A DNA stretch of 64,000 nt, taken from NCBI GenBank assembly GCA_050250375.1, contig JBFWOS010000003.1, forward strand, positions 273,284 to 337,283. Direction: 5' to 3'. The notes beneath the pieces were generated by a model, which did not search any database, had not been told where the DNA came from, and worked only from the letters and a program-made list of their open reading frames with translations. Position numbers and translations under genes: made by a program. Of the stretch, positions 1-64,000 are shown piece by piece. This DNA comes from Candidatus Omnitrophota bacterium. GTDB taxonomy: Bacteria; Omnitrophota; Gorgyraeia; Zapsychrales; Zapsychraceae. Numbering within the stretch: the first letter of the stretch is position 1; each line of letters begins with the position of its first letter.

Positions 1-938
1 ATCCCGACTTTTATGGCGCTGATTGCACGCATCAATTTTCTCAAGATTTCTTCCGTCTGTTTAGTCCGGATTAAAATCAGCCGTCTGGCGCAGGTGCAGC
101 GCTGGCCTGAAGTGATAAATGCAGACTGAAGGATCGTGTAACAGGCCGCTTTAATATCGGGAACATCCGAGACGATCAACGGATTGTTTCCTCCCATTTC
201 CAAAGCGAGGATCTTTTCAGGTCTTCCACCGAATGCGTGATGAATCGCCTGCCCCGTTTCAAAACTCCCGGTAAAAAATATTCCGTGAATGTCTTCGTGC
301 CCGCATAAGTCACGGCCGGTCTCTTTCCCTCCCTGGACAAGATTGATCACACCGGACGGGATCCCAGTCTTTTCCCATAACCGCATATACCGCTGTCCGG
401 TTAACGGCGTCAATTCGCTCGGCTTAAAGACACACGTATTCCCGGCTAACAGCGCCGGGACAATATGACCGTTAGGCAAATGCCCCGGCAAATTAAACGG
501 ACCAAGGACTCCAACGACACCATGGGGTTTGAAATAAGTGTGCGTCGTTTCATCTTCCCGGTTGATGTTCAATTCCAGGCACCGGTCACGATAGGCCTGG
601 ATGGATATCGGAACTTTATTCAGCATCGCGTTGATCTCCGTCATGGATTCCCACAACGGTTTGCCAGTCTCCCGGCTGATGGTCTGCGCGAAACTATCTT
701 TTTCTTCTTTCAGGACAATAACAAATTTATTCAGATAAACAATCCTCTGGTCAAGGGACAACATCGCCCAGCCCCGAAACGCTTCTCTCGCCGATAAGAC
801 GGCAGAACCGACCTGATCCGTGTCAGCCGAAGAAAATTGCGCCAGCAATTCATCCGTAGCCGGATTGACCGACATTACCGGACTCCCGTTGCCGCCTATC
901 CATTGGCCGTTAATAAATAGATCGTTTAATTCACTCAT
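1..938 (-). CDS. astD: succinylglutamate-semialdehyde dehydrogenase (AstD-like aldehyde dehydrogenase); N-terminal ~310 codons only, the gene runs off the window start
   Basis: Hand translation of the reverse strand from the ATG at 936-938 gives MSELNDLFINGQWIGGNGSPVMSVNPATDELLAQF..AREAFRGWAMLSLDQR..ISRETGKPLWESMTEINAMLNKVPISIQAY..HGVVGVLGPFNLPGH. This follows the E. coli AstD N-terminus block by block. GAGGGA lies ~8 nt upstream and the gene is immediately downstream of astA. It is absent from the ORF table because it is truncated by the window edge. Confidence 0.8.
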   Translation of the reverse strand, partial: MSELNDLFINGQWIGGNGSPVMSVNPATDELLAQFSSADTDQVGSAVLSAREAFRGWAMLSLDQRIVYLNKFVIVLKEEKDSFAQTISRETGKPLWESMTEINAMLNKVPISIQAYRDRCLELNINREDETTHTYFKPHGVVGVLGPFNLPGHLPNGHIVPALLAGNTCVFKPSELTPLTGQRYMRLWEKTGIPSGVINLVQGGKETGRDLCGHEDIHGIFFTGSFETGQAIHHAFGGRPEKILALEMGGNNPLIVSDVPDIKAACYTILQSAFITSGQRCTCARRLILIRTKQTEEILRKLMRAISAIKVG

Positions 939-949
939 CGTTCAGTCCC

Positions 950-1972
950 TCAGCCGCTGATGCTGGCAAAACGCACCTTGTCCCCTTCTTTAACTTTTAA
1001 CGCCTGCGCGATGTCTCTCTGGATCGTAATGCCTTTTCCATTCTTGATCAGTGTCCCCATGACCGCCCTGAACCGGTCAAGTCCGGTCGCATTGGCAATC
1101 AGATAAACGGATTGCCGGTTAATCGTCTGGACAATTTTAAAAACCTTCATCTCGCGGCTTTTCTTGACGGTACGAATGTTCCTGACTTTTGTTCCGACAA
1201 CCGGACCGGCTTCAAAAATGTCGATTTCATTAATAAACTTAAAATTCTCCTGGTTCAGCAGCCGCAACGCCGACTCGGTATCTTTATGGACCTGGCCGAT
1301 GGCTTTCTGGGCCGATAAAGGAAGGATCGGGATATAGATGGGATGCTCCGGAATCAAATCGGCGATAAAAGATTTATCTTCCATCACCATCAGATCGGCC
1401 TTCTTAAATTCCATTTCGAAAAAATGTTTGCAGACCGCGTTCCAGAACGGAGACCGGTCTTCATCGTCAAGAATACCCCTCATCTCGGCGATAACAAACT
1501 CCTCAAAACATTGCGGGTACTGGGCCATGAACAAAAACCGGCTCAATGATAACAGACGCCCCAGCCCCTTCTGGCGGACATCAGGACTTAAGAATAACGT
1601 TCCGATTTCACTCGGCCCGTTGTATTCTTTTTTCAGAACGAGATACTGAATCTTAATATTAACCCCTAATGTTTTTGATCGGTTTACCGCTGTTTTTAAT
1701 TCATAGGTATAAGAAGGTTCAAACCCGCCGACCTTCGACATGACGGCACAGGTCCCGACAACACGCCCGCTTTCAATATCTTCCATCACAAAAAAATAAT
1801 TTTCCCCGTTCGGTTTGGTAACGGCCTGTGAAAAATCATAAATAGATTTATCAATCCGTCGTCGCAAGAGTTTTTTATTATGTGGAAACGTGGTCAGGCC
1901 AGCCTTTGTGAGGCTGGACAATTTGTAGAGCTGCTCCAAATCCTTTTTCACGACCGGGCGTACGACATACAT
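950..1972 (-). CDS. astA: arginine N-succinyltransferase
   Basis: 340 aa. The N-terminus MYVVRPVVKKDLEQLYKLS..TLFLSPD..GLGRLLSLSRFLFMA..VIAEMRG..SPFW..IGQVH is co-linear with E. coli AstA (MMVIRPVERSDV..). Sits between a class-III aminotransferase and astD, as in astCAD. Confidence 0.85.
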   Translation of the reverse strand: MYVVRPVVKKDLEQLYKLSSLTKAGLTTFPHNKKLLRRRIDKSIYDFSQAVTKPNGENYFFVMEDIESGRVVGTCAVMSKVGGFEPSYTYELKTAVNRSKTLGVNIKIQYLVLKKEYNGPSEIGTLFLSPDVRQKGLGRLLSLSRFLFMAQYPQCFEEFVIAEMRGILDDEDRSPFWNAVCKHFFEMEFKKADLMVMEDKSFIADLIPEHPIYIPILPLSAQKAIGQVHKDTESALRLLNQENFKFINEIDIFEAGPVVGTKVRNIRTVKKSREMKVFKIVQTINRQSVYLIANATGLDRFRAVMGTLIKNGKGITIQRDIAQALKVKEGDKVRFASISG

Positions 1973-1976
1973 TGGT

Positions 1977-3356
1977 TTAGCCCTCCCTCAAGACTTGCCC
2001 GATGATCCGGGAAACATCATCAATATCTTCTTTGGTTACCGCCATCACCGGCATCAGGAATCTGACCCTGGCTGGATTAGCCCCGGCGGAAAACCCCATG
2101 ACGCCGTTGTCATAAAGCCGCATTAAAAATTCTTTGGTTTTCTGCGGACATCCGTCCTTGAACGTCATGCCGACCATGGCCCCTAAACCGAACGGCCCTT
2201 TAATCAGATCGGGGAACTGCCGGGACAGGTTTTCCAGATGGGACCGGAAATGATCAGATAGCTTTGATATCTTGCCCTCATCCCCCAAATAATTTCCGTG
2301 AAGCAGCTCCAGCAGGATGACTTTCCCGGCGTGTAAGGCCGATGTCGATGCCGTAAATGTCTGGCTCAATAATCCGGGCTTCGGGTTAAAGTCCCGGCTG
2401 AACAATGTCGCGCAGACCTGCGTCATCTTTCCGACCGTCACAACATCAACGTACGGATCAAGGCCGAAATACTGAAATGCGAATGCGTCCGTTGTCCGGC
2501 CGAAGGTCTGGATTTCGTCAATCATCACCGCCACGTTATTATTTTTTAAGACATCCATAATTGATTTAAAAAAGTCGGTCTGCCCCGGATAATATCCCCC
2601 TTCCCCCTGGATCAACTCAAAACACATCCCAGCGTATTCATTTCTATTTTTCCCGAGAAGTGAATTCAGCTGTTTTACAGCGGCCGCTGTGCTCTCTTCA
2701 GGATTGTTATGATCAAAAAATGGGATATAATCAACATTGATTGTTTGCGGAATCCCCTGACGGTATTCAGGTTTATCTGTCATTTGCGAAGTAGCGAGGC
2801 TCCTGCCGGTAAAACAATGGTTAAACGCAAGCAGTCGGTGGGCCGGTTCTTTTTTCTGAAATATAATTTTAAATGCATTCTCGTTGGCCATCGCCCCGGA
2901 GCTGGTTAGAAAACAATGCCCAAGACCGGCTCCATTCTTCTGAGCTGTTTTTAAAAGAAGCTCCATCACTTCAATGGAAGTTTGATCACATTGAAGGTTA
3001 CCCTGCATGACGGTGTCTTCAATCGCCGCGTCGATCCCGGCTCCTATTATTTTCGGGTGGCTGTGCCCCATCACGTGGACACCGATCCCGGTGATAAAAT
3101 CATACTTCACGCTCCCGTCCATCAATTCAACAAGCGCGCCCCGGCCGATACCGCTGGAAATATACGGATAAAAAAGCGGCCGTCCGCGCCATTCATTGAC
3201 CTTGTCCAGCCACTGGGCGTAACTCTTTTGCAGATTGATATCGCCTTTGCGGACCCTTTTTATTTTATTCTGATAATCAACCAAAGCATTGTGGATCAGC
3301 CGTTTGGCTTCTTTGATTCTGGGGTCATGGTTAAATTGTTCACCAATCGGTTTCAT
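1977..3356 (-). CDS. class-III (PLP-dependent) aminotransferase, putative succinylornithine transaminase analogue (AstC position) but longer and divergent
   Basis: 459 aa. Class-III motifs are present: GIGVHVMGHSHP, DEIQTFGRT, lysine-containing TVGKM. The position upstream of astA matches astC. It overlaps the upstream M20 gene by 4 nt. Confidence 0.7.
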   Translation of the reverse strand: MKPIGEQFNHDPRIKEAKRLIHNALVDYQNKIKRVRKGDINLQKSYAQWLDKVNEWRGRPLFYPYISSGIGRGALVELMDGSVKYDFITGIGVHVMGHSHPKIIGAGIDAAIEDTVMQGNLQCDQTSIEVMELLLKTAQKNGAGLGHCFLTSSGAMANENAFKIIFQKKEPAHRLLAFNHCFTGRSLATSQMTDKPEYRQGIPQTINVDYIPFFDHNNPEESTAAAVKQLNSLLGKNRNEYAGMCFELIQGEGGYYPGQTDFFKSIMDVLKNNNVAVMIDEIQTFGRTTDAFAFQYFGLDPYVDVVTVGKMTQVCATLFSRDFNPKPGLLSQTFTASTSALHAGKVILLELLHGNYLGDEGKISKLSDHFRSHLENLSRQFPDLIKGPFGLGAMVGMTFKDGCPQKTKEFLMRLYDNGVMGFSAGANPARVRFLMPVMAVTKEDIDDVSRIIGQVLREG

Positions 3357-4591
3357 AATCGTTTATCCTTATTGATCCAGCGCGAAAGAAACAGGGCCGT
3401 TAACTTGGCCCGTTGAGTAAAACTGTCTGTTAGAACGTATTCATCGTTGCTATGGATATTCCCTCCCTGGACTCCCAGGGTATCGATGGTCGGCAGGGCG
3501 GCTGCGGCCAAACGGTTTCCGTCGCACACCCCCCCGCTTTTAGTCCAGTTTAAATCAAACTGCAATTCCCTGGCGCATTCTTTGACCAGGCCGAATAATC
3601 CTTCAGTATTCTTATCAAACGGTTTTGGCGGGGCACTGAACTTTCCATAAATGTCAATTTGCACATCCCGTTCGCTTTCCACGGCCCCGGTAATTTTATC
3701 AATCTCCCGATCAAACAACGTTTGCATGTCCGGGCTGTTATAACGGACATTCAGATGCGCCATCGCAAAATCCGCCACGACATTCGCGGCTGTTCCTCCA
3801 TGCATTTTTCCGACATTGACGGTAAAATCATCTTTATTCGAAAAGATATCTTTAACTCGGGTAATCCAGAGGGCCAGGGCTTCAATGGCGTTTCTCCCTT
3901 CCTGCGGATTCCGTCCGGCGTGGGCTGATTTACCTTTAACCACCACCGTAAAGTTTCCTGAACCTTTCCGCTGCGATACAAGATCCCCGTTCGGCAGGGA
4001 AGGTTCAAAGACCAGCCCCAGATCAAACTGGGCCGCTTCTTTCATCAACATGCCGCCGGATGAGGGTGAACCGATTTCTTCATCAGTGTTAATAATCACT
4101 TTCCATCCGAATTTTTCACGGAACGCACATTGTTCAACCGCTTCCAGGGCCTTAAGCATGACGACTATACCACCCTTGGCATCTGTTATTCCCGGCCCCT
4201 TGATGGTATATTCATCCATCGTCTGGCAGGTCTGAAACGGTCCATCCGGCATATGTACAGTATCCATGTGACAGACAAAAAGGACCTGTTTCGGGGCGAC
4301 CGGACGCTTGGTCAGCGTCAATGCAGGTACAACCCCAAACGATTCGGCTTCCCCTTTTTCATTAATCATTTCGTAGGAAGGTAATTCAACCGGCCTGACC
4401 TCTTCGCCAAAAACGGAAAATGATCGTGTGATTTCTTTGGACAATTGACTAATTCCGGCCGGATTGGACCCATGTGTATTAATATCAGACCATTTCCGGG
4501 CCAACTCCACCATGGCCGTTTTTTGTCCGTCCAGCCACTTTAGGATATCCGTCATTTTTTCCATACTCACCGGCCTGTCGTTGTCTTTCAA
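3353..4591 (-). CDS. M20-family metallopeptidase (ArgE/DapE/CPG2-like amidohydrolase), first gene of the AST-like operon
   Basis: 412 aa. M20 metal-binding signature pieces: CHMDTV (H-x-D), GITDAKGG, TDEEIGS (EE), GGNIHSNDEY. The table start at 4591 is a TTG sitting inside a terminator T-run. The first ATG (MEKMTDIL..., ~4564) is the more likely start. Confidence 0.75.
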   Translation of the reverse strand: MKDNDRPVSMEKMTDILKWLDGQKTAMVELARKWSDINTHGSNPAGISQLSKEITRSFSVFGEEVRPVELPSYEMINEKGEAESFGVVPALTLTKRPVAPKQVLFVCHMDTVHMPDGPFQTCQTMDEYTIKGPGITDAKGGIVVMLKALEAVEQCAFREKFGWKVIINTDEEIGSPSSGGMLMKEAAQFDLGLVFEPSLPNGDLVSQRKGSGNFTVVVKGKSAHAGRNPQEGRNAIEALALWITRVKDIFSNKDDFTVNVGKMHGGTAANVVADFAMAHLNVRYNSPDMQTLFDREIDKITGAVESERDVQIDIYGKFSAPPKPFDKNTEGLFGLVKECARELQFDLNWTKSGGVCDGNRLAAAALPTIDTLGVQGGNIHSNDEYVLTDSFTQRAKLTALFLSRWINKDKRL

Positions 4592-4631
4592 AAAAAAGGG
4601 TGACTGTCATACATTGTTATGATCGTCACCC
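4590..4631 (-). terminator. rho-independent terminator (GGGTGAC..GTCACCC stem plus T8 on the minus strand) ending the small upstream gene
   Basis: Plus strand has A8 at 4590-4597 followed by GGGTGAC (4598-4604) ..20 nt.. GTCACCC (4625-4631). Read on the minus strand this is a hairpin then a U-tract, ~50 nt after the stop of ORF 4679-4966. Confidence 0.5.
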
Positions 4632-4678
4632 GAATGCCTTGTCAAGACACCTAAGATAGTTGTGTGTGATGAATGACT

Positions 4679-4966
4679 TTACCAAACTTCATCTTCTGGT
4701 TTATCTAAAATTTCCTTCACTAAAACAGGATTCTTTTTAATCGCAAAATAGCAGCCCGCGCAGATAGGCTTCAAGGTTTTATACGTCATAATCATAAGGT
4801 CATCCAGGTCAATGTCTTCAAATTCCTTGGTCGGATTCTTCATATATTCAAAATATTCCGCACGGATTTGGTCTGGACTTTTACAGCAAAACCAGCAGCG
4901 ATCTTCCTGTGGGTCGTTAATCTTATTCAAGTATGCTCTTAAACGATCTGAGGAACTCTCACTCAT
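4679..4966 (-). CDS. small Cys-rich hypothetical protein (CWFCC ... CAGC, possible zinc-binding)
   Basis: 95-aa ORF with its own downstream hairpin/T-run terminator. Two Cys clusters. No family recognised. Confidence 0.45.
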   Translation of the reverse strand: MSESSSDRLRAYLNKINDPQEDRCWFCCKSPDQIRAEYFEYMKNPTKEFEDIDLDDLMIMTYKTLKPICAGCYFAIKKNPVLVKEILDKPEDEVW

Positions 4967-5149
4967 GGCATGGCCCCCCTAAACCTTTAATATTAGTATA
5001 ACACTAAAAGATACGTATAATTTATAGGTCTGAACGAAAATAGAAAGGGCTTTCTGATTGATGATGTATTGTTAACGGTTAGAACAAAGCGGGTTATGCG
5101 CAGCAGGACTAATATAACAATCTATAAAACCGGCTTTCAAGAAAACGGT

Positions 5150-5875
5150 TTAAAGCCCCCCGTATTGCTGACTCCAATCATAAACTTCACTTTCCGGCTT
5201 TGCGATGATGGTGAGGACTTTGGGCCGATAATTACGCTCAACAAACAGCTTATATTCATCATCCGCTCTGAATTTGAATTGTGTATCCCGGTAATCATAT
5301 TGTGTACGAATATTGACTGAACCGATTTTCTCACCAGATACGGCTTTCAATATATCTCCGGGTAAAATCCCAGCCTTTTCAGCTGGCGACCCTTTAACCA
5401 CAAACTCAATCCTGATCCCTTCAATACCAGAGATCGAATTGTTATACCAAAAACCCAAATGTCCATATTTTTCCTTATCTAAATAAACGATCAATTCAGA
5501 CTCAATCCACATAACAGGATCTTCTTCGCGACCGGTTCCACCAGAATTTACATCACTGGAACGCATGTTAATTAGCGCATCGGCCCCATGCTTGATAGAA
5601 AATTCAGCCGTCACGTCTTGCAACATTTTCCATGTCACCCCTGCACGGGCATCACCACGGACGATCAATTTTCCCAATACAAATATTGGACGCTGATGGA
5701 TTTTTAGATCGTGGTCTTCGAGAATATTAAAATATTTTCCTTTTGGCGGGTAGGCTTGGTCCGTAAAACTCGTAAACTCTGTCCCTATTGCCCCGGTTTC
5801 TTGAGCGGACAAGCCCCCAGGGAAAAGGAAAAAACTGACCATTACTAATAACCTATAACTCAATAACTTGTTCAT
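5150..5875 (-). CDS. secreted PDZ-domain protein (hypothetical)
   Basis: 241 aa. N-terminal signal-like segment LLVMVSFFLFPGGLSAQE. C-terminal PDZ-like GSPAEKAGILPGDILKAVSGEKIGS. Confidence 0.6.
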   Translation of the reverse strand: MNKLLSYRLLVMVSFFLFPGGLSAQETGAIGTEFTSFTDQAYPPKGKYFNILEDHDLKIHQRPIFVLGKLIVRGDARAGVTWKMLQDVTAEFSIKHGADALINMRSSDVNSGGTGREEDPVMWIESELIVYLDKEKYGHLGFWYNNSISGIEGIRIEFVVKGSPAEKAGILPGDILKAVSGEKIGSVNIRTQYDYRDTQFKFRADDEYKLFVERNYRPKVLTIIAKPESEVYDWSQQYGGL

Positions 5876-5981
5876 TGAATTGAGTATACTGAATAATCAA
5901 TCAACATTCCATGACAAAACTTACGGATAAAAATCATTCATCAATTCTTGTTTTTAAAATTTCCGGTCTTAAAATAGGTAT

Positions 5982-6494
5982 ATGGGCCGATATGAAAATA
6001 TTACCAATGAGCAACTTCTTGAGTTCTCCGGTGAGCATTTATACTATGAGATCAGCATGTTGTACGGTGTCGTGGACCTGCTGAATACTAAGGAAAAAAT
6101 TGCTGACCCGTATATCATCAATGCCTTGATTGAATCTTTTGTCATCCATACACAAGTGATCCTTGATTTCTTTTACATGCCGCAGATGAAGGCTGATGAC
6201 GCCAAGGCCATCCATTACATTGATGACATAAAATTGTGGAAATCGAATCTGCCCTCTTATGACCGTTATTTCCGCAAATTTAACAGACGCCGGTCAAGGG
6301 AAGTTGTACATCTGAGTTACAGCCGTTTAGATGTAAAGGGAGAAGAAAAAACCTGGCATTTAGTTAAGACAACGGAGCATATAAAACTGGTCGTCAATGC
6401 TTTTCTTGAACATGCGAATAAGGGGCTTCTTCATCCGAAAATGTATGAATTAAAAAAAAATATTTCTGAGGATATCCTGCAGAACGACGAATAA
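5982..6494 (+). CDS. hypothetical protein (no recognisable domain)
   Basis: 170-aa ORF, the only plus-strand gene in a run of minus-strand genes, convergent with pilT. No motif recognised. Confidence 0.45.
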   Translation: MGRYENITNEQLLEFSGEHLYYEISMLYGVVDLLNTKEKIADPYIINALIESFVIHTQVILDFFYMPQMKADDAKAIHYIDDIKLWKSNLPSYDRYFRKFNRRRSREVVHLSYSRLDVKGEEKTWHLVKTTEHIKLVVNAFLEHANKGLLHPKMYELKKNISEDILQNDE

Positions 6495-6497
6495 TAA

Positions 6498-7952
6498 TTA
6501 TGTCTTAGTTTCTTCCGTAGAGAGTTTATTAATGGCTCCGGTCAGCAATTGATAATCCTGCGTTTTGACAACAAAATCATCCGCACCGGCGTTGGAAGCG
6601 TCGACGGAATAACTGGGCTGGTAGCTAGCACTGATCATGATCAGCTTAGCTTTCACATCTTTAATGCCTTTTATCTTTTTGCACGCTTCAAATCCGCTCA
6701 TATCTTTCAAGTGGGTGCTCAGAACCACCACATCCGGCTGTTCCTGCTGAATCAGGAGTTGCCCTTCTTTCAAGGTTTCTGAAAACAAGACTTCCCCTTT
6801 ATAGGTCTTCATCAAAGCATTACCCATCAGTTTGATCTCGTTGACGTTCTGGTCCAGAATGACAAACTTAAGTTTTTTATTTTTCGAGTTAAGGGCTTCT
6901 TTCAATTTCTGGCAATGCTGGTAATTGGCGTTTTCGCTGGCGGTTTCATAACTGATCAGATCGTCCTTGTACAAATTCGCCAGGCAGATTTCAAGAGAAT
7001 ACATCCCTTCCGTTTCACCGGCATCCAGCAATCCGCGTATTTCCTTAAAATCATTGCGCCGGATCAGATTTTGGACGGCCATCGTTCCAAGCATAATTTC
7101 CGTGGCCAGAATACGTTTGTTATCATCCTTGCGCGGCAGTAATGTCTGATAAATTATGGCAACGACATTCGAGGCCAATTGCGCGAGAATCTCTTCACGA
7201 AAACCCATCGGAAAAACAGAAACAATCCGGTTAAGCGTACCGATTGAGTCAGAGGCATGGATGGTCGTGATAACCAAGTGACCTGTTTCAGCCGTGGTCA
7301 ACGCGATACGCATGGACTCAAGGTCTCGCAACTCACCGATACAAACCACATCCGGGTCCTGACGCAGGGCATATTTCAGCGCGTTGGTAAAACTCTCCGT
7401 ATCTTTACCGACTTCCCGCTGGATAAAATAACTTTGTTTGGATTTATGATGATATTCAATCGGGTCTTCAATGGTGATAATCTTGCATTTCCGTTCCTGG
7501 TTGATCATGTCAATAATGCAGTTCATCGTCGTACTCTTTCCGCTGCCGGCCGTGCCGGACAAAAAGATGATACCTTTGCGCGTCTGTGCCAGTTTTTTGA
7601 CAATGGGATGCAGATTAAGCTCCTGATAAGGACGGATAAAGGCCGGCGTGATCCGAATGGCAGCGGCCATATTGCCTTCACTATAATGGATATTGACCCT
7701 TAACTGATACTTGTCCTGAAACGCATATGAAAAATCCAGTTCCTTGGTCTTGAAAAATATTCCTTTTTGTTCTTCCGAAAGCATATTCATCAGAAGATTC
7801 TGCAAAACTTCCGGGGTATAATGATCGCCCTCCATCTGGGTGAGATCCCCATGGATACGGAATATAGGCGCTTGATGCGCCAATAAATGGACGTCCGAGG
7901 CTTCCTTTTCTGTCGCGTATTCTAAGACTGAAGTAATTTCTGATATATTCAT
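6498..7952 (-). CDS. pilT: type IV pilus retraction ATPase PilT fused to a C-terminal degenerate receiver (REC-like) domain
   Basis: 484 aa. Residues ~1-350 contain the PilT/T2SSE core: Walker A GTAGSGKST, DPIEY, Asp box, TGHLV..T.H. The last ~120 aa (KLKFVILDQN..PDVVVLSTHLKDMSGFE..KLIMISAS..GADDFVVKT) follow the CheY-like fold order but have Ser at the phospho-acceptor position. Confidence 0.85.
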   Translation of the reverse strand: MNISEITSVLEYATEKEASDVHLLAHQAPIFRIHGDLTQMEGDHYTPEVLQNLLMNMLSEEQKGIFFKTKELDFSYAFQDKYQLRVNIHYSEGNMAAAIRITPAFIRPYQELNLHPIVKKLAQTRKGIIFLSGTAGSGKSTTMNCIIDMINQERKCKIITIEDPIEYHHKSKQSYFIQREVGKDTESFTNALKYALRQDPDVVCIGELRDLESMRIALTTAETGHLVITTIHASDSIGTLNRIVSVFPMGFREEILAQLASNVVAIIYQTLLPRKDDNKRILATEIMLGTMAVQNLIRRNDFKEIRGLLDAGETEGMYSLEICLANLYKDDLISYETASENANYQHCQKLKEALNSKNKKLKFVILDQNVNEIKLMGNALMKTYKGEVLFSETLKEGQLLIQQEQPDVVVLSTHLKDMSGFEACKKIKGIKDVKAKLIMISASYQPSYSVDASNAGADDFVVKTQDYQLLTGAINKLSTEETKT

Positions 7953-8033
7953 TTGTCTAACATTCCTGTTTCTTATTTTATGGGCTAATCCCGATTCCGT
8001 ACAGCATCCTTTTCAGATTTAATGACCGGGCTA

Positions 8034-8453
8034 TTATTCACTTTCTTCATGATCCAGATGATACGATTCCAGTAAAAAAGCCAGTGCCCTGCATGCGTCA
8101 ACGGTCGTAAAAATCCCGACCAACTGATCGCCTTTGACAATCATGGCGCTTCCGTAATGGTGTTTGGCCATTTCTTTGGCGACTTCATCCAAGGGAGTAT
8201 TCGGGTCGACCGAATAAGGCTGTTCGTGATAAATATATTTTACCTGAAGAGTCAATGGAGAGGCTTTGACGCTTCCCGCAGATTTTAAATCCCGGTCCGA
8301 TACTATCCCTACCACTTTATTGTTAATAACCACCGGCAAATGGCGGATATTATACTTCTTCATGATTTGCTGGGCCTCGGCAATTGATGTATGTTCATCA
8401 ATCGTGTAAGGCTGCTTGGTCATGAAATCCTTAACTCTGGGGATCATCCTCAT
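8034..8453 (-). CDS. CBS-domain pair protein
   Basis: 139 aa. Two CBS motifs (IRHLPVV..GIVSDRDL ; GSAMIV..LVGIFTTVDACRAL). A paralog lies at 22566-22979. Confidence 0.8.
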   Translation of the reverse strand: MRMIPRVKDFMTKQPYTIDEHTSIAEAQQIMKKYNIRHLPVVINNKVVGIVSDRDLKSAGSVKASPLTLQVKYIYHEQPYSVDPNTPLDEVAKEMAKHHYGSAMIVKGDQLVGIFTTVDACRALAFLLESYHLDHEESE

Positions 8454-8583
8454 ATCTCAACCTTTTCCAAACAATTGCTTTGTGGATCACAGACAACCTA
8501 CTAAGTATAAAATTAAATTTCTTAATATTCAACTGCCTTGAAAAATCTATCCGGTTGATTTCTTTTATATATGTTGACCGGGA

Positions 8584-8850
8584 TTACCCAAACAAATGCA
8601 ATAAAATGGCTATAATTGCTAATATAAATCCGTTAATGATCAGACATGTCGGGATAAAGACATCCCAATGGCGTATGGCCTGTGACATTTGTTGGGATAA
8701 TGTTAGGTTTCGAGGCCGATTAAGATCACGCTGAAGAATTTTTTCGTTGCAGTTTCCTCTCACCCACCAGATCAGGCCGATCATGATCATAAAAATACTC
8801 AAGAAAAAAACGGTATAAACAATAATCTGAACAGTTCTATGATCACCCAT
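8584..8850 (-). CDS. small hypothetical membrane protein (weak call)
   Basis: 88-aa ORF with two hydrophobic helices, same orientation as flanking genes. The competing plus-strand ORF 8480-8734 makes it ambiguous. Confidence 0.25.
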   Translation of the reverse strand: MGDHRTVQIIVYTVFFLSIFMIMIGLIWWVRGNCNEKILQRDLNRPRNLTLSQQMSQAIRHWDVFIPTCLIINGFILAIIAILLHLFG

Positions 8851-8909
8851 AACTTAAACCCCTCAGAGATACCGATAAGAACCTTTGGCGTTAAACAGGC
8901 AAAACGGGG

Positions 8910-9923
8910 TCAACGTTCTTCATAATCAAATTGATCATCAAAATCTTCTGTACCAATATCCGCGATTCTTTCACGTTCAAATGTGGCCACATGAAATATA
9001 GCGTCTCCCCGGTTGACCAGCGGTAATTGTGTGCGTCCGATAATAAGACCTTTTTTGGAAGCCCGGATTTCAATATTTTTATTCCCCAGAGGATCCGAAA
9101 TAACCCCTAAAAGGTCCCCCTGCTGAATAATCTTTCCCAATGCTTTTTTGATAATCAATATCCCGCTATGTTCGGCCCTGACCCAAAACCGCCCGTTGGC
9201 TGTCAGGGATTCCGCTTTTTTTTCTTTTTTCAAGGCAGATATCATCCCGAGAGCGCCCATGACCGACAATATCCCTGATATACCGCAGCGGATCACGTCT
9301 TCGTCATACCTCAAGGCCTCTCCGCCTTCAAACACAAGAAAAGGAAGATTTTTGCTCGCCGCCACTTTCCGCAACGAACCTTCAATGATCGTCGCATTGA
9401 TGACAACCGGTACGCCAAACTCATGCGCCAACCGGTTTGTGACCTTGTCGTTCAAACACGCTCTGACTTGTGGAAGGTTTGTCCGATGGCAGGAACCGGT
9501 ATGAATATCAATCCCATGGGTGGAATTTTCCAATATTTCCGTCACGAATAGATGGGCGAGCCGGGCGGCCAGAGAACCATTTTTTGATCCGGGAAAACAC
9601 CTGTTTAAATCCCTGCGATCCGGCAAATAACGGGTTAAACTGTTAAAACCGAAAACATTGACGATCGGGACGGCAATCAGTGTCCCTTTTAATTTTTTCA
9701 GAGCCCTGTGGCTAATCAACCTTTTGATGATCTCAACACCGTTAACTTCGTCCCCGTGAACCGCCGCGCAGACAAATAACCGCGGGCCGTCTTCTTTTCC
9801 CCGGATAACCTTGACCGGTATGCTGATTTCCGTGAAATCAAAAAGTTTGGCGACAAAAAGATTGATGTCTTTGGTTTCACCGGGCCGAATGGTTGTATCA
9901 CCGATAATAATGTCGTTGTTCAT
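8910..9923 (-). CDS. succinylglutamate desuccinylase/aspartoacylase (AstE/AspA) family zinc hydrolase, RimK partner
   Basis: 337 aa. Zn-carboxypeptidase-like motif AAVHGDEVNG, later HTGS..E. Overlaps the upstream rimK stop by 4 nt. Confidence 0.75.
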   Translation of the reverse strand: MNNDIIIGDTTIRPGETKDINLFVAKLFDFTEISIPVKVIRGKEDGPRLFVCAAVHGDEVNGVEIIKRLISHRALKKLKGTLIAVPIVNVFGFNSLTRYLPDRRDLNRCFPGSKNGSLAARLAHLFVTEILENSTHGIDIHTGSCHRTNLPQVRACLNDKVTNRLAHEFGVPVVINATIIEGSLRKVAASKNLPFLVFEGGEALRYDEDVIRCGISGILSVMGALGMISALKKEKKAESLTANGRFWVRAEHSGILIIKKALGKIIQQGDLLGVISDPLGNKNIEIRASKKGLIIGRTQLPLVNRGDAIFHVATFERERIADIGTEDFDDQFDYEER

Positions 9924-11092
9924 GCTTTTTTTAAAGACGACTTTCTTTTTTCATGTCTGTTCATGGAAACAATCGACTTCATGTTCTCCAGTTTTCCAAA
10001 ACACAGGAGTGTGTCGTTTTCCATAATTTCCCGGGTTGCTTTCGGGTTGGATATCGTCAGGTGATCCCGTTTAATACTCATAACAACAATATCTTTTTCC
10101 CTGAACCCCGCCTGATCCAAAATCTTTCCCTTGATATCAGAATTTCTTTTGATCTGAATCTCGGCGACCCCGTACCCTTTATCCAGGGTTAATCTCTGGC
10201 GTAAATCGATTTCCGGAAAATGGCTCTGTTCTTCCAGAAATTCGACCATAGCCCCGGCGACATCCTTGCCCGTTGCCCGTTCAATGCCTTCCAGGCCGGG
10301 TGAAGAATTGATCTCGACAATCTGCGGGCCGTCTTTACCTTCAAGCATATCCACCCCCGAAACATTCAGTCCCATGATCTGTGTGGCACGGATGGCCATC
10401 CGTTCATATTTTTCATCCAGCTTGACCGCTTCAACCTTTCCACCGCGGTGCACGTTGCTGCGGTATTCGCCTTTTTGAGCAATACGCCGCATGGCGGCAA
10501 TGACTTTACCTCCGGCGACAATAGCGCGAATATCCCGCCCCTTGCTCTCCTTCACAAATTTCTGGATCAGGACGTTCTGCCGCGTGCTGTGCAGGGTCTC
10601 AATAATCGCTTCGGCCACTTTATTCGTCTCCGCCAGGATCACACCGACCCCTTGAGTCCCTTCCAGCAGCTTAATGACGACCGGGGCTCCCCCTAGCTCT
10701 TCAATGGCTTTTAGAATGGATGACGGCTGTTTAACAAAAACGGTCTGCGGAAACCCGATATTGTGCCGCGCCAGCAGTTGCAAGGCCCTGAGTTTGTCCC
10801 TAGCCGTTAGGATACCCAATGAAGAGTTCAGGCAAAAAGTCCCCATCTGTTCAAACTGACGAACCACCGCTGTTCCGAAAAAAGTGATGGAAGCCCCGAT
10901 GCGGGGAATAACAGCGTCGTAATGTTTCAAATGTTTGTTATGATAACTGAGGTCGGGTTTGCCCTGTTGAACATTGATGGAAAAGTGCATCGTATCCAGC
11001 ACACGAACATCATGTCCTCTTTGCTTGCAGGCTTCAATAAGCCTTCGGGTGCTAAATAACTTCGCCCCGTGCGATAAAATAGCGATCTTCAT
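9920..11092 (-). CDS. rimK: RimK-family ATP-grasp alpha-L-glutamate ligase with a C-terminal TrkA-C (RCK_C)-like extension
   Basis: 390 aa. The first ~300 aa are co-linear with E. coli RimK (MKIAILS..AVIPRIG..LRQFE..KLVEGTQG.GV.LAE..EINSSPGLEGIE). The extra ~85 aa YGVAEIQIKRNSDIKGKILDQAGFREKDIVVMSIKRDHLTISNPKATREIMENDTLLCFG match the TrkA-C pattern. Confidence 0.85.
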   Translation of the reverse strand: MKIAILSHGAKLFSTRRLIEACKQRGHDVRVLDTMHFSINVQQGKPDLSYHNKHLKHYDAVIPRIGASITFFGTAVVRQFEQMGTFCLNSSLGILTARDKLRALQLLARHNIGFPQTVFVKQPSSILKAIEELGGAPVVIKLLEGTQGVGVILAETNKVAEAIIETLHSTRQNVLIQKFVKESKGRDIRAIVAGGKVIAAMRRIAQKGEYRSNVHRGGKVEAVKLDEKYERMAIRATQIMGLNVSGVDMLEGKDGPQIVEINSSPGLEGIERATGKDVAGAMVEFLEEQSHFPEIDLRQRLTLDKGYGVAEIQIKRNSDIKGKILDQAGFREKDIVVMSIKRDHLTISNPKATREIMENDTLLCFGKLENMKSIVSMNRHEKRKSSLKKA

Positions 11093-11163
11093 TTCAACTC
11101 CAAAAATTTTTCATGGTAAAATTGATAAAGAGGTTACGGACCGGTTCTGTTTCTGACCTGACG

Positions 11164-12231
11164 CTAAAACCAGTTCTGTTTTTTAAAATAAGCAATCATG
11201 CCTCCACCCAGACATACCATGACGCCAAGCACGGCAAAATAGGCGTAAGGCCATTTTAATTCAGGCATGATCTCAAAATTCATCCCGTAAATTCCCGCAA
11301 TAAAGGTTAACGGGATAAAGATGGCGGAAAAAATCGTGAGCACCTTCATGATTTCATTCATCTTGTTGCTCATAACCGATAGATAAATATCATGCATGCT
11401 GGATAAAATATCCCGGTAAGATTCAATGGTATCCATAACCTGGACAACGTGGTCATAAATGTCTCTCAGAAAAATATCAATCTTCTTGCTGACGAGTTTT
11501 GATTCGTTGCGCAACAACGAATTAATCACTTCCCGTACGGGCCAAATTTGTTTTCTTAAATAAACCATACTGCGTTTCAGATAGTGAATCTGATGGACCA
11601 TATCGGGCTTTATATCTTTTGTCAAATCGTCTTCCAGAGCTTCAATATTACTCCCCAGGTCTTCCAGGACAATATAATAGTTGTCAACGATCGCGTCCAT
11701 CAGCGCGTAGGCCAGGTAATCCGAGCCCATGGTCCTGATGCGGCCTTTTCCGTTTCGGATACGCTCCCGGACAGGATCAAAGACATCTCCCGTATCTTCA
11801 AGATATGAAATGACATAATTTTTCCCCAGGATCAAACTGATCTGCTCCGAAACAATTTCGTTCTTCTGCTCTTTGTCCCGGTAAAGCATCTTGAGGGTGA
11901 TAAACAGATACTCGTCATGTTCTTCCAGTTTGGGCCTATGCCCGGTATTGGCTATATCTTCCGACACAAGCACATGAACCCCGTAATAATCGTTAATCGT
12001 CTTGAGTAATTCTGTGTCATGCACCCCGTCTACATTGATCCAGGTCACGGAACTCTTATCACGGAACTCAAAACACTCTTCCACGCGATTCACTTCTTTT
12101 TCTTCAAAACCCTTCGGGCTGTAGTCGATAACATTTATTTTAACGGGATGATCTGTCTTTTTACCGACATGCGTCAATGTCCCGGGTGCAGAACCTGGAG
12201 TTTTTGAACCCAGTTTAATAAATTTTGGCAC
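11164..12231 (-). CDS. corA: CorA magnesium/cobalt transporter
   Basis: 355 aa. Two C-terminal TM helices with the signature YGMNFE..MPEL. Confidence 0.85.
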   Translation of the reverse strand: MPKFIKLGSKTPGSAPGTLTHVGKKTDHPVKINVIDYSPKGFEEKEVNRVEECFEFRDKSSVTWINVDGVHDTELLKTINDYYGVHVLVSEDIANTGHRPKLEEHDEYLFITLKMLYRDKEQKNEIVSEQISLILGKNYVISYLEDTGDVFDPVRERIRNGKGRIRTMGSDYLAYALMDAIVDNYYIVLEDLGSNIEALEDDLTKDIKPDMVHQIHYLKRSMVYLRKQIWPVREVINSLLRNESKLVSKKIDIFLRDIYDHVVQVMDTIESYRDILSSMHDIYLSVMSNKMNEIMKVLTIFSAIFIPLTFIAGIYGMNFEIMPELKWPYAYFAVLGVMVCLGGGMIAYFKKQNWF

Positions 12232-12247
12232 TATCTACCCCTTTACT

Positions 12248-12442
12248 TTATGATCTCCAATATTTACGGCCGAAAAAATAACCGGCGGCGAATCCGACCG
12301 CCAGCACTATGGCGAAGAAAATAATACATGACATACTGATCTTCCAGAAAAGAACATGAAAGGTCACGACCTGTGTATTCTGCAGCAGGATAATCCCGGC
12401 CAAAATCGCTAATATACCGATGAATACAACTTTAGGCTTCAC
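12248..12442 (-). CDS. small hypothetical membrane protein (two TM helices)
   Basis: 64 aa. Overlaps the mscS stop region by a few nt. Low confidence. Confidence 0.35.
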   Translation of the reverse strand: MKPKVVFIGILAILAGIILLQNTQVVTFHVLFWKISMSCIIFFAIVLAVGFAAGYFFGRKYWRS

Positions 12443-13313
12443 TGTTTTTCCCTTTGATTAATTTTTCAATAGCCGGGGTCATCTTCACATGAATATCTCT
12501 TTGCGGGAACGGTATCTGGACATCTTCTTTACGGAAGGCTTCATCAACCATAAAATTGATCTGGCTTTGCATTAAAAATTGCTTTTTGGGCTCATCCGTC
12601 CAGACCAGAAGTTTAAAATTTAGGGAGGAATCACCGAATTCCAGAAACCGGACTTCCGGCGGCGGATCCTTTAAAACATCCGGGTGATCATTCGCCACCT
12701 TTAGAAGCGTTTCTTTAACCTTGCGGACATCCGAACCATATGCCACTCCAACCGGACAGTGCAAACGCACCCGCGGATCATCAATGGACCAGTTAATGAC
12801 GGGATTTTCAACAAATTTTGAATTTGGCACGATAATAATAATATTGTCTAACGTCTTGATTTTTGTCGCCCGCATATTAATGCTGATGACCTGCCCCACC
12901 TGTCCGTCCACATTCACAAAATCGGCTACCGCCACGGGCCGTTCAATCAGCAATATCAGTCCGGCCGTAAAATTGGACGTAATATTCTGCAAACCCAATC
13001 CGATCCCAACCCCCAAAAAACCGAAAGCGACGGCCAGCGTACCGAAATTGAAACCGATCGTCTGCGCCGCCATAACCACCCCAAACAAAATAATCAAATA
13101 ATGCAGAATCCTATTGATGGCATAAATAACCGGAGTGGAAAATTTCGAATTTTTAGATAACCGCGCTGAAATCAACCTTTGAACGAAAGACGAAAGCACT
13201 GCGGAACCAAAAAAAATGATAACTGCCGCGCCGATCCCGCCAAACGTCACCGGTGTTGTGCCAATATGAACAATCGGTTTATTAACCAGTTCAATAATGT
13301 ATTGTAAGTCCAT
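12432..13313 (-). CDS. mscS: small-conductance mechanosensitive channel, MscS family
   Basis: 293 aa. N-terminal TM helices, pore-lining helix with GLGLQNITSNFTAGLILL, followed by the beta/alpha-beta cytoplasmic domain. Confidence 0.8.
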   Translation of the reverse strand: MDLQYIIELVNKPIVHIGTTPVTFGGIGAAVIIFFGSAVLSSFVQRLISARLSKNSKFSTPVIYAINRILHYLIILFGVVMAAQTIGFNFGTLAVAFGFLGVGIGLGLQNITSNFTAGLILLIERPVAVADFVNVDGQVGQVISINMRATKIKTLDNIIIIVPNSKFVENPVINWSIDDPRVRLHCPVGVAYGSDVRKVKETLLKVANDHPDVLKDPPPEVRFLEFGDSSLNFKLLVWTDEPKKQFLMQSQINFMVDEAFRKEDVQIPFPQRDIHVKMTPAIEKLIKGKNSEA

Positions 13314-13374
13314 GTTATTCCTTTTTTTGTCAAATGATCAGAAGATTAGTCAAACTTTTTCGTTTAAAAGAAGG

Positions 13375-13776
13375 TTATCCTCTGTATTCATCTGAAATTT
13401 CCTGAATATCCTGCATTTTATTCGGATCATATTCCATCTGGTCAAACAATTCCTGCACCGGAAGTCTTTTCAGGATTGTAAGGGCTGTTCTTTGTCCATT
13501 GACTTCGGTATACTCAACCTCGATGACATCATATTCCAGGATCTCCCCCATAGATTGAAAATTCTTAAATACGGTTTTATCATTAATCCGATAGGTAATT
13601 TCCGTTGATGCCTTTTCTGATTCATTATACTCTTTAATGACCAGCTGATTATCCGTTTTTTTAAAAACAAATCCCTGCCCCTTTTTGATTTCCTGGGCCG
13701 AAGAATGAATCATATTAAAGTTGAGAAATACACAGCCTATGGTCATAACCGTTAATAATGCCTTCAATTTTATCAT
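13375..13776 (-). CDS. secreted hypothetical protein
   Basis: 133 aa. Signal-like N-terminus MIKLKALLTVMTIGCVFLNFNMIHSSAQE. No domain recognised. Confidence 0.5.
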   Translation of the reverse strand: MIKLKALLTVMTIGCVFLNFNMIHSSAQEIKKGQGFVFKKTDNQLVIKEYNESEKASTEITYRINDKTVFKNFQSMGEILEYDVIEVEYTEVNGQRTALTILKRLPVQELFDQMEYDPNKMQDIQEISDEYRG

Positions 13777-13925
13777 CCGCTGTCCCTTACCATAAGATTT
13801 CCCGTCATGAATTCAGTGAAATTTTTTAACTTAATCATATCTATTTTAAAGAAATATACAACATATTTCTTAGGTCGAATGGCGCTTTATCCCCCCGAAA
13901 TTTACCCGTAAAGTCAGTATTTTCG

Positions 13926-15458
13926 GTGTTAACCGGGAATAGTTTTGGTATAATTGGTTCATACTCCATGAGAATAACAACTCTAAAGCAAAAAATCAGT
14001 CTATTTTTTCTTGGTATCTTCCTGAGCATTATTCTAATAGAATCACTGCTTACCTTGGGAGGGATAATTTTTCTATCACTCCAGGAAATACGCAACTGGT
14101 CCTCAGTCAGACACGGAGACTCCTTCCGAATCCTTTGTCTGGGTGAATCAACCACCGCGATTGATGACGGACACTCATATCCCCGCCAAATGGAAACGAT
14201 ACTTAATCAGAGAAATATTGGAATTACGTTCAGCGTGATTAATAAAGGCATTCCTGGAATCTACACAGAAGGTATCCTCGCCCGACTAAATGAAAACCTT
14301 GAAAAATATAAACCCGACCTGGTAATAACCATGATCGGAATAAACGATCCGCTTACGGAAGAAAAAAATCATTTCTTACATTTAAGACGCTTCAAAATCT
14401 ATAATCTGGCCGTTTATCTGCTTAACACCATGACCAACAAAAAAAAATCCTTTGGTTCAGGTACAATAGCGGCGGGAGAACTCATGATTGACCCTGAAGA
14501 AGGCAACCCAACCTTTCTTGGGGTCGCTCCGGAAAGCTTTGAATACTATTCCTCCGGAGAAAAGTTCGTATCGCAGGGAGATTTTGAACAAGCGAAAAAA
14601 ATGTATGAATTATCCATTCAGGCTGACCCCCGCAATCATGAAGCCTACTCGGCATTGGCCGGCTGTTATATCTATAGCCAAAATTATGTTAAAGCAGAAG
14701 AAATATATGAAATAAACAAAAGGAACAACCCCGAAAATATTGATGTCTACGATGATCTGGCTGAAATATACTTTTTACAAAACAGGTATGAAGATATGGA
14801 AAGAATTCTCCGGGCCGCCCTCGATCTCAACCCCTTTTATGTAAAAGCATATTTACAGCTCGGACATTTTAACCGTCTTCGGGGAGAATTCGGACGGGCT
14901 GAAAAAATCCTGAATGAGGCGTTATTAAAAATGCCTTCCATATTCCATGGAGATATCTATACAGAAATGTCTCTTCTGTATCTGAGTATGGGAAAATTCC
15001 AGGAAGTTGAATATATTCACAAAAAGGCACTGAAAGTCAACCCAGACAATGACCATCTGTACGGAATGATAGGCGTATATCATCTAGAGTCTGGAGATGA
15101 TAAAACAGCGGATAAATATTTCACTTTGGCCAACCGGATCAGGGAACGGCATTATAACCCGCAGACAGCCTTAAATTATCAAAAAATAAGGTCTATTCTC
15201 GCCCAAAAAGGAATCAAACACGTGGCCATGCAGTATGCCATGCGTGATGTTGAACTTCTTAAGAAAATTCTGGGGAATCACCACGATATCTTGTTTGTCG
15301 ATAACCGGCCGGCCTTCCTTCAGGGCATAAAAACTGAAGGGTATAACCAGTATTTTACCGACAGATTCGGAGGAGACTTCGGACATTGCACTGAGAAAGG
15401 TGACCGGTTGATTGCTGAAAACGCAGCGAACGCGATTATTGAACGGTATTTTAAATAA
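13926..15458 (+). CDS. membrane-anchored SGNH/GDSL-like hydrolase fused to TPR repeats
   Basis: 510 aa. N-terminal TM, then ILCLGESTT (GDS(L)-like block) and GINDPL (block III-like), then at least four TPR-like repeats (AKKMYELSIQADPRN.., NPFYVKAYLQLGH..). The start may instead be the internal MRITTLKQ.. Met. Confidence 0.6.
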   Translation: MLTGNSFGIIGSYSMRITTLKQKISLFFLGIFLSIILIESLLTLGGIIFLSLQEIRNWSSVRHGDSFRILCLGESTTAIDDGHSYPRQMETILNQRNIGITFSVINKGIPGIYTEGILARLNENLEKYKPDLVITMIGINDPLTEEKNHFLHLRRFKIYNLAVYLLNTMTNKKKSFGSGTIAAGELMIDPEEGNPTFLGVAPESFEYYSSGEKFVSQGDFEQAKKMYELSIQADPRNHEAYSALAGCYIYSQNYVKAEEIYEINKRNNPENIDVYDDLAEIYFLQNRYEDMERILRAALDLNPFYVKAYLQLGHFNRLRGEFGRAEKILNEALLKMPSIFHGDIYTEMSLLYLSMGKFQEVEYIHKKALKVNPDNDHLYGMIGVYHLESGDDKTADKYFTLANRIRERHYNPQTALNYQKIRSILAQKGIKHVAMQYAMRDVELLKKILGNHHDILFVDNRPAFLQGIKTEGYNQYFTDRFGGDFGHCTEKGDRLIAENAANAIIERYFK

Positions 15459-15479
15459 TGAAAATTCACCAGAGAAGGA

Positions 15480-16448
15480 TCAGGAATTTTTCCGCGGATT
15501 CTTTCGTTTGATAATTTTCTGCCGGTTAACCTGTTTGACCAGCAGGATCCAGGTCAGCAGACCCAAACCAATCATGCCGACAAGAAACAGACTGTAAGCC
15601 AGCCTCCAGTCAACGACCCCTTCTGTCACACGGGTATATTCCGACATCCCGCCGATGCCGGCGATAAGATTGAGAGGAAGGAACACCACATTGATCAGTG
15701 TCAAATTCTTCAGGAAGATATTCATGTTATTGTTGATGATATTCCCGCGCGCGTCCATGAGCCCTGAAAGAACCGATGAATATATCTGCGTCTGTTTGCT
15801 GCATTGCTGATGTTCAATCATAATGTCATCCAGCATCTCCTGCTCTTCTTTCGAGAAACCAATCCTTTCCGCATTGGCCCTGAGCTTGACCAGCGCCGAT
15901 GCGTTGGCCTCAAGCGCGTTAAGATAATAAATCAGACTTTCGCTCAAATTAAACATCTGCAGTAAATACTGATTCTCCATCGACAAATTCAGTTTCGCTT
16001 GCAGTTCGGCATTAATCTGCCGGATCCCTTTCAGATGCCCCAGGAAATGATGGATCGTCTGCAGTAAAAACCTTAAGACAAACCCATTAAGAGAAGTCAT
16101 CCCGTGGAATTCTTTTGACGCAAACGGAATGGTGTTTTCCCCGAGGATTAAAGTCACTTTATCTTTATTCAGGAAGATCCCCAGCGAGGAAACTTCAAAC
16201 GATAACTGTTCTTTAAAAGCGAACGTATTTGGACGCTTCCAGATGATTGAAAGGTAATGTGTCAGGAATTCAACCCGCGAGATTTCATCCGGGTCCAGCG
16301 CCGATTCAAGGGTATGCTGGTCAATCTTCAGGGTTTCCAGCAATTCTTTTTTCTCAGACTCGTTGGGCAATGCATAAACGATGATCTTGCCCGCCTCTAG
16401 TGTACTTGGAACAATACACCCGCCACTGAGTTCAAAATATTCCTTCAC
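15480..16448 (-). CDS. divergent CorA/ZntB-family divalent-cation transporter (GMS variant of the GMN motif)
   Basis: 322 aa. CorA-like architecture with two C-terminal TM helices. The loop reads IAGIGGMSEY instead of YGMNFE. Confidence 0.7.
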   Translation of the reverse strand: MKEYFELSGGCIVPSTLEAGKIIVYALPNESEKKELLETLKIDQHTLESALDPDEISRVEFLTHYLSIIWKRPNTFAFKEQLSFEVSSLGIFLNKDKVTLILGENTIPFASKEFHGMTSLNGFVLRFLLQTIHHFLGHLKGIRQINAELQAKLNLSMENQYLLQMFNLSESLIYYLNALEANASALVKLRANAERIGFSKEEQEMLDDIMIEHQQCSKQTQIYSSVLSGLMDARGNIINNNMNIFLKNLTLINVVFLPLNLIAGIGGMSEYTRVTEGVVDWRLAYSLFLVGMIGLGLLTWILLVKQVNRQKIIKRKNPRKNS

Positions 16449-16463
16449 CCGCTTTTCTTCCTT

Positions 16464-18122
16464 TTAATGGTTGAGCAGATAACGAGCCCGGTTAAGGGCG
16501 TCTTCAATATCTTTACAAATATTTTCCTGGCCGATCTTCCCGTCCAACCTGGCCTTTTTGAATACATCCAGCGGCTGGTTTCTGACTCCGGACAGGACGA
16601 TGCCCCCCTTATTCTTAATAATTTTATCAATGATGTCTTCGAAAGCCCTCAACCCTGTCGCGTCAATGATCGGGACATCATCCATTTTAAGAATCAATAT
16701 TTTCTTTCCTTTATGAATATCCTTCAGAACGGTCGTAAATTTATTCGCGGCTCCAAAGAAAAACGGTCCGTTGATTTCAAAGATCGCAACATCCGATGGT
16801 ATATTCTTCGCCATGTCTTCCTTGGTTTCTTCGGAATCACTCATTCTGATCGTGGAAGTAATATGCTCGACTTCCGTAATCTCAACCATACGTTTCATAA
16901 ACAAAAAGGCCGCCATGACAAATCCGACCTGAATCGCCACAGTCAGATCAACAAATACAGTCAACAAAAATGTCGTTAACAAAACAAGGACATCACTCTT
17001 TGGGGTATTAAAAAGTTTAAGGAACATCCTCCATTCGCTCATATTGTAAGCGACAATGATCAGGATGGCGGCCAGGGTCGGTATCGGAATCAACGCCGCC
17101 CATTTTCCAAAGACCAGCAGAATAAACAATAACGTAACCGCGTGGACCAGCCCGGCCACAGGACTGCGGCCGCCATTTTTGATATTCGTCGCCGTGCGGG
17201 CGATAGCCCCCGTGGCCGGAATCCCGCCAAAAAGCACCGAGCCGATATTGGCCGCGCCCTGCGCGATCAGTTCCATATTGGACCGGTGCCGGAACCCGGT
17301 CATCCCGTCGGCAACAACGGCAGACAATAAAGATTCCAGTCCTGCTAATAATGCAATTGTCGTGGCCGGCATGATCATCTCTTTAACCACATGCCATTCA
17401 AACACAGGGATACGCGGCGCTGGAAGTGTATTTGGAATATCCCCGAAACGCATATAAATTGTTTCCACCGGGATATGAAAGACAGCCACCGCAATCGTTG
17501 TCGCTATAATCGCCACGATCGACCCGGGTATTCTTTTGATAAACCGAGGCGTCTGAAGAATAATCACAATGGTCATGACGCCCACTAGAACCGACCAAAA
17601 ATTGATCAAGGATAGATGACTAAAGACAGTATGCATCTTGTGCAGAAAATCCGGAGATGAATCCGCCAACTGCATACCCAGAAAATTCTGAAGTTGGGCC
17701 GTAAAAATAATCACCGCGATCCCGCTGGTGAAACCGACGGTTATCGGGTACGGGATAAACTCGATCAAACGGCCGAAGCGGGCCAAGCCCATAATAATCA
17801 AAATAACCCCGGCCATGAATGTCGCAATGACCAGGCCATCATACCCGTATTTCTGAACAATACTGTAGACAATGACGACAAACGCGCCGGTCGGACCGCC
17901 GATCTGAACCCGGCTCCCGCTGAGCGCTGAAATAATAAAACCGGCGACAATCGCCGTGTACAACCCCTGCTCCGGTTTAACCCCGGAAGCAATCGCAAAG
18001 GCAATCGACAACGGCAAGGCCACGATGCCAACAACGACCCCCGCCATACAGTCTCGGATCAGGTCGGAAAGAGTATATTTTTCTTTAAACAGAGTAATCA
18101 GTTTGGGAAGAAGTATATCCAT
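16464..18122 (-). CDS. SulP-family anion (sulfate/bicarbonate) permease with C-terminal STAS domain
   Basis: 552 aa. SulP N-terminal signature (..GVVVGIVALPLSIAFAIASGV..GLYTAIVAGF..SGS), multi-TM core, C-terminal STAS-like region. Confidence 0.85.
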   Translation of the reverse strand: MDILLPKLITLFKEKYTLSDLIRDCMAGVVVGIVALPLSIAFAIASGVKPEQGLYTAIVAGFIISALSGSRVQIGGPTGAFVVIVYSIVQKYGYDGLVIATFMAGVILIIMGLARFGRLIEFIPYPITVGFTSGIAVIIFTAQLQNFLGMQLADSSPDFLHKMHTVFSHLSLINFWSVLVGVMTIVIILQTPRFIKRIPGSIVAIIATTIAVAVFHIPVETIYMRFGDIPNTLPAPRIPVFEWHVVKEMIMPATTIALLAGLESLLSAVVADGMTGFRHRSNMELIAQGAANIGSVLFGGIPATGAIARTATNIKNGGRSPVAGLVHAVTLLFILLVFGKWAALIPIPTLAAILIIVAYNMSEWRMFLKLFNTPKSDVLVLLTTFLLTVFVDLTVAIQVGFVMAAFLFMKRMVEITEVEHITSTIRMSDSEETKEDMAKNIPSDVAIFEINGPFFFGAANKFTTVLKDIHKGKKILILKMDDVPIIDATGLRAFEDIIDKIIKNKGGIVLSGVRNQPLDVFKKARLDGKIGQENICKDIEDALNRARYLLNH

Positions 18123-18167
18123 CGAATTATAATTTTATCACATCCTAATTGATTGTTTTCGGCAGAA

Positions 18168-18887
18168 TCAACTATTTTTCCCCGGTATAAGTACCGGAAA
18201 CCTCTTGTAAATTCCCGGTGGAAACTTTAATTTTTTATTTTTTGATAGGGGGATTATGAACGATATGACCGACATTGCTTCATATAAGGCGTCGGGAAAA
18301 GGTTGTAAACGGGCTTCCGTTTCCGTGGCCGCGTGGTGAATCCCGTTACGGTAGCCATTAACAGAAGGAATCGGCAGGTCTTTATTGATATCTTGGGAAA
18401 TCCGGACGTATTCCATGCCCAGTTTATTCTTCAACGGACTGCATAACAACCATTGTTTCCCGGCAAATTTGTTTCTCTTGGCGGAAAACCCGAACAGCCG
18501 GCACATCAAAGGACGAAACGCATAAATCCGGCAGCGTCCCTGTCCGGGTGAAAATTTCTGGTAGAACACACATTGCCCCTGGGATGGAAGCGTCCTTAGT
18601 TTCTTCAGCCAGAGTTCTTTCTTCGGCCGGTTCCAGAGAATATACGCCAGCGGCAGCAATTCAATGACAGACGTATCAATATAGACATTCTCACAGCATT
18701 TGCCGCAGCCCTTAATACAGGTCACTTTGGATTTTTGGCGAAAAACCTTGATTTCCGTGTCAAGCTTTTCATAGAGCCAAGCCAGACGGACGATTTTTTT
18801 CAACCGTTCCCATCCCAGCCTGCGAGCCGACCACACAAGTTGTAAGTTGCGCAGTACACTGGCCAACATAAATGATTCCTTTACCAA
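18168..18887 (-). CDS. YkgJ/UPF0153-family putative zinc/iron-chelating protein (CxxCGxCC)
   Basis: 239 aa. Motif CIKGCGKCCE plus downstream Cys residues typical of PF03692-like proteins. Confidence 0.6.
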   Translation of the reverse strand: MVKESFMLASVLRNLQLVWSARRLGWERLKKIVRLAWLYEKLDTEIKVFRQKSKVTCIKGCGKCCENVYIDTSVIELLPLAYILWNRPKKELWLKKLRTLPSQGQCVFYQKFSPGQGRCRIYAFRPLMCRLFGFSAKRNKFAGKQWLLCSPLKNKLGMEYVRISQDINKDLPIPSVNGYRNGIHHAATETEARLQPFPDALYEAMSVISFIIPLSKNKKLKFPPGIYKRFPVLIPGKNS

Positions 18888-18939
18888 GAATAAACATTCA
18901 ATGATAACAAAACCGGGTGATTTGTCAATGGGCGGGATG

Positions 18940-19812
18940 TTAAATAAGAATAATGCTGTCGTCGGTAATTTCGAATTGAATAAAACTCCGTTTCAGGAAT
19001 TCTCCCGGCGGTCCGTGGGGTTTCGGGTCCAGACAGTCGTCCGTCCGGCAGGACAACGGGGCGTCTGAAGGAATCCAGCGCGGGTCGGTGGATTCAATCT
19101 GATCGGTCGTTCCGAGCACCCCGTCAAACTGTCCATAAATAGATTCGTGAACCGTTTGACCCTGCCCTTCATCAAAAGTCCAGTACGCGACCAGGCCCGT
19201 CTCGTTTCCCAGAAGCCGTTTATACATGGTTGATCTGATCTCTTCTTCCGTTCGCGATACGTTCCAGACCCGCAGTTCATCCAATTCTCCCTGAAAAAAT
19301 GATTGAAATCCGTTATAAAACTGAAGTCCTCCCAGAGTGGACCAATCCCCGGAATCAAATGACATCCCGCTCATCGTCTTGACCCGCTGGCCATTGATAA
19401 ATAGATTTGCGGTATTGCCGTCATAAGTACCGGCAAAATGAGTCCACTGTCCGGTCAGATCAGCCGTATAACAGACTTCTCCATCCGTCCCGCACTTCGC
19501 CGGATTTAAGTCATAACAGAGTTCTGCATCGCTTATTCTTAAAATTATCCCTTGAGTACATGTCGCCGTTGGCCCCCCTCCATTGGCAAAAATCGTCCCC
19601 TTTTCTTTTCCAGTCGACTTGATCCAACCTTCAATTGTATTGGCATACAAAGCCGTGAAAGGCCCGACCGTGACAACGTCGTCTATCCCGTCAAACTCAA
19701 GCGCCGTCCCGGCCTTTCTCTGAACATCAAGAATCCCCTCTCGATTTTCAATTTGGGCGAAAGCGGGGAGAGTCATCGTTAGAAAAATTACTATTAGGGA
19801 CAATTTTTTCAT
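18940..19812 (-). CDS. secreted LamG/concanavalin-A-like (pentraxin-like) domain protein
   Basis: 290 aa. Signal peptide MKKLSLIVIFLTMTLPAFAQ. LamG_3-like blocks ALEFDGIDDVVTV, EGWIK, GTIF, ELRVWN. Overlaps the upstream glycosyltransferase-like gene by 4 nt. Confidence 0.6.
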   Translation of the reverse strand: MKKLSLIVIFLTMTLPAFAQIENREGILDVQRKAGTALEFDGIDDVVTVGPFTALYANTIEGWIKSTGKEKGTIFANGGGPTATCTQGIILRISDAELCYDLNPAKCGTDGEVCYTADLTGQWTHFAGTYDGNTANLFINGQRVKTMSGMSFDSGDWSTLGGLQFYNGFQSFFQGELDELRVWNVSRTEEEIRSTMYKRLLGNETGLVAYWTFDEGQGQTVHESIYGQFDGVLGTTDQIESTDPRWIPSDAPLSCRTDDCLDPKPHGPPGEFLKRSFIQFEITDDSIILI

Positions 19813-21011
19813 GTGAACGTTAAATTCCGTTTATTGACATATAAAATAATCAAATACCATCCATGCGCGGAAATGATGGCCAGGAAAGGCATCATGGGGA
19901 TACGAAAACGTCCCATGGCCGAAGAAAGTGTCGAGAAAACGGTCACCAGCAAGAAATACATGGCCACGACCAGCAGGAATATCAAATAGGGATTATGCCG
20001 GGATTTACAAAATCCCACGATAAACCCTGTCATCCAGAAAACCACCCAAGGGTATGCAATAACCTTTCCCCAAAACTTAAGCCGCTGGGAACCGAAATAT
20101 TTCAGCGTGCCCGGATAGGTCATCAGATTAATAATGCTGCGTGCCGTTACATTTGTATAATACAATATCGGAGATGTTCCTGCCTTGAGGGTATTTTTAT
20201 TCCGTGCGTAGCTTTTATATAATCCATCCGTGTCCATGGTGATATCCCTGATCGTACTAAAATTGAACTGGCCGGTGTATTGATGATTACGGATCTGCCA
20301 GGGAAAAAGACATGCATAAATAATCAAACAGAAAAGCAGAGCATGCGCGCCCCCCCTTTTTAAATTGGTCCTTGCAAAGAATGTTATTATGAACAATGCA
20401 ACCGCGACAGGAAGATAATAGATTAACGGCCGGACAAAGGTGGCGAAAACCAGGAGGATCGAAGCAAAAATAAGATGCCTGAATTTTTGTTCCTTCAAAT
20501 AAATAACCATATTCAGCATAAACAAGGTAAGAAAGACAACAAATAACGATTCCGTCAAAAGCATTAGCGAGCAGACTGTCGTTGGCAAATCATAAAGGAC
20601 AATAACTGCGGTTAAAAATCCGTAGCGTGGATTTATTAAGACAGCTGTTTTATAAGTAACCCACGCCGAAAACAGTGTGAACCCTATTTGGATCAAAATT
20701 ATTCCTGTCAGCGGGATATTGAACAAATTATGAAAGACGGCGATAAAAAGAGAATAACCGGGTGTCCGCACGGTGACGGGCGATAATGTCCCGTCCTTTT
20801 GATGGGCCGCAAAAACCCCCTTTTCCGCGATCATTTTTCCGGCGTCCAAATAAAGGCGCGAATCAATTTGTATTTGTGTTGAAGGGGCGTTGGTATTAGC
20901 CAGGATAAATAAAGAAAATTTAATTACAAGGGCCAGGCTGACAATGAGAAAAGGTAATACATGCGGTGATTTTATTTTCTTGAGCATTAATTTATTGTAA
21001 TCGCTATACAC
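19809..21011 (-). CDS. multi-pass membrane protein, putative GT-C fold glycosyltransferase (ArnT/PMT_2-like)
   Basis: 400 aa, ~10 predicted TM helices. The N-terminal region resembles PMT_2/ArnT-type transferases. A start at the internal MLKKIK.. Met is possible. Family assignment is tentative. Confidence 0.5.
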   Translation of the reverse strand: MYSDYNKLMLKKIKSPHVLPFLIVSLALVIKFSLFILANTNAPSTQIQIDSRLYLDAGKMIAEKGVFAAHQKDGTLSPVTVRTPGYSLFIAVFHNLFNIPLTGIILIQIGFTLFSAWVTYKTAVLINPRYGFLTAVIVLYDLPTTVCSLMLLTESLFVVFLTLFMLNMVIYLKEQKFRHLIFASILLVFATFVRPLIYYLPVAVALFIITFFARTNLKRGGAHALLFCLIIYACLFPWQIRNHQYTGQFNFSTIRDITMDTDGLYKSYARNKNTLKAGTSPILYYTNVTARSIINLMTYPGTLKYFGSQRLKFWGKVIAYPWVVFWMTGFIVGFCKSRHNPYLIFLLVVAMYFLLVTVFSTLSSAMGRFRIPMMPFLAIISAHGWYLIILYVNKRNLTFT

Positions 21012-21181
21012 TTCAGATCAACTAGAATATTAGATTCCGTGGGCAAGTCCGCGCAGGCCCGACCCTTAACTAATGCGGGTTACAAAATGTGACTCAAAAT
21101 CAATTTTAGCTTAAGGTGTTTTTGTCAGTGATGGGCGGCTTGGGCACTCAGGCATTAATGAAATAGTAGTATAGCCATAAG

Positions 21182-21424
21182 TCAAATAAAATACTTTTTA
21201 AGGAAGGTGTGACCAGAACCCTTTTTCAGATAACGTTCAAACTCCCGGGCCGGATGTTCATCTTTAAATACCAGATAACATTTAATATGCCATGGCGCAT
21301 ATTTGCGTGAAAATGTCGACTTCCTGGCATTATGGGCTGAAAGCCGTTTCTCTAAATTTTTTGTGAAGCCAACGTAATGTTTGGAAGGATTAAGATTACT
21401 TTGCGGGATGTAAACTGTAAACAT
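21182..21424 (-). CDS. GIY-YIG nuclease superfamily protein (UPF0213/YhbQ-like)
   Basis: 80 aa. YVGFTKNLEKRLSAHN is a textbook GIY-YIG motif. Confidence 0.7.
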   Translation of the reverse strand: MFTVYIPQSNLNPSKHYVGFTKNLEKRLSAHNARKSTFSRKYAPWHIKCYLVFKDEHPAREFERYLKKGSGHTFLKKYFI

Positions 21425-21562
21425 AGATTCCCCTTTTGTTGGTTTAATTAAGGGGAATCAATAACGGGGGTAATTTTTGGTGTTCTACTTCGCTAAATAC
21501 TTGGTCGCTGCGCTCCTTCGTGTTTAGCTTCGTAGAACATTCTTCGGAGTCAAACACGGAGT

Positions 21563-21579
21563 CCCGGTCAATGACCGGG
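21563..21579 (-). terminator. short GC hairpin (CCCGGT..ACCGGG) ~25 nt downstream of the ssrA 3' end, possible terminator
   Basis: Palindrome cccggtca|atgaccggg at 21563-21579, with a weak U-rich tail (GUGUUUG) on the minus strand. Confidence 0.3.
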
Positions 21580-21603
21580 ACGGAGTATTTTGACGCAGAA
21601 GAA

Positions 21604-21988
21604 TGGAGGTGCCGGGAATCGAACCCGGGTCCTTAATGAGCCTGCCTTAAGCCTCTACATGCGTAGTACGTCTTTTAATCTTACTGGTTTCACTCCAACG
21701 CACAGGATTTAAACCAGCCAGCCTATTGGTTTCGCTCCATCCCCCTAGGCCTGGGAGAAGCTAGCCTGTCCGTGTCCTTTTATAAATCAACAGGCCTGAT
21801 TTATAATAGGGCTTAGTTTATTCTTAAACTAAGGCTGGTGTCGCTTCAGCCAGAATTGCTTCTGCTTCAGCTACAGCGTCGTAATTATCGCCGTTTATTG
21901 TGTGCCTGGATTTTTAACGAGGCCAACCAGACATCCCCGGCATGCCACCTAAAGCATAAACATCTTAAGTCGAGACCAAATCACCCCC
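21604..21988 (-). ncRNA. ssrA: tmRNA (SsrA), ~385 nt, CCA not encoded
   Basis: The reverse complement starts GGGGGUGAUUUGGUCUCGAC.. and contains ..GGUGGCAUGCCGGGG..GGUUGGCCUCGUUAAAAAUCC.. (compare E. coli GGUGCAUGCCGAGGG..GGUUGGCCUCGUAAAAAGCC). It ends ..GGACCCGGGUUCGAUUCCCGGCACCUCCA: a tRNA-like T-arm plus a 7-bp acceptor stem pairing with the 5' GGGGGUG. The predicted tag frame is ..GGC GAU AAU UAC GAC GCU GUA GCU GAA GCA GAA GCA AUU CUG GCU GAA GCG ACA CCA GCC UUA GUU UAA. Confidence 0.85.
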
Positions 21989-22175
21989 GAATTTTTAAAG
22001 AACGAATGTGTAAACTTAATTCTTAATCTGTGGATAGTATACATAATTTTCACGCCCATATCAATCTTTTGTCATGTCCCCGCGTCAGAATAAGTACAAA
22101 TACGTATCCCCATGCGTAACTATCCGCATGTTCAAAATGCCTGTATGTTTTATAATTGACTACGGAGATTAAATT

Positions 22176-22553
22176 ATGAAAAATGATCAGCCATTTACCT
22201 CTGGAGCTATACAAGGTCATGACGTGAACGTTTATATTCGAATACTTCCGTACTCAAGGCCGGTCGATGCCAAAGGGACATTCTTAGTCACGTCGATTGA
22301 CATCAAGCTCAATGAAAACCAGACAGAATACTGGGTGACTTTACTCGGCGATCAAACCGATAAAATTAACGGTTTGAAATTTTGTGAAATGATCCAGGAA
22401 CTGCATAAGCAGGGGATCGCTAAAAGGTGCAAAAAAATCGTTTCATTTATCGAACGAGACATGGTTGAACCAAAATCGATTCATCTTTCCGACCACCGGC
22501 CCTTTAACCGCAAATGCAGAAAAACAATCAAAGAAAGATATAACAACCATTGA
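22176..22553 (+). CDS. hypothetical protein
   Basis: 125-aa ORF starting ~190 nt beyond the ssrA 5' end. AGGAG-like GGAGAT lies before the ATG. No domain recognised. Confidence 0.45.
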   Translation: MKNDQPFTSGAIQGHDVNVYIRILPYSRPVDAKGTFLVTSIDIKLNENQTEYWVTLLGDQTDKINGLKFCEMIQELHKQGIAKRCKKIVSFIERDMVEPKSIHLSDHRPFNRKCRKTIKERYNNH

Positions 22554-22565
22554 ATCGAAAGGCGC

Positions 22566-22979
22566 TTGATGAGTAAAGAAATCCCACCTATTCAGAAATA
22601 TATGACCTGTAATCCGCATTTTATTACCGCTGAAAAAACAATTATTGATGCGCAGGACTTGATGAAAAAATATTCGATCCGTCACCTCCCGGTTTTGCAT
22701 GAAGGGAATATCATTGGAATCATTTCTGACAGAGATTTGAAACTGGCTATGAGCCTGATACAGGCCGATTCATTGGTCAAAGTAGGATATATCAGTCATG
22801 ACCATGTCTATCAGGTTGAACCTGACTCCCCCATCGACAGAGTTGCCCAAGCGATGGCGGAAAAACATTACGGTTGCGCCGTAGTCGTCCAAAATAACAA
22901 ACTCGTCGGAATTTTTACAACCGTCGATGCCTGCCGCGCATTATCGGACATCAGCCGCCAAAAATTCCACCACAATTAA
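22566..22979 (+). CDS. CBS-domain pair protein (paralog of 8034-8453)
   Basis: 137 aa. IRHLPVL..GIISDRDL and LVGIFTTVDACRAL blocks are shared with the other copy. Confidence 0.8.
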   Translation: MMSKEIPPIQKYMTCNPHFITAEKTIIDAQDLMKKYSIRHLPVLHEGNIIGIISDRDLKLAMSLIQADSLVKVGYISHDHVYQVEPDSPIDRVAQAMAEKHYGCAVVVQNNKLVGIFTTVDACRALSDISRQKFHHN

Positions 22980-23040
22980 AAAGACGGCCGGTAAACCCGA
23001 TCCCGGCCGTCTTTCTTTGTCTCTTCAACTCATTTATATT

Positions 23041-23682
23041 TTATTGCTTGGCCATCATGGCTTCGCCGTAAAACTTGTGGACCTTCTGATAAAAGTCTTT
23101 CGTTCTTAGACTTTCACGCCATTTTACAACGTTCGGATATTGATTGATATCCACTTCAATGGCTTCCAACGGATCAATATGGGCCAACAAGGTAAAATCA
23201 GCCAGACTGAGTTTTTCACCGGCAAGATACTTGGATTTACCCAATTGCTGATTAACAATCGGCAAATATCGGCTCAAAAATTCATACCCGCATTTCATGG
23301 AGTTTTCATCGACTTCTTTGCCTAATTTCGGCGCGAAAATTTTATTCCATAACACACGGCCCACCCCGTTCTGGATATGCAGGGAAACAAAATCGATCCA
23401 CTGATCGATGACCGCTTGCTGTTTCGGGTCTTCGGGATAAAGGTCTGATTTTTTTGTTCTCGCTAAATATTTGATGATGGCATTGCTTTCAAACAGTTTA
23501 AAATCACCGTCCACAATGGCTGGAACTTTTCCGGCCGGATGAATGGCCAGGTATTCAGGTTTCTGCCCTTCACCTTCACCTAAATTAACACCTTTCTTTT
23601 CATACTTCAGCCCAAGCGCGTTAGCCACATATAAAACTTTCAACGCGGGTGAGGATAAATCTAAAGCGTAAATCGTTAACAT
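23041..23682 (-). CDS. glutathione S-transferase
   Basis: 213 aa. Thioredoxin-like N-domain (..AIHPAGKVPAIVDGDFKLFESNAIIKYL) followed by the helical GST C-domain. Confidence 0.8.
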   Translation of the reverse strand: MLTIYALDLSSPALKVLYVANALGLKYEKKGVNLGEGEGQKPEYLAIHPAGKVPAIVDGDFKLFESNAIIKYLARTKKSDLYPEDPKQQAVIDQWIDFVSLHIQNGVGRVLWNKIFAPKLGKEVDENSMKCGYEFLSRYLPIVNQQLGKSKYLAGEKLSLADFTLLAHIDPLEAIEVDINQYPNVVKWRESLRTKDFYQKVHKFYGEAMMAKQ

Positions 23683-23773
23683 ATCTTCCTCCTGTGAATA
23701 AATGTATACGGTTATTGAATTTTTTAAATTGTACCATTTAGTACAACAATGTCAAGCGAAATGTCTGTGACAA

Positions 23774-24373
23774 CTAAACCCGCAAGGTGTGTATATACAA
23801 AATGGCATGCCGGACGGAATTCTCAAAGGCCTTGGTATGCCGGTTGACTTTAGATAAAACCATCCCCCCCTGCATAACGGATAAACAATAGTCCGCCAGA
23901 GCATCCGGATCAACGTCCTGTTTTAGCTCTCCTTTTGCTTTCATCTTATGAAAAAAGGTGGAAATCCCCCCTTTAATATGATCAAAAAGCATTTTGACGT
24001 CCTGACGGATCAGCTCATCATTTGTGGTGAGTTCATTGGCAATGGTAGCAATAGGACATCCCCGCTGACAACCGGTAGACTCCTGGGCTCCGATAAAAAA
24101 ATTAAACCATCGTTCCAAATCCTTCCATGTTTCCAGGTCTGGCTTGACCGGAGCCTGTCCGCTTTGCAGCAGACTGAGAAATGACTGCAGACAGGCATGG
24201 ACCAACCCTTCCTTATTTTTGAAATAATGGGAAAACTGGCTCTTGCCGGTTCCGGATTTCTCAAGGATCTGGTCCACGCTGGTAGCATTGACACCTTGTT
24301 GATGAAACAGATCAAACGCCACCTGCATCATCTTGGTACGTGTATCCATTTTTTGGTTTAATATTTTACCCAT
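23774..24373 (-). CDS. TetR/AcrR-family transcriptional regulator
   Basis: 199 aa. N-terminal HTH TRTKMMQVAFDLFHQQGVNATSVDQILEKSGTGKSQFSHYF. Confidence 0.8.
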   Translation of the reverse strand: MGKILNQKMDTRTKMMQVAFDLFHQQGVNATSVDQILEKSGTGKSQFSHYFKNKEGLVHACLQSFLSLLQSGQAPVKPDLETWKDLERWFNFFIGAQESTGCQRGCPIATIANELTTNDELIRQDVKMLFDHIKGGISTFFHKMKAKGELKQDVDPDALADYCLSVMQGGMVLSKVNRHTKAFENSVRHAILYIHTLRV

Positions 24374-24399
24374 GCCTCAATTGTACCACGTAGTACATA

Positions 24400-25842
24400 T
24401 TATGCAACCTTTGCCGCTTTGCCTTCCCGAGGCCTCTTCATTAAAAGCCGATTTAGACATACAGCCAAAATAGTCAAATAAAACGGTTCCACCACAAAAC
24501 GGTATCGATTACTGCCTATCCAGGCAAAAAAATTATTCCCGACTGAAATGTAAAATATATTCATCAGCATAAAAAGCAAGGTTAAAATAAAGGCATCATC
24601 TTTATCTCCCTTTCTCAAGGCCAGATAAATCAGCATAAAACCGGTCAGAAACAAACCGACATAAAACAAAACAACCACCGAATATAAATTCAAACTCAAA
24701 TCATCCCATTTGATAGAATCAAACTTATACCACAATAGAAGCTTCTCTGAATACAACGAATAATTATTAACAGCGTTCAAATGCCAGAACATAAAATTAT
24801 ATATATTCTCATACAATTCAATTTTTGCACGGTTTAAGAATGTCACATCGGTTGGCCCCGGAAAGAAATACATTTTATAAGCCCTGACCACTGATTCCTT
24901 GTAAGATTGCGGGTAGGTCTTTATTAAAAACCTGGCGTTGTGGATATCAATATCCGAATTGATCAGCGCTTGTTTACTGTGCCAGTTTAATTCTCCGGTG
25001 GATGGTTTGATTATTTGATCTAGGAGCGGAATCCCCGTTTTTTCATTATAAAACGGATCGTATGTTTTAAATTTCCCTTCCCGGTAAAGCCGTTCAATCG
25101 TTTCAGGAGGGATATTTTTCGCGCTCATTTCAAGAAGATTAAAGGCCATCCAGGCCTTGCTGGTCGTGAAAGACCCGAACAATAAAAAATTTTTAAGATA
25201 TAACGCCGTTATTAATACCAACGGAACAGCCGCCAGCATAAAGATCTGTTTTCTTTTTTTCTTAACGAACAAAAGAAGGACTCCCAACAAAAAAACAAAC
25301 CAGACCAGGTGAAACGTACTGTATGTCAAGACGAGACATGCCGTTAAAACAAAAAACACCAGGATATCCCGGCCGGCGTAATGACTCAGATACCGATGCA
25401 AAAACACAGCCGACCAGCACATCACGACCAAAATAAAATATGAATATAATAGCCAGTTTTCATAAAGGATACAGGCCGGGTTTAGGGTGAAAAAACACGT
25501 AAGTCCTGCCGCGAGTCCTTCCTTTACTTTAAACTGCCGTAACAGTGTGTAAAAACCTATCATGATGAAATATCCCGCCAGCATGAATAAACCGTGAAAA
25601 ATAACCGTATAATTTTCAGGAAATAGTTTTAAGATACATCCCACAAACAGGTTAAACAATGGCGGCTGACCGTGCAGATAAAACAGACTTTGAAGCAGAT
25701 TTTCTTTCAAAAGGACCGGATCAATAAACTGAATGCTATTCAAAGGGGTCATGTCAAACCGGACGCCGGCCAGATAAAAAATGACCCTTGAAACAACAAA
25801 AACTAAGGTGATGATCATGACTGGTGTTGGTTTAGTCTTCAT
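24400..25842 (-). CDS. large multi-pass integral membrane protein, unknown function
   Basis: 480 aa. ~8 N-terminal TM helices, then a ~150-aa hydrophilic region and further TM helices at the C-terminus. No family recognised. Confidence 0.55.
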   Translation of the reverse strand: MKTKPTPVMIITLVFVVSRVIFYLAGVRFDMTPLNSIQFIDPVLLKENLLQSLFYLHGQPPLFNLFVGCILKLFPENYTVIFHGLFMLAGYFIMIGFYTLLRQFKVKEGLAAGLTCFFTLNPACILYENWLLYSYFILVVMCWSAVFLHRYLSHYAGRDILVFFVLTACLVLTYSTFHLVWFVFLLGVLLLFVKKKRKQIFMLAAVPLVLITALYLKNFLLFGSFTTSKAWMAFNLLEMSAKNIPPETIERLYREGKFKTYDPFYNEKTGIPLLDQIIKPSTGELNWHSKQALINSDIDIHNARFLIKTYPQSYKESVVRAYKMYFFPGPTDVTFLNRAKIELYENIYNFMFWHLNAVNNYSLYSEKLLLWYKFDSIKWDDLSLNLYSVVVLFYVGLFLTGFMLIYLALRKGDKDDAFILTLLFMLMNIFYISVGNNFFAWIGSNRYRFVVEPFYLTILAVCLNRLLMKRPREGKAAKVA

Positions 25843-25847
25843 GACCG

Positions 25848-26306
25848 CTACCGTTTCGTCCCCCGTTGGACAGCCCGTTTCAGATCTTTGGCCATCTGAC
25901 GTTTCTTGATAACTTCCCGTTTATCATAAAATTTCTTGCCTTTGGCCAGGGCCAGCTCGACTTTTACAAAACCCCGGTTATTGTAGTACAATTTGGTCGG
26001 AATAAGCGTCAATTTTTTTATGACCGATTCATTCTCCATCTTGCGCACTTCCCTTTTATGGATCAGAAGCTTGCGCACCCTGTCCGGAACCGCATTATTA
26101 AAGCTGGCCTCTTTATAAGGATCAATATGCAGGTTATAGAGGTAAAGTTGTCCCTTTTCAAACCGGGCAAACGTGTCCTTAAAGCTGACATGACCGGCGC
26201 GGATGGACTTGACTTCGGCTCCGATCAGTTCAATTCCGCATTCCCAGCGGTCGGTTAAAAAGTAATCCCGAAAGGCTTTCCGATTTGTTATAATAGCTTC
26301 GCTCAT
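25848..26306 (-). CDS. smpB: SsrA-binding protein SmpB
   Basis: 152 aa. IITNRKAFRDYFL..GIELIGAEVKSIRAGHVSFKDTFARFEKGQLYLYNLHIDPY..RVRKLLIHKREVRKM matches the SmpB consensus. Basic C-terminal tail. Confidence 0.9.
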   Translation of the reverse strand: MSEAIITNRKAFRDYFLTDRWECGIELIGAEVKSIRAGHVSFKDTFARFEKGQLYLYNLHIDPYKEASFNNAVPDRVRKLLIHKREVRKMENESVIKKLTLIPTKLYYNNRGFVKVELALAKGKKFYDKREVIKKRQMAKDLKRAVQRGTKR

Positions 26307-26566
26307 AAATCACTTTTCTTGGCTGTTAAGCCAAAAACGGGCGGCTAACCCATTTTCCGTATGGTTTTTCTGCGGTCACGGTCACTCGCAAAATTTTCCG
26401 GTTCCTTGGAAACAAAGTTTTGAGGATTATACCACACAAAATATCGATTTCGTAAAGCAAAATATACTTGCACAATATGTCAAAGCATAATACAATACCC
26501 CGATTATTTAGGATCCCTCCTGTAATATAACTATATATTAGGTATAAATATAAAAAAGGGTAACAC

Positions 26567-29248
26567 ATGACTCCAGATAATGTTAATCACAACACCTCTG
26601 AAATTGAAGGTATCGAAATACAGGAATGGCTGAGTTCGCTTGATTATGTCCTTAAACACGGATCGTTAGACCAGGCCCAGAAAATTCTTCATCAACTGCA
26701 GATCCGTGCCCAGGAATCCGGGGTGACGCTCCCCTTTACGGTCAATACACCTTATGTCAATACCATCCACTTCTCGACACAACCGGCCATGCCCGGAAGC
26801 CGGGAGATTGAACGCCGGATTAAAAGCATCGTCCGCTGGAACGCGATGGCCATGGTCGTCCGCGGAAACCGCGCGGAAGCCGGTATCGGCGGTCATATTT
26901 CTACATTTGCCTCTTCGGCCACATTGGCGGAGGTCGGATTTAACCATTTCTTCAGAGCACGCACCGAGAATTTCTGCGGAGACTTTGTTTATTTTCAGGG
27001 GCACGCTTCCCCCGGGGTTTATTCCCGTGCGTTTATAGAAGGCCGCCTTTCCGAAGAAAACCTCAACAATTTCCGGCGTGAACTGCAGCCGGTCAGCGGA
27101 CTTTCCAGTTACCCGCATCCCTGGCTGATGCCGAATTTCTGGCAATTCCCGACAGTCTCCATGGGACTCGGACCGATCTGCGGGATTTACCAGGCCCGAT
27201 TCATGCGTTACCTTGAAGACCGGGGATTAAAACCGAAAGATGATGCCAAAGTTTGGGTCTTTATTGGTGACGGCGAATGCGACGAACCTGAATCTCTTGG
27301 AGCTATTACCGTAGCTTCCCGTGAAAAACTGGACAATCTGGTGTTTGTCATCAACTGCAACCTTCAGCGTCTGGATGGTCCGGTCCGTGGAAACGGTAAG
27401 ATTATTCAAGAACTGGAAGCGATCTTCCGCGGCGCACAGTGGAACGTAATTAAAGTTATCTGGGGCAGTGATTGGGACAAGATATTGGAAGATGACACCG
27501 AAGGTTTGCTGGCCAAACGGATGGGTGAATGTGTCGACGGCCAGTTTCAAAAATATTCGGTCGAGTCAGGAGATTTTATCCGTAAAGATTTCTTCGGGGC
27601 CGACCCCAAACTGGCCAAACTGGTGGAACATTTGTCCGATGAACAGATCGAAAACCTCAAACGCGGCGGTCATGACCCGGTCAAAGTCTACGCTGCTTAC
27701 AAGGCGGCCTCGGAATTCAAAGGGGCCCCGACCGTTATCCTGGCGAAAACGATCAAAGGTTACGGCCTTGGCGAAAGCGGTGAAGGAAAAAATATCAGCC
27801 ATCAACAGAAAAAAATGAACGAAGACGAATTAAAACAATTCCGGACACGGTTCAGTATTCCCATTTCCGATGAAGATGTGGCTGAAGCCCCCTTTTATAA
27901 ACCGGAAGCCGACTCAGAAGAAATGAAATACATGCATGAACGCCGTAAGGCCTTAGGCGGTTACATGCCGGCCCGCCGCGAAACAAGCGCACCGCTAAAG
28001 ACACCTTCCGATGAGCTGTTCCAGGAATTTTATCAGGGAACCGATGGCCGTGAAGTCTCAACGACCATGGCTTATGTCCGTATCCTGACCAAATTGCTTA
28101 AAGACAATGACATTGGAAAATTGATCGTACCAATCATTCCCGACGAAGCACGAACATTCGGGATGGAAGCCCTTTTCCGACAATGCGGAATCTATTCGCA
28201 TGTCGGGCAACTCTATGAACCGGTTGATGCCGACAGCCTTCTCTATTATAAAGAAGCCAAAGACGGACAGATCCTCGAAGAAGGTATTAATGAAGCCGGT
28301 GCCATCTCTTCTTTTATCGCGGCAGGAACCGCCTATTCTACCCAAGGGATCAACACAATACCCTTCTATATTTATTATTCCATGTTCGGACCCCAGCGGA
28401 TCGGTGATTTGATCTGGCTGGCCGCTGACTCACGCTGCCGCGGGTTTCTTATCGGCGGGACATCCGGACGGACAACTTTAAACGGGGAAGGGTTGCAGCA
28501 CCAGGATGGTCACAGCCACCTCCTGCTCTCATCCGTTCCCAATTGCGTCACCTATGATCCTTCCTTCGCTTATGAAATTGCTATTATCATCCGTGAAGGA
28601 ATTCACCGCATGTATGAAAAACAGGAAAGCGTCTTTTATTATTTGAGTGTCGGCAATGAAAATTATGCTATGCCCGCCATGCCGGAAGGTTCAAAAGAAG
28701 GCATCCTCAAAGGAATGTATAAGTTCAAGGAGTCAACTAAATCCGGAGCTTCACTGAAAGCGCAATTATTCGGAAGCGGGTCTATCACCAATCAGGTACT
28801 GTCCGCCCAGAGAATCCTGGAAGAAAAATATAATGTCGCTACCGATGTTTGGAGCGTAACCAGCTACAACGAGCTTCGCCGTGACGGGTTGCACGCCGAA
28901 CGGCATAACATGTTAAACCCCATGGAAACACCCAGGACTCCGTACGTCACCGAAGTTCTCAAAAATGAAGGCGATGTCTTTGTCTTTGCCTCGGACAACA
29001 TGAAGGTCATGTCCGACGGGATCGGCAAATGGGTGCCGGGACCGTACATCTCTCTTGGAACAGATGGTTTCGGACGAAGCGAATCACGCCAGGCCTTACG
29101 GAATTTCTTTGAGGTTGATGACCGTCATATTGTATATGCGACTCTTGGAATGCTTTTTAAACAGGGGAAAATTTATGAAAACATCCTCAAACAAGCCGCC
29201 AAAGATTTAAAGATCAACCCGGAAAAACTTAATCCAATGATCAGCTAG
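26567..29248 (+). CDS. aceE: pyruvate dehydrogenase E1 component (homodimeric AceE type)
   Basis: 893 aa, co-linear with E. coli AceE (..SREIERRIKSIVRWNAMAMVVRGN..GGHISTFASSATL.. ThDP-binding region). Followed by the E2 and E3 genes. Confidence 0.9.
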   Translation: MTPDNVNHNTSEIEGIEIQEWLSSLDYVLKHGSLDQAQKILHQLQIRAQESGVTLPFTVNTPYVNTIHFSTQPAMPGSREIERRIKSIVRWNAMAMVVRGNRAEAGIGGHISTFASSATLAEVGFNHFFRARTENFCGDFVYFQGHASPGVYSRAFIEGRLSEENLNNFRRELQPVSGLSSYPHPWLMPNFWQFPTVSMGLGPICGIYQARFMRYLEDRGLKPKDDAKVWVFIGDGECDEPESLGAITVASREKLDNLVFVINCNLQRLDGPVRGNGKIIQELEAIFRGAQWNVIKVIWGSDWDKILEDDTEGLLAKRMGECVDGQFQKYSVESGDFIRKDFFGADPKLAKLVEHLSDEQIENLKRGGHDPVKVYAAYKAASEFKGAPTVILAKTIKGYGLGESGEGKNISHQQKKMNEDELKQFRTRFSIPISDEDVAEAPFYKPEADSEEMKYMHERRKALGGYMPARRETSAPLKTPSDELFQEFYQGTDGREVSTTMAYVRILTKLLKDNDIGKLIVPIIPDEARTFGMEALFRQCGIYSHVGQLYEPVDADSLLYYKEAKDGQILEEGINEAGAISSFIAAGTAYSTQGINTIPFYIYYSMFGPQRIGDLIWLAADSRCRGFLIGGTSGRTTLNGEGLQHQDGHSHLLLSSVPNCVTYDPSFAYEIAIIIREGIHRMYEKQESVFYYLSVGNENYAMPAMPEGSKEGILKGMYKFKESTKSGASLKAQLFGSGSITNQVLSAQRILEEKYNVATDVWSVTSYNELRRDGLHAERHNMLNPMETPRTPYVTEVLKNEGDVFVFASDNMKVMSDGIGKWVPGPYISLGTDGFGRSESRQALRNFFEVDDRHIVYATLGMLFKQGKIYENILKQAAKDLKINPEKLNPMIS

Positions 29249-29266
29249 AAATTAGGAAACTCGACC

Positions 29267-29500
29267 ATGTTAGAATTCAAACTGCCAGAAGTGGGCGAAA
29301 ATATATCTTCGGGAAATGTCGTATCCATTTTCGTTTCCGTTGGTGACACCGTAAAAAAAGACCAGGATCTCCTGGAACTGGAAACGGACAAGGCTTCTTT
29401 GCCGGTCCCCTCGCCTGTGAACGGGGTCATAAAAGAAATCCTGATCGAAACCGGCCAGGATGTTGAAATCGGCCAAGTGGTGATGCGCATTGAAGAAGGC
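29267..29500. repeat. lipoyl-domain coding repeat, copy 1 (E2 N-terminus); copy 2 at 30550-30783 (E3 N-terminus)
   Basis: The two ~78-aa lipoyl domains are ~54/78 identical by eye (..LPEVGENI.SG.VV.IFV.VGD.V.K.DL.ELETDKASLPVPSP..GVIKEILI..G.DVEIG.V.M). Confidence 0.7.
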
Positions 29501-30532
29501 ACTAAATCCTCACAAAAAACCGCTTCTTCAGATAACACGCCGAAGGGCGAATCAAAACCCCAGCCGAAAGAACCGCCTAAAACGATCCAGCCTGCGGTTA
29601 AACCGGTTGCGGCAACGGCCGCACCAAAAGCAGTTATTCCGGCACAAAAAGAAATCGCGGCTGCGCCATCAGTCCGCCGTTTCTCCCGAGAAATCGGTAT
29701 TGATATTTCTAAAGTCCCCGGAACAGGCCCGGGCGGCAGAATTTCAGAAAAAGATGTTAAAGCGTACGCAAAACAATTAAATCAAGGCGGCGGAATAAGC
29801 AGCGGCATCGCCCATAAATCTCTGCCTGACTTTTCTAAATGGGGTGAAATTGAACGGTCCCCGATGAGCAAAATCCGTCAAGTCACAGCCGACCATCTTT
29901 CGTATTGCTGGCAGACGATCCCGCATGTCACCCAATTTGGTAAAGCGGACATCACAGAACTTGAGAAACTGCGCAAAAAATATTCAACCAATGACCGTAA
30001 ATTAACGGTCACACCGTTTCTGCTGAAAGTCATGGCTTCGGCCTTAAAAGTGTTTCCACAATTTAATTCCTCTGTGGACATGGCGACGCACCAGATCATA
30101 TACAAAAAATTTGTCAACATGGGTGTCGCGGTCGACACGGACAACGGACTGCTGGTGCCGGTTATCCGTGATATCGATAAAAAAACCATTCTCGAAATTA
30201 ATGATGAAGTCGTCCAAGTCGCCCAGAAAGCCCGTGACCGGAAAATCATGCCGGACGATCTTAAAGGCGGGTCAATGACATTGACGAACCTGGGCGGGAT
30301 CGGCGGAACCAGTTTTACTCCGATTGTCAATTGGCCTGAAGTGGCCATTCTAGGTGTTTCACGAGGAGGATGGGAACCTGTCTTTGAAAACAGCCAGTTC
30401 GTTCCCCGCTTCATGCTGCCGCTCTCTCTTTCCTATGATCATCGTGTCATTGACGGAGCTGATGGCGCGCGTTTTTTGAAATGGGTCTGTGACGCCATTG
30501 AACAGCCGTTTATGATGGAACTGTCTAAATAA
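29267..30532 (+). CDS. aceF: dihydrolipoamide acetyltransferase E2 (single lipoyl domain, PSBD, catalytic domain)
   Basis: 421 aa. Lipoyl motif LETDKASLPVPSP, Ala/Pro linker, PSBD (SVRRFSREIGIDISKV.GTGPGGRI), catalytic DHRVIDGA. Confidence 0.9.
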   Translation: MLEFKLPEVGENISSGNVVSIFVSVGDTVKKDQDLLELETDKASLPVPSPVNGVIKEILIETGQDVEIGQVVMRIEEGTKSSQKTASSDNTPKGESKPQPKEPPKTIQPAVKPVAATAAPKAVIPAQKEIAAAPSVRRFSREIGIDISKVPGTGPGGRISEKDVKAYAKQLNQGGGISSGIAHKSLPDFSKWGEIERSPMSKIRQVTADHLSYCWQTIPHVTQFGKADITELEKLRKKYSTNDRKLTVTPFLLKVMASALKVFPQFNSSVDMATHQIIYKKFVNMGVAVDTDNGLLVPVIRDIDKKTILEINDEVVQVAQKARDRKIMPDDLKGGSMTLTNLGGIGGTSFTPIVNWPEVAILGVSRGGWEPVFENSQFVPRFMLPLSLSYDHRVIDGADGARFLKWVCDAIEQPFMMELSK

Positions 30533-30549
30533 TATAAGGTGGGATTCCT

Positions 30550-32367
30550 ATGCAAGACATTCGATTACCCGAAGTCGGGGAGAATATCAAATCAGGCACA
30601 GTCGTCAACATATTTGTCAAAGTAGGCGACCGGGTTTCCAAGGGGGATGATCTGATCGAACTGGAAACAGATAAGGCCTCTTTGCCTGTCCCTTCTCCGG
30701 CCGATGGAGTCATTAAAGAAATCCTGATTAAAGCGGGAGCGGACGTTGAGATCGGATCTGTCATTATGAAAATGGAAGCGGCAGCTGGGCAGGCATCTCC
30801 ATCTCCTAAAGAAACTAAACCGGCGGCCGCAGTAAAAACGGAAACTGCCCCTCAACCCAAAATATCGTCATCCGCTGAAAAACCGCAATCACCGCAACCG
30901 TCCACTCCTGTCACCCGGCACTCTTTAAGTTCTCTGCCGTCGAAAGAAGAAGCTGGCAAAGATACCCAGTTGGTTGTTATCGGCGGCGGACCCGGCGGTT
31001 ACGCAGCCGCTTTCCTGGCCGCTGACCTGGGAATGGACGTTACGATCGTCGATCCTGAAAAAAACCCGGGCGGTGTATGTTTGTACCGCGGATGTATCCC
31101 CTCAAAGGCGTTACTCCATGCGGCGAAAGTTATTTCCGAAGCACGGGAAGCCAAACATTTCGGGCTTGATTTCGGCCAGCCCAAGATTGATCTCGATAAA
31201 TTACGCAATTGGAAAAATGATGTCGTGGCCAAACTGACCGGCGGGACCGGACAACTGGCCAAACAGCGTAAGATCAATATGATCCAAGGTACGGCCACTT
31301 TTGTTGATTCCAACACGATTAAAATCGAAAAAGTCGGCGGTGGAAATCAAACACTGACGTTTATCAAAGCTATTTTGGCGACCGGTTCGCGGCCGATTGA
31401 ACTCCCGTTTGCTCCGAAATCAAAACGTGTCCTGAACTCAACGACTGCCCTCGATATTGAAAATATTCCTAAAACCATGCTACTCATCGGCGGTGGATAT
31501 ATCGGACTGGAACTGGGTCAGGTATATGCCGAATTGGGTACAAAGGTCTCTGTTGTGGAACTGCTCCCTCAAATCATGACCGGGTCCGACCGCGATCTCT
31601 CCAGCATCCTCGAAAAACGGTTAAAAACCATCATGGATAAAATCATGGTTTCGACCAAGGTCAAAAGTCTGGAAGAAACAGCCGCTGGAATCAATGTCAC
31701 CTTTGAAGATACGGATGGAAAGACATTCAAAGAAACCTATGAAAAAGTACTGGTTGCCATCGGGCGAAAACCGAACACAGATAATATCGGCCTCGAAAAG
31801 ACATCTGTCACCATCAATAACCGCGGGTTTGTGGAGGTTAACGCGCAACTTCAAACACACGATCCTTCCATCTACGCGATTGGCGATATCGTCGGAAACC
31901 CTATGCTCGCCCATAAAGCTTCGCATGAAGGCCGGACAGCGGCCGAACACATTGCCGGACACAAAGTCGCTTTCGAGCCCAACGCAATCCCGGCGGTTGT
32001 CTTTACCGACCCGGAAATGGCCTGGGCCGGTTTGACTGAAACCGAAGCCAAAGCGCAGGGACGCAATTACGCTGTCGCTAAATTTCCATGGGGCGCATCC
32101 GGACGTGCCATCACACTTGACCGTGTCGACGGTTTAACTAAATTGCTGATTGATCCCGAAACGGAACGGATTCTGGGCATATCCATTGTCGGACCGAACG
32201 CGGGAGAAATGATCGCAGAAGGAGTCCTGGCCATTGAAATGGGCGCGGTCGTAACCGATCTTAAACTCAGCATACACGCCCACCCCACTCTAACCGAAAC
32301 CGTAATGGAGGCCGCCGAGAGTTTCTTCGGACAAGCCACGCATATTTACAAACCAATCAAAAAATAA
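30550..32367 (+). CDS. lpdA: dihydrolipoamide dehydrogenase E3 with N-terminal lipoyl domain
   Basis: 605 aa. N-terminal lipoyl domain plus linker, then FAD-binding VVIGGGPGGY, redox-active GGVCLYRGCIPSK, NAD-binding LLIGGGYIGLE, C-terminal HAHPTLTE. Confidence 0.9.
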   Translation: MQDIRLPEVGENIKSGTVVNIFVKVGDRVSKGDDLIELETDKASLPVPSPADGVIKEILIKAGADVEIGSVIMKMEAAAGQASPSPKETKPAAAVKTETAPQPKISSSAEKPQSPQPSTPVTRHSLSSLPSKEEAGKDTQLVVIGGGPGGYAAAFLAADLGMDVTIVDPEKNPGGVCLYRGCIPSKALLHAAKVISEAREAKHFGLDFGQPKIDLDKLRNWKNDVVAKLTGGTGQLAKQRKINMIQGTATFVDSNTIKIEKVGGGNQTLTFIKAILATGSRPIELPFAPKSKRVLNSTTALDIENIPKTMLLIGGGYIGLELGQVYAELGTKVSVVELLPQIMTGSDRDLSSILEKRLKTIMDKIMVSTKVKSLEETAAGINVTFEDTDGKTFKETYEKVLVAIGRKPNTDNIGLEKTSVTINNRGFVEVNAQLQTHDPSIYAIGDIVGNPMLAHKASHEGRTAAEHIAGHKVAFEPNAIPAVVFTDPEMAWAGLTETEAKAQGRNYAVAKFPWGASGRAITLDRVDGLTKLLIDPETERILGISIVGPNAGEMIAEGVLAIEMGAVVTDLKLSIHAHPTLTETVMEAAESFFGQATHIYKPIKK

Positions 32368-32388
32368 AGAATGGCCTAAGACCCTCCG

Positions 32389-32790
32389 TCAGCGTCTGGA
32401 CGGATCGAATGAATTTCTGGTCTGTTCATCAAAAATCATGTAATAAAGGCTAATTCCGTGGAGGATCGTACCGATGGGAAATCCGATAAGAAAAACAGCC
32501 GAAACCATCATTTGAAAAATCCGGGCGGATTCTTTCAAGGCCGACAAACCTTTATTTATAAAATATAACAAAACGATCGGGACAGCGCCGACAGCCAGAA
32601 TCAAAAAAATCATTCCGGTGATATCCAGCCAGGTGATTTCTCCGGCGGCAGACAACCGTCCTTCCTCAATCAGATCCGGCAGGATCATCCCCAAAGCCAG
32701 TACAATCACAATGACAGCCACGCCCATCTGTAAACGATTAATAACGATGGAATACTTAACACCAAAAGGTAATCGGGGATCTAACGTCAT
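32389..32790 (-). CDS. small multi-pass membrane protein, translationally coupled to the giant ORF
   Basis: 133 aa, 3-4 hydrophobic helices. Its ATG overlaps the giant ORF's stop (ATGA, 4-nt overlap). Confidence 0.5.
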   Translation of the reverse strand: MTLDPRLPFGVKYSIVINRLQMGVAVIVIVLALGMILPDLIEEGRLSAAGEITWLDITGMIFLILAVGAVPIVLLYFINKGLSALKESARIFQMMVSAVFLIGFPIGTILHGISLYYMIFDEQTRNSFDPSRR

Positions 32791-35700
32791 TTCTTAACCA
32801 TTAAATCCTTATCCGTCTCTGAATAACCCATAAGGAACAACCCGGGGTTGATCATCGGTGTAAACTGGATGATATTGAATTCCATTCCCTGAAAATTAAT
32901 CAGTGGTACGGCCGGGACCGTGAGCGGCGATGTGTCTATTGTGTTACTCTGTATCGTCATGACTTTGCTTTCAGTATTCCTTAAATCAATCCCACCTTTT
33001 TTAGCGGAGGACTGTTGCAGATCTTCGGCTGTTTCTTTCTCAAAATCAGAATAACGCAGTACCCCGTCTGAATTTGTATTGGCCAGAACAGCCATGTCGC
33101 CAAAAACATACCCGAATTTCTCCTGGGTCAAAAGATCTGTTTCCATGGTCAATTCTTCAATCAACTCTTTCCCAAAATGGGCCAGATGCGGTTGTTGTTC
33201 ATCGATTAATTTTTCCAAGGCCCCCAGGTTTTTGACCGGGATAATGAACCGCCAGTCAAGGATACTATCATTGTGTTGGTCGACTTCAAAATCATGGGCC
33301 CCCAATTGTTCAAGTCTCTTGCGGTCGCCTTCATTCAACTCGAGTCCTCCGCCGATGGTATTATACTGGACCGGTTTTCCTGTTTTAACAGGGCCGTGCC
33401 GCATCAGGAGCAGCTTTCCATCAACCATGAATCTAACCCGGCTTTTAACCGTCACGCGGACCTCACCAAATCTTTCCAGCGCATCGCCTCGGTCGTCATA
33501 AACCGTTTTGTGGGGTACCGCAGAAAACAAACGATAACGTTCGGCCATACCCAGCTGGTCAAATTGTTTGAGGACCGGCGGGACATTGCGTGTGATGACG
33601 GCTTCTACAGGTTCGCCTCCGATGGTCGTTTCAAAACGCCCGTTCAAGATTTCTTCATCCGTAGCCAGAATGAACTTCCCGTCGCTACCGCTGGCAGCTT
33701 CACGAAAAATGTCCTCCCCTTCGGGGCTCAATTGCGCGTCATAAACCTTCATGTACGTCACGGAAGGTTTTTTATTGCTCTCGGAATAAAACTGACGCTG
33801 ACCTTCGTAAGATATCGTAACGTGAGGCCCCGTATAAATCGTCTGGCTCAACGGATTAATAAGCCGGTTCGACTTAACGCTGACCTTATCATGAAATTGT
33901 GTTTTCTTGAGAGTTTCATCTTCCATCGCTTTTGTCATCCGCTCGCGTCTTATTTTCCTTAAGGCAAATTTCACTTCAAGGCTCAAGAATATGACGGGAA
34001 TTGTAGCCGGAAAGAGCAACCCTGATAATAAAATTGGGATGCTGAACATCTTCCGGTTTTTGGTCAGATAATTTTTCATTTTTTCGTCAAGTTTGTTTCG
34101 TTCCTCTTCACTTATGTTTTTGTCATTTCTGAAGCGTTCAATGATATTTTCAAAGAAACTGAACTCTTCATCCGGTTCCATATAGGCTAAGTAAGGAAGA
34201 ATTCTTGAAATCACGATGAAATAAACAATCGACAATGAGGCCAAAGACAGGCCGAATACTTCGGGGGTGGTAAATACTTCCGTTATCGTAATATCAGGGA
34301 AACTGGGGAGCCCTAGTTTTTCAAGCACTAAATCTAGAGTTGGGACTATGACAAAGACAGAACTGATGAAAAACAATACTGTATAAATAAATTTCATCGC
34401 CATGCTGAAATTTCTCTGATGCAGGTCGCTGCCGGTGGCAAGGCTGTGCTGAGGCAGGTATTGATAAGAACTATCAATGCTGTCATGTTCATCTCTTAGA
34501 TTTTTTAATTTACGTTCATATAAAGCCGCCCGGAAAATCGGCGGCTGGGAAGAACTGATGATTTTGGCCTGTGCGATCTCCAGGTCTTTAAGCGTATCAG
34601 ACATTTCATCGATGGTAACGAGCACGTCATTGCTGGACCACTCATACAGCGATGTGACCCCGAAGAAATCTCTTAATTTGGCCGCAAGAGTAATCCCGAA
34701 CGGTTTCCATAAAAATCTGCTTTTCGCCTCCTGAAATTGACTTTTCAAGACATAGAGTCCGGTAAAACTGGCCATCAGCAGTCTTACTTGATTAGCGTAT
34801 TGGGCCAGCGTCAGAAAATATTCCTGATATTTCAACAGGTCCGGACTGTTCGCCCGGGTCAGAACCATGTAGCTGTCCAAGGCATATTCCCGGATTTCAT
34901 TATAGTATCCGGCATTCTTCTTAAAATCTCCGATCTTAAGATCCGAGGAATCCATAAACTGCTGGATCCGGGTTACCAGGCGGTTTAGCGGTTCAAGATC
35001 AAGACGCTCGGGATTTTCCTTAAACTGGTCCCATTCGTTCATCAAATCAATGAATCCGTCTTTGCTTACCGCGATTTCAACCGTTTTCTGATCCTGCCCT
35101 TGCGGCTGGAACCCTATCCCCAGGGCTTCAACACCGGCAGGGACATCCTGTACGTTTATGCGGATACCCGTTGGATGATGGTCGACGGAAACCCTGTCCG
35201 GCTCGACTTCTACCCGCCGGCCCTCTTCAATCAAATATAATTTCAACCGAGGATCATCCCCCCCGGCCGCAGTCCCTTGACTATTATTCACAAAAGCCGT
35301 TTGAATATTCTGAAGCATACTCCTTTTATTCCTGAAGAAACTTTCAGCGAATATACGCAATTCGACATGCCCGTTGACCCGGACCGTTTTAACATCATAA
35401 AAACGCGATGATTTCAGACGAAATAACGGCGTCCACCCCTTGGATTTTGGCATGAAATGTCGAGAAAAATAATTCAAAAACTCCCCCTTAACGGAAATTT
35501 TCGATGACTCTGCTTTAATCCCGTTAATATCCGCCCGTGGATCCATGGACTTTAACTTATTCAGTTTCTTTTGATATTCCCTTTCGGTCGCAAAAATAAA
35601 ACTGTTCGGGACAATAAGCCGGGTCAACCCGAAGCTTCCGACTGCCAGCAAAAATGGAATAAATAAATTAATCAAGAACCCCAGATTCCAGAGCACCAGA

Positions 35701-38700
35701 AGGACCGAAACGACATAGGCCCTCCTCCTCCAGATGTCATGGCCGGTAATGCTGTCCGGAAAAGGTTTTTCAAGCCCATCGGTGAACGTATAAAATTCCC
35801 GCTGTAAATTTTCCAATGAGTAAGACTTCCCCGCGACATAATTTTCTTCTCCAAGGATTTCCTCCTCCAACCGGTCCAGACTTCGACGGGAATTGTAATA
35901 ATCAGTAATCGCCGTTAAGGCCTTTCGTTTGGCCCGGCCGAAGGCCAGCTCCGACAGGGAAATCATCCTCGACCACTTGTCCAACGGATAATGGAACAAT
36001 CGGAAACTCAGGTCGTCGCGTGTGGGGAGAAATAAACTCTGATTGGTGTCCAGGGTCGCATTGTGTCCTTTTAACCGCGCAATGACGGTATACTGTAAGG
36101 CGGTTTCCCGAAAGTATTGTTTGAATATTTCTGAAACGTTGTTTTCTTTCTTCATCCTTTCCAACATACCGATGGACAACTCCTGAAGATAAAAATTTGT
36201 TTCAACCGATTTTCCCCTGACGTCTTTAAAAACAACCGGATTCTCCTCACGAAAACGCCTCATCTTTAAAACCCATTCCTCCAGACTCATGATCTCTTTC
36301 AGGCGTTTTGACTGGTCTTTGGCCAGTTCATGCGCGCGTTGGGCCCGTCTCAATTCGCCTTCCAGCATCGAAACCTTCAGGCTTTCCCGTTTTTCCTGAT
36401 CCAGCAGGGATTTACGTTCTTTTTTTAATTCATGCAGCCGTTTTTTGGTCAGGTCTTTTTGTTGTCTGGCTTTACTGCGGTCCAACTCCAATTCTTGTTG
36501 ATGTTCATATAGTTTGTCAGCCGCCAAGGTGGCCCGGAACTGATCCAGAAACTCCTGTAATCTTTCTTCGACAAGCGGTATTTCAAACGCGTCGAACTTT
36601 TCTCCTCTTATTCTGAAACTGACGGACAGGGGATCTCCAGATTTAAACCGGACTCCTTTTTTCCAATCTTTCCGGGAAAGAACCAAATGCAACTTTATGC
36701 TGGTTGTTTTGACTTCCACGTTTGATAGTTTAAGTTCGGTCGGTTTGCCGCGGTTCGCCAGAATTCGGATATCTTTGGATTTAAAAGCCGAAGCAACCGC
36801 ATCCGCCGTTTCCTGTTTGGAATGTTTCCGTCCATTGAGGGCATTCTTGGCTCTTAAAGTCACGATAACCTCCTCTCCCTTAAGCTCAGCAGATATCTGT
36901 TCAAACGCCGTCCTTTTCGACATCAACGCCTCTTTAAGAAAGAGCGTAAAATGATTTTTTTGCCCGCCTTTTAAATAGTCTGAAAATGTTCTGAGAAACG
37001 ATTCCTTGGATGTTTCTGAACGTTCTTTTCCTTTACGGTTCTGGAAAAACACAAATAAAAAAGAAACCATGGCCAGGACGGAAAACACAATCTCGAAGAA
37101 TCTTTGGAAAAAACCTTGTTTGGGTGTTTCCGGTGTCCGATCCGTCACTGGCTCTCTTTCATCCATGATTGGCGAAGTCCTTTCTTGGACCTCTGGCTCA
37201 ACGGATAGATCGTGTTCCGGAATAATTGGTGGTATGTCCGTACGGGGTAGTGGTTGCATCTGTCTTTCCCCTTCAGCCCGTTCCGGCGAGGCTCCACCTG
37301 AAAGATCGGGTAATGCCTGCAGCAACGGTAACGGCTGTCCGGTCAACCGTTGCTGGACCAATTCCGGTAAAATCCCACGGGCCATCTTAAATGTTTGATT
37401 GGTTAATATGAGATCCGGGTTATCAGGGTTGGGAACAATTGTATTGGTTAAGTAATCAACCGCGCCGCCCTCGACCCAGAACGGTTTGGAGAATTCAGAC
37501 TGCCTAAAATTCGCCCGGTCATGTTTCCGGTATGACCGCCGTATATCCTGCAGGATCTCCCCCATGGTGTCCCCCTGTTCAACCTGGATCACCAGGTTTC
37601 CCTGTTGATCGTTCGTATACGTTGCCGCGCTCGCTTGTGAGAGTAACGCCAGATTGCTTAAGGTCAAAAAAACCAGCATGCCGGTTAAGGCGATCGGTTT
37701 TTTAAAATGTGCAGGTAACCCTGAAAAAAGCTTAAACCGCCAGGGGAATTGATAATCGGAGGATGTTCCAGGTTCGGAATTTTCCTTGGACTGGTAGGAA
37801 CGGATCAGTTCACTCGCGCTGACACCAATCGGCTTGAGCTGAATTTTTGTTAATGTCAATTTTTTCTTAAGTTTGTCTAATAAATTGATAACACTGCCGC
37901 CGTACTGCGAAACGGAACGGAAACTCAGCCACTGGGAGGGATTTTTAAAACTGAACCCTCCGCTGAAATACTTGCGCGGGATCACCGACTGGTTTTCATC
38001 CAGGTCTTCTTTGACATAGTTATAAACACCCATTTTGAGGGCCTGGATGTATTGTTCATAGACCTCCTCTTTAATTTCAACGCGGCCGGAATCAATGCCT
38101 TTAATTTTATTCTGGTCTCCATAAAGTTCCGTAATGATATTCCGTTTTAAGTGGCTTTTATACCACAAGGCCAGAATGAGTGAATAATAGACCTGCCGCA
38201 ATGAGGCGAAATGCTCCCCTTCATTGACTTCCTTCTTTAATTCAGGGAGGATGATTTCTTTGATAATCTGGGCAGCAATCTGATTGGATTTGTCCTGATG
38301 TTCCGCATCGTCGGCCGGAACATCCGGTGATAGCCCTGTGCGGAATTCTTGCCGGTGTTCATTGTACCGTGACTGGGCCAGGTAATCTTCCTCAAGCATA
38401 ACATCCAGGCTTGTTTCACTGACAAAGGCCATATTGTCTTTTTCATAAACAACCGCCCTCTCGGGAACGATCCAGATCTTATTGAAATTGTGGATGGGAA
38501 TATCCGTTAAACCGTATCTATCTTCAATCTGTTTATACACACGGCTCCAGAACTCCTGTCCCAATTTTGTTTCCGGATAAGTCATTGACGCAGACAATTG
38601 TTTTAACAGATAATCCTGCAAAAGAAGTTCCCGTCCCAGCTCGGTCTTGACCAGTTGATCGGGAATAATCCGGGACGGCTCATAAGGCGATAAATTAACC

Positions 38701-39041
38701 CACAGTTCATCGACCGGAACGGTTAATGTCGTAAGAAAATATTTAATGAGCGTGTCCGCATCCTGCCGGCTGATTGTTTCCTGATCACCGGAATCGATCA
38801 TAAAATCAATCTCAAAGGGGTTCTGGGGATAAACCCTGATCGCCCTTAAAACAGGATATTGCACCGCGGCCGACGAAGTTATGAGCGTTCCCGGGCTGGT
38901 GAGCATCAACTGGCTGGCCTGAGCCAGGTCGGAAACCAAGACGTTGAATGTAAAACAGTGCAGAAGCACCAGGCAAATAAACTTAAAACCGCGTGAACGG
39001 CGTATATTTCCCAAAGTACCAGGATTATATTTACTTAACAT
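32787..39041 (-). CDS. giant (2084 aa) membrane-associated protein of unknown function
   Basis: Uninterrupted 6.25-kb ORF. N-terminal signal/TM (FKFICLVLLHCFTFNVLVSDLAQASQ). At least seven further dispersed hydrophobic helices (e.g. IALTGMLVFLTLSNLALL; FFEIVFSVLAMVSFLFVFF; YVVSVLLVLWNLGFLINLFIPFLLAVGSFGL; FIYTVLFFISSVFVIVP; MFSIPILLSGLLFPATIPVIFLSL). A Pro/Glu-rich linker (..PLPRTDIPPIIPEHDLSVEPEVQERTSP..) and a long coiled-coil stretch (ELELDRSKARQQKDLTKKRLHELKKERKSLLDQEKRESLK..). No catalytic motif recognised. Confidence 0.7.
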   Translation of the reverse strand: MLSKYNPGTLGNIRRSRGFKFICLVLLHCFTFNVLVSDLAQASQLMLTSPGTLITSSAAVQYPVLRAIRVYPQNPFEIDFMIDSGDQETISRQDADTLIKYFLTTLTVPVDELWVNLSPYEPSRIIPDQLVKTELGRELLLQDYLLKQLSASMTYPETKLGQEFWSRVYKQIEDRYGLTDIPIHNFNKIWIVPERAVVYEKDNMAFVSETSLDVMLEEDYLAQSRYNEHRQEFRTGLSPDVPADDAEHQDKSNQIAAQIIKEIILPELKKEVNEGEHFASLRQVYYSLILALWYKSHLKRNIITELYGDQNKIKGIDSGRVEIKEEVYEQYIQALKMGVYNYVKEDLDENQSVIPRKYFSGGFSFKNPSQWLSFRSVSQYGGSVINLLDKLKKKLTLTKIQLKPIGVSASELIRSYQSKENSEPGTSSDYQFPWRFKLFSGLPAHFKKPIALTGMLVFLTLSNLALLSQASAATYTNDQQGNLVIQVEQGDTMGEILQDIRRSYRKHDRANFRQSEFSKPFWVEGGAVDYLTNTIVPNPDNPDLILTNQTFKMARGILPELVQQRLTGQPLPLLQALPDLSGGASPERAEGERQMQPLPRTDIPPIIPEHDLSVEPEVQERTSPIMDEREPVTDRTPETPKQGFFQRFFEIVFSVLAMVSFLFVFFQNRKGKERSETSKESFLRTFSDYLKGGQKNHFTLFLKEALMSKRTAFEQISAELKGEEVIVTLRAKNALNGRKHSKQETADAVASAFKSKDIRILANRGKPTELKLSNVEVKTTSIKLHLVLSRKDWKKGVRFKSGDPLSVSFRIRGEKFDAFEIPLVEERLQEFLDQFRATLAADKLYEHQQELELDRSKARQQKDLTKKRLHELKKERKSLLDQEKRESLKVSMLEGELRRAQRAHELAKDQSKRLKEIMSLEEWVLKMRRFREENPVVFKDVRGKSVETNFYLQELSIGMLERMKKENNVSEIFKQYFRETALQYTVIARLKGHNATLDTNQSLFLPTRDDLSFRLFHYPLDKWSRMISLSELAFGRAKRKALTAITDYYNSRRSLDRLEEEILGEENYVAGKSYSLENLQREFYTFTDGLEKPFPDSITGHDIWRRRAYVVSVLLVLWNLGFLINLFIPFLLAVGSFGLTRLIVPNSFIFATEREYQKKLNKLKSMDPRADINGIKAESSKISVKGEFLNYFSRHFMPKSKGWTPLFRLKSSRFYDVKTVRVNGHVELRIFAESFFRNKRSMLQNIQTAFVNNSQGTAAGGDDPRLKLYLIEEGRRVEVEPDRVSVDHHPTGIRINVQDVPAGVEALGIGFQPQGQDQKTVEIAVSKDGFIDLMNEWDQFKENPERLDLEPLNRLVTRIQQFMDSSDLKIGDFKKNAGYYNEIREYALDSYMVLTRANSPDLLKYQEYFLTLAQYANQVRLLMASFTGLYVLKSQFQEAKSRFLWKPFGITLAAKLRDFFGVTSLYEWSSNDVLVTIDEMSDTLKDLEIAQAKIISSSQPPIFRAALYERKLKNLRDEHDSIDSSYQYLPQHSLATGSDLHQRNFSMAMKFIYTVLFFISSVFVIVPTLDLVLEKLGLPSFPDITITEVFTTPEVFGLSLASLSIVYFIVISRILPYLAYMEPDEEFSFFENIIERFRNDKNISEEERNKLDEKMKNYLTKNRKMFSIPILLSGLLFPATIPVIFLSLEVKFALRKIRRERMTKAMEDETLKKTQFHDKVSVKSNRLINPLSQTIYTGPHVTISYEGQRQFYSESNKKPSVTYMKVYDAQLSPEGEDIFREAASGSDGKFILATDEEILNGRFETTIGGEPVEAVITRNVPPVLKQFDQLGMAERYRLFSAVPHKTVYDDRGDALERFGEVRVTVKSRVRFMVDGKLLLMRHGPVKTGKPVQYNTIGGGLELNEGDRKRLEQLGAHDFEVDQHNDSILDWRFIIPVKNLGALEKLIDEQQPHLAHFGKELIEELTMETDLLTQEKFGYVFGDMAVLANTNSDGVLRYSDFEKETAEDLQQSSAKKGGIDLRNTESKVMTIQSNTIDTSPLTVPAVPLINFQGMEFNIIQFTPMINPGLFLMGYSETDKDLMVKK

Positions 39042-39074
39042 TTATCAGAACTCTTTCATAAGTTATTTAAGCTA

Positions 39075-39098
39075 AACAAATATTAATATATGTTTGTT
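39075..39098. promoter_or_regulatory. imperfect palindrome AACAAATAT-TAAT-ATATGTTTGTT ~35 nt upstream of the giant ORF start, candidate operator
   Basis: Arms aacaaatat / atatgtttgtt are near reverse complements. It sits in the AT-rich promoter region of the minus-strand giant gene. Confidence 0.3.
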
Positions 39099-39184
39099 AA
39101 ATACTTATGAATGGAAGGTGAACTTCTGGGAAAAATCCTGTGACATTTTTCGTCGGCGGGAATACGATAAGTGCATCCATCATT

Positions 39185-39586
39185 CTATGACGGGGAATCG
39201 GTTTTATCCGTTAGCGGTTTCAGTATTTTGACGATTTCCCTGTCTTCATCAATAAACGAAAATTCGTGCATACGTCCGGGGTCAATCCAACTGATTTCCG
39301 AATGCACACGAAGTTCCGGAAGGCCTTCGGCCCATTGGGCCTGAAAGGCATACAAGACCATATTTCGGCCTCTAAAATATCCTTCTATCTTGCCCAAAAG
39401 TTTCTCGACCTTAACAATGATATTTAATTCCTCTTTCATTTCACGGACAAGACATTGTTCCGGCGTTTCCCCGGATTCGATGTGTCCTCCGGGAAACTCC
39501 CAAAACTGGTCTTTGCTGCGTTTGGCGATGAGGATATGCCCTTCTTTCCAGATAACTCCAGCGGTGGCTATTTTCAGCATATTCAT
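39185..39586 (-). CDS. NUDIX hydrolase (MutT-like)
   Basis: 133 aa. Nudix box GGHIESGETPEQCLVREMKEELNI (GX5EX7REUXEEXGU). Confidence 0.8.
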   Translation of the reverse strand: MNMLKIATAGVIWKEGHILIAKRSKDQFWEFPGGHIESGETPEQCLVREMKEELNIIVKVEKLLGKIEGYFRGRNMVLYAFQAQWAEGLPELRVHSEISWIDPGRMHEFSFIDEDREIVKILKPLTDKTDSPS

Positions 39587-39676
39587 ATCTTAGCTCGCTT
39601 TCAGAGTGCTGCCCACTCATAATATTTTTTCGAAAACCTTTGAAACGTCTTTTTTAAATCGAATACCTGATGCACT

Positions 39677-40603
39677 TCACCCGTTAAGAAAGGCCCGATC
39701 GAACGACCGGGCCAGGGTCCGCAAAATTTTTCTTTTTTCCTGATACGTATACCCTACAAAACGGATCGTTGGAGTATTATTGGCATCAACAATATAAATC
39801 CTTTGATCAGACCTGTCCCGGACAATATCCAGTTCCCCGCAATCAAACCCCATCCTCTTGCAAAAAAGAATAATTTTACTGACTTCATCGGAACTGAATA
39901 TCTGGCCGGATTCCGTCAAACCCGCTTTGACCGACATACCGAAACGGTCAGTGATCGATTTATATTTCAGAAAAACCAGCGGAATATCTTTATCAAAAAA
40001 AGGAACCCTGAAATCAACAACATAATTCTCATCATCACGGTTATCAATCAGACGCTGGTAGACCTTTCCTTCTACTTTTTCAATCATCGGGCTCAGAATA
40101 ATTCTTCCATCGTGTTTTCCATTCAAGTTCGATTTTTCCACATACGGACCTTGGAAATCCGACGGATTGATCATCAACCGGTACCCGAATACTTCGTTAA
40201 AGACTTCATCGACGCGATTTTTACTTATATCACGGCAGTTATAATTGAGCATTCTATTTTTTTGGGCCAACCGGTTTAGCCGGTCATCATATTGCCCGAA
40301 TGTTCGGTCCTGCCAATTAATACAGAGATCAATCACCCCGTCCTCAGATGGATTCATGTTCAAACCCAATTCACGACACAACCGAATGATCGTATAATCC
40401 CATGGCATCCGGCAAGGGTGGTCGGGATAAAAAAGAATATTTACTGGTTTTCCGGATAGAATTCTTTGAAATCTTCTAGAAACTTTCGGTTGCCGGAGGA
40501 AGAATCGTTTGGCGGCAGCAGGTAAATTCAGGCTGAATCGCAGTGCTTGTTTAACCGGTTGAGGAAGAATTTTCCTTAAGAAATTCAAGAAAAATTCTTT
40601 CAT
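39677..40603 (-). CDS. ATP-grasp-like protein (possibly TupA-type), unknown substrate
   Basis: 308 aa. The C-terminal ELDIVRDRSDQRIYIVDANNTP resembles the ATP-grasp Mg-binding E/D-x-N strand. Overlaps the upstream OCD-family gene by 4 nt. Assignment by eye only. Confidence 0.45.
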   Translation of the reverse strand: MKEFFLNFLRKILPQPVKQALRFSLNLPAAAKRFFLRQPKVSRRFQRILSGKPVNILFYPDHPCRMPWDYTIIRLCRELGLNMNPSEDGVIDLCINWQDRTFGQYDDRLNRLAQKNRMLNYNCRDISKNRVDEVFNEVFGYRLMINPSDFQGPYVEKSNLNGKHDGRIILSPMIEKVEGKVYQRLIDNRDDENYVVDFRVPFFDKDIPLVFLKYKSITDRFGMSVKAGLTESGQIFSSDEVSKIILFCKRMGFDCGELDIVRDRSDQRIYIVDANNTPTIRFVGYTYQEKRKILRTLARSFDRAFLNG

Positions 40604-41589
40604 TGATTAGCCTTCTTTAATCGATGAAACAGGAAATGACAGATCAGGGCGTCCTGCACGGCCGTTCCTGTTGAAATGAAAAGCACTTTCTCACGCTTTT
40701 TTTTCGTGGATGTTACAATTTTACGAAGTTCAACAATGTCGGTCTTGTCCATCAACCCATCGTCATGCCATCTTTTCATATCCCCAAAATGAATATTCTG
40801 ACGAGATTCACTCACGATAGTCCACTTCCCAGCAAATCCCGGATCAATCTCTGATAAATTATCCGCATCCGCTCCGACACTGGAAATAAAATTGATATCC
40901 CCGGCATCAGAAATTTTCAGTACGGGTTTCCGGGACGTGGTTGACAAAAACAAGGCCGTACTTTGCCGGCAGATCACTTTCATGGTCACCGGCTTGATTT
41001 CCATACTCCTGTCCAACAACTTTTTAAATTCCGAAACTCGTTTTTGATGGTGATCATACACATATATGGTGTCTAACCCGCACCAGCGGGATAAAATAAA
41101 AGCCGTATAATATCCTATTCGGCCCGCTCCCACTACCCCCACCGTTTCCTTCTCTAAAGTACCGGCATGTTTAAAAGCCAGCACACTCAAGGCGGCTGTC
41201 CTGAACGACGAGAGGGCGCAGACATCAAATAAGGCTTCAACAAAATTGTCAGTCGCATTGATCAACATGGCTTTACCAACACAAATTTTATCTGGAACCA
41301 CCCGTTCCTCTTCATTGGTCCCGATCACTTTGACCGCCTTGATGGTCTGTCCTTCAAATGGATGGATGACACAGGGCATGACCCTAAAGTCTCCTTTAAA
41401 GCACCCATTGGTAAAAACTTCCTTTTTCGGCTGGTGAACGAGCTTGGAGTTAATCCGCCACTCCCGATAAAATTTCTCCAGGGTATCCATAAACTCAGGT
41501 GTGTGTTTGACTAAGGCCTCATGAATCTGTCGTTCTCTAAAATATTGGCATGGTTCATCATGCAGACGTAAATGTTTAAAACTGTTCAT
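40600..41589 (-). CDS. ornithine cyclodeaminase/mu-crystallin (OCD) family NAD-dependent enzyme
   Basis: 329 aa. OCD-family blocks ..ALSSFRTAALSVLAFKH.. (compare ..TALRTAA.SALA.K.L) and Rossmann GVVGAGRIGYYTAF. Confidence 0.7.
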   Translation of the reverse strand: MNSFKHLRLHDEPCQYFRERQIHEALVKHTPEFMDTLEKFYREWRINSKLVHQPKKEVFTNGCFKGDFRVMPCVIHPFEGQTIKAVKVIGTNEEERVVPDKICVGKAMLINATDNFVEALFDVCALSSFRTAALSVLAFKHAGTLEKETVGVVGAGRIGYYTAFILSRWCGLDTIYVYDHHQKRVSEFKKLLDRSMEIKPVTMKVICRQSTALFLSTTSRKPVLKISDAGDINFISSVGADADNLSEIDPGFAGKWTIVSESRQNIHFGDMKRWHDDGLMDKTDIVELRKIVTSTKKKREKVLFISTGTAVQDALICHFLFHRLKKANQ

Positions 41590-41612
41590 GGCATAAAGTA
41601 TATCACCCCCTT

Positions 41613-42017
41613 TTGGAAATTCCCAAAATTATGTTAGACTTAATTTCTATGCAAATACACACTCAGAAAAATATTCCACCAAGGCTTAAATTTGGAATTT
41701 TGTTGCTTGCAGTCCAAATAATTTTGATCGTGCTGGCCAGGTTCACTGAAGCTAGGTATTTTTGCTGGGCCCCGCATGATTCACAGAATGACTATGTGCT
41801 TCATGTCACAGTGAACGAACAGCCATTAAGTGCTGATGCCATCTATACCCGTTACCGCCTGTACAAAAATGGACGCGACCCGCGTTCAATCCAGCATGTG
41901 AAAGATGTCTTGTCTCGGTATGAGAAAACCCTCGGGAAAGACCAGCCCGCACAGATCACTTTAACTTACACAACCAACGGCATTAAACAACCAGTATGGA
42001 AATGGCCCATCCCGTAA
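41613..42017 (+). CDS. hypothetical membrane-anchored protein
   Basis: 134 aa, one N-terminal TM (KFGILLLAVQIILIVLARF). Overlaps the next ORF by 22 nt in another frame. Confidence 0.4.
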   Translation: MEIPKIMLDLISMQIHTQKNIPPRLKFGILLLAVQIILIVLARFTEARYFCWAPHDSQNDYVLHVTVNEQPLSADAIYTRYRLYKNGRDPRSIQHVKDVLSRYEKTLGKDQPAQITLTYTTNGIKQPVWKWPIP

Positions 42018-43084
42018 AGAATCCCTTTTCGCTGAATAGTGATGAATTGCCGCCTTCGGTAATTCTAATGGTCAAGGTTATTGCCCTGAGTCTATTGTTA
42101 AAAGGGTATTTGTTCCAGATGTCCGATCACTTTGTCCCACTCGTCCCCATTTTTGATTACTTTGGCCCGCCAGCCCTGTTCCGGTTAATTTTACAAGCAG
42201 TCTTTTTGTTCTCCACCATCTCCATACTCTTCACATATAAAATCCGGTTAAACTGCCTTTTGCTGGGATCTGTCTTCTTAATTGTCCCAATGTCTTCTAT
42301 TGTCAGTTATCTGAACGCAAAAGTTTTTTGCGGATTTATATTTTTAATGGCCGGTCTGCACAGAAAAGGGGAAAATCCCTGGCTTATCCGTTTACAGGTG
42401 TCGTTGGTGTATTTCGGTTCGGGTTTAAATAAGCTGCTTGATCCGGACTGGCTTTCTGGACAATACTTTGAATACTGGATGCATGAAATTATCATTAATA
42501 AAAAATATATTATGGCCGCCTCTTACTTACCTCCTATGTTATTATCCAAACTCATGGGCTGGTTAACCATAATAGGAGAATTTGTGATTTCAGTCTTCTT
42601 AACATCTAAGCGATATTATTCATTAGCGATTTGGATGGGTATATGTTTTCACACGACAGCATTGGTCATGACATGGATGGATTATGGAATTTTTACGATC
42701 GCGATACTAATGTCGTATCTGTGTTTTATCCGTTGGCCGGAAATGATTGAGATTACAGTCAATCCCGACAGGAGTCTTCATATTCTCCTAAAAAATATTC
42801 TTTCTAGAATGGATTGTGACAAAAGGATCATCTGGCGGGAAGCAACCGATCCGACATTATCCGTTACAGTGAATAAAATCATCTTCCGAGGGTTTATCGG
42901 GTTTAAAAAAATTGTTCTTTATTCTCCGGTATTTTATTTTTTGATGGCCATTCTCTTGAGTGGAACACAGGGGTATGTCAATTCGTTTCAAATCAGGATG
43001 GTTGAACTGATATTTTTATTTTTTCTTCCGGTTCCTGAAATGATTAGTTTATCTCAAAAATATAAACGAACTGTTTTCACTTAA
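41996..43084 (+). CDS. multi-pass membrane protein, HTTM-like N-terminal region with a DUF393/DCC-like C-terminal tail lacking the CxxC
   Basis: 362 aa. ~7 TM helices, then a soluble segment (..RMDCDKRIIWREATDP..KIIFRGFIGFKKIVLYSP..) reminiscent of the DCC thiol-disulfide oxidoreductase fold but without its CxxC. Tentative. Confidence 0.4.
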   Translation: MEMAHPVKNPFSLNSDELPPSVILMVKVIALSLLLKGYLFQMSDHFVPLVPIFDYFGPPALFRLILQAVFLFSTISILFTYKIRLNCLLLGSVFLIVPMSSIVSYLNAKVFCGFIFLMAGLHRKGENPWLIRLQVSLVYFGSGLNKLLDPDWLSGQYFEYWMHEIIINKKYIMAASYLPPMLLSKLMGWLTIIGEFVISVFLTSKRYYSLAIWMGICFHTTALVMTWMDYGIFTIAILMSYLCFIRWPEMIEITVNPDRSLHILLKNILSRMDCDKRIIWREATDPTLSVTVNKIIFRGFIGFKKIVLYSPVFYFLMAILLSGTQGYVNSFQIRMVELIFLFFLPVPEMISLSQKYKRTVFT

Positions 43085-43698
43085 ACTTCTTTCTTTAAAT
43101 CAAAAATCTTCTCAAGCCAAATAAAACCCAGATAAAAAATGCCGGCCATATATCCGGCAGCATGAGAACCGGGAACGGCCCGGACAGAAAGGTCGGTAAA
43201 GATTGTTTCATGGGTTGACAGTTCAAAAAATATCTTGGCCACCGTTGCCAATAAAATACCCAGACACATCTTTTCTCCGGTCCGTTTATATTGCGTAACG
43301 GCCGCCAAAACCAACATTCCATTTAATGCACCGGACAAACCGCAATAACTGCTGAACTTAGTTTCAATAAAAAACATCCAGCCGCTGACGGCCAGACAGC
43401 TGACAAAGAGGCAGGGCAGGAAATGACGGGGATTATTGAGTTCAATCACCGAACCGATGACGAGAAAAGCCAACAGATCCCACAATAGATGTTGAAAATT
43501 ACAATGCACGAAATGCGCGGTAAACAACCGCCAGAATTCACCCTGCGCGATCAGCGTTTTATCAAACAAAAGACTGTTGAACAAAATTTGTCCGGACAGA
43601 TATAAGCCGATCATGCCCAGGGTTAACATCACAGTCAGCCACGGCACCTTGAGGGTGCCGCGGCTTTTTTCTTTTTGGAATAGATGGATGTTCATCAT
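43081..43698 (-). CDS. short rhomboid-family intramembrane serine protease, rhombosortase-like
   Basis: 205 aa. EFWRLFTAHFVHCNFQHLLWDL (rhomboid helix 2), catalytic GLSGALNG (GxSG) and HAAGYMAG (His). The size and position directly after a GlyGly-CTERM protein fit rhombosortase. Confidence 0.8.
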   Translation of the reverse strand: MMNIHLFQKEKSRGTLKVPWLTVMLTLGMIGLYLSGQILFNSLLFDKTLIAQGEFWRLFTAHFVHCNFQHLLWDLLAFLVIGSVIELNNPRHFLPCLFVSCLAVSGWMFFIETKFSSYCGLSGALNGMLVLAAVTQYKRTGEKMCLGILLATVAKIFFELSTHETIFTDLSVRAVPGSHAAGYMAGIFYLGFIWLEKIFDLKKEV

Positions 43699-43700
43699 AA

Positions 43701-45803
43701 TTAAACCTTATCTTCTTTTCGTTTCCTTAATCCCCATAATAACGGAGAAAACAAGAGCACTGCGCCGGGACCAAACGCCCCGCCGCCACCGGCATACGTA
43801 GGCTGATTTCCACTGAACATCGGTTGCTGCGTATCCACGCGATAAGATTGGGCCGGTTGAGCGGAACGAACCTGACGGGCCTGGTATTCCGTTTTTAATC
43901 GCTGCTGATTACGCCGGTCAATCCCCAATTCCTGATACACCTCTTCTTTTAAAACAATCATGGACGTGTAATCGGTGACCAGTGAATACTCTACACCGAG
44001 ATCCACCACACTTTGTTTCTTGTCGGCAGTCTCGCCAAAATCATCCATTTGCTGGATCAGTTCTTCAATGGACGCGTAAGCCCATAATCGTTCGATCTCC
44101 GGGTTCGTGGTTGCCGCTTCCGGAAAATTAAATCGTGTGGAATAAGATTTATCCAGACCGGAAATCTTCCCCTGCAACGTCACCTCGGCCGGTCCAGATC
44201 CAAAATAGTGGCCGAAAACAATCAACTGTTGTCCTCGGTAAACACTGCCGATGGAGGACGGGTTTATATCCGCGGTTTTAACCCCGTTGATCTTAACCTG
44301 TGCGCCGTGTAACGCCTGAAAATTGACCTTGCTCTGGGCCTCGAGGATTTTTCCGATAATATCATCGGAATTGGAAACATTGATCGCGAAGCCGTTCGTC
44401 TCCCGGGTTAACGCATTCAATAACGGTTCATTCGCGCTATTGCCCATAATGTAAGTAAACAAACGAATGTCGTATTTCTTGATCATTTCAATAAAGCCCT
44501 TTTGTTCCGTCACCCCGACATTGGCAACTCCGTCGGTCACCAGCAAAATGCTGGAGGTGCGGTCAGAGTCTAGGCTTTTTAGTCCAAGTTGAAGGCCCCC
44601 ATAAAGATTGGTCCCGTTATTCGGACTTACGGTAGAAACGGCATTGATGTAATGATTCACATTCTGCGCCGTAGCCGTGACAAAACCGTTCGTCAACTCT
44701 CTCGCCGTATCATTAAACAGGACAATGCGAAACCGGTCTTCGGGTTTCATGGTTTTCAAAGCCCGGGATACCCCCTCGGCCAATGTCGCGTACTTCCCTT
44801 GCATTGAACCGGAAATATCCAGGACAAAAACCCAGTCGCGTCCTTCCACAATCGGCTGTAAATCCATGCCCGGGGTAATTGTCAGCATAAACGTTCCGCG
44901 CTGTGATGTTGCTTCTTTAAAGGCCACGAGGTCAACGCTTCCGGGAAGATTTTCAGCGTGACGATAATAGATGGCGATATCCGTGTCCAGCCTGAAATTC
45001 GGATCAGCCTGGACTGTCGGTAAAGGCGTGTCGTCACCGCTATTACTCTGGTTAATGGTCAGCGTTGAAGGATCCGCTTGAGCACTGCTTGAACGGATAA
45101 GATGGTTGTCCAGGTGGATCATCCATTCACCATTATTGTTTGTTATCTGCGCCTGCGGGTGGTTCGGCAGCCGCACGTCGGCAACCGGGTAGGCAGACTT
45201 TAAAACAAGGTCAAAACTGAATGTCCCGCTGACCTTATCATTGGTCTTCCAAAAGGCCAGGGCCGCGTCATCCACGCCTCCCTCTTCAAGCGGATACAAA
45301 TAACGGCCAATGCCGGTGTCGACATGGGCCGGCTGGATGTAACTGATCCTGACCTTGGTCTGCTGATTGGCCCTGACGGGTGAGACACTCATCTCAAATG
45401 TCTTGTAATCATTTTTTTCGGTTAGCCCGGCATCATTATTTTTTGATTTCTGCTCTTCATAGACTTCGCGGGCTTTTTTCTTTTCGAGGACTTCACCGCT
45501 GATCGGCTTTCCATCAATCCACATCGTAAATTCTGAAACCGCCCCTTTTTTCGGAACAGGGAACGAATAAATGGCCTCAAGATCCTGTCCGTTCGGGTTA
45601 TAAAAAGTCTGGTCAACCGTCGTGATCGCGTAACCGTCTTCAACAACCACATGAACCTGATGATCTTTGATCTGCAATTCGGGCAGACCGGAATCCTTGG
45701 GCGTCAAAAGTCCGGCGGCCTGCGCGGAACCGGTGAGGATCAAGAACATGATACCGGCAGCCAGCCCGCCTCCTCTCCTGAGTTTTGTTTGTTGAGTTTT
45801 CAT
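43701..45803 (-). CDS. secreted VIT-domain + von Willebrand factor A protein with C-terminal GlyGly-CTERM sorting signal
   Basis: 700 aa. Signal peptide. VIT-like N-domain (..VVEDGYAITTVDQTFYNPNGQDLEAIYSFPVPKKGAVSEFTMWIDGK..). vWA with MIDAS DISGSM..T. C-terminus GGGGAFGPGAVLLFSPLLWGLRKRKEDKV (Gly-Gly, hydrophobic helix, basic tail). Stop is 2 nt from the rhombosortase start. Confidence 0.85.
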   Translation of the reverse strand: MKTQQTKLRRGGGLAAGIMFLILTGSAQAAGLLTPKDSGLPELQIKDHQVHVVVEDGYAITTVDQTFYNPNGQDLEAIYSFPVPKKGAVSEFTMWIDGKPISGEVLEKKKAREVYEEQKSKNNDAGLTEKNDYKTFEMSVSPVRANQQTKVRISYIQPAHVDTGIGRYLYPLEEGGVDDAALAFWKTNDKVSGTFSFDLVLKSAYPVADVRLPNHPQAQITNNNGEWMIHLDNHLIRSSSAQADPSTLTINQSNSGDDTPLPTVQADPNFRLDTDIAIYYRHAENLPGSVDLVAFKEATSQRGTFMLTITPGMDLQPIVEGRDWVFVLDISGSMQGKYATLAEGVSRALKTMKPEDRFRIVLFNDTARELTNGFVTATAQNVNHYINAVSTVSPNNGTNLYGGLQLGLKSLDSDRTSSILLVTDGVANVGVTEQKGFIEMIKKYDIRLFTYIMGNSANEPLLNALTRETNGFAINVSNSDDIIGKILEAQSKVNFQALHGAQVKINGVKTADINPSSIGSVYRGQQLIVFGHYFGSGPAEVTLQGKISGLDKSYSTRFNFPEAATTNPEIERLWAYASIEELIQQMDDFGETADKKQSVVDLGVEYSLVTDYTSMIVLKEEVYQELGIDRRNQQRLKTEYQARQVRSAQPAQSYRVDTQQPMFSGNQPTYAGGGGAFGPGAVLLFSPLLWGLRKRKEDKV

Positions 45804-45836
45804 TTTCTGCTCCTCCTTTAAATTAACTGATTAATT

Positions 45837-45853
45837 GTTTACCATTCAACTAT
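45837..45853. promoter_or_regulatory. candidate MarR operator copy 1 (GTTTACCATTCAACTAT) in the promoter region of the VIT-vWA/rhombosortase operon
   Basis: The same 17-mer is found in the marR promoter at 46365-46381. Here it lies between the marR stop (45875) and the vWA gene start (45803). Confidence 0.5.
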
Positions 45854-45874
45854 TTAACCAAAAAAAATGACCGG

Positions 45875-46339
45875 TTATTTCTTTTCAAACCATTCAGTTA
45901 ATAACCCGGCTAACTGCTTTTGTTTATCCTGGTTTAAACCACTAACGGCCTGTTTCAACTGGACCAGATATTTATCCCAGATCCGGGTCAGCAGATCAGC
46001 CCCCTTTTTAGTGATCTTGATCAAATTTACCCTGCGGTCTCCTTCCAATTCCAACCGCATGACCAATCCATCACTTTCCAGTTTATCCAGCATCTTGGTC
46101 ATATTGGACGGAGTAACGATCAAATGTTCGCTGATCTCCACCTGCCGGATACCTTCATCCCCCCCATGGTGCTGAATGGCGATCAGGATATTCAACTTTC
46201 CAATGGAAAGACCATAACTCTTCAGGAAATTGGTGATATCCGTACTAATGACATTATAGAGAAGGGCCAGGGAATATATAATTTCTTCCGGGTATTTCCC
46301 CTCACCTTTTGGTACTCCGAATTTCTTAATATCTGCCAT
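45875..46339 (-). CDS. MarR-family transcriptional regulator
   Basis: 154 aa. Winged-HTH core ..LNILIAIQHHGGDEGIRQVEISEHLIVTPSNMTKMLDKLESDGLVMR..DRRVNLIKITKKG. Confidence 0.8.
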   Translation of the reverse strand: MADIKKFGVPKGEGKYPEEIIYSLALLYNVISTDITNFLKSYGLSIGKLNILIAIQHHGGDEGIRQVEISEHLIVTPSNMTKMLDKLESDGLVMRLELEGDRRVNLIKITKKGADLLTRIWDKYLVQLKQAVSGLNQDKQKQLAGLLTEWFEKK

Positions 46340-46361
46340 TACAATTTCCTTTCACTTGTTG

Positions 46362-46381
46362 ATAGTTTACCATTCAACTAT
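46362..46381. promoter_or_regulatory. candidate MarR operator copy 2: inverted repeat ATAGTT-TACCATTC-AACTAT immediately upstream of marR
   Basis: 6-bp arms are perfect reverse complements. It shares 17 nt with the site at 45837-45853. Confidence 0.5.
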
Positions 46382-46428
46382 TAACTTGTCAATAGCTAAC
46401 TTCTGCTTTTCTTCAAAATTATCTATTT

Positions 46429-47853
46429 TCAAATCTCTTCCGCCAAATCATCCGGGCGGATTACTTTTAAATTGAGATTTTTCCGGCGGTTGACGTATCC
46501 GTATAATATTCGAAAAACATCCAGGTCAAACCGGCCGTTGCATGGAAACAAATTCTCTTTCTGGTCCATATCATACCGGAAGGCGTTCTGAATGATCCAG
46601 CTATCTATAATAATGACTTCCCCTTTTGTCTTATCCTCATTGTGCTCTTCGATCATGAGCGCCCCATCAAAGGGCCATTCCAATCTCTGTTTTTCCAGGA
46701 ACGCCTCTTTCAGCCGTAAATTATATTTCAAGGAACTTTCCTTTTGTATGCAGGCCCCTTTGCACTGATTAATCTGATAATAAAAGCAGGAATCGTCTGA
46801 TTTTGACTTTTCAAGATTCAGCAAGGTCTTGCACAATTTGTATTCCCTGGCCAGATTTTCCAAATAACGCTGGGTATCGCGTTTGGTCCTAAAAACGGCC
46901 AGAATATTCTTGAGGTCTTCTTTACAGATTTCTTCACGCCCTTCAAAATAAATTTTATGGTATTCCTCTGAATCGTCTAATTTCACAACGGTCAATTGCA
47001 AGTTGCGCCGGGATCGTTTGTTATAAAGCGGAAATTGCGTCTTGATATAATAAGATTCCAATAATAATGCCGCCAATTCACCCTGCGTCTGAACAATGGT
47101 GATCCCGGTCACGTTTCTTGATAAATCAATTTCCTGGTTGGAGTGAAGTGTGTTATTAAAATGAGCCATAATCCGGGTGCGTAAATTTTTGGCCTTGCCG
47201 ATGTAAAGCGGAACTCCTGCCTCATTCAGGAAAAAATATACCCCCGGCAGTTCCGGAATATCATCAATATCTGTTTTTAAGTGCGGCGGAAGGGCTGGTT
47301 GACGGATGATTTCTTCGATGGCCAGCGATTGTTTTTCAAGAGAGGTTTTTTCCTGCACAACCTGAAGGAAACCCCAGACGACTCTGGCATCATCCAGGGC
47401 CCGGTGCCTGTTTTCGACTTCAATCCCGTAGCGCTGCATGATCGATGAAACATCATGCCGTTTGAATTTCGGAAATAATTTCCGTGAAAGTTTAAGGCTG
47501 CAGAGGATCTTAGATTTATACCGGATTCCCAGCCTCTCAAATTCCTGCCGGATAAACCCGTAATCAAAACGGGCGTTATGCGCGACAAAGACAGATCCTT
47601 CCAGAAATTCATAAATTGATTCATGCAGGACGCTGAATGTCGGCGCTTTACCGACCATTTCATTGGTTATCCCCGTCAAGGTTGTAATATTGGCCGGGAT
47701 TTGGCATTGCGGGTCAATCAGGGACTGAAACTCTTCCACCTTTCGGCCGTTGACAACTTTGATCATCCCTATTTCAATGATCCGGTGATTATGATACCGG
47801 CCGCCCGTCGTTTCGATATCCGTAATAACGAGTGGAATTTCATTTAGAGTCAT
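46429..47853 (-). CDS. DnaQ-like 3'-5' exonuclease (DEDDh) fused to a GIY-YIG (UvrC/Cho-like) nuclease domain
   Basis: 474 aa. Exo I VITDIETTG, Exo II FVAHNARFDYGF, Exo III HRALDDAR. Mid-protein GIY-YIG PGVYFFLNEAGVPLYIGKAKNLRTRIMAHF. Architecture as in mycobacterial Cho-like proteins. Confidence 0.8.
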   Translation of the reverse strand: MTLNEIPLVITDIETTGGRYHNHRIIEIGMIKVVNGRKVEEFQSLIDPQCQIPANITTLTGITNEMVGKAPTFSVLHESIYEFLEGSVFVAHNARFDYGFIRQEFERLGIRYKSKILCSLKLSRKLFPKFKRHDVSSIMQRYGIEVENRHRALDDARVVWGFLQVVQEKTSLEKQSLAIEEIIRQPALPPHLKTDIDDIPELPGVYFFLNEAGVPLYIGKAKNLRTRIMAHFNNTLHSNQEIDLSRNVTGITIVQTQGELAALLLESYYIKTQFPLYNKRSRRNLQLTVVKLDDSEEYHKIYFEGREEICKEDLKNILAVFRTKRDTQRYLENLAREYKLCKTLLNLEKSKSDDSCFYYQINQCKGACIQKESSLKYNLRLKEAFLEKQRLEWPFDGALMIEEHNEDKTKGEVIIIDSWIIQNAFRYDMDQKENLFPCNGRFDLDVFRILYGYVNRRKNLNLKVIRPDDLAEEI

Positions 47854-47963
47854 ATACTTCCGTTTGTTTCCTTCAATGATAATAATTAACTTTATTTCAC
47901 GTCAGATAGGCAGGATGAACATACGCGTAGTTATTTAATCAACTGATATTCGCCCTCTTAAAA

Positions 47964-48338
47964 CTATTCCCTGCGGATCGTGTGTTTTTGTCCGTTCTGA
48001 TCGACGTTAACAAACACGATATTTGTCTCAAACAAAACATTGCGGTCGGCCCTTTTTTCCCGGTCATTAAAAACAGTCACCGAATATTTGACCGATGAAT
48101 TCCCCAGCCGGACTTCCCGGACTTCAAAACATAAAATATCTCCGGTCTTAATGGGTTTTCGAAATTCCACATTGTCAAGCGAGACGGTCACAAACCGGTT
48201 ATGCGGATAATCCAGGCAGGCGGTTATATAAGCGAACTCATCAATCCATTTCAATAAATACCCGCCGAATAAAATCCCGTGTTCATTCATAAACTCCGGT
48301 AAAACCAGTATGTGGTGGGTCATCATGTCTGCCGGCAT
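47964..48338 (-). CDS. acyl-CoA thioesterase (hotdog fold, YciA-like)
   Basis: 124 aa. ..MNEHGILFGGYLLKWIDEFAYITA.. is typical of YciA/4HBT-type thioesterases. Confidence 0.75.
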   Translation of the reverse strand: MPADMMTHHILVLPEFMNEHGILFGGYLLKWIDEFAYITACLDYPHNRFVTVSLDNVEFRKPIKTGDILCFEVREVRLGNSSVKYSVTVFNDREKRADRNVLFETNIVFVNVDQNGQKHTIRRE

Positions 48339-48340
48339 AA

Positions 48341-49045
48341 TTAACTCCTTAATGATTGATCAAGTTCAACGGCCATATGGATCTTGGCCTTCAGTTTAAA
48401 ATAAATATAGATTAACAGCGGGATGACAAAAGCCGCGTATAAAGATCCGAATAACGGTGAAATAAGAATCAAAAAATTGTACAACCCATGAATGAATATC
48501 GCCTGCCAGAGTCCGATATTGATCAGCCGTTGTTCTTCCTTTTTATCGATAGAAAATTTGGCCAAGCCGATATAATAGCCCATTGTTCCTGAAGCGACCG
48601 CGTGCAGGGGAACCGCCGTGATCCCGCGGACCACTGCCGTCTCAAAAGAATTCTGAATAACATACATGATATTTTCTATACACGCGAAACCCAGTGACGC
48701 GACGATGGTAAAGATAATCCCGTCGATTATTTTCTGAAAACGGGGACTGTTATAGACAAATATCTTGATAATCGCCAGTTTTATATACTCTTCACATAAT
48801 CCTGCTACGATAAACGCTTCAAAGAAATAAAAATAGAATTTTGACCAATTATAATAAAGATTCAGCCGGCTGATAATTATCTCCAGCGTACATACAGGGA
48901 CGATCGACAAAATTCCGATAAGAAATATCTTTATGATAAGGGCCTTTGACTCAGTCTTGTTCTTAGCCAGCCGGCAAAAATACCAGACCAGAAATATGGC
49001 CGGAATAACGGCCATCAAAAAAGAAACCCAGGTCGACATATACAT
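48341..49045 (-). CDS. PrsW-family intramembrane metalloprotease
   Basis: 234 aa, multi-TM. Contains EEYIK (EExxK), FACIENIMY (FxxxENxxY) and HAVASG (His). Confidence 0.7.
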   Translation of the reverse strand: MYMSTWVSFLMAVIPAIFLVWYFCRLAKNKTESKALIIKIFLIGILSIVPVCTLEIIISRLNLYYNWSKFYFYFFEAFIVAGLCEEYIKLAIIKIFVYNSPRFQKIIDGIIFTIVASLGFACIENIMYVIQNSFETAVVRGITAVPLHAVASGTMGYYIGLAKFSIDKKEEQRLINIGLWQAIFIHGLYNFLILISPLFGSLYAAFVIPLLIYIYFKLKAKIHMAVELDQSLRS

Positions 49046-49205
49046 AAGACGATTAATCTCCTCACCAACTTACGTTGAGATACAGTCTAAAATTTGCCCT
49101 ATTTTAACACAATATTTCAAACGGGATTGAACTATTTATCTGGTGGGTGTATGGCTATTTCTGTGCCGCCGGCAGGGGATCTGCGGGCAACTCTTATCAA
49201 AATCT

Positions 49206-49703
49206 TTATTTCTTCTTCCCCATGTCGGAATCGATGTTTGAAGCCTTCTTGAGCCTGTTTTTCATCTGATAGTCTGAAGTAACGACCGTCTTGCGGCCTT
49301 TGAGGGAGTTGCTTTCTTTTTGCAGACGCCAATTATCCTGGCGATAAGATTCAAGGAGTCTCTCTTTTTTTCTCTTAAATTCTTTTTCAAGCCTGATCTT
49401 GCCGGCCATCATGTCCTCTCCGCCCGTTTGTTCCAGGGCCTCGAGGGCCTCCTCATATTTCTGTTTCAATTCGTCCTTATCCGTCCGGTATTGATCAAAA
49501 ATTTTCGCCTGTTCCTGTTCGATTTCGCTGATTCGCAACCACTTCTTATTCCCGGCTGATGAAGCACTTCCGGGGTCACCTTGGGCAAAAGCGGGGATCA
49601 CTAACGAAAAATAAAGACTGAAAATTAAGACATTAAACCGTTTCATGGCTAAAATTATACTACGATTACGCGTAACCCCAAAGGAAAGATTTTCCCGCGT
49701 CAT
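49206..49703 (-). CDS. secreted coiled-coil/charged hypothetical protein
   Basis: A signal peptide MKRFNVLIFSLYFSLVIPAFAQG starts at the internal Met (~49646), which is the likelier start. The rest is a Lys/Glu-rich helical sequence. Confidence 0.45.
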   Translation of the reverse strand: MTRENLSFGVTRNRSIILAMKRFNVLIFSLYFSLVIPAFAQGDPGSASSAGNKKWLRISEIEQEQAKIFDQYRTDKDELKQKYEEALEALEQTGGEDMMAGKIRLEKEFKRKKERLLESYRQDNWRLQKESNSLKGRKTVVTSDYQMKNRLKKASNIDSDMGKKK

Positions 49704-50581
49704 GGAATGAGGCTATTAATATATATATCTTTTCCAAGCCCTTTTGCCTTTTTAAAATAAGCTCCGGCTTCCGGCTCCCGGCCTTCATCCCTGGCGATAC
49801 AGCCAAGGTAATAATAAGCCACGGCCTGAGCCAAACGGCTTGAATGGGGCTTCAGACTTTCCTCAAGTAGATATCGCGCGACCTGAAGTTCTCCCTTTAA
49901 ATATTTAAAAATGCCGAGATTGGACTGCAAGGCATGAAAAACGGCCCGGTTGTGCCGGGTGGGCTGAAAGGACTTCTCATTAGACTCTATCCATTTCTGG
50001 GCTTCATTCATACGTTTTGCACCCAGCAAATTGGCCAAGTAATTATTGACATAAAGCGCCCGGAAAAGTTTAGGAAGCTTATCGGGATTAATGACCTCGA
50101 GTAATTTAATCGCCTCCTCAAAACGCCCCAGGTAATATAAACCGGCCGTCCGGTTAATCTGATAACAGCGATTCCATGCGCCGCCGGTATAGTTAATCTC
50201 TTTTTCCGTCTCTTCAAGAAATTTTCTAACATCGCCCCGGTCCAGGTAAGCCCTGATTTGATACGACTTCCGGATCATGAAAAACAATTCCAGGCCGCAG
50301 ACCACAATGATAAAAAAGACGCTTGAAAATAAGAAAGCTCCCGGATTAATCCGGCATATCGGCCGTTGGGGGATTAGAAAGATCCCCAGCCCGAAAATCA
50401 AATAAAATACGTATCTTAAGCGTAATTTTGGCATGATGAAATTATTATACAATTCTTCCTCTTTACTTAAAAGAAAGATATGTTGGGTATATTTATGATG
50501 ATAAAATAAATTATTCGGAGCTAACGTGTATGCAAAAAATGATTCCAAAATTAAATGATTCCTTTTTGCACCGGATCCCAT
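49700..50581 (-). CDS. membrane-anchored TPR-repeat protein
   Basis: Two N-terminal TM helices then TPR-like repeats (..AGLYYLGRFEEAIKLLE.., ..AVAYYYLGCIARDEGREPEAGAYFKKA..). The likely true start is the internal MPKLRLRYVFYL.. (~50434), which removes the overlap with the divergent gene. Confidence 0.5.
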   Translation of the reverse strand: MGSGAKRNHLILESFFAYTLAPNNLFYHHKYTQHIFLLSKEEELYNNFIMPKLRLRYVFYLIFGLGIFLIPQRPICRINPGAFLFSSVFFIIVVCGLELFFMIRKSYQIRAYLDRGDVRKFLEETEKEINYTGGAWNRCYQINRTAGLYYLGRFEEAIKLLEVINPDKLPKLFRALYVNNYLANLLGAKRMNEAQKWIESNEKSFQPTRHNRAVFHALQSNLGIFKYLKGELQVARYLLEESLKPHSSRLAQAVAYYYLGCIARDEGREPEAGAYFKKAKGLGKDIYINSLIP

Positions 50582-51429
50582 TGATTGTCTTACTAGTCCT
50601 TTCGGTATCCGGATTTAAATGGGGACATCGTGCGCCCGTCTTTGATTCAATCGTTCCGGTTATCGTCTACGCCAGGGAAATTCCCCGGGCCGATGGCCTG
50701 GTGATTGATTCCGGAAACAATCTTTACATCGCATCCGAAAAATCCCACGGTTATGTATTACGGATCTCCCCTGACGGGCAGCGAAAAACGATCATTAAAA
50801 AACTAGACCGCGCTGACGGGATAACAATTGACGGACAAAAGAATATTTATATTTCCGCGGAAACGACGGACGGCTATATAACCCGGTTAACTCCGGAAGG
50901 AAAATCGACGAAACTGATCACCGGCATCACGAATCCTGAAGGGATTGTCTTTGACTCCCAGCAACGCTTGTACATCGCTGAAGACAGCAAAGAAGGCCGT
51001 ATCCTGCGCTATGAAAACGGCCAGCTTTCGATCCTGGCTGAAGGGTTAAAGCGCCCCGAAGGAATCACGATCGATCGCAAAGACAATCTTTATATCAATG
51101 AAACATTAACCAACAAAATTCTAATCCTTCGCTCCGGTCAAAACATAGAAACATATCTCGAATCTGAAATAATTAAAGAACCGGACGGTATTACCTACTG
51201 TCCTGCGTATGACGGCCTATTCGTGACGGAAGACCAGCACTCCGGCCGTTTATTTTTTATCGACCGTTACAAAAATATCACAACGATCTCAAAGAAGTTA
51301 TCCAGCCCGCAGGGCTTAGCTTGTGACCGGGACGGCAATCTCTTTATCTCCGAACAAGGCAAGAACCGCATTCTAAAGATTTCCGCCATTCACCTTCGTC
51401 CACTTTTAGTGATAAACAACCGCAACTGA
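50530..51429 (+). CDS. SMP-30/gluconolactonase/NHL-type six-bladed beta-propeller protein, secreted or membrane-anchored
   Basis: 299 aa. N-terminal hydrophobic segment, then repeated blades of the pattern ..P.GI..D....LYI.E.. (ADGLVIDSGNNLYIAS; ADGITIDGQKNIYISA; PEGIVFDSQQRLYIAE; PEGITIDRKDNLYINE; PQGLACDRDGNLFISE). Confidence 0.65.
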   Translation: MQKMIPKLNDSFLHRIPLIVLLVLSVSGFKWGHRAPVFDSIVPVIVYAREIPRADGLVIDSGNNLYIASEKSHGYVLRISPDGQRKTIIKKLDRADGITIDGQKNIYISAETTDGYITRLTPEGKSTKLITGITNPEGIVFDSQQRLYIAEDSKEGRILRYENGQLSILAEGLKRPEGITIDRKDNLYINETLTNKILILRSGQNIETYLESEIIKEPDGITYCPAYDGLFVTEDQHSGRLFFIDRYKNITTISKKLSSPQGLACDRDGNLFISEQGKNRILKISAIHLRPLLVINNRN

Positions 51430-51438
51430 TCTACCTGC

Positions 51439-52947
51439 TTATTTCAAATATACCGCGGGGAGGTACGTCTTCCAGAAAGTCCGTTTCCACCACTGGCCGG
51501 TTTCTCTCTTCTCGTCTGGCGAAGTAAATTCATAATAATATAATTTGGCCCGCAGGTATTTGGGAGGAGTCTCTTCGAAAGGATTGTGGGCCAGAAGTTT
51601 AATGACCGTTGGTTCATTCTTGGCCAAACGTTCCAGCATATTCAAAAACCACGGGCTGTGTTGCACATTCCCGCTGAGCGCGGCAAACCACATCTGCCAG
51701 TCGATCCGCGGCTGGAATGGCGCGACCTGCGGCGGACGCCGGTTCAAATCACCGGGTTTGTATTTAAATTCATACGCGTCCCAAAATCTTCCGTCGTGGC
51801 TGCCTTCAATAATGATCTCGGGACGTTTGGTGGTCATCACGGCAAAAAGGCCATATCCGTTGGATAATAAAAACGGGTCGGCCTCCTTTTCAATGCGTTT
51901 TAAAATATCCGGCACCGCTTTGCTCCCCCCCATCATCCGGACCATAATATTCACATTCAGAACACAGACGATCACGGCCACAGAGAAACAGATCCACGTC
52001 TTGATTAAATCAGACCATCGGGGAGGATAAAGGCCGGTCCGTTCCGGCTTGAGACGGGCCATAACCTGGACCGACCAGATCTTCGCAAAAGACTTGTCAT
52101 CGATCAGAAGCACGCACAGGACGATCATGAGCAGATTAAAAAAGCAATAATTCCCCGTGGCCAGGATCAGCCCCTGAAGCCCGACCAGAGGAAAGATGGC
52201 GGCCAGCCGCATGCGCCGGCCCATAAAAATCCAGAACGGGACAAAAATTTCAATCACAAACATCATAAAACACGAAAATTTGTGAAGCCATAACGGTAAA
52301 TGATGAACGTACCAGCTCACCGGATTCGGGATCGGCTGTGTCCAGTAATGATACGTTAACGCCGTTAAATCCCTCCAGGTTTTGTCGTGGCTCATCCATT
52401 TGACGAAACCGGACTGCACCATTACCTTAAACAGAACAATATACAACAACAGCAGGATCACCCGGGGCAGTTTGGATTTAGCCGAACTGAGCCGTAACCC
52501 CCAGGGGCTGAAAAAAATACTTAAGAACCCGATTTCAACCAGCAGGATGTCCCATTGAAAACTCATGAACGCCTGCCCGATATAAATAAAGGAGAGATAA
52601 AGTCCCCAAAGAAAAAAACAGCACACGGCCGGAAGAAAACCGGCCATCAATACAACCGAAAAGGCCATCCCCAGATAACAGGCAAAAATCAAAAATGAAT
52701 CCGACGAATTCAGCCAGAATATCGTCAGCTGTTTTAAATAACAGTCCGGACCAAAATATTCCTGTACCGCCTTGAGATAGTCTTGAACCGGGAGGATCCC
52801 CTCACGGCCCCACAGTCCCTGGGCCTGGAGCAGGAGAGAAAAAAACGCGAGGAAATAAATGCCGCCTAAAAGGCGCAGGAACAGATTGCGGGCGACATAA
52901 AACTGCCTTTTCTCATCATCTTTTTTTTGAACAAAAGTTTCGTCCAT
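51439..52947 (-). CDS. lipase maturation factor (LMF/DUF1222) family membrane protein
   Basis: 502 aa. Multi-TM N-terminal half and a conserved C-terminal domain with ..RIDWQMWFAAL..SPWFLNMLERL.. and ..KLYYYEFT..WWKR.., characteristic of LMF-family proteins. Confidence 0.65.
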   Translation of the reverse strand: MDETFVQKKDDEKRQFYVARNLFLRLLGGIYFLAFFSLLLQAQGLWGREGILPVQDYLKAVQEYFGPDCYLKQLTIFWLNSSDSFLIFACYLGMAFSVVLMAGFLPAVCCFFLWGLYLSFIYIGQAFMSFQWDILLVEIGFLSIFFSPWGLRLSSAKSKLPRVILLLLYIVLFKVMVQSGFVKWMSHDKTWRDLTALTYHYWTQPIPNPVSWYVHHLPLWLHKFSCFMMFVIEIFVPFWIFMGRRMRLAAIFPLVGLQGLILATGNYCFFNLLMIVLCVLLIDDKSFAKIWSVQVMARLKPERTGLYPPRWSDLIKTWICFSVAVIVCVLNVNIMVRMMGGSKAVPDILKRIEKEADPFLLSNGYGLFAVMTTKRPEIIIEGSHDGRFWDAYEFKYKPGDLNRRPPQVAPFQPRIDWQMWFAALSGNVQHSPWFLNMLERLAKNEPTVIKLLAHNPFEETPPKYLRAKLYYYEFTSPDEKRETGQWWKRTFWKTYLPAVYLK

Positions 52948-53053
52948 GAATCTTAACCGTGAGCGGTATCATTATTTTTTAGAAGACATTATAACACACT
53001 CCGCTCGGTTTATTCACCGGGAATCATATTCATACGCATACTCTACTCTGCAC

Positions 53054-53239
53054 CTATTCCTGATCAATGCGTTCAATTCCCCGGACAATTCTCCGGCACA
53101 CCTGTCCTACGGCGTTGATGTCATCATCAACGGAAAGTTTCATCTCTTTCTCAATGGATTGGATGGTTTTCATGGTTGATGCAGAAACGATCTTTGTCGT
53201 GCGCATAACTTCGCGCAAAAAATTGCGGCGTTCAATCAC
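53054..53239 (-). CDS. small hypothetical protein (weak call)
   Basis: 61-aa charged ORF. Competing overlapping plus-strand ORFs (52946-53179, 53067-53267) leave the coding strand unresolved. Confidence 0.25.
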   Translation of the reverse strand: MIERRNFLREVMRTTKIVSASTMKTIQSIEKEMKLSVDDDINAVGQVCRRIVRGIERIDQE

Positions 53240-53327
53240 GACACATACCTCCTTCCGGCAGTTTTGAATTTATTTTCCCAGTTGAATATGAAATACGAAA
53301 GAAATCACGGGAAGTTTTTAATGACGT

Positions 53328-53369
53328 AACGGGCCGACAGAAATCTGACCGATTTCCGGTCGGCCCGTT
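53328..53369 (-). terminator. long perfect hairpin (AACGGGCCGAC ..20 nt.. GTCGGCCCGTT) downstream of gene 53387-53740; putative terminator or attenuator
   Basis: 11-bp perfect GC-rich arms. Lies 18 nt after the stop of the minus-strand gene 53387-53740. No strong U-tract. Confidence 0.4.
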
Positions 53370-53386
53370 GGGTAAGATTGGCGGAA

Positions 53387-53740
53387 TTAAATGCTCAAAG
53401 AAGCTCTTTGTTCATAAGCCCGATCAACCGTAATTTTTGTAATACTGGTGGCCACATGTTCCGTATCCTTTTCTTTATACTTGACCTCAATCCGGTCACC
53501 TTCGGCCAGATCGCTAAAAGCATCCATTTCTCTAAGATCCGTATCTTCGTTCACAACAAAGGTCATTTCCTGGTGACTTGTGCCTTCTTCCGGCTCATGG
53601 ATGATCACGAGTTGGTTGACACCAACGCTTTTAACCATGCCGGCGGCCACCTTATCTGCGGACAAAATCGTCCAGCCCAATAAAACAAGAAAAGCCGCTG
53701 CAATCAAAACAGAAATGGTCATCTTGGATTTTTTCATCAT
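53387..53740 (-). CDS. secreted hypothetical protein
   Basis: 117 aa. Signal peptide MMKKSKMTISVLIAAAFLVLLGWTILSA. No domain recognised. Confidence 0.5.
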   Translation of the reverse strand: MMKKSKMTISVLIAAAFLVLLGWTILSADKVAAGMVKSVGVNQLVIIHEPEEGTSHQEMTFVVNEDTDLREMDAFSDLAEGDRIEVKYKEKDTEHVATSITKITVDRAYEQRASLSI

Positions 53741-53846
53741 TGACCTCCTCTTATTTTCTCATTCCCTTAGTTGAAGGAAATGACAAGACTCGCCATAAAA
53801 AACGGCGGACTTTTTGAAAGACGATTCATGGGCAACCACCCGGAAA

Positions 53847-54059
53847 TTAAAAAATTGAATCTATCGCTTTTCCGGTGAGACGAAACGGAAACGAAATGAC
53901 GTCGCCGACAAAATGAAAAAGACTTCCGACAATGCTGGAACGCTCATCCTCCGGCGGTTGATTGCTGCCTTCCCCGGCACGGGTCACCCCGACAAAAAAT
54001 ACATGAAAGAACAAAACCAGCACAACAAAAAATACCGCTACTCTACATAACTTGTCCAT
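53847..54059 (-). CDS. small hypothetical membrane protein
   Basis: 70 aa, one N-terminal TM helix. Weak call. Confidence 0.3.
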   Translation of the reverse strand: MDKLCRVAVFFVVLVLFFHVFFVGVTRAGEGSNQPPEDERSSIVGSLFHFVGDVISFPFRLTGKAIDSIF

Positions 54060-54215
54060 AATGCCCCCCCTTTCTTACTTCTGGTTTGGCACATCATGCC
54101 ACCGTTATCTAGCCGCATGGTTTCATTATAATTTCTGGAAGGTTAAGAGAAGATTAAAACAATGTTAAATTTTCATCCAAGAGGAATACGCGGGGGGGAA
54201 CTCAAAAAAAGCATG

Positions 54216-54893
54216 TCATTGTCCGGAAGGCCGGATGAGTTTGCCCTGATTATTGTATTTCTGGGTGGAAATGCAAACTCCTTCGACGAATTCCTGTTCA
54301 AGATAAACCTTTCCGTTGGGGTAATAACATTTGCGCGGGCCGTGACGTTTGCCGCGCAGCCAATTCAGCTCTTCAAGCACTTCTCCGGTGCGGTAATAAT
54401 ATTTTCTGAGCCCTTCCATCTTGCCCTGAATGACGTTGACTTCGCTCAGCAGTTCTCCGGTGGTATAAAATTGCCTGAAGACCCCTTCGGTTGAAATGTC
54501 ATCCGATTGACCGGGATCATTATCCTTTGTTCCCGATGGGGTAAACGTCCGGATAAAATCCGTCAGCTTTTCTTCTTCGTCAGTGTTAAGCTCCGTGAAT
54601 TTAATCCCGGTATCAAAACAGCTCATGAAATTCGACGGCCGCTGCCAGACAACTTCACCTTTAGCCTCGATGGGAGTATCATGGCCGAAATGATGGATCC
54701 ACAACCGCAATGTAGTTTGGGGAGGAAGCTGATCGTGCAGATAAATGCAGACACCGCCCAGACTCAGGTCTTTCATAAACGCGACCGTCCTTACCGGATC
54801 GGTCTGGACATACGAATATTCAATAACCGAACCGGAAATACGGTGATGCTGGCGTTGGTCCCGGCTGCTTTTTTCTGGGTTATCAGATGTCAT
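54216..54893 (-). CDS. PilZ-domain protein fused to MORN/YwqK-like repeats
   Basis: 225 aa. PilZ signatures RQHHR (RxxxR) and DLSLGG (DxSxxG). The C-terminal repeats YYTTGELLSEVN.. / YYYRTGEVLEELNW.. / YYPNGKVYLEQEF.. are MORN-type. Confidence 0.65.
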   Translation of the reverse strand: MTSDNPEKSSRDQRQHHRISGSVIEYSYVQTDPVRTVAFMKDLSLGGVCIYLHDQLPPQTTLRLWIHHFGHDTPIEAKGEVVWQRPSNFMSCFDTGIKFTELNTDEEEKLTDFIRTFTPSGTKDNDPGQSDDISTEGVFRQFYTTGELLSEVNVIQGKMEGLRKYYYRTGEVLEELNWLRGKRHGPRKCYYPNGKVYLEQEFVEGVCISTQKYNNQGKLIRPSGQ

Positions 54894-54937
54894 GAATTGA
54901 TTCTAACAAACAGGTTTATAAAGTCAACGCTTTGCGG

Positions 54938-55387
54938 TTAAAGTTCGATCTTCACATCCGTCCTGACCGAATTCGCGATAAAACAATGCGCATGGGCGGA
55001 ATGATGCAGGCGCTCAAGATCCTCTTGCGTCGGAATCTTCTCACCGGAAAAAACAATCTTCGGTTTCAGGACAGCGCGCGCAAGGCTGATCGTTCCGTCC
55101 CCGTCTTTTTCCAGGAAACCGACGGCATCATCGCTGTATTTCTCAACGACCATCCCTTTTTTGGAGGCAATGGCCAGAAACGTCAGCATATGGCAGGATG
55201 AAATCGCCGCGACCAGGGCCTGTTCGGGATCAACACAATCCTCTTTGCCCTTGTATTCAACAGCGGCTGAGGCGTTTATCTTGATCCCGTTTAGAAAATC
55301 CCACTGGTGTTCGCGGTTATAAGAATCGGAATTCATACCTCCGCTGGTGTTGGTCCAACGGATATTGGCTTGGTGTTCAGACATCAT
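54938..55387 (-). CDS. OsmC/Ohr-family peroxiredoxin-like protein
   Basis: 149 aa. The two conserved Cys lie in ..AISSCHMLTF.. and ..HAHCFIANS. Confidence 0.8.
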   Translation of the reverse strand: MMSEHQANIRWTNTSGGMNSDSYNREHQWDFLNGIKINASAAVEYKGKEDCVDPEQALVAAISSCHMLTFLAIASKKGMVVEKYSDDAVGFLEKDGDGTISLARAVLKPKIVFSGEKIPTQEDLERLHHSAHAHCFIANSVRTDVKIEL

Positions 55388-55484
55388 TGATTCCTTTCGA
55401 AAGGTTGTAATGGAAAACTAATATGATTGAAAACGTTTGGTTAAATGTTTGGTGGCCGAAAGCGGTCTGCACACACTTTTACAT

Positions 55485-55874
55485 CTAACAGAACCTGAAT
55501 CCCTCCATATATTTTACTTCATCGGGATATTGCGGATTCAGGCCGTCCACTTTATCCTGGCAACCCTTGTCAAAATACCAGGCGACATTCAGTCCGTCCG
55601 CGTAGCCGGATTGGTATTTCTTACTGACAAAAAACATTACTTCGTTTTTGACTTCTTCTGAACCGTCCTGGTAACCCATACTGTAAAATGAATCCCCGGA
55701 CGTTGACACCTTAACGATCAGGAAAAAAACAAGACCGGTCAAGATGATCGTCCCCCAGATCCCTCCGGTGGTAAAAGAACGCGCGTACACATCCTTGGTG
55801 AGGATTTGTTCACAATGCGGACAATAAACCAGGTTCCCGGCAATCTCTTTGCGGCAATGCGGGCAAAGGCCCAT
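55485..55874 (-). CDS. zinc-ribbon (CxxC..CxxC) membrane-anchored hypothetical protein
   Basis: 129 aa. N-terminal CPHCRKE..CPHCEQ zinc ribbon, one TM helix, extracytoplasmic tail. Confidence 0.45.
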   Translation of the reverse strand: MGLCPHCRKEIAGNLVYCPHCEQILTKDVYARSFTTGGIWGTIILTGLVFFLIVKVSTSGDSFYSMGYQDGSEEVKNEVMFFVSKKYQSGYADGLNVAWYFDKGCQDKVDGLNPQYPDEVKYMEGFRFC

Positions 55875-55886
55875 CCACTTGGCTCC

Positions 55887-56867
55887 TTATAATTTTTTCC
55901 CAAAATCCTTTCTCACCGGCTTATCCGAGAAAATCGTTTTAAGGATCATATCCCCCACCTCCCGGCGGTAATGGGAAGATTCATAATATAAATGATTGTC
56001 TGTTGTCACGGAATTGTACCCTGAAAAATCCCAGAGATCACCGGCGATCAGCTTGACCTGCCTTAGCCAGTCCTGGTACTCTTCCTGATCAAATGTTTTG
56101 TAAATAATTTGATGATACGGTGAATTAAAAATAAATGTTGGGATCCCGTTTTCCCGGATCAGGGCCATCAAACGTTTGAACCGCTCCAGGTTAATCTTGA
56201 CCCGCCCCTGGCCCGGTTCACAAGCCAGATCCTCTACAATCCTGGTCTTCGCATATCCATCCGGATCTTCTTCAATCAGCCGGTCACTTTCCGGATAAGA
56301 CCATTGTCCTGTCGTGAGATCGGCCTGGTAATAAACCGGTTCATTCCGCTTTTTAACCGTCCTTCTCCATTCTTTTAAATTAAACTTAAATAAATACGGA
56401 AAATAAAAATCGATCCAACTAGAGCCGGATACTTCGGGATGTTCCTTCGCGAACAGGGAATCATCCGGGACATCCTCGCATAAGAACATGACATCGTACT
56501 CAAGCCCGATGATCAGCTGGTTGACCCGCTCCTGGGTCTTGATCAGCCAGCGCAGTTTCTTTTCCATACCGTTGATCGATTCCGATCCGACGGCCAGATT
56601 GTAATAAAACTGGCCGGAACGCTGGTTGGCCATATCCACATCAATCATATTTGTCCTCGAAGAACCCAGAATAAAAGCATTAAACCCCGGATGTTCCTTT
56701 ATATACTGAATCTTGCGGAACCGGCCATTGTCATGGATATTCCTGGTATTGATCTCAGTCAGACCAAAGACCCGGTGTATATCCGTAACCACATTGCTGA
56801 CCACCGTGATCATAAACATCATCAGGACAAGACTGAAAAAAATAATGTTGTAACGTTTCATATCCAT
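55887..56867 (-). CDS. DltD/AlgJ-like periplasmic partner of the MBOAT acyltransferase (SGNH-like)
   Basis: 326 aa. N-terminal TM anchor. ILGSSRT resembles the DltD catalytic GSSE block. The start is 2 nt after the MBOAT stop. Confidence 0.55.
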   Translation of the reverse strand: MDMKRYNIIFFSLVLMMFMITVVSNVVTDIHRVFGLTEINTRNIHDNGRFRKIQYIKEHPGFNAFILGSSRTNMIDVDMANQRSGQFYYNLAVGSESINGMEKKLRWLIKTQERVNQLIIGLEYDVMFLCEDVPDDSLFAKEHPEVSGSSWIDFYFPYLFKFNLKEWRRTVKKRNEPVYYQADLTTGQWSYPESDRLIEEDPDGYAKTRIVEDLACEPGQGRVKINLERFKRLMALIRENGIPTFIFNSPYHQIIYKTFDQEEYQDWLRQVKLIAGDLWDFSGYNSVTTDNHLYYESSHYRREVGDMILKTIFSDKPVRKDFGKKL

Positions 56868-56869
56868 AT

Positions 56870-58363
56870 TTAAAAATTGAAATAAATAAATTCGCTGGCC
56901 TTGACCATGTTAACGACACTAATCAGGAAAGTAACCGTAACAAACAAACCCCATACAACGGTCGGTTTCCAGTTTAACAGTTTGTGAAGCCGGGTGACCG
57001 GTCCCATTTTAGCTGGGTCAAAATCAACCGTCGGTTCGTAATCCCGCATGATTTCCTGGGTATTCGGAAAGAACTTCACGAGGAGAAGCGAAACAACAAC
57101 GGCCATGATCTGGTTCACTTCGATCTCATAGGGAGAATATCCGTCATGATTCAGAAAAAACATCCCCCTGAAAACCGCAGACGCGGCCGGAAACGATTCC
57201 GCCCGGAACAAAACCCACGCGAAGACAACGCCCAGAAATGTCAGACAATTTCCGGCCTGCCGCATCACAGCGGCCTGAGCCCATGCCCATTTGTTGGACA
57301 GGATATCAAACACATAATTAACGGTTAAATAAATCCCGTGCAGTATCCCCCACAGGACAAACGTCCAGTTCGCGCCGTGCCACAATCCGCCCAGAACCAT
57401 AACAATCGCCATGTTCAGACACTGCCTGAAAGCGCCGTAGCGGTTTCCTCCCAGCGGGAAATATAAATAATCCCGGAGAAACCTTGAAAGTGTCATGTGC
57501 CATCGCCGCCAGAAGTCAATGATGTTGACAGCCTTGTAGGGCGAATTAAAATTCAGCGGAAGCCTGATCGCGAACATCCGGCCCAGGCCGATGGCCATGT
57601 CGGAATAACCGCTGAAATCAAAATAAATCTGAAACGTGTAACAAAGCGTTCCGATCCAGGCGGCCCCGGCCGACAAGGCCTTTCCTTCCAGGGCGGCATT
57701 AAAGACCGGCGTCGCGTAAACCGCCAGATTATCGGCCAGCATCACTTTTTTAAACAGCCCGACCGTGAAAATGGTTAACCCGACGGCCAGGTTGGCATGG
57801 TCAAACCAGTATGTCTTCTTTTCTGAATATTGGGGAATAATTTCCTGATGATGCACGATCGGTCCCGCAATGAGCTGAGGAAAAAACGTGACAAAAAGGC
57901 TGTATTTGAGAAAATTATATTCTTTAGTCTTGCCTGTGTAGGCATCCGCCAGGTAAGCGATCTGCTGAAACGTAAAAAAAGATATGGCCAGCGGCAGGAC
58001 AATATGCCGCGCCGGAAGGTCAAATCCGAAAAGATTATTCAGGTTGGCGATGATAAACCCGGTATATTTGAAATACCCCAAAAGGCCCAGATTGAAAATA
58101 ATACCGAGGGCCAGGACACTTTTGGACCGTTTCCGGGATTGCCCGGCGTGTTTTCCCAGATAATACCCGGCTGAATAATTTCCCGCCATGGAAACCGCGA
58201 TGAGGAACAAATAAACGGGATTCCACCAGCCGTAAAAAAACAGCGACGACACCAGCAACCAGGCCAGTGCCGACCGGCGATGGCTTCTGTCCCCCAGCCA
58301 ATAATAACCGATAAAAACGACCGGTAAAAAAACAAAGATAAATTCGTAGGAATTAAACAGCAT
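56870..58363 (-). CDS. membrane-bound O-acyltransferase (MBOAT; AlgI/DltB family)
   Basis: 497 aa. Multi-TM, with the conserved MBOAT His region ..GGLWHGANWTFVLWGILHG.. and an N-terminus typical of AlgI/DltB. Confidence 0.85.
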   Translation of the reverse strand: MLFNSYEFIFVFLPVVFIGYYWLGDRSHRRSALAWLLVSSLFFYGWWNPVYLFLIAVSMAGNYSAGYYLGKHAGQSRKRSKSVLALGIIFNLGLLGYFKYTGFIIANLNNLFGFDLPARHIVLPLAISFFTFQQIAYLADAYTGKTKEYNFLKYSLFVTFFPQLIAGPIVHHQEIIPQYSEKKTYWFDHANLAVGLTIFTVGLFKKVMLADNLAVYATPVFNAALEGKALSAGAAWIGTLCYTFQIYFDFSGYSDMAIGLGRMFAIRLPLNFNSPYKAVNIIDFWRRWHMTLSRFLRDYLYFPLGGNRYGAFRQCLNMAIVMVLGGLWHGANWTFVLWGILHGIYLTVNYVFDILSNKWAWAQAAVMRQAGNCLTFLGVVFAWVLFRAESFPAASAVFRGMFFLNHDGYSPYEIEVNQIMAVVVSLLLVKFFPNTQEIMRDYEPTVDFDPAKMGPVTRLHKLLNWKPTVVWGLFVTVTFLISVVNMVKASEFIYFNF

Positions 58364-58545
58364 AATGGGTTTTATGGATTAAATATTTCTGACCACGCCT
58401 ATTATAGTGAGAAGTCCCGGGAGTGACAAGCCGCTTCTGCTAATTCCGGGACTCCGCTCTCAGGCCGTTCCAGGAAAATATTTTCCATGGACAGGTTTCC
58501 TTGATTCATTTAGGATAAGATAACCATCCAAAGACTGGCAGGAGT

Positions 58546-59526
58546 GTGGTTGTGAACCATCCGAACACTGAAAAAAACATAACACCTTTCAATCCTTCCG
58601 GCATCAGCCGCCGGCAATTTCTGAAATACGCCTTTTATCTGACCGCGACGGGAATCGTGTGTCCTTTTCTTCCGGACCTGGGCTGGACGGATACCGATGA
58701 TCTTCTGACAAAAATAATTCCGCGAACCAACGAACGGATTCCGGTGATTGGGATGGGGACATGGCAAACCTTTCATGTCGGCAAAGATGAAACCCTGAGA
58801 AACGCCCGCACCGAAGTGCTGCGCACTTTCTTCGACATGGGCGGCACAGTCATTGATTCCTCCCCCATGTACGGCACCTCGGAAGAAGTCATCGGCTACG
58901 CCCTGGGGCGCCTCGACCATAAAAAATCCCTGTTCTCGGCCACCAAGATCTGGACGCCGTTTAAAGCCCAGGGCCTTTACCAGCTTCGCGGTTCTCATTC
59001 CCTCTGGGGACTGAACCGGTTTGATCTGGTGCAAATCCACAACTTAGTGGCCTGGCAGGATCATCTCGAATTATTACTGGAATGGAAAAAACAGGGCCTG
59101 GTGCGTTACATCGGAATAACCACTTCTCACGGCCGGCTTCATGAACAGTTTGAAAAAGTCATGACATCCGCGCCGATCGATTTTGTCCAGTTCACGTACA
59201 ATGTCCTGGACCGTGAGGCTGAACAACGCCTCCTGCCGATAGCCGCCGAACGCAAACTCGGTGTCATCATCAACCGCCCGTTCCAGGGAGGACAATTATT
59301 TCCCCTGTTCGCCAAACATCCTCTGCCTGAATGGGCCGGTGAGTTCGGCGCCCGGACCTGGTCGCAGTTTTTCCTGAAGTTTATCGTTTCGCATCCGGCT
59401 GTAACCTGTACGATTCCGGCGACCTCGCGTATCGATCACATGAAAGAAAATATGGCCGCGTTAGCCGGACGATTACCGACTGAACCGGAGCGAAAAAAGA
59501 TGGCCGAATATATCACCCAACTATAA
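58546..59526 (+). CDS. aldo/keto reductase with twin-arginine (TAT) signal peptide
   Basis: 326 aa. SRRQFLKYAFYLTATGIV is a TAT motif plus h-region. The AKR core follows (IGMGTW.., ..LVRYIGITTS). Confidence 0.8.
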   Translation: MVVNHPNTEKNITPFNPSGISRRQFLKYAFYLTATGIVCPFLPDLGWTDTDDLLTKIIPRTNERIPVIGMGTWQTFHVGKDETLRNARTEVLRTFFDMGGTVIDSSPMYGTSEEVIGYALGRLDHKKSLFSATKIWTPFKAQGLYQLRGSHSLWGLNRFDLVQIHNLVAWQDHLELLLEWKKQGLVRYIGITTSHGRLHEQFEKVMTSAPIDFVQFTYNVLDREAEQRLLPIAAERKLGVIINRPFQGGQLFPLFAKHPLPEWAGEFGARTWSQFFLKFIVSHPAVTCTIPATSRIDHMKENMAALAGRLPTEPERKKMAEYITQL

Positions 59527-59540
59527 AAGACCTGCCCCCG

Positions 59541-59951
59541 TCACCCGATCGAACAGGCCGAAACAAATCCGTTCTCCAGTATGAGATTCTTTAACCGGTT
59601 TTCCAGTTCATCAAAAACAACCCCGGCTAATGTTTGTCCGTTACACGATTTCTTCCACATAACGCTTCCCCAGGCCTGAAAACTTTTTTCCGGAGAAAGA
59701 AACATCTTTACCTCCAACCGCTGGTTCACTTCAATACTTTTGTCGGCATAAAGGCAGACTCCGGCCGGAGTCAGGTCCCGCATCTGTGTCCTCACAAGCA
59801 GATGATGGATATTGTCGCGGTAAAACGCCCGGCTTGTAATTTCCCAGCGGGGCATATAACGCCGGTCATAAATATAAACATGATCAAAAATATCATACGA
59901 ATAATTGTGTACGGGTTTAACCGTAAGGTGTCTGACGGCGGTTCCATTCAT
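59541..59951 (-). CDS. PilZ-like domain protein (tentative)
   Basis: 136 aa. RRYMPR (RxxxR-like) and DLTPAGVCLYA (D-x-S/T-x-x-G) are in PilZ order. Weaker match than 54216-54893. Confidence 0.4.
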   Translation of the reverse strand: MNGTAVRHLTVKPVHNYSYDIFDHVYIYDRRYMPRWEITSRAFYRDNIHHLLVRTQMRDLTPAGVCLYADKSIEVNQRLEVKMFLSPEKSFQAWGSVMWKKSCNGQTLAGVVFDELENRLKNLILENGFVSACSIG

Positions 59952-59966
59952 GATTTCCTCCTCCTT

Positions 59967-60356
59967 TTAATGGGCCAATGGTTCGAAGGTGTTCAGAACG
60001 ATCGTCCGGGTTACCCTTTCCATCAAGTGGTGCAGTCCTTCTGCCTTGTGGTAATACCCCGACGCAAACGGGATCAATTGCCGCTGTCTTACCAAAGGAT
60101 AAATGCTGGCGACAATCACTTTCATGTCCGGATTATACTCTTTGATAATATCAAACATCCTGAGCCCGTCTACATCAGGCAGGTTGATCTCCATGATGAC
60201 AAGGTCCACCCTGTTTCTGATGATATAGTTGGTGGCTTCTTTCGCGGTTTTCGCTTCAACGACCTCATAAAGCGTATTGCTCAGGGAGTAAATAGATCTT
60301 TTGTATATTAAACGGGCCACTTCCTCTTCATCAATAATTAAAATCCTGTACTTCAT
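59967..60356 (-). CDS. single-domain CheY-like receiver with Glu at the phospho-acceptor position
   Basis: 129 aa. ILIIDEEE (acidic pocket), DLVIMEINLPDVDG (Glu where Asp57 is expected), VIVASIY (T/S position), K later. Stand-alone REC. Confidence 0.75.
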   Translation of the reverse strand: MKYRILIIDEEEVARLIYKRSIYSLSNTLYEVVEAKTAKEATNYIIRNRVDLVIMEINLPDVDGLRMFDIIKEYNPDMKVIVASIYPLVRQRQLIPFASGYYHKAEGLHHLMERVTRTIVLNTFEPLAH

Positions 60357-60562
60357 GTCTGCCTCCTTATTAATTTGTTTATCCCTGGTTCAATTTACCG
60401 GTCATAATAATCGAAGGAATCAGTAACGGAGTACTTGCATAACTGCACTATACAAAAAACGACATTAAAGGAAGATTAAATTAAAATTAATTTCTTATAA
60501 GAAATAAACCGGCGAGAAAATAAGCGAAGAAAAAATGCGCGGGCACCACCGCAGCGCAGGGA

Positions 60563-61792
60563 TTATGGCGCTGACAAAAATTGATTATCGACCAGGTATC
60601 CGGCAATTTCCCGGGCGACCACACGATTGGCCGCCGGGGTCATATGCCCGTCCCAATTAAAATAAAATGCTTCCTGGCTTGTCCGTCGGGCTTGAATCAA
60701 TTGAGGCGTGACGTTTACAAAAGGAATATTCTTGTCTCGGGCATAGTCTCCGACGAGTTCAAAAGGCCGGTGGTCGGTGTAAAGCCTGTCTTTTTCAAAA
60801 CCCCAGGTGAACCGCCCTTCGTTCCACTCATCCGCCCCCACATAAATGCCGTAAGGATACACGACCAAGACCATCGGTATGCCAAGTTCGTCCAGACGGG
60901 CCTTAATTTTATCGAGATACCGGGCCGTGCGTTCAAATTGCTTGCGGATCAGCCGTTCACGCATCTTCCCCCGCATAAACAAAAGGCCGTCAAAACGCAA
61001 AATTACGTCATCCGGGTAATGACCGTCCGGCGTGTTCACAATGTACGCCTTGGAGCGCATGTTTTTATCTTTGATCTTTGAATATTCCCCGCGGCCGATG
61101 AGTTTTTTCTTTTCAAAATGCCGCAGGACTTTCTTGTCAAACTGCGCCCAGCTGGATGAATAAAACGTGAGCCATTTCCACCAGGACCTTTTGCCGTCCA
61201 CATACGTCTGGTCAAAATATTTGATCTCTCCATTTCCGTCGAATACAGCCTGGCCTTCATGCCGCCAGTCATCCTGGATATCGGTCATATCCAGCATCAG
61301 GATGACCAGGTCAGGTTCGGCTTTTAAAAGAAAATTATCCAGGTTCACATAATGATAAATCGGGGAGGAATGTCCGACTCCGGCATTGATCACTTCGACG
61401 GTATGATCGGATTTCTTCAAATACTCTTCAAGCAGCGCCGGGATCGTTTCCTGATCCTGGGCGCCTACCCCGAACGTAAATGAATCGCCGATCACCATGA
61501 CGCGTTTTTTTCCGGCGGGTTTGGGCACGGCAAATTCCGGCCCCCGGTAACCGCGGCTGTTGATATGCGCGGTATAATTATATTCATTGAACTGGTTGGT
61601 CTGATTTTTCAGGACTGTGTTCGGCGGGAGCAGATGCTCCATCCTGATCTGGGTGATCGCGTTAAGCGGATTCGGAGCCCCCCTGACCAGACGGAAAACG
61701 ATTTCCAGCAGAACAAAGAAAATAATGATCGACAAAAATGCTGTGATAACGCTGAAAATAAATTTTTTAAATCCCGTTACATGACCAGGCAT
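60563..61792 (-). CDS. membrane-anchored SGNH/GDSL hydrolase (AlgX/AlgJ-type O-acetyl-transfer or esterase candidate)
   Basis: 409 aa. N-terminal TM. VMVIGDSFTFGVG (GDS block), GVGHSSP, DLVILMLDMTD, and a C-terminal ..WDGHMTP.. (DxxH-like). Confidence 0.65.
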   Translation of the reverse strand: MPGHVTGFKKFIFSVITAFLSIIIFFVLLEIVFRLVRGAPNPLNAITQIRMEHLLPPNTVLKNQTNQFNEYNYTAHINSRGYRGPEFAVPKPAGKKRVMVIGDSFTFGVGAQDQETIPALLEEYLKKSDHTVEVINAGVGHSSPIYHYVNLDNFLLKAEPDLVILMLDMTDIQDDWRHEGQAVFDGNGEIKYFDQTYVDGKRSWWKWLTFYSSSWAQFDKKVLRHFEKKKLIGRGEYSKIKDKNMRSKAYIVNTPDGHYPDDVILRFDGLLFMRGKMRERLIRKQFERTARYLDKIKARLDELGIPMVLVVYPYGIYVGADEWNEGRFTWGFEKDRLYTDHRPFELVGDYARDKNIPFVNVTPQLIQARRTSQEAFYFNWDGHMTPAANRVVAREIAGYLVDNQFLSAP

Positions 61793-61823
61793 AGAATAAT
61801 ATCCCTAAAGATTAAAACCGGCG

Positions 61824-64000
61824 CTATTTTTCTCTTAGCTGAAATATGGCATCGAAATCTACTTTTTCGGCAGTTAACACCATACCCACGGCAGGAAATC
61901 CTGTCGTATTCTTAATCAGATTCGTGTAATATTCGGTATATTGTTCAACGGTTTCTTCCGGCCCGGGGGATTTCATCCCGATAAAAACGAACCGGGCATC
62001 TTTGGAGGATTCCCGCATTAACGAAAAAATGTCCGGCTGATCTTTAATGACGATCTCAATTTCCGCATCGATATTTTCCTTTTCAACGAAACCCTGAAAA
62101 TGTTTTAACTGCTCGTCTTTCTCTTCCTGGTCCCCCACGATTGTTTTAATGAACAGTTTGGAACCGGCCCATTCCGGGCTTGTCTTTAAAAGATACGCTA
62201 ACGCCAGGATCAGTCCCGAATTTTCTCCGACCCGCCTGAACCACAAATCAATCTGCTGGGTATTCTGCCAGTTCCGCATGCTTTCGCCGGACGTGTCCTC
62301 CCGGACAATGACGAGATTACTGCGGCTTCGGTATATGGTCATGATGAGATTAACATAACGCGTGAAATCATCGGATTCTTCGACGTCACCGAGTAAAACT
62401 GTATTGGGGACAAGTGCACCGAACCCATACGAATTAACCAGCTCCTGCGCCCCGAGATAAACATCATTGGCCTCTATAATCTTGACCATGGCCGGGACCG
62501 ACCGTTCATTCAAATATCCGCGTATCGAATTTTGCAAGGTTACAATCCGCTCGGGTTCCGTCGATGCAGTGGGAAGAACGACTGCGACCGTCAGAAATCC
62601 CTTGCCGTGAGAGATCGCGTCCGCCAGGGCAATCAGATACCATCGCTTTTCAGGGGATCCGCTCAGGACCAGAATATTCGGCCTCCAGGTCTTGGCATGC
62701 GGAGGCCTGGCCTCCAGTTTGTAAAGGGCATGCCGGATCATCATCATCAATATCCCGTAACGCATGTCGCCCCAATAGGCATTGAGCTGACGGCGCTTGA
62801 CCAGATAATAAACTCCCCCTGAAATAAACGTCGCCAAAAATGTGGCTCCCGGGCTGATCATAAACATGACAATCAGACATCCCAGGGCCCCGGCCAGAGG
62901 GAGCGACCAGTGGACGCGGAATTTCGGACGCCAGGACGGGTTGCCGATGATCCCTTCCAAAGCGGCGGATAGATTTAACAATCCGTAAGACGTGAGAAAA
63001 AACATGGTCAATAAAGAAGCGATGGCATTAAAATTTCCGAACAGGATTCCCAATAAAGCGATGCAGAACGAAAACGCGGTCGCAATGCGCGGATCGTTCT
63101 TGCGGCCAAATCCTTTCCCGATCCACCGGGGGATAACGCGGTCTTTGGCCAGGGCCTGCAGTGTGCGCGGAGCTCCCAATAAAGCGCCTAACGCGCTCGA
63201 CAAAGCCGCGCCCCATAATCCATACAAAACTAAATTACCCCATTTCGCCAGATCCTTCATAATAAAAAAATTGGTTAATAACTGTTCGTCGGGAACTTTG
63301 TAGAAATTAAGATATAAAGGAATGGCCAGATACACGAGATAACTGACCATGATGGCGGTTAATGTCCCCCGGGGCAGGGACTTTTCAGGATTTTTCAGGT
63401 CACCCGACATGGATAATCCCGCCTCAATTCCCGTCACCGCCGGAAAAAAAACCGCAAAGACAACCCAGAAGGAATGTTTGACCGGAACGATGGCCTGGAT
63501 CACTTCCTGTGAATTCGGTAAATATCTTCCCGAGAAGAACGAATACAACGACACGAAGATTAACGTTAAAATCAAATATTGAAACTTCAAAGCCACGTCG
63601 GCAGAAAAGTACGCCAGAAGAGTCAGTAAAATAAGCGTCACCGTTCCGGTAAAAACCGGCGGGAATTGCGGAAACACATCCATCAACGATTCGGAAAAAC
63701 CAGCGATATAAAAAGACACGCCCAGGGCCTGCGCAAAAAACAGCGGCAATCCGATCGCCGCCCCGGCCTCCAAACCCAGGGACCTGGAAATAATATAATA
63801 GGCCCCTCCGCCTCCGATTTTCATGTTGGTGGCGAGTTCAGAAACGGAAAGCGCGGTCAAAAGAGTAATGGACGTGGCCAGCGTCACCGTCAAAATGGTC
63901 TCAAACAGGCCCAGGTTGCCTAACACCCAGCCCAGACGCAGATACATAACGACACCTAAAATCGTCAGGATGCTGGGCATAAACACACCCTGGAAGGTGC
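61824..64000 (-). CDS. SLC12-like cation-chloride cotransporter / APC-superfamily permease with large C-terminal cytoplasmic domain; 5' end runs off the window
   Basis: At least 720 aa. ~12 TM helices (..ILGVVMYLRLGWVLGNLG.. is TM1-like) then a ~250-aa soluble domain. The reading frame stays open to the window end, so the start is not visible. Confidence 0.75.
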   Translation of the reverse strand, partial: TFQGVFMPSILTILGVVMYLRLGWVLGNLGLFETILTVTLATSITLLTALSVSELATNMKIGGGGAYYIISRSLGLEAGAAIGLPLFFAQALGVSFYIAGFSESLMDVFPQFPPVFTGTVTLILLTLLAYFSADVALKFQYLILTLIFVSLYSFFSGRYLPNSQEVIQAIVPVKHSFWVVFAVFFPAVTGIEAGLSMSGDLKNPEKSLPRGTLTAIMVSYLVYLAIPLYLNFYKVPDEQLLTNFFIMKDLAKWGNLVLYGLWGAALSSALGALLGAPRTLQALAKDRVIPRWIGKGFGRKNDPRIATAFSFCIALLGILFGNFNAIASLLTMFFLTSYGLLNLSAALEGIIGNPSWRPKFRVHWSLPLAGALGCLIVMFMISPGATFLATFISGGVYYLVKRRQLNAYWGDMRYGILMMMIRHALYKLEARPPHAKTWRPNILVLSGSPEKRWYLIALADAISHGKGFLTVAVVLPTASTEPERIVTLQNSIRGYLNERSVPAMVKIIEANDVYLGAQELVNSYGFGALVPNTVLLGDVEESDDFTRYVNLIMTIYRSRSNLVIVREDTSGESMRNWQNTQQIDLWFRRVGENSGLILALAYLLKTSPEWAGSKLFIKTIVGDQEEKDEQLKHFQGFVEKENIDAEIEIVIKDQPDIFSLMRESSKDARFVFIGMKSPGPEETVEQYTEYYTNLIKNTTGFPAVGMVLTAEKVDFDAIFQLREK

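What the first reader, a model, noticed from the sequence alone, without database searches (positions are those of the whole stretch)
39185..41589. Compact operon: OCD/mu-crystallin-family enzyme, ATP-grasp-like ligase, NUDIX hydrolase
The three minus-strand genes are tightly packed (OCD and ATP-grasp overlap by 4 nt). OCD-family enzymes such as ornithine or lysine cyclodeaminase, SbnB and alanine dehydrogenase make cyclic or diamino acids. An ATP-grasp partner would ligate such a product to an amine or acid, and the Nudix enzyme could tailor or proof-read a nucleotide-linked intermediate. This looks like a small-molecule or peptide-modification pathway that I cannot map to a described one. 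The ATP-grasp assignment rests on a by-eye motif (ELDIVRD..IYIVDANNTP).
Basis: partly seen in the sequence, partly recalled or inferred. Interest (0 to 1): 0.6.

Follow-up and report, generated by a model that had tools for sequence, protein, structure and literature searches.

The report
Coupled amino-acid reductase and ATP-grasp ligase
Two overlapping genes, an OCD/mu-crystallin-type NAD-dependent reductase and a previously unannotated ATP-grasp ligase, form a conserved and sometimes fused enzyme pair that probably makes an unusual amino acid and joins it to another molecule through an amide bond. The neighbouring NUDIX gene is not part of the pair.

Summary
All three minus-strand ORFs exist at the stated coordinates in a Candidatus Omnitrophota MAG. 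The OCD and NUDIX calls are confirmed by Pfam. The middle gene has no Pfam or NCBIfam hit, but it is an ATP-grasp: the AF2 model has pLDDT 90, all top Foldseek PDB hits are ATP-grasp enzymes, the family profile reaches RimK at E=4e-4, and the Mg/ATP motif is conserved. It belongs to an unannotated family of about 1,550 clusters at 50% identity.

The operon claim holds for two genes only. OCD and the ATP-grasp share an ATGA start/stop overlap. They keep the same order and strand in 15 other loci with unrelated flanks. They occur as single fused proteins (P0131, P0132, P0136).

This OCD subfamily is almost always next to some carboxylate-activating enzyme. Four clearly different types are seen, plus a weakly AsnB-like protein, and the OCD motifs do not change with partner type.

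NUDIX has 0 hits in 139 related loci.

The OCD keeps the family's catalytic tetrad and NAD-specifying Asp but lacks the cyclodeaminase triad. Its closest solved relatives are imine and amino-acid reductases.

Best reading: the reductase makes a non-standard (N-alkyl/opine-type or imino) amino acid and the ligase attaches it. The product and acceptor are unknown. The closest tested precedent is the C. difficile flagellin-glycan ATP-grasp/OCD pair.

The parts
40600..41589 (-). OCD/mu-crystallin-family NAD-dependent dehydrogenase or imine reductase (329 aa). It belongs to a distinct subfamily with the signature motifs KGDFRVMP, VKVIGTNEE, SSFRTAA, SSVGADADNLSE and FISTGTAVQDAL.
   Evidence: PF02423 E=5e-24. 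It scores below every NCBIfam equivalog cut-off. Closest PDB relatives are AfAlaDH 1OMO at 8e-18 and Pyr2C reductase 6T3E at 9e-17. K56, R69, K84/K87, R130, D179, D241 and D313 are conserved in 31 subfamily sequences. The motifs do not change with the partner ligase type.
39677..40603 (-). ATP-grasp ligase of an unannotated family (308 aa). It has an N-terminal basic helical extension of about 45 residues (1-50), then an ATP-grasp core with invariant or near-invariant K128, K157, R199, D259, R262, D273 and N275.
   Evidence: No Pfam or NCBIfam hit. AF2 pLDDT 90.2 and pTM 0.86. The Foldseek PDB top 50 are all ATP-grasp enzymes, E down to 5e-8. The family profile hits RimK at E=3.6e-4. 9 of 38 homologues hit PF08443 weakly. 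The family holds 1,550 clusters at 50% identity.
40600..40603 (-). ATGA start/stop overlap between OCD and the ATP-grasp (translational coupling).
   Evidence: Read directly from the sequence. The ATP-grasp start overlaps the OCD stop in the same way in L081 and L084 (4 nt), and the two ORFs also overlap in L083.
41590..41660 (-). Upstream region of the pair. It holds an SD-like GGGGGTGA about 13 nt before the OCD ATG and two weak sigma-70-like matches (41655-41628 and 41626-41597).
   Evidence: These are consensus matches only, and the number found is not above the shuffle expectation (8 found against 6.4 expected).
39682..39713 (-). Terminator-like element inside the last codons of the ATP-grasp ORF: hairpin GGCCCGGTCG-TTCG-ATCGGGCC followed by TTTCTT. 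It may be a full or partial transcription stop before NUDIX.
   Evidence: It has 9 pairs, 7 of them G-C. The T-tail is poor, so its function is inferred, not shown.
39185..39586 (-). MutT-like NUDIX hydrolase (133 aa). It is an adjacent gene and is NOT part of the conserved module.
   Evidence: PF00293 E=5e-19. The MutT equivalog scores 73 bits against a cut-off of 97.9. The best profile match is PADLOC candidate PDC-S07 at 113 bits. The Nudix box G-x5-E-x7-REMKEELNI is intact except for the final G, which is N (read from the sequence). It has 0 tblastn hits in 139 related loci.

Best explanation
The unit is a self-contained two-enzyme module. Shown: the two genes are translationally coupled, and their products are sometimes fused into one polypeptide. 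Inferred, step 1: the OCD/mu-crystallin-family enzyme uses NAD(H) to reduce a C=N bond next to a carboxylate. That bond is either an imine formed between a 2-oxo acid and ammonia or an amine (alanine-dehydrogenase, N-alkyl-amino-acid or opine-synthase type chemistry) or a cyclic imino acid. The result is a non-standard alpha-amino acid. It is not expected to cyclodeaminate ornithine or lysine. Inferred, step 2: the ATP-grasp enzyme activates a carboxylate as an acyl-phosphate and forms an amide bond that joins this amino acid to a second molecule. Which partner supplies the carboxylate and what the acceptor is are unknown. In related loci the module sits in glycan-biosynthesis clusters or next to secretion genes. 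The most likely role across the family is therefore to decorate a cell-surface glycan or another exported molecule with an unusual amino acid. In this window, which has no glycosyltransferases nearby, a soluble dipeptide-like product is equally possible. The NUDIX gene is an unrelated neighbour.
For: ATP-grasp fold. RimK profile hit. Conserved Lys, Arg, Asp and Asn catalytic-type residues. OCD family membership with an intact tetrad and the NAD-specifying Asp: with residue definitions from PMC4141209. Nearest solved relatives are reductases or dehydrogenases rather than cyclodeaminases. Coupling: the ATGA overlap; the same OCD-then-ligase order and strand in all 15 co-occurring loci with otherwise unrelated flanks; natural fusions P0132 and P0136, in which the OCD domain replaces the ligase's N-terminal helices, with P0136 seen on 6 contigs from at least 3 samples. 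Non-orthologous displacement: the same OCD subfamily, with the same motifs, is adjacent to the MID ATP-grasp, a cyanophycin-synthetase-like ATP-grasp, a RimK/LysX-like ATP-grasp, a PaaK/F390-synthetase-like adenylating enzyme or a weakly AsnB-like protein in about 22 of 24 evaluable core loci. Glycan context in relatives: GT2, GT4, capsule-synthesis, sulfotransferase and sugar-epimerase genes. Precedent: in C. difficile RT027 an adjacent ATP-grasp (CDR20291_0245) and OCD-like gene (CDR20291_0246) are each required for the flagellin glycan cap (PMC5207246). NMR shows that cap contains alanine N-alkylated by ethylsulfonate (PMC5207245), which is a tauropine-type opine. Identifying it as tauropine is my inference. 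OCD-family tauropine, strombine and N-methyl-alanine dehydrogenase activities are documented (PMC4141209, PMC8446579).
Against: No substrate or product is shown, and every chemical step is inferred from family membership. The window locus and its closest relatives (L001, L081, L083, L084) contain no glycosyltransferase or any third conserved gene, so the acceptor cannot be named. The top Foldseek hits include ATP-grasp kinases (PPIP5K/Vip1, ITPK1) at E-values as good as those of the ligases, so kinase chemistry is not excluded by structure alone. Two members of the window's ATP-grasp clade (L002, L082) lack an adjacent OCD. Whether NUDIX is co-transcribed in this genome is unresolved.
Confidence: 0.7

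Rival explanations
1. This is the three-gene pathway the first reader proposed. OCD makes a cyclic or diamino acid, the ATP-grasp ligates it, and NUDIX tailors or proofreads a nucleotide-linked intermediate.
For: All three genes are on the same strand and close together. NUDIX has an intact catalytic box (read from the sequence).
Against: NUDIX has 0 tblastn hits in 139 loci (1.6 Mb) that encode homologues of the other two genes, including all 15 loci carrying the pair. A 90-nt gap and a hairpin/T-tract separate it from the ATP-grasp. Its best profile matches are generic MutT-type or PDC-S07. ATP-grasp chemistry goes through acyl-phosphates, not nucleotidyl intermediates (established knowledge).
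Confidence: 0.04
2. The OCD gene is a true ornithine (or lysine) cyclodeaminase for proline or pipecolate synthesis, and the ATP-grasp then incorporates the cyclic amino acid.
For: Pfam family name. Weak matches to cyclodeaminase NCBIfam models. Cyclic amino acids are common building blocks.
Against: The cyclization triad E56-D228-K232 of P. putida OCD (PMC4141209) reads R69-D241-L245 here and is conserved as such across the subfamily. Cyclodeaminase structures are the weakest PDB matches, at 5e-7 to 1e-4, against 8e-18 for AfAlaDH. Scores are far below the equivalog cut-offs, for example 35.6 against 350.
Confidence: 0.1
3. The ATP-grasp protein is a kinase, like the inositol-phosphate kinases ITPK1 and PPIP5K, that phosphorylates a sugar or polyol. 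The OCD-like enzyme then acts on an unrelated step.
For: The top Foldseek hits are Vip1/Asp1/PPIP5K2 and ITPK1 kinases, at E 5e-8 to 4e-7. Two of 38 homologues hit PF05770 weakly.
Against: Sequence-profile similarity is to the ligase RimK only (9 of 38 members hit PF08443). TM-scores are equal or higher for ligases (TTLL6 0.53, ArgX 0.51, PsnB 0.51). Next to the same OCD subfamily this protein is replaced by RimK/LysX-like, cyanophycin-synthetase-like and adenylate-forming enzymes, all of which activate carboxylates.
Confidence: 0.08
4. The ATP-grasp modifies a protein, by RimK/TTLL-like addition of amino acids to a C-terminus or side chain, or by RiPP macrocyclisation. The OCD-like enzyme supplies or tailors the amino acid.
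For: RimK is the only sequence-level relative. RiPP macrocyclases (MdnC, PsnB) and TTLL6 are among the structural hits. One relative sits in an RTX/type-I-secretion locus.
Against: There is no conserved small precursor gene or target protein next to the pair in any of the 15 loci, where flanking genes are all singletons. Glycan genes are much the commonest context of the wider family, in 31 of about 77 loci.
Confidence: 0.08

Closest known systems
C. difficile RT027 type-B flagellin glycan genes CDR20291_0245 (ATP-grasp) and CDR20291_0246 (OCD/alanine-dehydrogenase-like)
   Same: An OCD-family gene lies next to an ATP-grasp gene. Both are genetically required for one product, the peptidylamido cap 'taurinyl-Ala-Gly' on Fuc3N (PMC5207246, PMC5207245). 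The N-alkylated alanine in that cap fits OCD-family opine-synthase chemistry followed by amide ligation. Relatives of the window pair also sit in glycan loci.
   Different: Gene order is reversed. The C. difficile ATP-grasp is a PF13535-type protein, whereas the window protein hits no Pfam model. The window locus has no glycosyltransferases. Sequence orthology could not be tested. The biochemical roles of the C. difficile enzymes are themselves undetermined (PMC5207246).
Archaeoglobus fulgidus alanine dehydrogenase AF1665 (PDB 1OMO) and Thermococcus Pyr2C reductase/N-methyl-Ala dehydrogenase LhpI (PDB 6T3E)
   Same: These are the best solved relatives of the OCD gene, at E 8e-18 and 9e-17. They share the GDLR(A/V)MP motif, the Arg at the position of OCD Glu56, the catalytic tetrad and the NAD-specifying Asp (PMC4141209).
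   Different: The window protein scores only 81 bits against a 409-bit equivalog cut-off. It has Leu where AfAlaDH has Lys223. It carries a subfamily-specific acidic loop, GTNEEE. It has an obligatory ligase partner.
RimK / LysX / ArgX family of ATP-grasp amino-acid ligases
   Same: ATP-grasp fold. Homology is detectable by profile over the ATP-binding half. It has the Mg-binding D...D-x-N motif and is of similar size.
   Different: There is no hit to TIGR00768 or PF08443 for the window protein itself. The N-terminal substrate domain is different, and there is a basic helical extension of about 45 residues. There is no S6 or LysW-type carrier gene nearby.
SbnA/SbnB and the dapdiamide DdaA/B plus DdaF systems (an OCD-family dehydrogenase supplies L-Dap to ATP-dependent ligases)
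   Same: The logic is the same: an OCD-family NAD enzyme makes a non-proteinogenic amino acid, and an ATP-dependent ligase then incorporates it. SbnB (4M54) is a detectable relative at E 1.5e-10.
   Different: There is no SbnA-type PLP enzyme next to the pair in any locus. The SbnB equivalog scores 53.6 against a cut-off of 326.9. The details of the DdaF and NIS synthetase systems are recalled from my own knowledge and were not tested here.

Membership tests
OCD/mu-crystallin superfamily (PF02423) | Full-length match to the family profile above the gathering score | tested here: met
   85.3 bits against a cut-off of 24, covering profile positions 19-312 of 314.
OCD/mu-crystallin superfamily (PF02423) | Rossmann GxGxxG/A motif, NAD-specifying Asp, and the substrate-binding tetrad [R/K]-K-R-D (PMC4141209) | tested here: met
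   G154-A-G-R-I-G159. D179 is conserved in 30 of 31 sequences, K56 in 28, K87 in 29 (K84 in 22), R130 in 30 and D313 in 30. Positions were mapped through the HMMER alignment to 1OMO.
Ornithine cyclodeaminase proper (EC 4.3.1.12) | Cyclization triad E56-D228-K232 (P. putida numbering; PMC4141209) | tested here: not met
   The equivalent residues are R69-D241-L245, conserved in 29, 31 and 24 of 31 subfamily sequences.
Ornithine cyclodeaminase proper (EC 4.3.1.12) | Score above an NCBIfam equivalog cut-off | tested here: not met
   NF005762 scores 35.6 against 350, and NF006379 scores 60 against 417.
Archaeal alanine dehydrogenase (TIGR02371) | Equivalog score, and the R52-D219-K223 residues | tested here: not met
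   81.4 bits against a cut-off of 409. The Arg and Asp are present, but the Lys is replaced by Leu245.
SbnB-type ACEGA dehydrogenase (TIGR03944) | Equivalog score, and an adjacent SbnA-like PLP enzyme | tested here: not met
   53.6 bits against a cut-off of 326.9. No PLP cysteine-synthase-like neighbour is present in the window or in the loci carrying the pair.
OCD-family opine (tauropine/strombine) dehydrogenases | Reductive condensation of pyruvate or glyoxylate with an amine, and sequence clustering with the sponge enzymes | not testable with these tools
   No sponge sequences or curated model were available. The activity needs an enzyme assay.
ATP-grasp superfamily | Three-domain ATP-grasp fold | tested here: met
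ATP-grasp superfamily | Conserved phosphate-binding Lys residues and the Mg-binding acidic/Asn triad (E/D ... E/D-x-N) | tested here: met
   K128, K157, R199, D259, R262 and D273 are invariant and N275 is at least 90% conserved in 38 sequences. 'GELDILR' aligns with 'GVDILR' of RimK.
RimK family (PF08443 / TIGR00768) | Match of the protein itself to the curated family model | tested here: not met
   No hit at E<=1 for the window protein. Only 9 of 38 relatives match weakly, with a best E of 4e-6.
   No hit for the window protein or for any of 38 homologues among the families listed.
NUDIX hydrolases (PF00293) | Profile match and the Nudix box GX5EX7REUXEEXGU | tested here: met
   69.2 bits against a cut-off of 21.1. 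The box G-HIESG-E-TPEQCLV-RE-M-K-EE-L-N-I is complete except for the final G, which is N (read from the sequence).
MutT 8-oxo-dGTPase (TIGR00586) | Equivalog score | tested here: not met
   73.1 bits against a cut-off of 97.9.
   OCD and the ATP-grasp co-occur in 15 loci. NUDIX occurs in 0 of 139 loci.
C. difficile type-B flagellin glycan ATP-grasp/OCD pair | Adjacent OCD-like and ATP-grasp genes inside a glycan locus, with orthology to CDR20291_0245/0246 | tested here: inconclusive
   Adjacency is met. Glycan context is met in relatives but not in the window. Orthology is not testable because no sequences were available.
Known anti-phage defence systems (PADLOC) | Match of OCD or the ATP-grasp to a defence-system model | tested here: not met
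   The ATP-grasp has no hit, and OCD has only a 16.6-bit Rossmann-type match.

The most novel reading that the evidence does not exclude
The OCD-like enzyme is a bacterial opine-type synthase, carrying out reductive condensation of a 2-oxo acid with an amine. Together with interchangeable ATP-dependent ligases it forms a widespread, unrecognised toolkit that caps cell-surface glycans or other exported molecules with N-(carboxyalkyl) amino acids. The tauropine-like cap of C. difficile flagellin would be one instance of this. The unannotated ATP-grasp family of about 1,500 clusters would then be a new class of glycan or metabolite amidoligases found across many bacterial phyla and some archaea.
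Probability: 0.25. Interest if true: 0.7.

Novelty: new variant of a known kind. Interest (0 to 1): 0.5.

Why it matters
Both superfamilies are well known. What is new is threefold. The ligase belongs to a sizeable ATP-grasp family (about 1,550 clusters at 50% identity, in many phyla) that no curated model covers. The OCD subfamily has no assigned activity. Their obligate pairing, and occasional fusion, has not been described.

The pairing gives a direct experimental handle: express two genes, or one natural fusion gene, and look for the product. It also offers a mechanistic hypothesis for the unexplained roles of the ATP-grasp/OCD genes needed for the C. difficile flagellin glycan cap.

If the product is an opine-type amino acid attached to glycans, it would explain how such substituents are made and would add a new tailoring step to bacterial surface chemistry. 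If it is a small soluble dipeptide-like compound, it would be a new two-enzyme route to a non-ribosomal amide.

Tried and rejected
1. Possible link between the divergent DoxX/SdpB-like membrane gene (41996-43084) and the roughly 210-aa membrane domain fused to the ATP-grasp in P0004/L082. BLASTP found no similarity and Pfam found no hit for the fused domain. Dropped.

2. An apparent 625-aa 'OCD fusion' ORF in L095. It is an Arg/Ala-rich wrong-frame artefact of GC-rich DNA. Rejected.

3. A joint alignment of fusions, OCD-only rows and ligase-only rows (A3) for structure prediction. The ligase rows were misaligned onto the OCD half. Discarded.

4. AF2 model of the natural fusion P0132 built on alignment A4. 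The ATP-grasp half is confident, but the OCD half is below pLDDT 50 because the alignment held only three sequences for it. No inter-domain geometry could be read.

6. Search for a riboswitch or RNA element around the operon. Nothing credible was found.

7. Defence-system reading of OCD and the ATP-grasp. No PADLOC match.

8. Literature searches for a described OCD plus ATP-grasp module, for ATP-grasp glucuronate amidoligases, and for O-antigen opine genes. Only the C. difficile genetics were relevant.

9. A third conserved partner gene. None exists: the flanking genes of the pair are singletons across loci.
Full report
OBSERVATION. The window comes from a Candidatus Omnitrophota MAG. The middle protein is 100% identical to NCBI 'MAG: hypothetical protein AB7S78_06605'. 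The OCD stop and the MID start share ATGA. MID and NUDIX are 90 nt apart. A 9-bp GC-rich hairpin followed by TTTCTT lies in the last MID codons. Pfam confirms OCD_Mu_crystall (E=5e-24) and NUDIX (E=5e-19). MID matches nothing in Pfam or NCBIfam even at E<=1.

THE MIDDLE GENE IS AN ATP-GRASP OF AN UNANNOTATED FAMILY. MID has 226 word-indexed homologues, almost all labelled 'hypothetical'. An exhaustive profile search finds 1,550 clusters at 50% identity, of which 1,361 have E<=1e-10. At least 553 GTDB species from many bacterial phyla and some archaea encode it. An alignment of 38 members shows invariant K128, K157, R199, D259, R262 and D273 and near-invariant N275. The family profile reaches E. 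coli RimK at E=3.6e-4, aligning 'GELDILR' with 'GVDILR'. Nine of the 38 members hit PF08443 weakly. An AF2 model (pLDDT 90.2, pTM 0.86) gives 139 Foldseek PDB matches at E<=1e-3. The top 50 are all ATP-grasp enzymes: PPIP5K/Vip1, ITPK1, ArgX/LysX, MdnC/PsnB, PruB, Ddl, RimK and TTLL6. So the fold assignment is correct, but the protein is not a member of RimK, TupA or any other curated family.

THE OCD GENE IS A REDUCTASE/DEHYDROGENASE-TYPE MEMBER, NOT A CYCLODEAMINASE. It scores far below every NCBIfam equivalog cut-off. A profile of five orthologues hits A. fulgidus alanine dehydrogenase (8e-18), Pyr2C reductase (9e-17), iminosuccinate reductase, mu-crystallin/ketimine reductase and SbnB. Ornithine and lysine cyclodeaminases trail at 5e-7 to 1e-4. 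I used the residue definitions of PMC4141209 to check the active site. The substrate-binding tetrad (K56, K84/K87, R130, D313), the Rossmann motif and the NAD-specifying Asp (D179) are conserved in 31 subfamily sequences. The cyclization triad E-D-K of true OCD reads R69-D241-L245. The subfamily also has its own signature, including an acidic loop GTNEEE and the motif SSVGADADNLSE.

WHICH GENES BELONG TOGETHER. Among 80 genome loci of the wider MID family, only the closest one (Thiohalobacter, L001) has the OCD, and none has NUDIX. The closest metagenomic relatives (P0002, P0005, P0009; 44-49% identity) all have the OCD immediately upstream. In L081 and L084 the overlap is the same 4 nt. The surrounding contexts are entirely different: Mg transporters, the methylcitrate cycle, FBPase/RNase PH.

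I then searched in the reverse direction with the OCD subfamily and recovered 47 metagenome loci. In these, the gene next to the OCD is one of the following:
- MID, in 12 loci counting the window.
- A 594-613-aa cyanophycin-synthetase-like ATP-grasp (NF010623, 243 bits; PF08443, 39.7 bits against a cut-off of 21).
- A 332-aa RimK/LysX-like ATP-grasp.
- A PaaK/F390-synthetase-like adenylating enzyme.
- A weakly AsnB-like protein.

About 22 of 24 evaluable core-subfamily loci have such an enzyme adjacent. The two exceptions are cut off by contig ends. The OCD signature motifs are the same whichever ligase type is adjacent. That argues for one OCD product handled by interchangeable carboxylate-activating enzymes.

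Finally, three protein clusters (P0131, 584 aa; P0132, 592 aa; P0136, 583 aa) are natural fusions. The OCD domain is followed directly by the MID core, which starts at window residue 42-49 and is 50% identical. The N-terminal helical extension of about 45 residues is deleted, so a simple frameshift read-through is excluded. P0136 occurs on six contigs from at least three samples.

Across all 139 fetched loci (1.6 Mb), OCD and MID co-occur 15 times, always OCD then MID on one strand. NUDIX is never present. In a neighbour-joining tree the OCD-linked MID genes form two clades. L002 and L082 are nested in the window's clade but lack an adjacent OCD.

CONTEXT AND LIKELY ROLE. In the wider MID family the commonest neighbours are glycosyltransferases, in 31 of about 77 loci; the representative is a GT2+GT4 fusion. 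OCD+ligase modules sit in several kinds of locus:
- Beside GT2, GT4 and a hexapeptide acyltransferase (L087/L088).
- Beside GT2 and capsule-synthesis genes (L104).
- Beside a sulfotransferase (L107).
- After three GT2-like genes (fusion P0136, L133).
- In a GT1, sugar-epimerase and nucleotidyltransferase locus with a Dlt-like system in the cultured Desulfuromonas thiophila (L136).
- In one case inside an RTX/type-I-secretion locus (L138).

The window itself has no glycosyltransferase within about 12 kb. Its flanks are a pyruvate dehydrogenase complex, a giant 2084-aa protein, a DoxX-like membrane protein and a rhombosortase with its target. The pair has no third conserved neighbour, so it is a self-contained two-enzyme module.

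PRECEDENT. A literature search found one experimentally touched analogue. In C. difficile RT027, the adjacent genes CDR20291_0245 (ATP-grasp) and CDR20291_0246 (OCD/alanine-dehydrogenase-like) are each required for the terminal cap of the type-B flagellin glycan. Their biochemical roles remain undetermined (PMC5207246). The cap is 'taurinyl-Ala-Gly' amide-linked to Fuc3N, and NMR shows that the alanine nitrogen is alkylated by the ethylsulfonate (PMC5207245). That is N-(1-carboxyethyl)taurine, or tauropine. This identification is my inference and is not stated by the authors. OCD-family enzymes with tauropine, strombine, N-methyl-alanine and ACEGA dehydrogenase activities are documented (PMC4141209, PMC8446579). 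This gives a concrete chemical model: an OCD-type reductive condensation makes an N-substituted amino acid, and an ATP-grasp ligates it.

MECHANISM PROPOSED.
- Shown: the gene structure, the fold, the conserved catalytic-type residues, the coupling, the fusions and the partner displacement.
- Inferred: the OCD-like enzyme reduces an imine next to a carboxylate with NADH to produce a non-standard amino acid (N-alkyl/opine type, or a cyclic imino-acid reduction product).
- Inferred: the ATP-grasp forms an acyl-phosphate and then an amide that links this amino acid to an acceptor.
- Inferred: because the fusions replace the ligase's N-terminal helices with the OCD domain, the two proteins probably act as a complex.
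- Open: the acceptor. It could be a glycan, an exported molecule or a small metabolite.

Confidence in the two-gene module reading is about 0.7 to 0.85. Confidence in the specific opine-on-glycan version is about 0.25.

NUDIX. It has an intact Nudix box. It is MutT/NudG-like but below the equivalog cut-offs. Its best profile match is the PADLOC candidate PDC-S07 at 113 bits. It lies 143 nt upstream of the giant 2084-aa gene, whose C-terminus carries a SMODS-associated NUDIX domain. It is better treated as a separate gene, possibly associated with its downstream neighbour.

NOVELTY AND SCORE. The enzyme superfamilies and the logic of 'make an amino acid, then ligate it' are known. The ligase family, the OCD subfamily, and their obligate pairing or fusion are uncharacterised. 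I rate it a new variant of a known kind, with interest 0.5. It is a solid, testable lead rather than a surprise.

Noticed in passing
window 32787-39041 (-): A giant 2084-aa ORF with several apparent transmembrane segments. Its only family match is a C-terminal SMODS-associated NUDIX domain (PF18167, aa 1860-1979, 37.7 bits against a cut-off of 25). Its N-terminal 350 aa or so has two homologous copies in another Omnitrophota MAG (L008 5379-6407 and 199-1221, 40-42% identity), a few kb from a MID-family gene.
   Followed up: partly
window 39185-39586 (-): The small NUDIX protein matches the PADLOC phage-defence candidate model PDC-S07 (E=1.4e-33, 113 bits) better than MutT (73 bits). It sits directly upstream of the giant gene that carries the Sa_NUDIX domain, so the two NUDIX-type elements may belong together.
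   Followed up: partly
window 43081-45803 (-): A rhombosortase (TIGR03902, 122 bits against a cut-off of 84) lies immediately downstream of a 700-aa VIT/VWA protein that resembles the 'marine proteobacterial sortase target' and ends in a GlyGly-CTERM-like tail (GGGGAFGPGAVLLFSPLLWGLRKRKEDKV). This looks like a rhombosortase/substrate pair in an Omnitrophota genome.
   Followed up: partly
window 41613-43084 (+): These genes are divergent from the OCD gene. A 134-aa membrane ORF overlaps by 22 nt a 362-aa multi-pass membrane protein that has weak DoxX/MauE/SdpB-like matches. Their function is unknown, and they are not conserved next to the pair elsewhere.
   Followed up: partly
L082 2906-4465 (P0004); P0241-P0244, P0318, P0325, P0372: The MID ATP-grasp family has other architectures. 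One is a fusion to an N-terminal multi-pass membrane domain of about 210 aa with no Pfam hit. Another is tandem duplication (604-aa and roughly 1020-aa proteins with two matched stretches). A third is 570-720-aa proteins with extra domains.
   Followed up: no
L013, L018, L054, L078 (Mycobacterium / Mycolicibacterium): In four mycobacterial genomes the MID-family gene is preceded by a PLP-dependent Orn/DAP/Arg decarboxylase and followed by an 86-aa phosphopantetheine carrier protein. This is a different conserved context, suggesting an amine-forming step plus a carrier-linked acyl partner.
   Followed up: partly
L133/L134 and L136/L137: A SapC-family gene (PF07277) recurs within 1-3 kb of OCD+ligase modules in unrelated organisms.
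   Followed up: no
L138 3901-14184: A 1006-aa AMP-binding protein, the OCD-subfamily gene and a 581-aa RimK-like ATP-grasp lie between an RTX (HemolysinCabind) protein and a complete type-I secretion system (ABC, AprE/HlyD-like, OEP). This is a non-glycan context for the same OCD subfamily.
   Followed up: no
L103/L105 8413-10020: Downstream of OCD and the PaaK-like ligase lies a 535-aa fusion of a urea-transporter (UT) domain and TPR repeats, followed by a roughly 990-aa PA14/F5_F8-type-C/prenyltransferase-like protein.
   Followed up: no
window 40600-41589 (-): A public gene call for this OCD (P0125, 296 aa, 100% identical) starts 33 codons later than the ORF used here. The N-terminal stretch (LRLxDEPCQYF...) is conserved in all orthologues, so the shorter call is probably truncated.
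   Followed up: yes
window 51439-52947 (-): A 502-aa protein with strong matches to eukaryote-type lipase maturation factor domains (LMF1, 183 bits; LMF1_C, 183 bits). This is unusual to see in a bacterial genome.
   Followed up: no

Follow-up and report, generated by a model that had tools for sequence, protein, structure and literature searches.

A putative MarR-gated vWA-rhombosortase surface-protein cassette in Candidatus Omnitrophota

The locus analyzed here is a three-gene surface-protein cassette of Candidatus Omnitrophota, and we think it quite probable that it is best explained as a MarR-gated unit in which an exported vWA cargo protein is processed by a dedicated rhombosortase. Open reading frames were read in the window, by which we mean the whole 64-kb stretch of DNA analyzed (64,000 nucleotides), and the three genes lay head to tail on the minus strand in the following order.

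45875 to 46339, minus strand: marR, encoding a 154-aa MarR-family winged-helix regulator (PF01047)
43701 to 45803, minus strand: VIT+vWA cargo gene, encoding 700 aa (Pfam matches)
43081 to 43698, minus strand: rhombosortase gene (rrtA), encoding 205 aa with six hydrophobic stretches (TIGR03902)

The gap between marR and the vWA gene is 71 bp, and rrtA starts 2 nt past the vWA stop codon. These reading frames matched those described in an earlier, sequence-only reading of this DNA. Computation here covered the order of the genes, the families they belong to, the catalytic residues, how well the cargo tail is conserved, and the conservation and specificity of the putative operators.

The cargo protein gave matches above the gathering scores to VIT (PF08487, 119.9 bits), VWA_3 (PF13768, 56.6 bits) and VWA (PF00092, 49.9 bits), with the VIT domain at residues 45–155 and the vWA domain at residues 325–481. 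It begins with a signal peptide (residues 1–29, ending in SAQA and followed by AG; 45717–45803, minus strand), and its MIDAS motif, D329-x-S331-x-S333, is intact; in an alignment of 40 sequences D329, S331, T398 and D424 were invariant and S333 nearly so. Homologs of the cargo (3376 at E≤1e-10) were 58–70% identical across phyla. The protein ends in a tail made of a Gly motif, a Pro-containing hydrophobic helix and a basic cluster.

43704 to 43796, minus strand: C-terminal tripartite tail, YAGGGGAFGPGAVLLFSPLLWGLRKRKEDKV (sequence reading)

The three parts, GGGG, AFGPGAVLLFSPLLWGL and RKRKEDKV, stand in that order at the extreme C-terminus; G673, G675 and P687 were invariant among 40 homologs, and of the 120 best cargo homologs nearly all had a Gly-rich tripartite tail. 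When the tail was run against the generic GlyGly-CTERM model (TIGR03501, cutoff 15.5 bits), there was no match at E≤10, and the MprA_tail model (TIGR03867, cutoff 19.7 bits) gave 12.8–13.4 bits. The aligned tails of proteobacterial homologs scored 13.8–19.5 bits on TIGR03501; two Omnitrophota tails run on that model gave no score. We therefore regard the cargo tail as a predicted, divergent GlyGly-CTERM: the tripartite architecture seen in the sequence-only reading stood, but its description as a classic GlyGly-CTERM tail did not, since TIGR03501 gave nothing. Among the open reading frames of the window the cargo was the only one with such a tail, which fits the published pattern of a dedicated system (PMC3237569).

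The product of rrtA scored 122.4 bits against TIGR03902 (cutoff 84), and GlpG models scored far under their own cutoffs on it. When it was aligned to E. coli GlpG, its GLSG (Ser122) and GSHAAG (His179) fell on the catalytic Ser and His (GLSG and GAHIAG in GlpG), and the WR motif was kept, EFWR standing opposite EFWR; the Asn position of the GlpG HxxxN motif is Asp in the rhombosortase. Both the family score and this alignment agree with the earlier proposal of a rhombosortase with a GxSG/His dyad next to its cargo. A rhomboid gene lay immediately 3′ of the vWA gene in 58 of 80 genome-contig loci from several phyla, and in the window the rhombosortase co-occurs with an adjacent, single GlyGly-CTERM-type target.

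The cargo-protease part of the cassette is not new, because the pairing of vWA protein, GlyGly-CTERM and rhombosortase was published in 2011: the founding paper described VIT/vWA "vault-homolog" proteins with GlyGly-CTERM, LPXTG or PEP-CTERM tails, and also single targets encoded next to their rhombosortase (Haft and Varghese, PMC3237569). The premise of novelty in the sequence-only reading was therefore wrong. Like those dedicated systems, the present one has a single putative VIT/vWA target beside a TIGR03902 rhombosortase; it differs in its phylum, Candidatus Omnitrophota, in a tail too diverged for TIGR03501, and in a linked regulator, MarR, a subject that PMC3237569 does not discuss. A mechanistic model is offered by VesB of Vibrio cholerae, which also has a tripartite C-terminal domain and a rhombosortase, and in which cleavage at the Gly motif is followed by addition of a glycerophosphoethanolamine-containing moiety and retention at the surface (Gadwal et al. 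2018, PMC6219818). The V. cholerae system serves numerous targets whose genes are distant from that of the enzyme, has protease cargo and exports it by the type II secretion system, whereas the Omnitrophota cassette has one adjacent vWA cargo, and no genes for type II or other secretion systems were found among the window reading frames scanned against Pfam. The proteobacterial dedicated sortase system (TIGR03788) is similar in its homologous VIT+vWA cargo and in having one enzyme per cargo, but it uses a sortase, whereas here a rhomboid protease does the sorting; the cargo scored 206 bits against TIGR03788 (cutoff 551.65), and its tail is Gly-rich, with no LPXTG motif in the protein. That sortase system also has dedicated regulators.

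The evidence for regulation begins with a 17-mer, GTTTACCATTCAACTAT, present in exact copies at 45837–45853 and 46365–46381. A search for additional copies, suggested earlier and run on the 64-kb window, returned only these two even when up to three mismatches were allowed (chance expectation 0.30). The likeness between the two copies reaches over 32 nt at 84% identity, and the elements around them are as follows.

46364 to 46392, minus strand: marR promoter, −35 TTGACA (46392–46387), 17-nt spacer and TG-extended −10 TAAACT (46369–46364) (consensus scan)
46362 to 46381, minus strand: O1, putative MarR operator, perfect 6+8+6 palindrome ATAGTT-TACCATTC-AACTAT (sequence reading)
45870 to 45910, minus strand: weak hairpin, 3′ end of marR, directly ahead of the T-run (folding energy −9.4 kcal/mol)
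45860 to 45867, minus strand: T8 run (A8 on the plus strand) directly after the marR stop codon (sequence reading)
45834 to 45853, minus strand: O2, second putative operator copy, ATAGTTGAATGGTAAACAAT, arms 5/6 complementary, containing the exact 17-mer
45812 to 45818, minus strand: vWA ribosome-binding site AAGGAGG (sequence reading)

The marR promoter is near the sigma-70 consensus, matching 10 of 12 positions with TG ahead of the −10, and O1 occupies its spacer and −10, so that the MarR-family trait of a palindromic operator in the regulator's own promoter is present, as a putative operator, in the sequence. O2 has no recognizable −35; within the 71-bp gap it is placed after the T-run, 15 nt upstream of the vWA ribosome-binding site. 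The sequence-only reading had placed one 17-mer in a perfect inverted repeat in the marR promoter and the other ahead of the vWA/rhombosortase operon, and both placements were borne out. When an operator weight matrix trained on other genomes only, with this genome and a close relative left out, was run on the 64-kb window, O1 scored 33.0 bits and O2 32.1 bits; the next best site scored 11.4 bits and the shuffle maximum was 16.2 bits. Run on control loci totaling 625 kb, the matrix found a single match of 14 bits or more. Matching between O1 and O2 was 16.4 of 22 within a genome versus 15.7 between genomes (P ~0.006, for loci that are not independent), and within-genome similarity of the two putative operators thus exceeds that between genomes only slightly.

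The regulator itself scored 43.9 bits against PF01047 (cutoff 24.6), and its closest solved structures were all of the MarR family. None of the NCBIfam equivalogs reached cutoff with it, the best being BilQ (48.7 versus 125). In E. coli MarR at marO, and in other autoregulated MarR repressors, one operator lies between the −35 and −10 of the repressor's own promoter and a second copy lies by the ribosome-binding site, and such repressors also control co-directional downstream genes. The Omnitrophota locus resembles E. coli in combining a promoter palindrome with a second operator copy near a ribosome-binding site. It differs in that the second E. coli site is in the same promoter region whereas O2 lies 3′ of marR past the T-run, and in that the regulator belongs to a subfamily (180 homologs in the database at E≤1e-15) of which every named member is from Candidatus Omnitrophota.

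Comparison across the phylum bears on how these elements may work together. The marR-vWA-rrtA trio recurred in about 10 distinct Omnitrophota loci with differing flanking genes (those named being L002, L082, L084, L086, L095, L098, L099, L113 and L118), and the vWA proteins of these relatives were 65–70% identical to that of the window. In the trio loci the positions of O1 and O2 were both conserved, and across the MarR subfamily the −35, spacing and −10 of the marR promoter recurred, with O1 upstream of marR in 29 of the 29 loci that had upstream sequence. A T7–8 run was found at the same position in 24 of 27 MarR-subfamily loci with downstream sequence, and the order of T-run and then palindrome 3′ of marR was kept whatever gene came next. 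Among divergent relatives, L118 (ATAGTTGAATATTCAACTAT) and L109 (ATAGTTGATTAATCAACTAT) exemplify an O2 whose palindrome is perfect, and in some relatives O2 lies within 10–20 nt of the start codon. Two loci, L088 and L116, have lost marR and retained both operator sites. The downstream gene varies: it belongs to the vWA-rhombosortase pair in the roughly 10 trio loci, and in at least 12 others the same two operator positions stand ahead of unrelated envelope genes. The recurrence of the trio and the conservation of the operators support the earlier suggestion that MarR autoregulates and controls the vWA cargo, and gating of the cargo by MarR is a prediction well supported by comparison. The same results speak against MarR being specific to the rhombosortase system; because the subfamily precedes unrelated genes it is not a rhombosortase-specific regulator, and outside Omnitrophota the regulator linked to the same cargo-protease pair is a TetR.

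Outside Omnitrophota, 57 loci had a divergent TetR gene beside the vWA-rhombosortase pair, with two to four putative operators of the form TGAAC-N3-GTTCA in each; this motif occurred in 123 copies in the 57 intergenic regions and not at all in 454 kb outside them. These cassettes, from Pseudomonadota, Desulfobulbia and other phyla, are like the Omnitrophota one in their orthologous cargo (57–62% identity) and adjacent rhombosortase, and in having a one-component repressor of their own with several operator copies. They differ in having a divergent TetR and TGAAC-N3-GTTCA, whereas the Omnitrophota cassette has a co-directional MarR and ATAGTT-N8-AACTAT. Linkage of the pair to a predicted repressor is general, and the regulatory picture presented here is new but incremental.

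We infer DNA binding by MarR, the direction of its regulation, and the cleavage, lipid attachment and surface localization of the cargo along the following lines. A MarR dimer probably binds the 20-bp palindrome at both O1 and O2 and, by sitting at O1 between the −35 and −10, would repress its own gene. A ligand or a modification would free the repressor, and marR, the vWA gene and the translationally coupled rrtA would then be switched on together. O2 may overlap a weak promoter of its own that has no −35, or it may block read-through from the marR promoter. Because of its signal peptide the cargo would be exported through Sec, and its C-terminal helix would hold it in the inner membrane. By analogy with VesB, the dedicated rhombosortase would cut the cargo at the Gly-rich motif, the new C-terminus would receive a glycerophosphoethanolamine-containing anchor, and the protein would end up on the cell surface (PMC6219818), where the vWA domain could use its MIDAS motif for metal-dependent ligand binding.

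The second of these roles for O2 can be taken further, with vWA-rrtA expressed by read-through only and MarR, bound past the T-run, stalling RNA polymerase as a roadblock or termination enhancer, so that there would be one promoter and two operators. A hairpin and T7–8 run directly 5′ of O2 in many loci, the missing −35 of O2 together with its closeness to the ribosome-binding site or start codon in several loci, and the persistence upstream of vWA of a marR-type promoter, T-run and O2 in the marR-less L088 and L116 all favor such an arrangement. The hairpins of relatives were much stronger than that of the window (−17.1 kcal/mol in L082, −14.5 in L104, −16.2 in L111 and −25.9 in L109, against mean values of −6 to −9 for shuffled sequence). 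Several loci, however, have a weak hairpin or none, and the hairpin of the window, with a z score of −0.18, is not significant in this genome; on balance we consider a pure roadblock somewhat unlikely.

Two further explanations of the repeats appear weaker. At the center of the operator, 8 nt (GAATGGTA) are strongly conserved without being palindromic, and they overlap the TGn extended −10 motif, so part of the operator conservation could reflect promoter function and not MarR contacts. If the 17-mer were mainly a promoter element (TG-extended −10 plus spacer), marR and vWA would share a promoter type and the palindromic ends would be incidental, and it fits this idea that the best-conserved core, TTGAATGGTAAAC, is asymmetric and holds TGGTAAACT, that is, TGn plus the −10, and that O2 retains TGGT(A/T)AAC in most main-clade loci. 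We nevertheless think it improbable, since no further promoter of the 64-kb window carries the motif, which is essentially without matches in the control loci and strictly tied to the MarR subfamily; moreover, the divergent-clade O2 (L109, L108 and L118) is a perfect 20-bp palindrome without a −10-like hexamer, and O2 lacks a −35 and is in some loci too near the start codon for a normal leader. It is more improbable still that the sites are leftover recombination or insertion sites of a mobile marR cassette, with marR controlling only itself or distant genes and its proximity to vWA-rrtA accidental. Direct repeats do lie on both sides of marR, the same marR unit precedes many unrelated genes, and in L088 and L116 marR is cleanly gone from between the two sites; but the sites are palindromes of the usual MarR-operator size, O1 is precisely built into a sigma-70 promoter, O2 is always on the side of the downstream gene, by its ribosome-binding site, the marR-vWA-rrtA order persists among Omnitrophota relatives with vWA proteins that share only 65–70% identity with that of the window, and gene calling in the Omnitrophota loci that were fetched turned up neither a transposase nor an integrase.

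MarR gating of an exported, rhombosortase-processed vWA cargo remains our preferred explanation, and the proposed MarR control adds a sound, though fairly ordinary, layer of regulation to a known two-gene surface-protein module. The genes found under the MarR cassette are the vWA-rhombosortase pair, C92 and M28 peptidases, an Aas-like lysophospholipid acyltransferase, DUF2157 and other membrane proteins. Two observations hint at an envelope or lipid-related signal: the TetR is weakly similar to FadR/FasR, and LplT/Aas-like genes lie beside or under the MarR cassette. We tentatively raise a wider possibility, that the marR promoter-operator, marR, T-run and second operator form a self-contained Omnitrophota cassette that has been repeatedly recruited before envelope genes, here displacing TetR, and that responds to a signal possibly related to the envelope or its lipids. 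If this is true, display of the unusually conserved vWA protein would be ligand-gated everywhere.

In this Candidatus Omnitrophota MAG the three genes of the cassette, all on the minus strand, are arranged head to tail, and two copies of a putative MarR operator accompany them.

Genes and putative operators of the cassette (window coordinates)
45875-46339, minus strand: marR, MarR-family regulator, 154 aa (PF01047, 43.9 bits)
43701-45803, minus strand: VIT/vWA gene, encoding the cargo, 700 aa (VIT PF08487, 119.9 bits; vWA PF13768, 56.6 bits, and PF00092, 49.9 bits)
43081-43698, minus strand: rhombosortase gene (rrtA), a rhomboid, 205 aa (TIGR03902, 122.4 bits versus a curated cutoff of 84)
46362-46381: O1, the upstream operator copy, a perfect palindrome (ATAGTT-N8-AACTAT)
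45834-45853: O2, the second copy, arms matching at 5/6 positions

The rhombosortase gene starts 2 nt past the vWA stop codon, and in an alignment with E. coli GlpG its product retained the WR motif and, where GlpG has its catalytic residues, GLSG (Ser122) and GSHAAG (His179). The three-gene arrangement and the identity of the rhombosortase, as proposed in the sequence-only reading, were thus borne out by the ORFs, the TIGR03902 score, and the GlpG alignment. The cargo has an intact MIDAS motif (D329, S331, S333) and, judged by eye from the sequence, a Sec-type signal peptide (...LTGSAQA/AG). Membership of the cargo in the LPXTG sortase-target family TIGR03788 was ruled out, as the score fell far under the cutoff and there was no LPXTG.

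A search of the protein database with the cargo gave 3376 homologs at E<=1e-10, the best 120 of which were 58-100% identical and came from Omnitrophota, Thermodesulfobacteriota, and Gammaproteobacteria; a rhomboid gene lay directly 3' of the vWA gene in 58/80 genome loci from several phyla. Haft and Varghese had already documented GlyGly-CTERM tails in this VIT/vWA family, which they call 'vault homolog', and LPXTG or PEP-CTERM tails in its sister proteins; they also showed that single-target genomes as a rule encode the target beside the rhombosortase (16/21 genomes; PMC3237569). The cargo-enzyme pair is therefore a known kind of system, the textbook 'dedicated' rhombosortase system, and the initial suggestion that a MarR-gated rhombosortase cargo of this type was undescribed had overstated its novelty.

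The cargo ends in the tail YAGGGGAFGPGAVLLFSPLLWGLRKRKEDKV, which had been called a classic GlyGly-CTERM. By HMM it is not; the generic model TIGR03501 gave no match to the window tail and only borderline scores (13.8-19.5 bits, cutoff 15.5) with the aligned tails of proteobacterial orthologs. In nearly all of the best 120 of the 3376 homologs the C-terminus consists of a Gly-rich motif followed by a hydrophobic helix and then a basic cluster, and G673, G675, and the helix proline P687 were invariant in a 40-sequence alignment. Because of the HMM results, membership was assigned from architecture, homology, and the neighboring partner rhombosortase, and from these sequence features we regard the tail as a divergent GlyGly-CTERM. 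When further GlyGly-like tails were sought among the window ORFs, none was found besides that of the vWA cargo.

The genes on either side of the cassette vary. Upstream of marR is the gene for a 474-aa protein that joins a DnaQ-type 3'-5' exonuclease to a GIY-YIG/Cho-like nuclease (46429-47853); this gene ends 90 nt ahead of the marR start codon and lies outside the cassette, and in relatives its position is taken by other genes. Between the rhombosortase and NUDIX genes there are four genes (39677-43084). Their products are a 308-aa protein without a family hit, a homolog of ornithine cyclodeaminase/mu-crystallin, a protein of 134 aa, and a DoxX/MauE/SdpB-like membrane protein of 362 aa; the gene for this last one is convergent with that of the rhombosortase, and the two overlap by 4 nt. 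The close relative L082 has none of the four and its NUDIX gene directly follows the rhombosortase gene; the block looks like an insertion. The region 32787-39586 contains the NUDIX gene, which encodes a small hydrolase (minus strand, about 39185-39586), and then a 2084-aa ORF in which Pfam matched just one domain, a SMODS-associated NUDIX domain at the C-terminus (37.7 bits); the remainder is unannotated. Elsewhere in the window are a bacterial lipase maturation factor homolog (51439-52947; LMF1 and LMF1_C, about 183 bits each) and an MBOAT-family membrane O-acyltransferase (56870-58363).

The 17-mer GTTTACCATTCAACTAT had two exact matches in the window, at 45837-45853 and 46365-46381, and no further copies at up to 3 mismatches (chance expectation 0.30); the likeness of the two copies reaches 32 nt at 84% identity. 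O1 is placed between a consensus -35 (TTGACA) and a TG-extended -10 (TAAACT) that are 17 nt apart on the coding strand. O2 lies in the 71-bp marR-vWA gap, after the marR stop codon and a T8 run and ahead of the vWA ribosome-binding site AAGGAGG. The original description, one copy inside a perfect inverted repeat at the marR promoter and the other before the vWA gene, was therefore correct. A 22-nt weight matrix trained on other loci, with the window genome and its 86%-identical relative left out, found exactly two sites in the window (33.0 and 32.1 bits; next best 11.4, shuffle maximum 16.2), and a similar matrix, run over 625 kb of control loci from outside Omnitrophota, gave one match that reached 14 bits or more. 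Neither the mismatch search nor the weight matrix revealed extra operator copies above background in the window. Since there were two window sites only and almost none in the controls, the 17-mer is not a common intergenic repeat within the window and control loci, a possibility against which the proposal was to be checked. No known RNA family was detected when both strands of 42900-46600 were searched against Rfam (E<=1). O1 and O2 were slightly more similar within than between genomes (16.4 versus 15.7 matches of 22, P about 0.006, from loci that are not independent and with one site one base out of register, making the test conservative), and L097 and L098 were discordant; as the excess was small, co-variation was set aside as support for the model.

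The order marR-vWA-rhombosortase occurred in about 10 distinct Omnitrophota loci with differing flanking genes (L002, L082/83, L084/85, L086/87/L103, L095, L098, L099, L113, L118, and the window). In every one of them the marR promoter consisted of TTGACA, operator, and TAAACT, and a T-run and second palindrome lay between marR and the downstream gene. By this sequence comparison, MarR is linked to the vWA-rhombosortase pair within Omnitrophota.

Three vWA loci had no adjacent marR. In L088 (3681-3866) and L116 (3710-3860) a complete marR-type promoter with O1 is followed by about 110 nt free of ORFs and then by a T-run and O2, so that marR appears to have been deleted and its sites retained; the third, L117, retained a T-run and the palindrome ATAGTTCATATATCAACTAT. 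L095 and L096 each carry two tandem copies of the T-run and operator unit, separated by a 2-codon mini-ORF (ATG AAT TAA). In several relatives a short ORF (49-77 aa) separates the vWA gene from the second operator; it encodes a single hydrophobic stretch, had no Pfam match, and is missing in the window and L082.

Small ORF 5' of the vWA gene (locus coordinates)
L086, 3749-3982
L084/L085, 3744-3893
L002, about 2180-2420
L095, 693-878

A scan of metagenomes with the MarR alignment returned 27 loci, and the MarRs of some non-vWA loci were nearer the query (59-72% identity) than were those of other vWA loci (about 51-62%).

Genes downstream of MarR-subfamily genes in non-vWA loci
Peptidase_C92: L093, L101; L102 and L107 by ORF similarity
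Peptidase_M28: L094
Acyltransferase plus AMP-binding, an Aas-like enzyme: L092
DUF2157: L112
Small membrane proteins and lipoproteins: L091, L097, L104, L109

O1 was present in 29/29 subfamily loci with upstream sequence, and the T-run with O2 in 24/27 with downstream sequence. In a more distant MarR clade, O2 of L109 is a perfect palindrome, ATAGTTGA-N4-TCAACTAT, and the promoter site of the L109-type clade is TTGACAAGTCAACTAT, overlapping the -35; O2 of L118 is ATAGTTGAATATTCAACTAT. About 180 proteins belong to the subfamily at E<=1e-15, and all organism-named members are Omnitrophota. Since this subfamily, with its operators, is also found ahead of unrelated genes, a rhombosortase-specific regulator was ruled out. 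The proposal that MarR autoregulates and also controls the cargo thus gained comparative support from the conserved operators and gene order, but specificity of this MarR for the rhombosortase system did not hold.

Lysophospholipid-recycling-like genes recur beside the cassette or under the MarR subfamily (L117 1-2771, L118 1-1886, L092 1614-3863), as an MFS, acyltransferase, and AMP-binding fusion (LplT/Aas-like) or an Aas-like enzyme. By analogy they may be relevant, as Vibrio rhombosortase products receive a glycerophosphoethanolamine-containing anchor.

Outside Omnitrophota a different repressor was found. Among about 69 genome loci in which the upstream sequence spans 900 nt or more, 57 had, 140-750 bp upstream of vWA, a divergent gene of the TetR family; these loci (L003-L081, e.g., L003 2735-3623 and L024 1506-2393) belong to Pseudomonadota, Desulfobulbia, and other phyla, and the TetR proteins showed weak similarity to FasR, FadR, and MtrR. 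The exact palindrome TGAAC-N3-GTTCA occurred 123 times in the 57 TetR-vWA intergenic regions (in 54/57, usually in 2-4 copies), and was absent from the rest of the TetR loci (454 kb) and from the window. About 10 further loci had a different helix-turn-helix gene upstream of vWA. Because TetR with multiple operators occurs elsewhere and MarR with O1 and O2 in Omnitrophota, we consider the repressor linkage general; the vWA-rhombosortase module is habitually paired with a local one-component repressor and several operator copies, MarR being the Omnitrophota version. Our literature searches found no report tying rhombosortase systems to MarR or TetR regulators and nothing relevant on Omnitrophota with vWA or rhomboid proteins.

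We propose that MarR dimers would sit on O1, shutting the marR promoter, and on O2, and that a signal would free MarR from the operators, allowing expression of marR, vWA, and rrtA. The cargo would be exported via Sec and tethered through its C-terminal helix, and the rhombosortase would cut it at the Gly motif; as modeled on V. cholerae VesB, with its glycerophosphoethanolamine-containing anchor on the new C-terminus and its surface location (PMC6219818), the cut cargo may gain such an anchor and may reach the cell surface. What O2 would do can be pictured in two ways. It is possible that O2 is a weak second promoter; it is also possible that O2 is a roadblock on read-through transcripts. The core of O2 keeps an extended -10-like TGGT(A/T)AAC but is without a -35, and in some relatives the start codon is only 10-20 nt or less away. 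A hairpin that ends at the T-run is common among relatives (L082 -17.1, L104 -14.5, L111 -16.2, and L109 -25.9 kcal/mol); in the window an intrinsic terminator after marR was ruled out, as the fold was no better than that of shuffled sequence (z = -0.18). The mechanistic interpretation of a MarR-gated cassette is supported, not proven, by the comparative evidence.

MarR autoregulation with a second operator before neighboring genes is a standard design; what is added here is the regulatory context, an Omnitrophota MarR cassette with a varying downstream gene and a TetR counterpart elsewhere. The understanding of rhombosortases or of MarR proteins would stay unchanged. The 'dedicated' rhombosortase system is now extended to Candidatus Omnitrophota, a phylum known here from metagenome assemblies alone, and the two defined operators and two repressor families provide an experimental handle on the signal that induces a conserved, widespread surface vWA protein.
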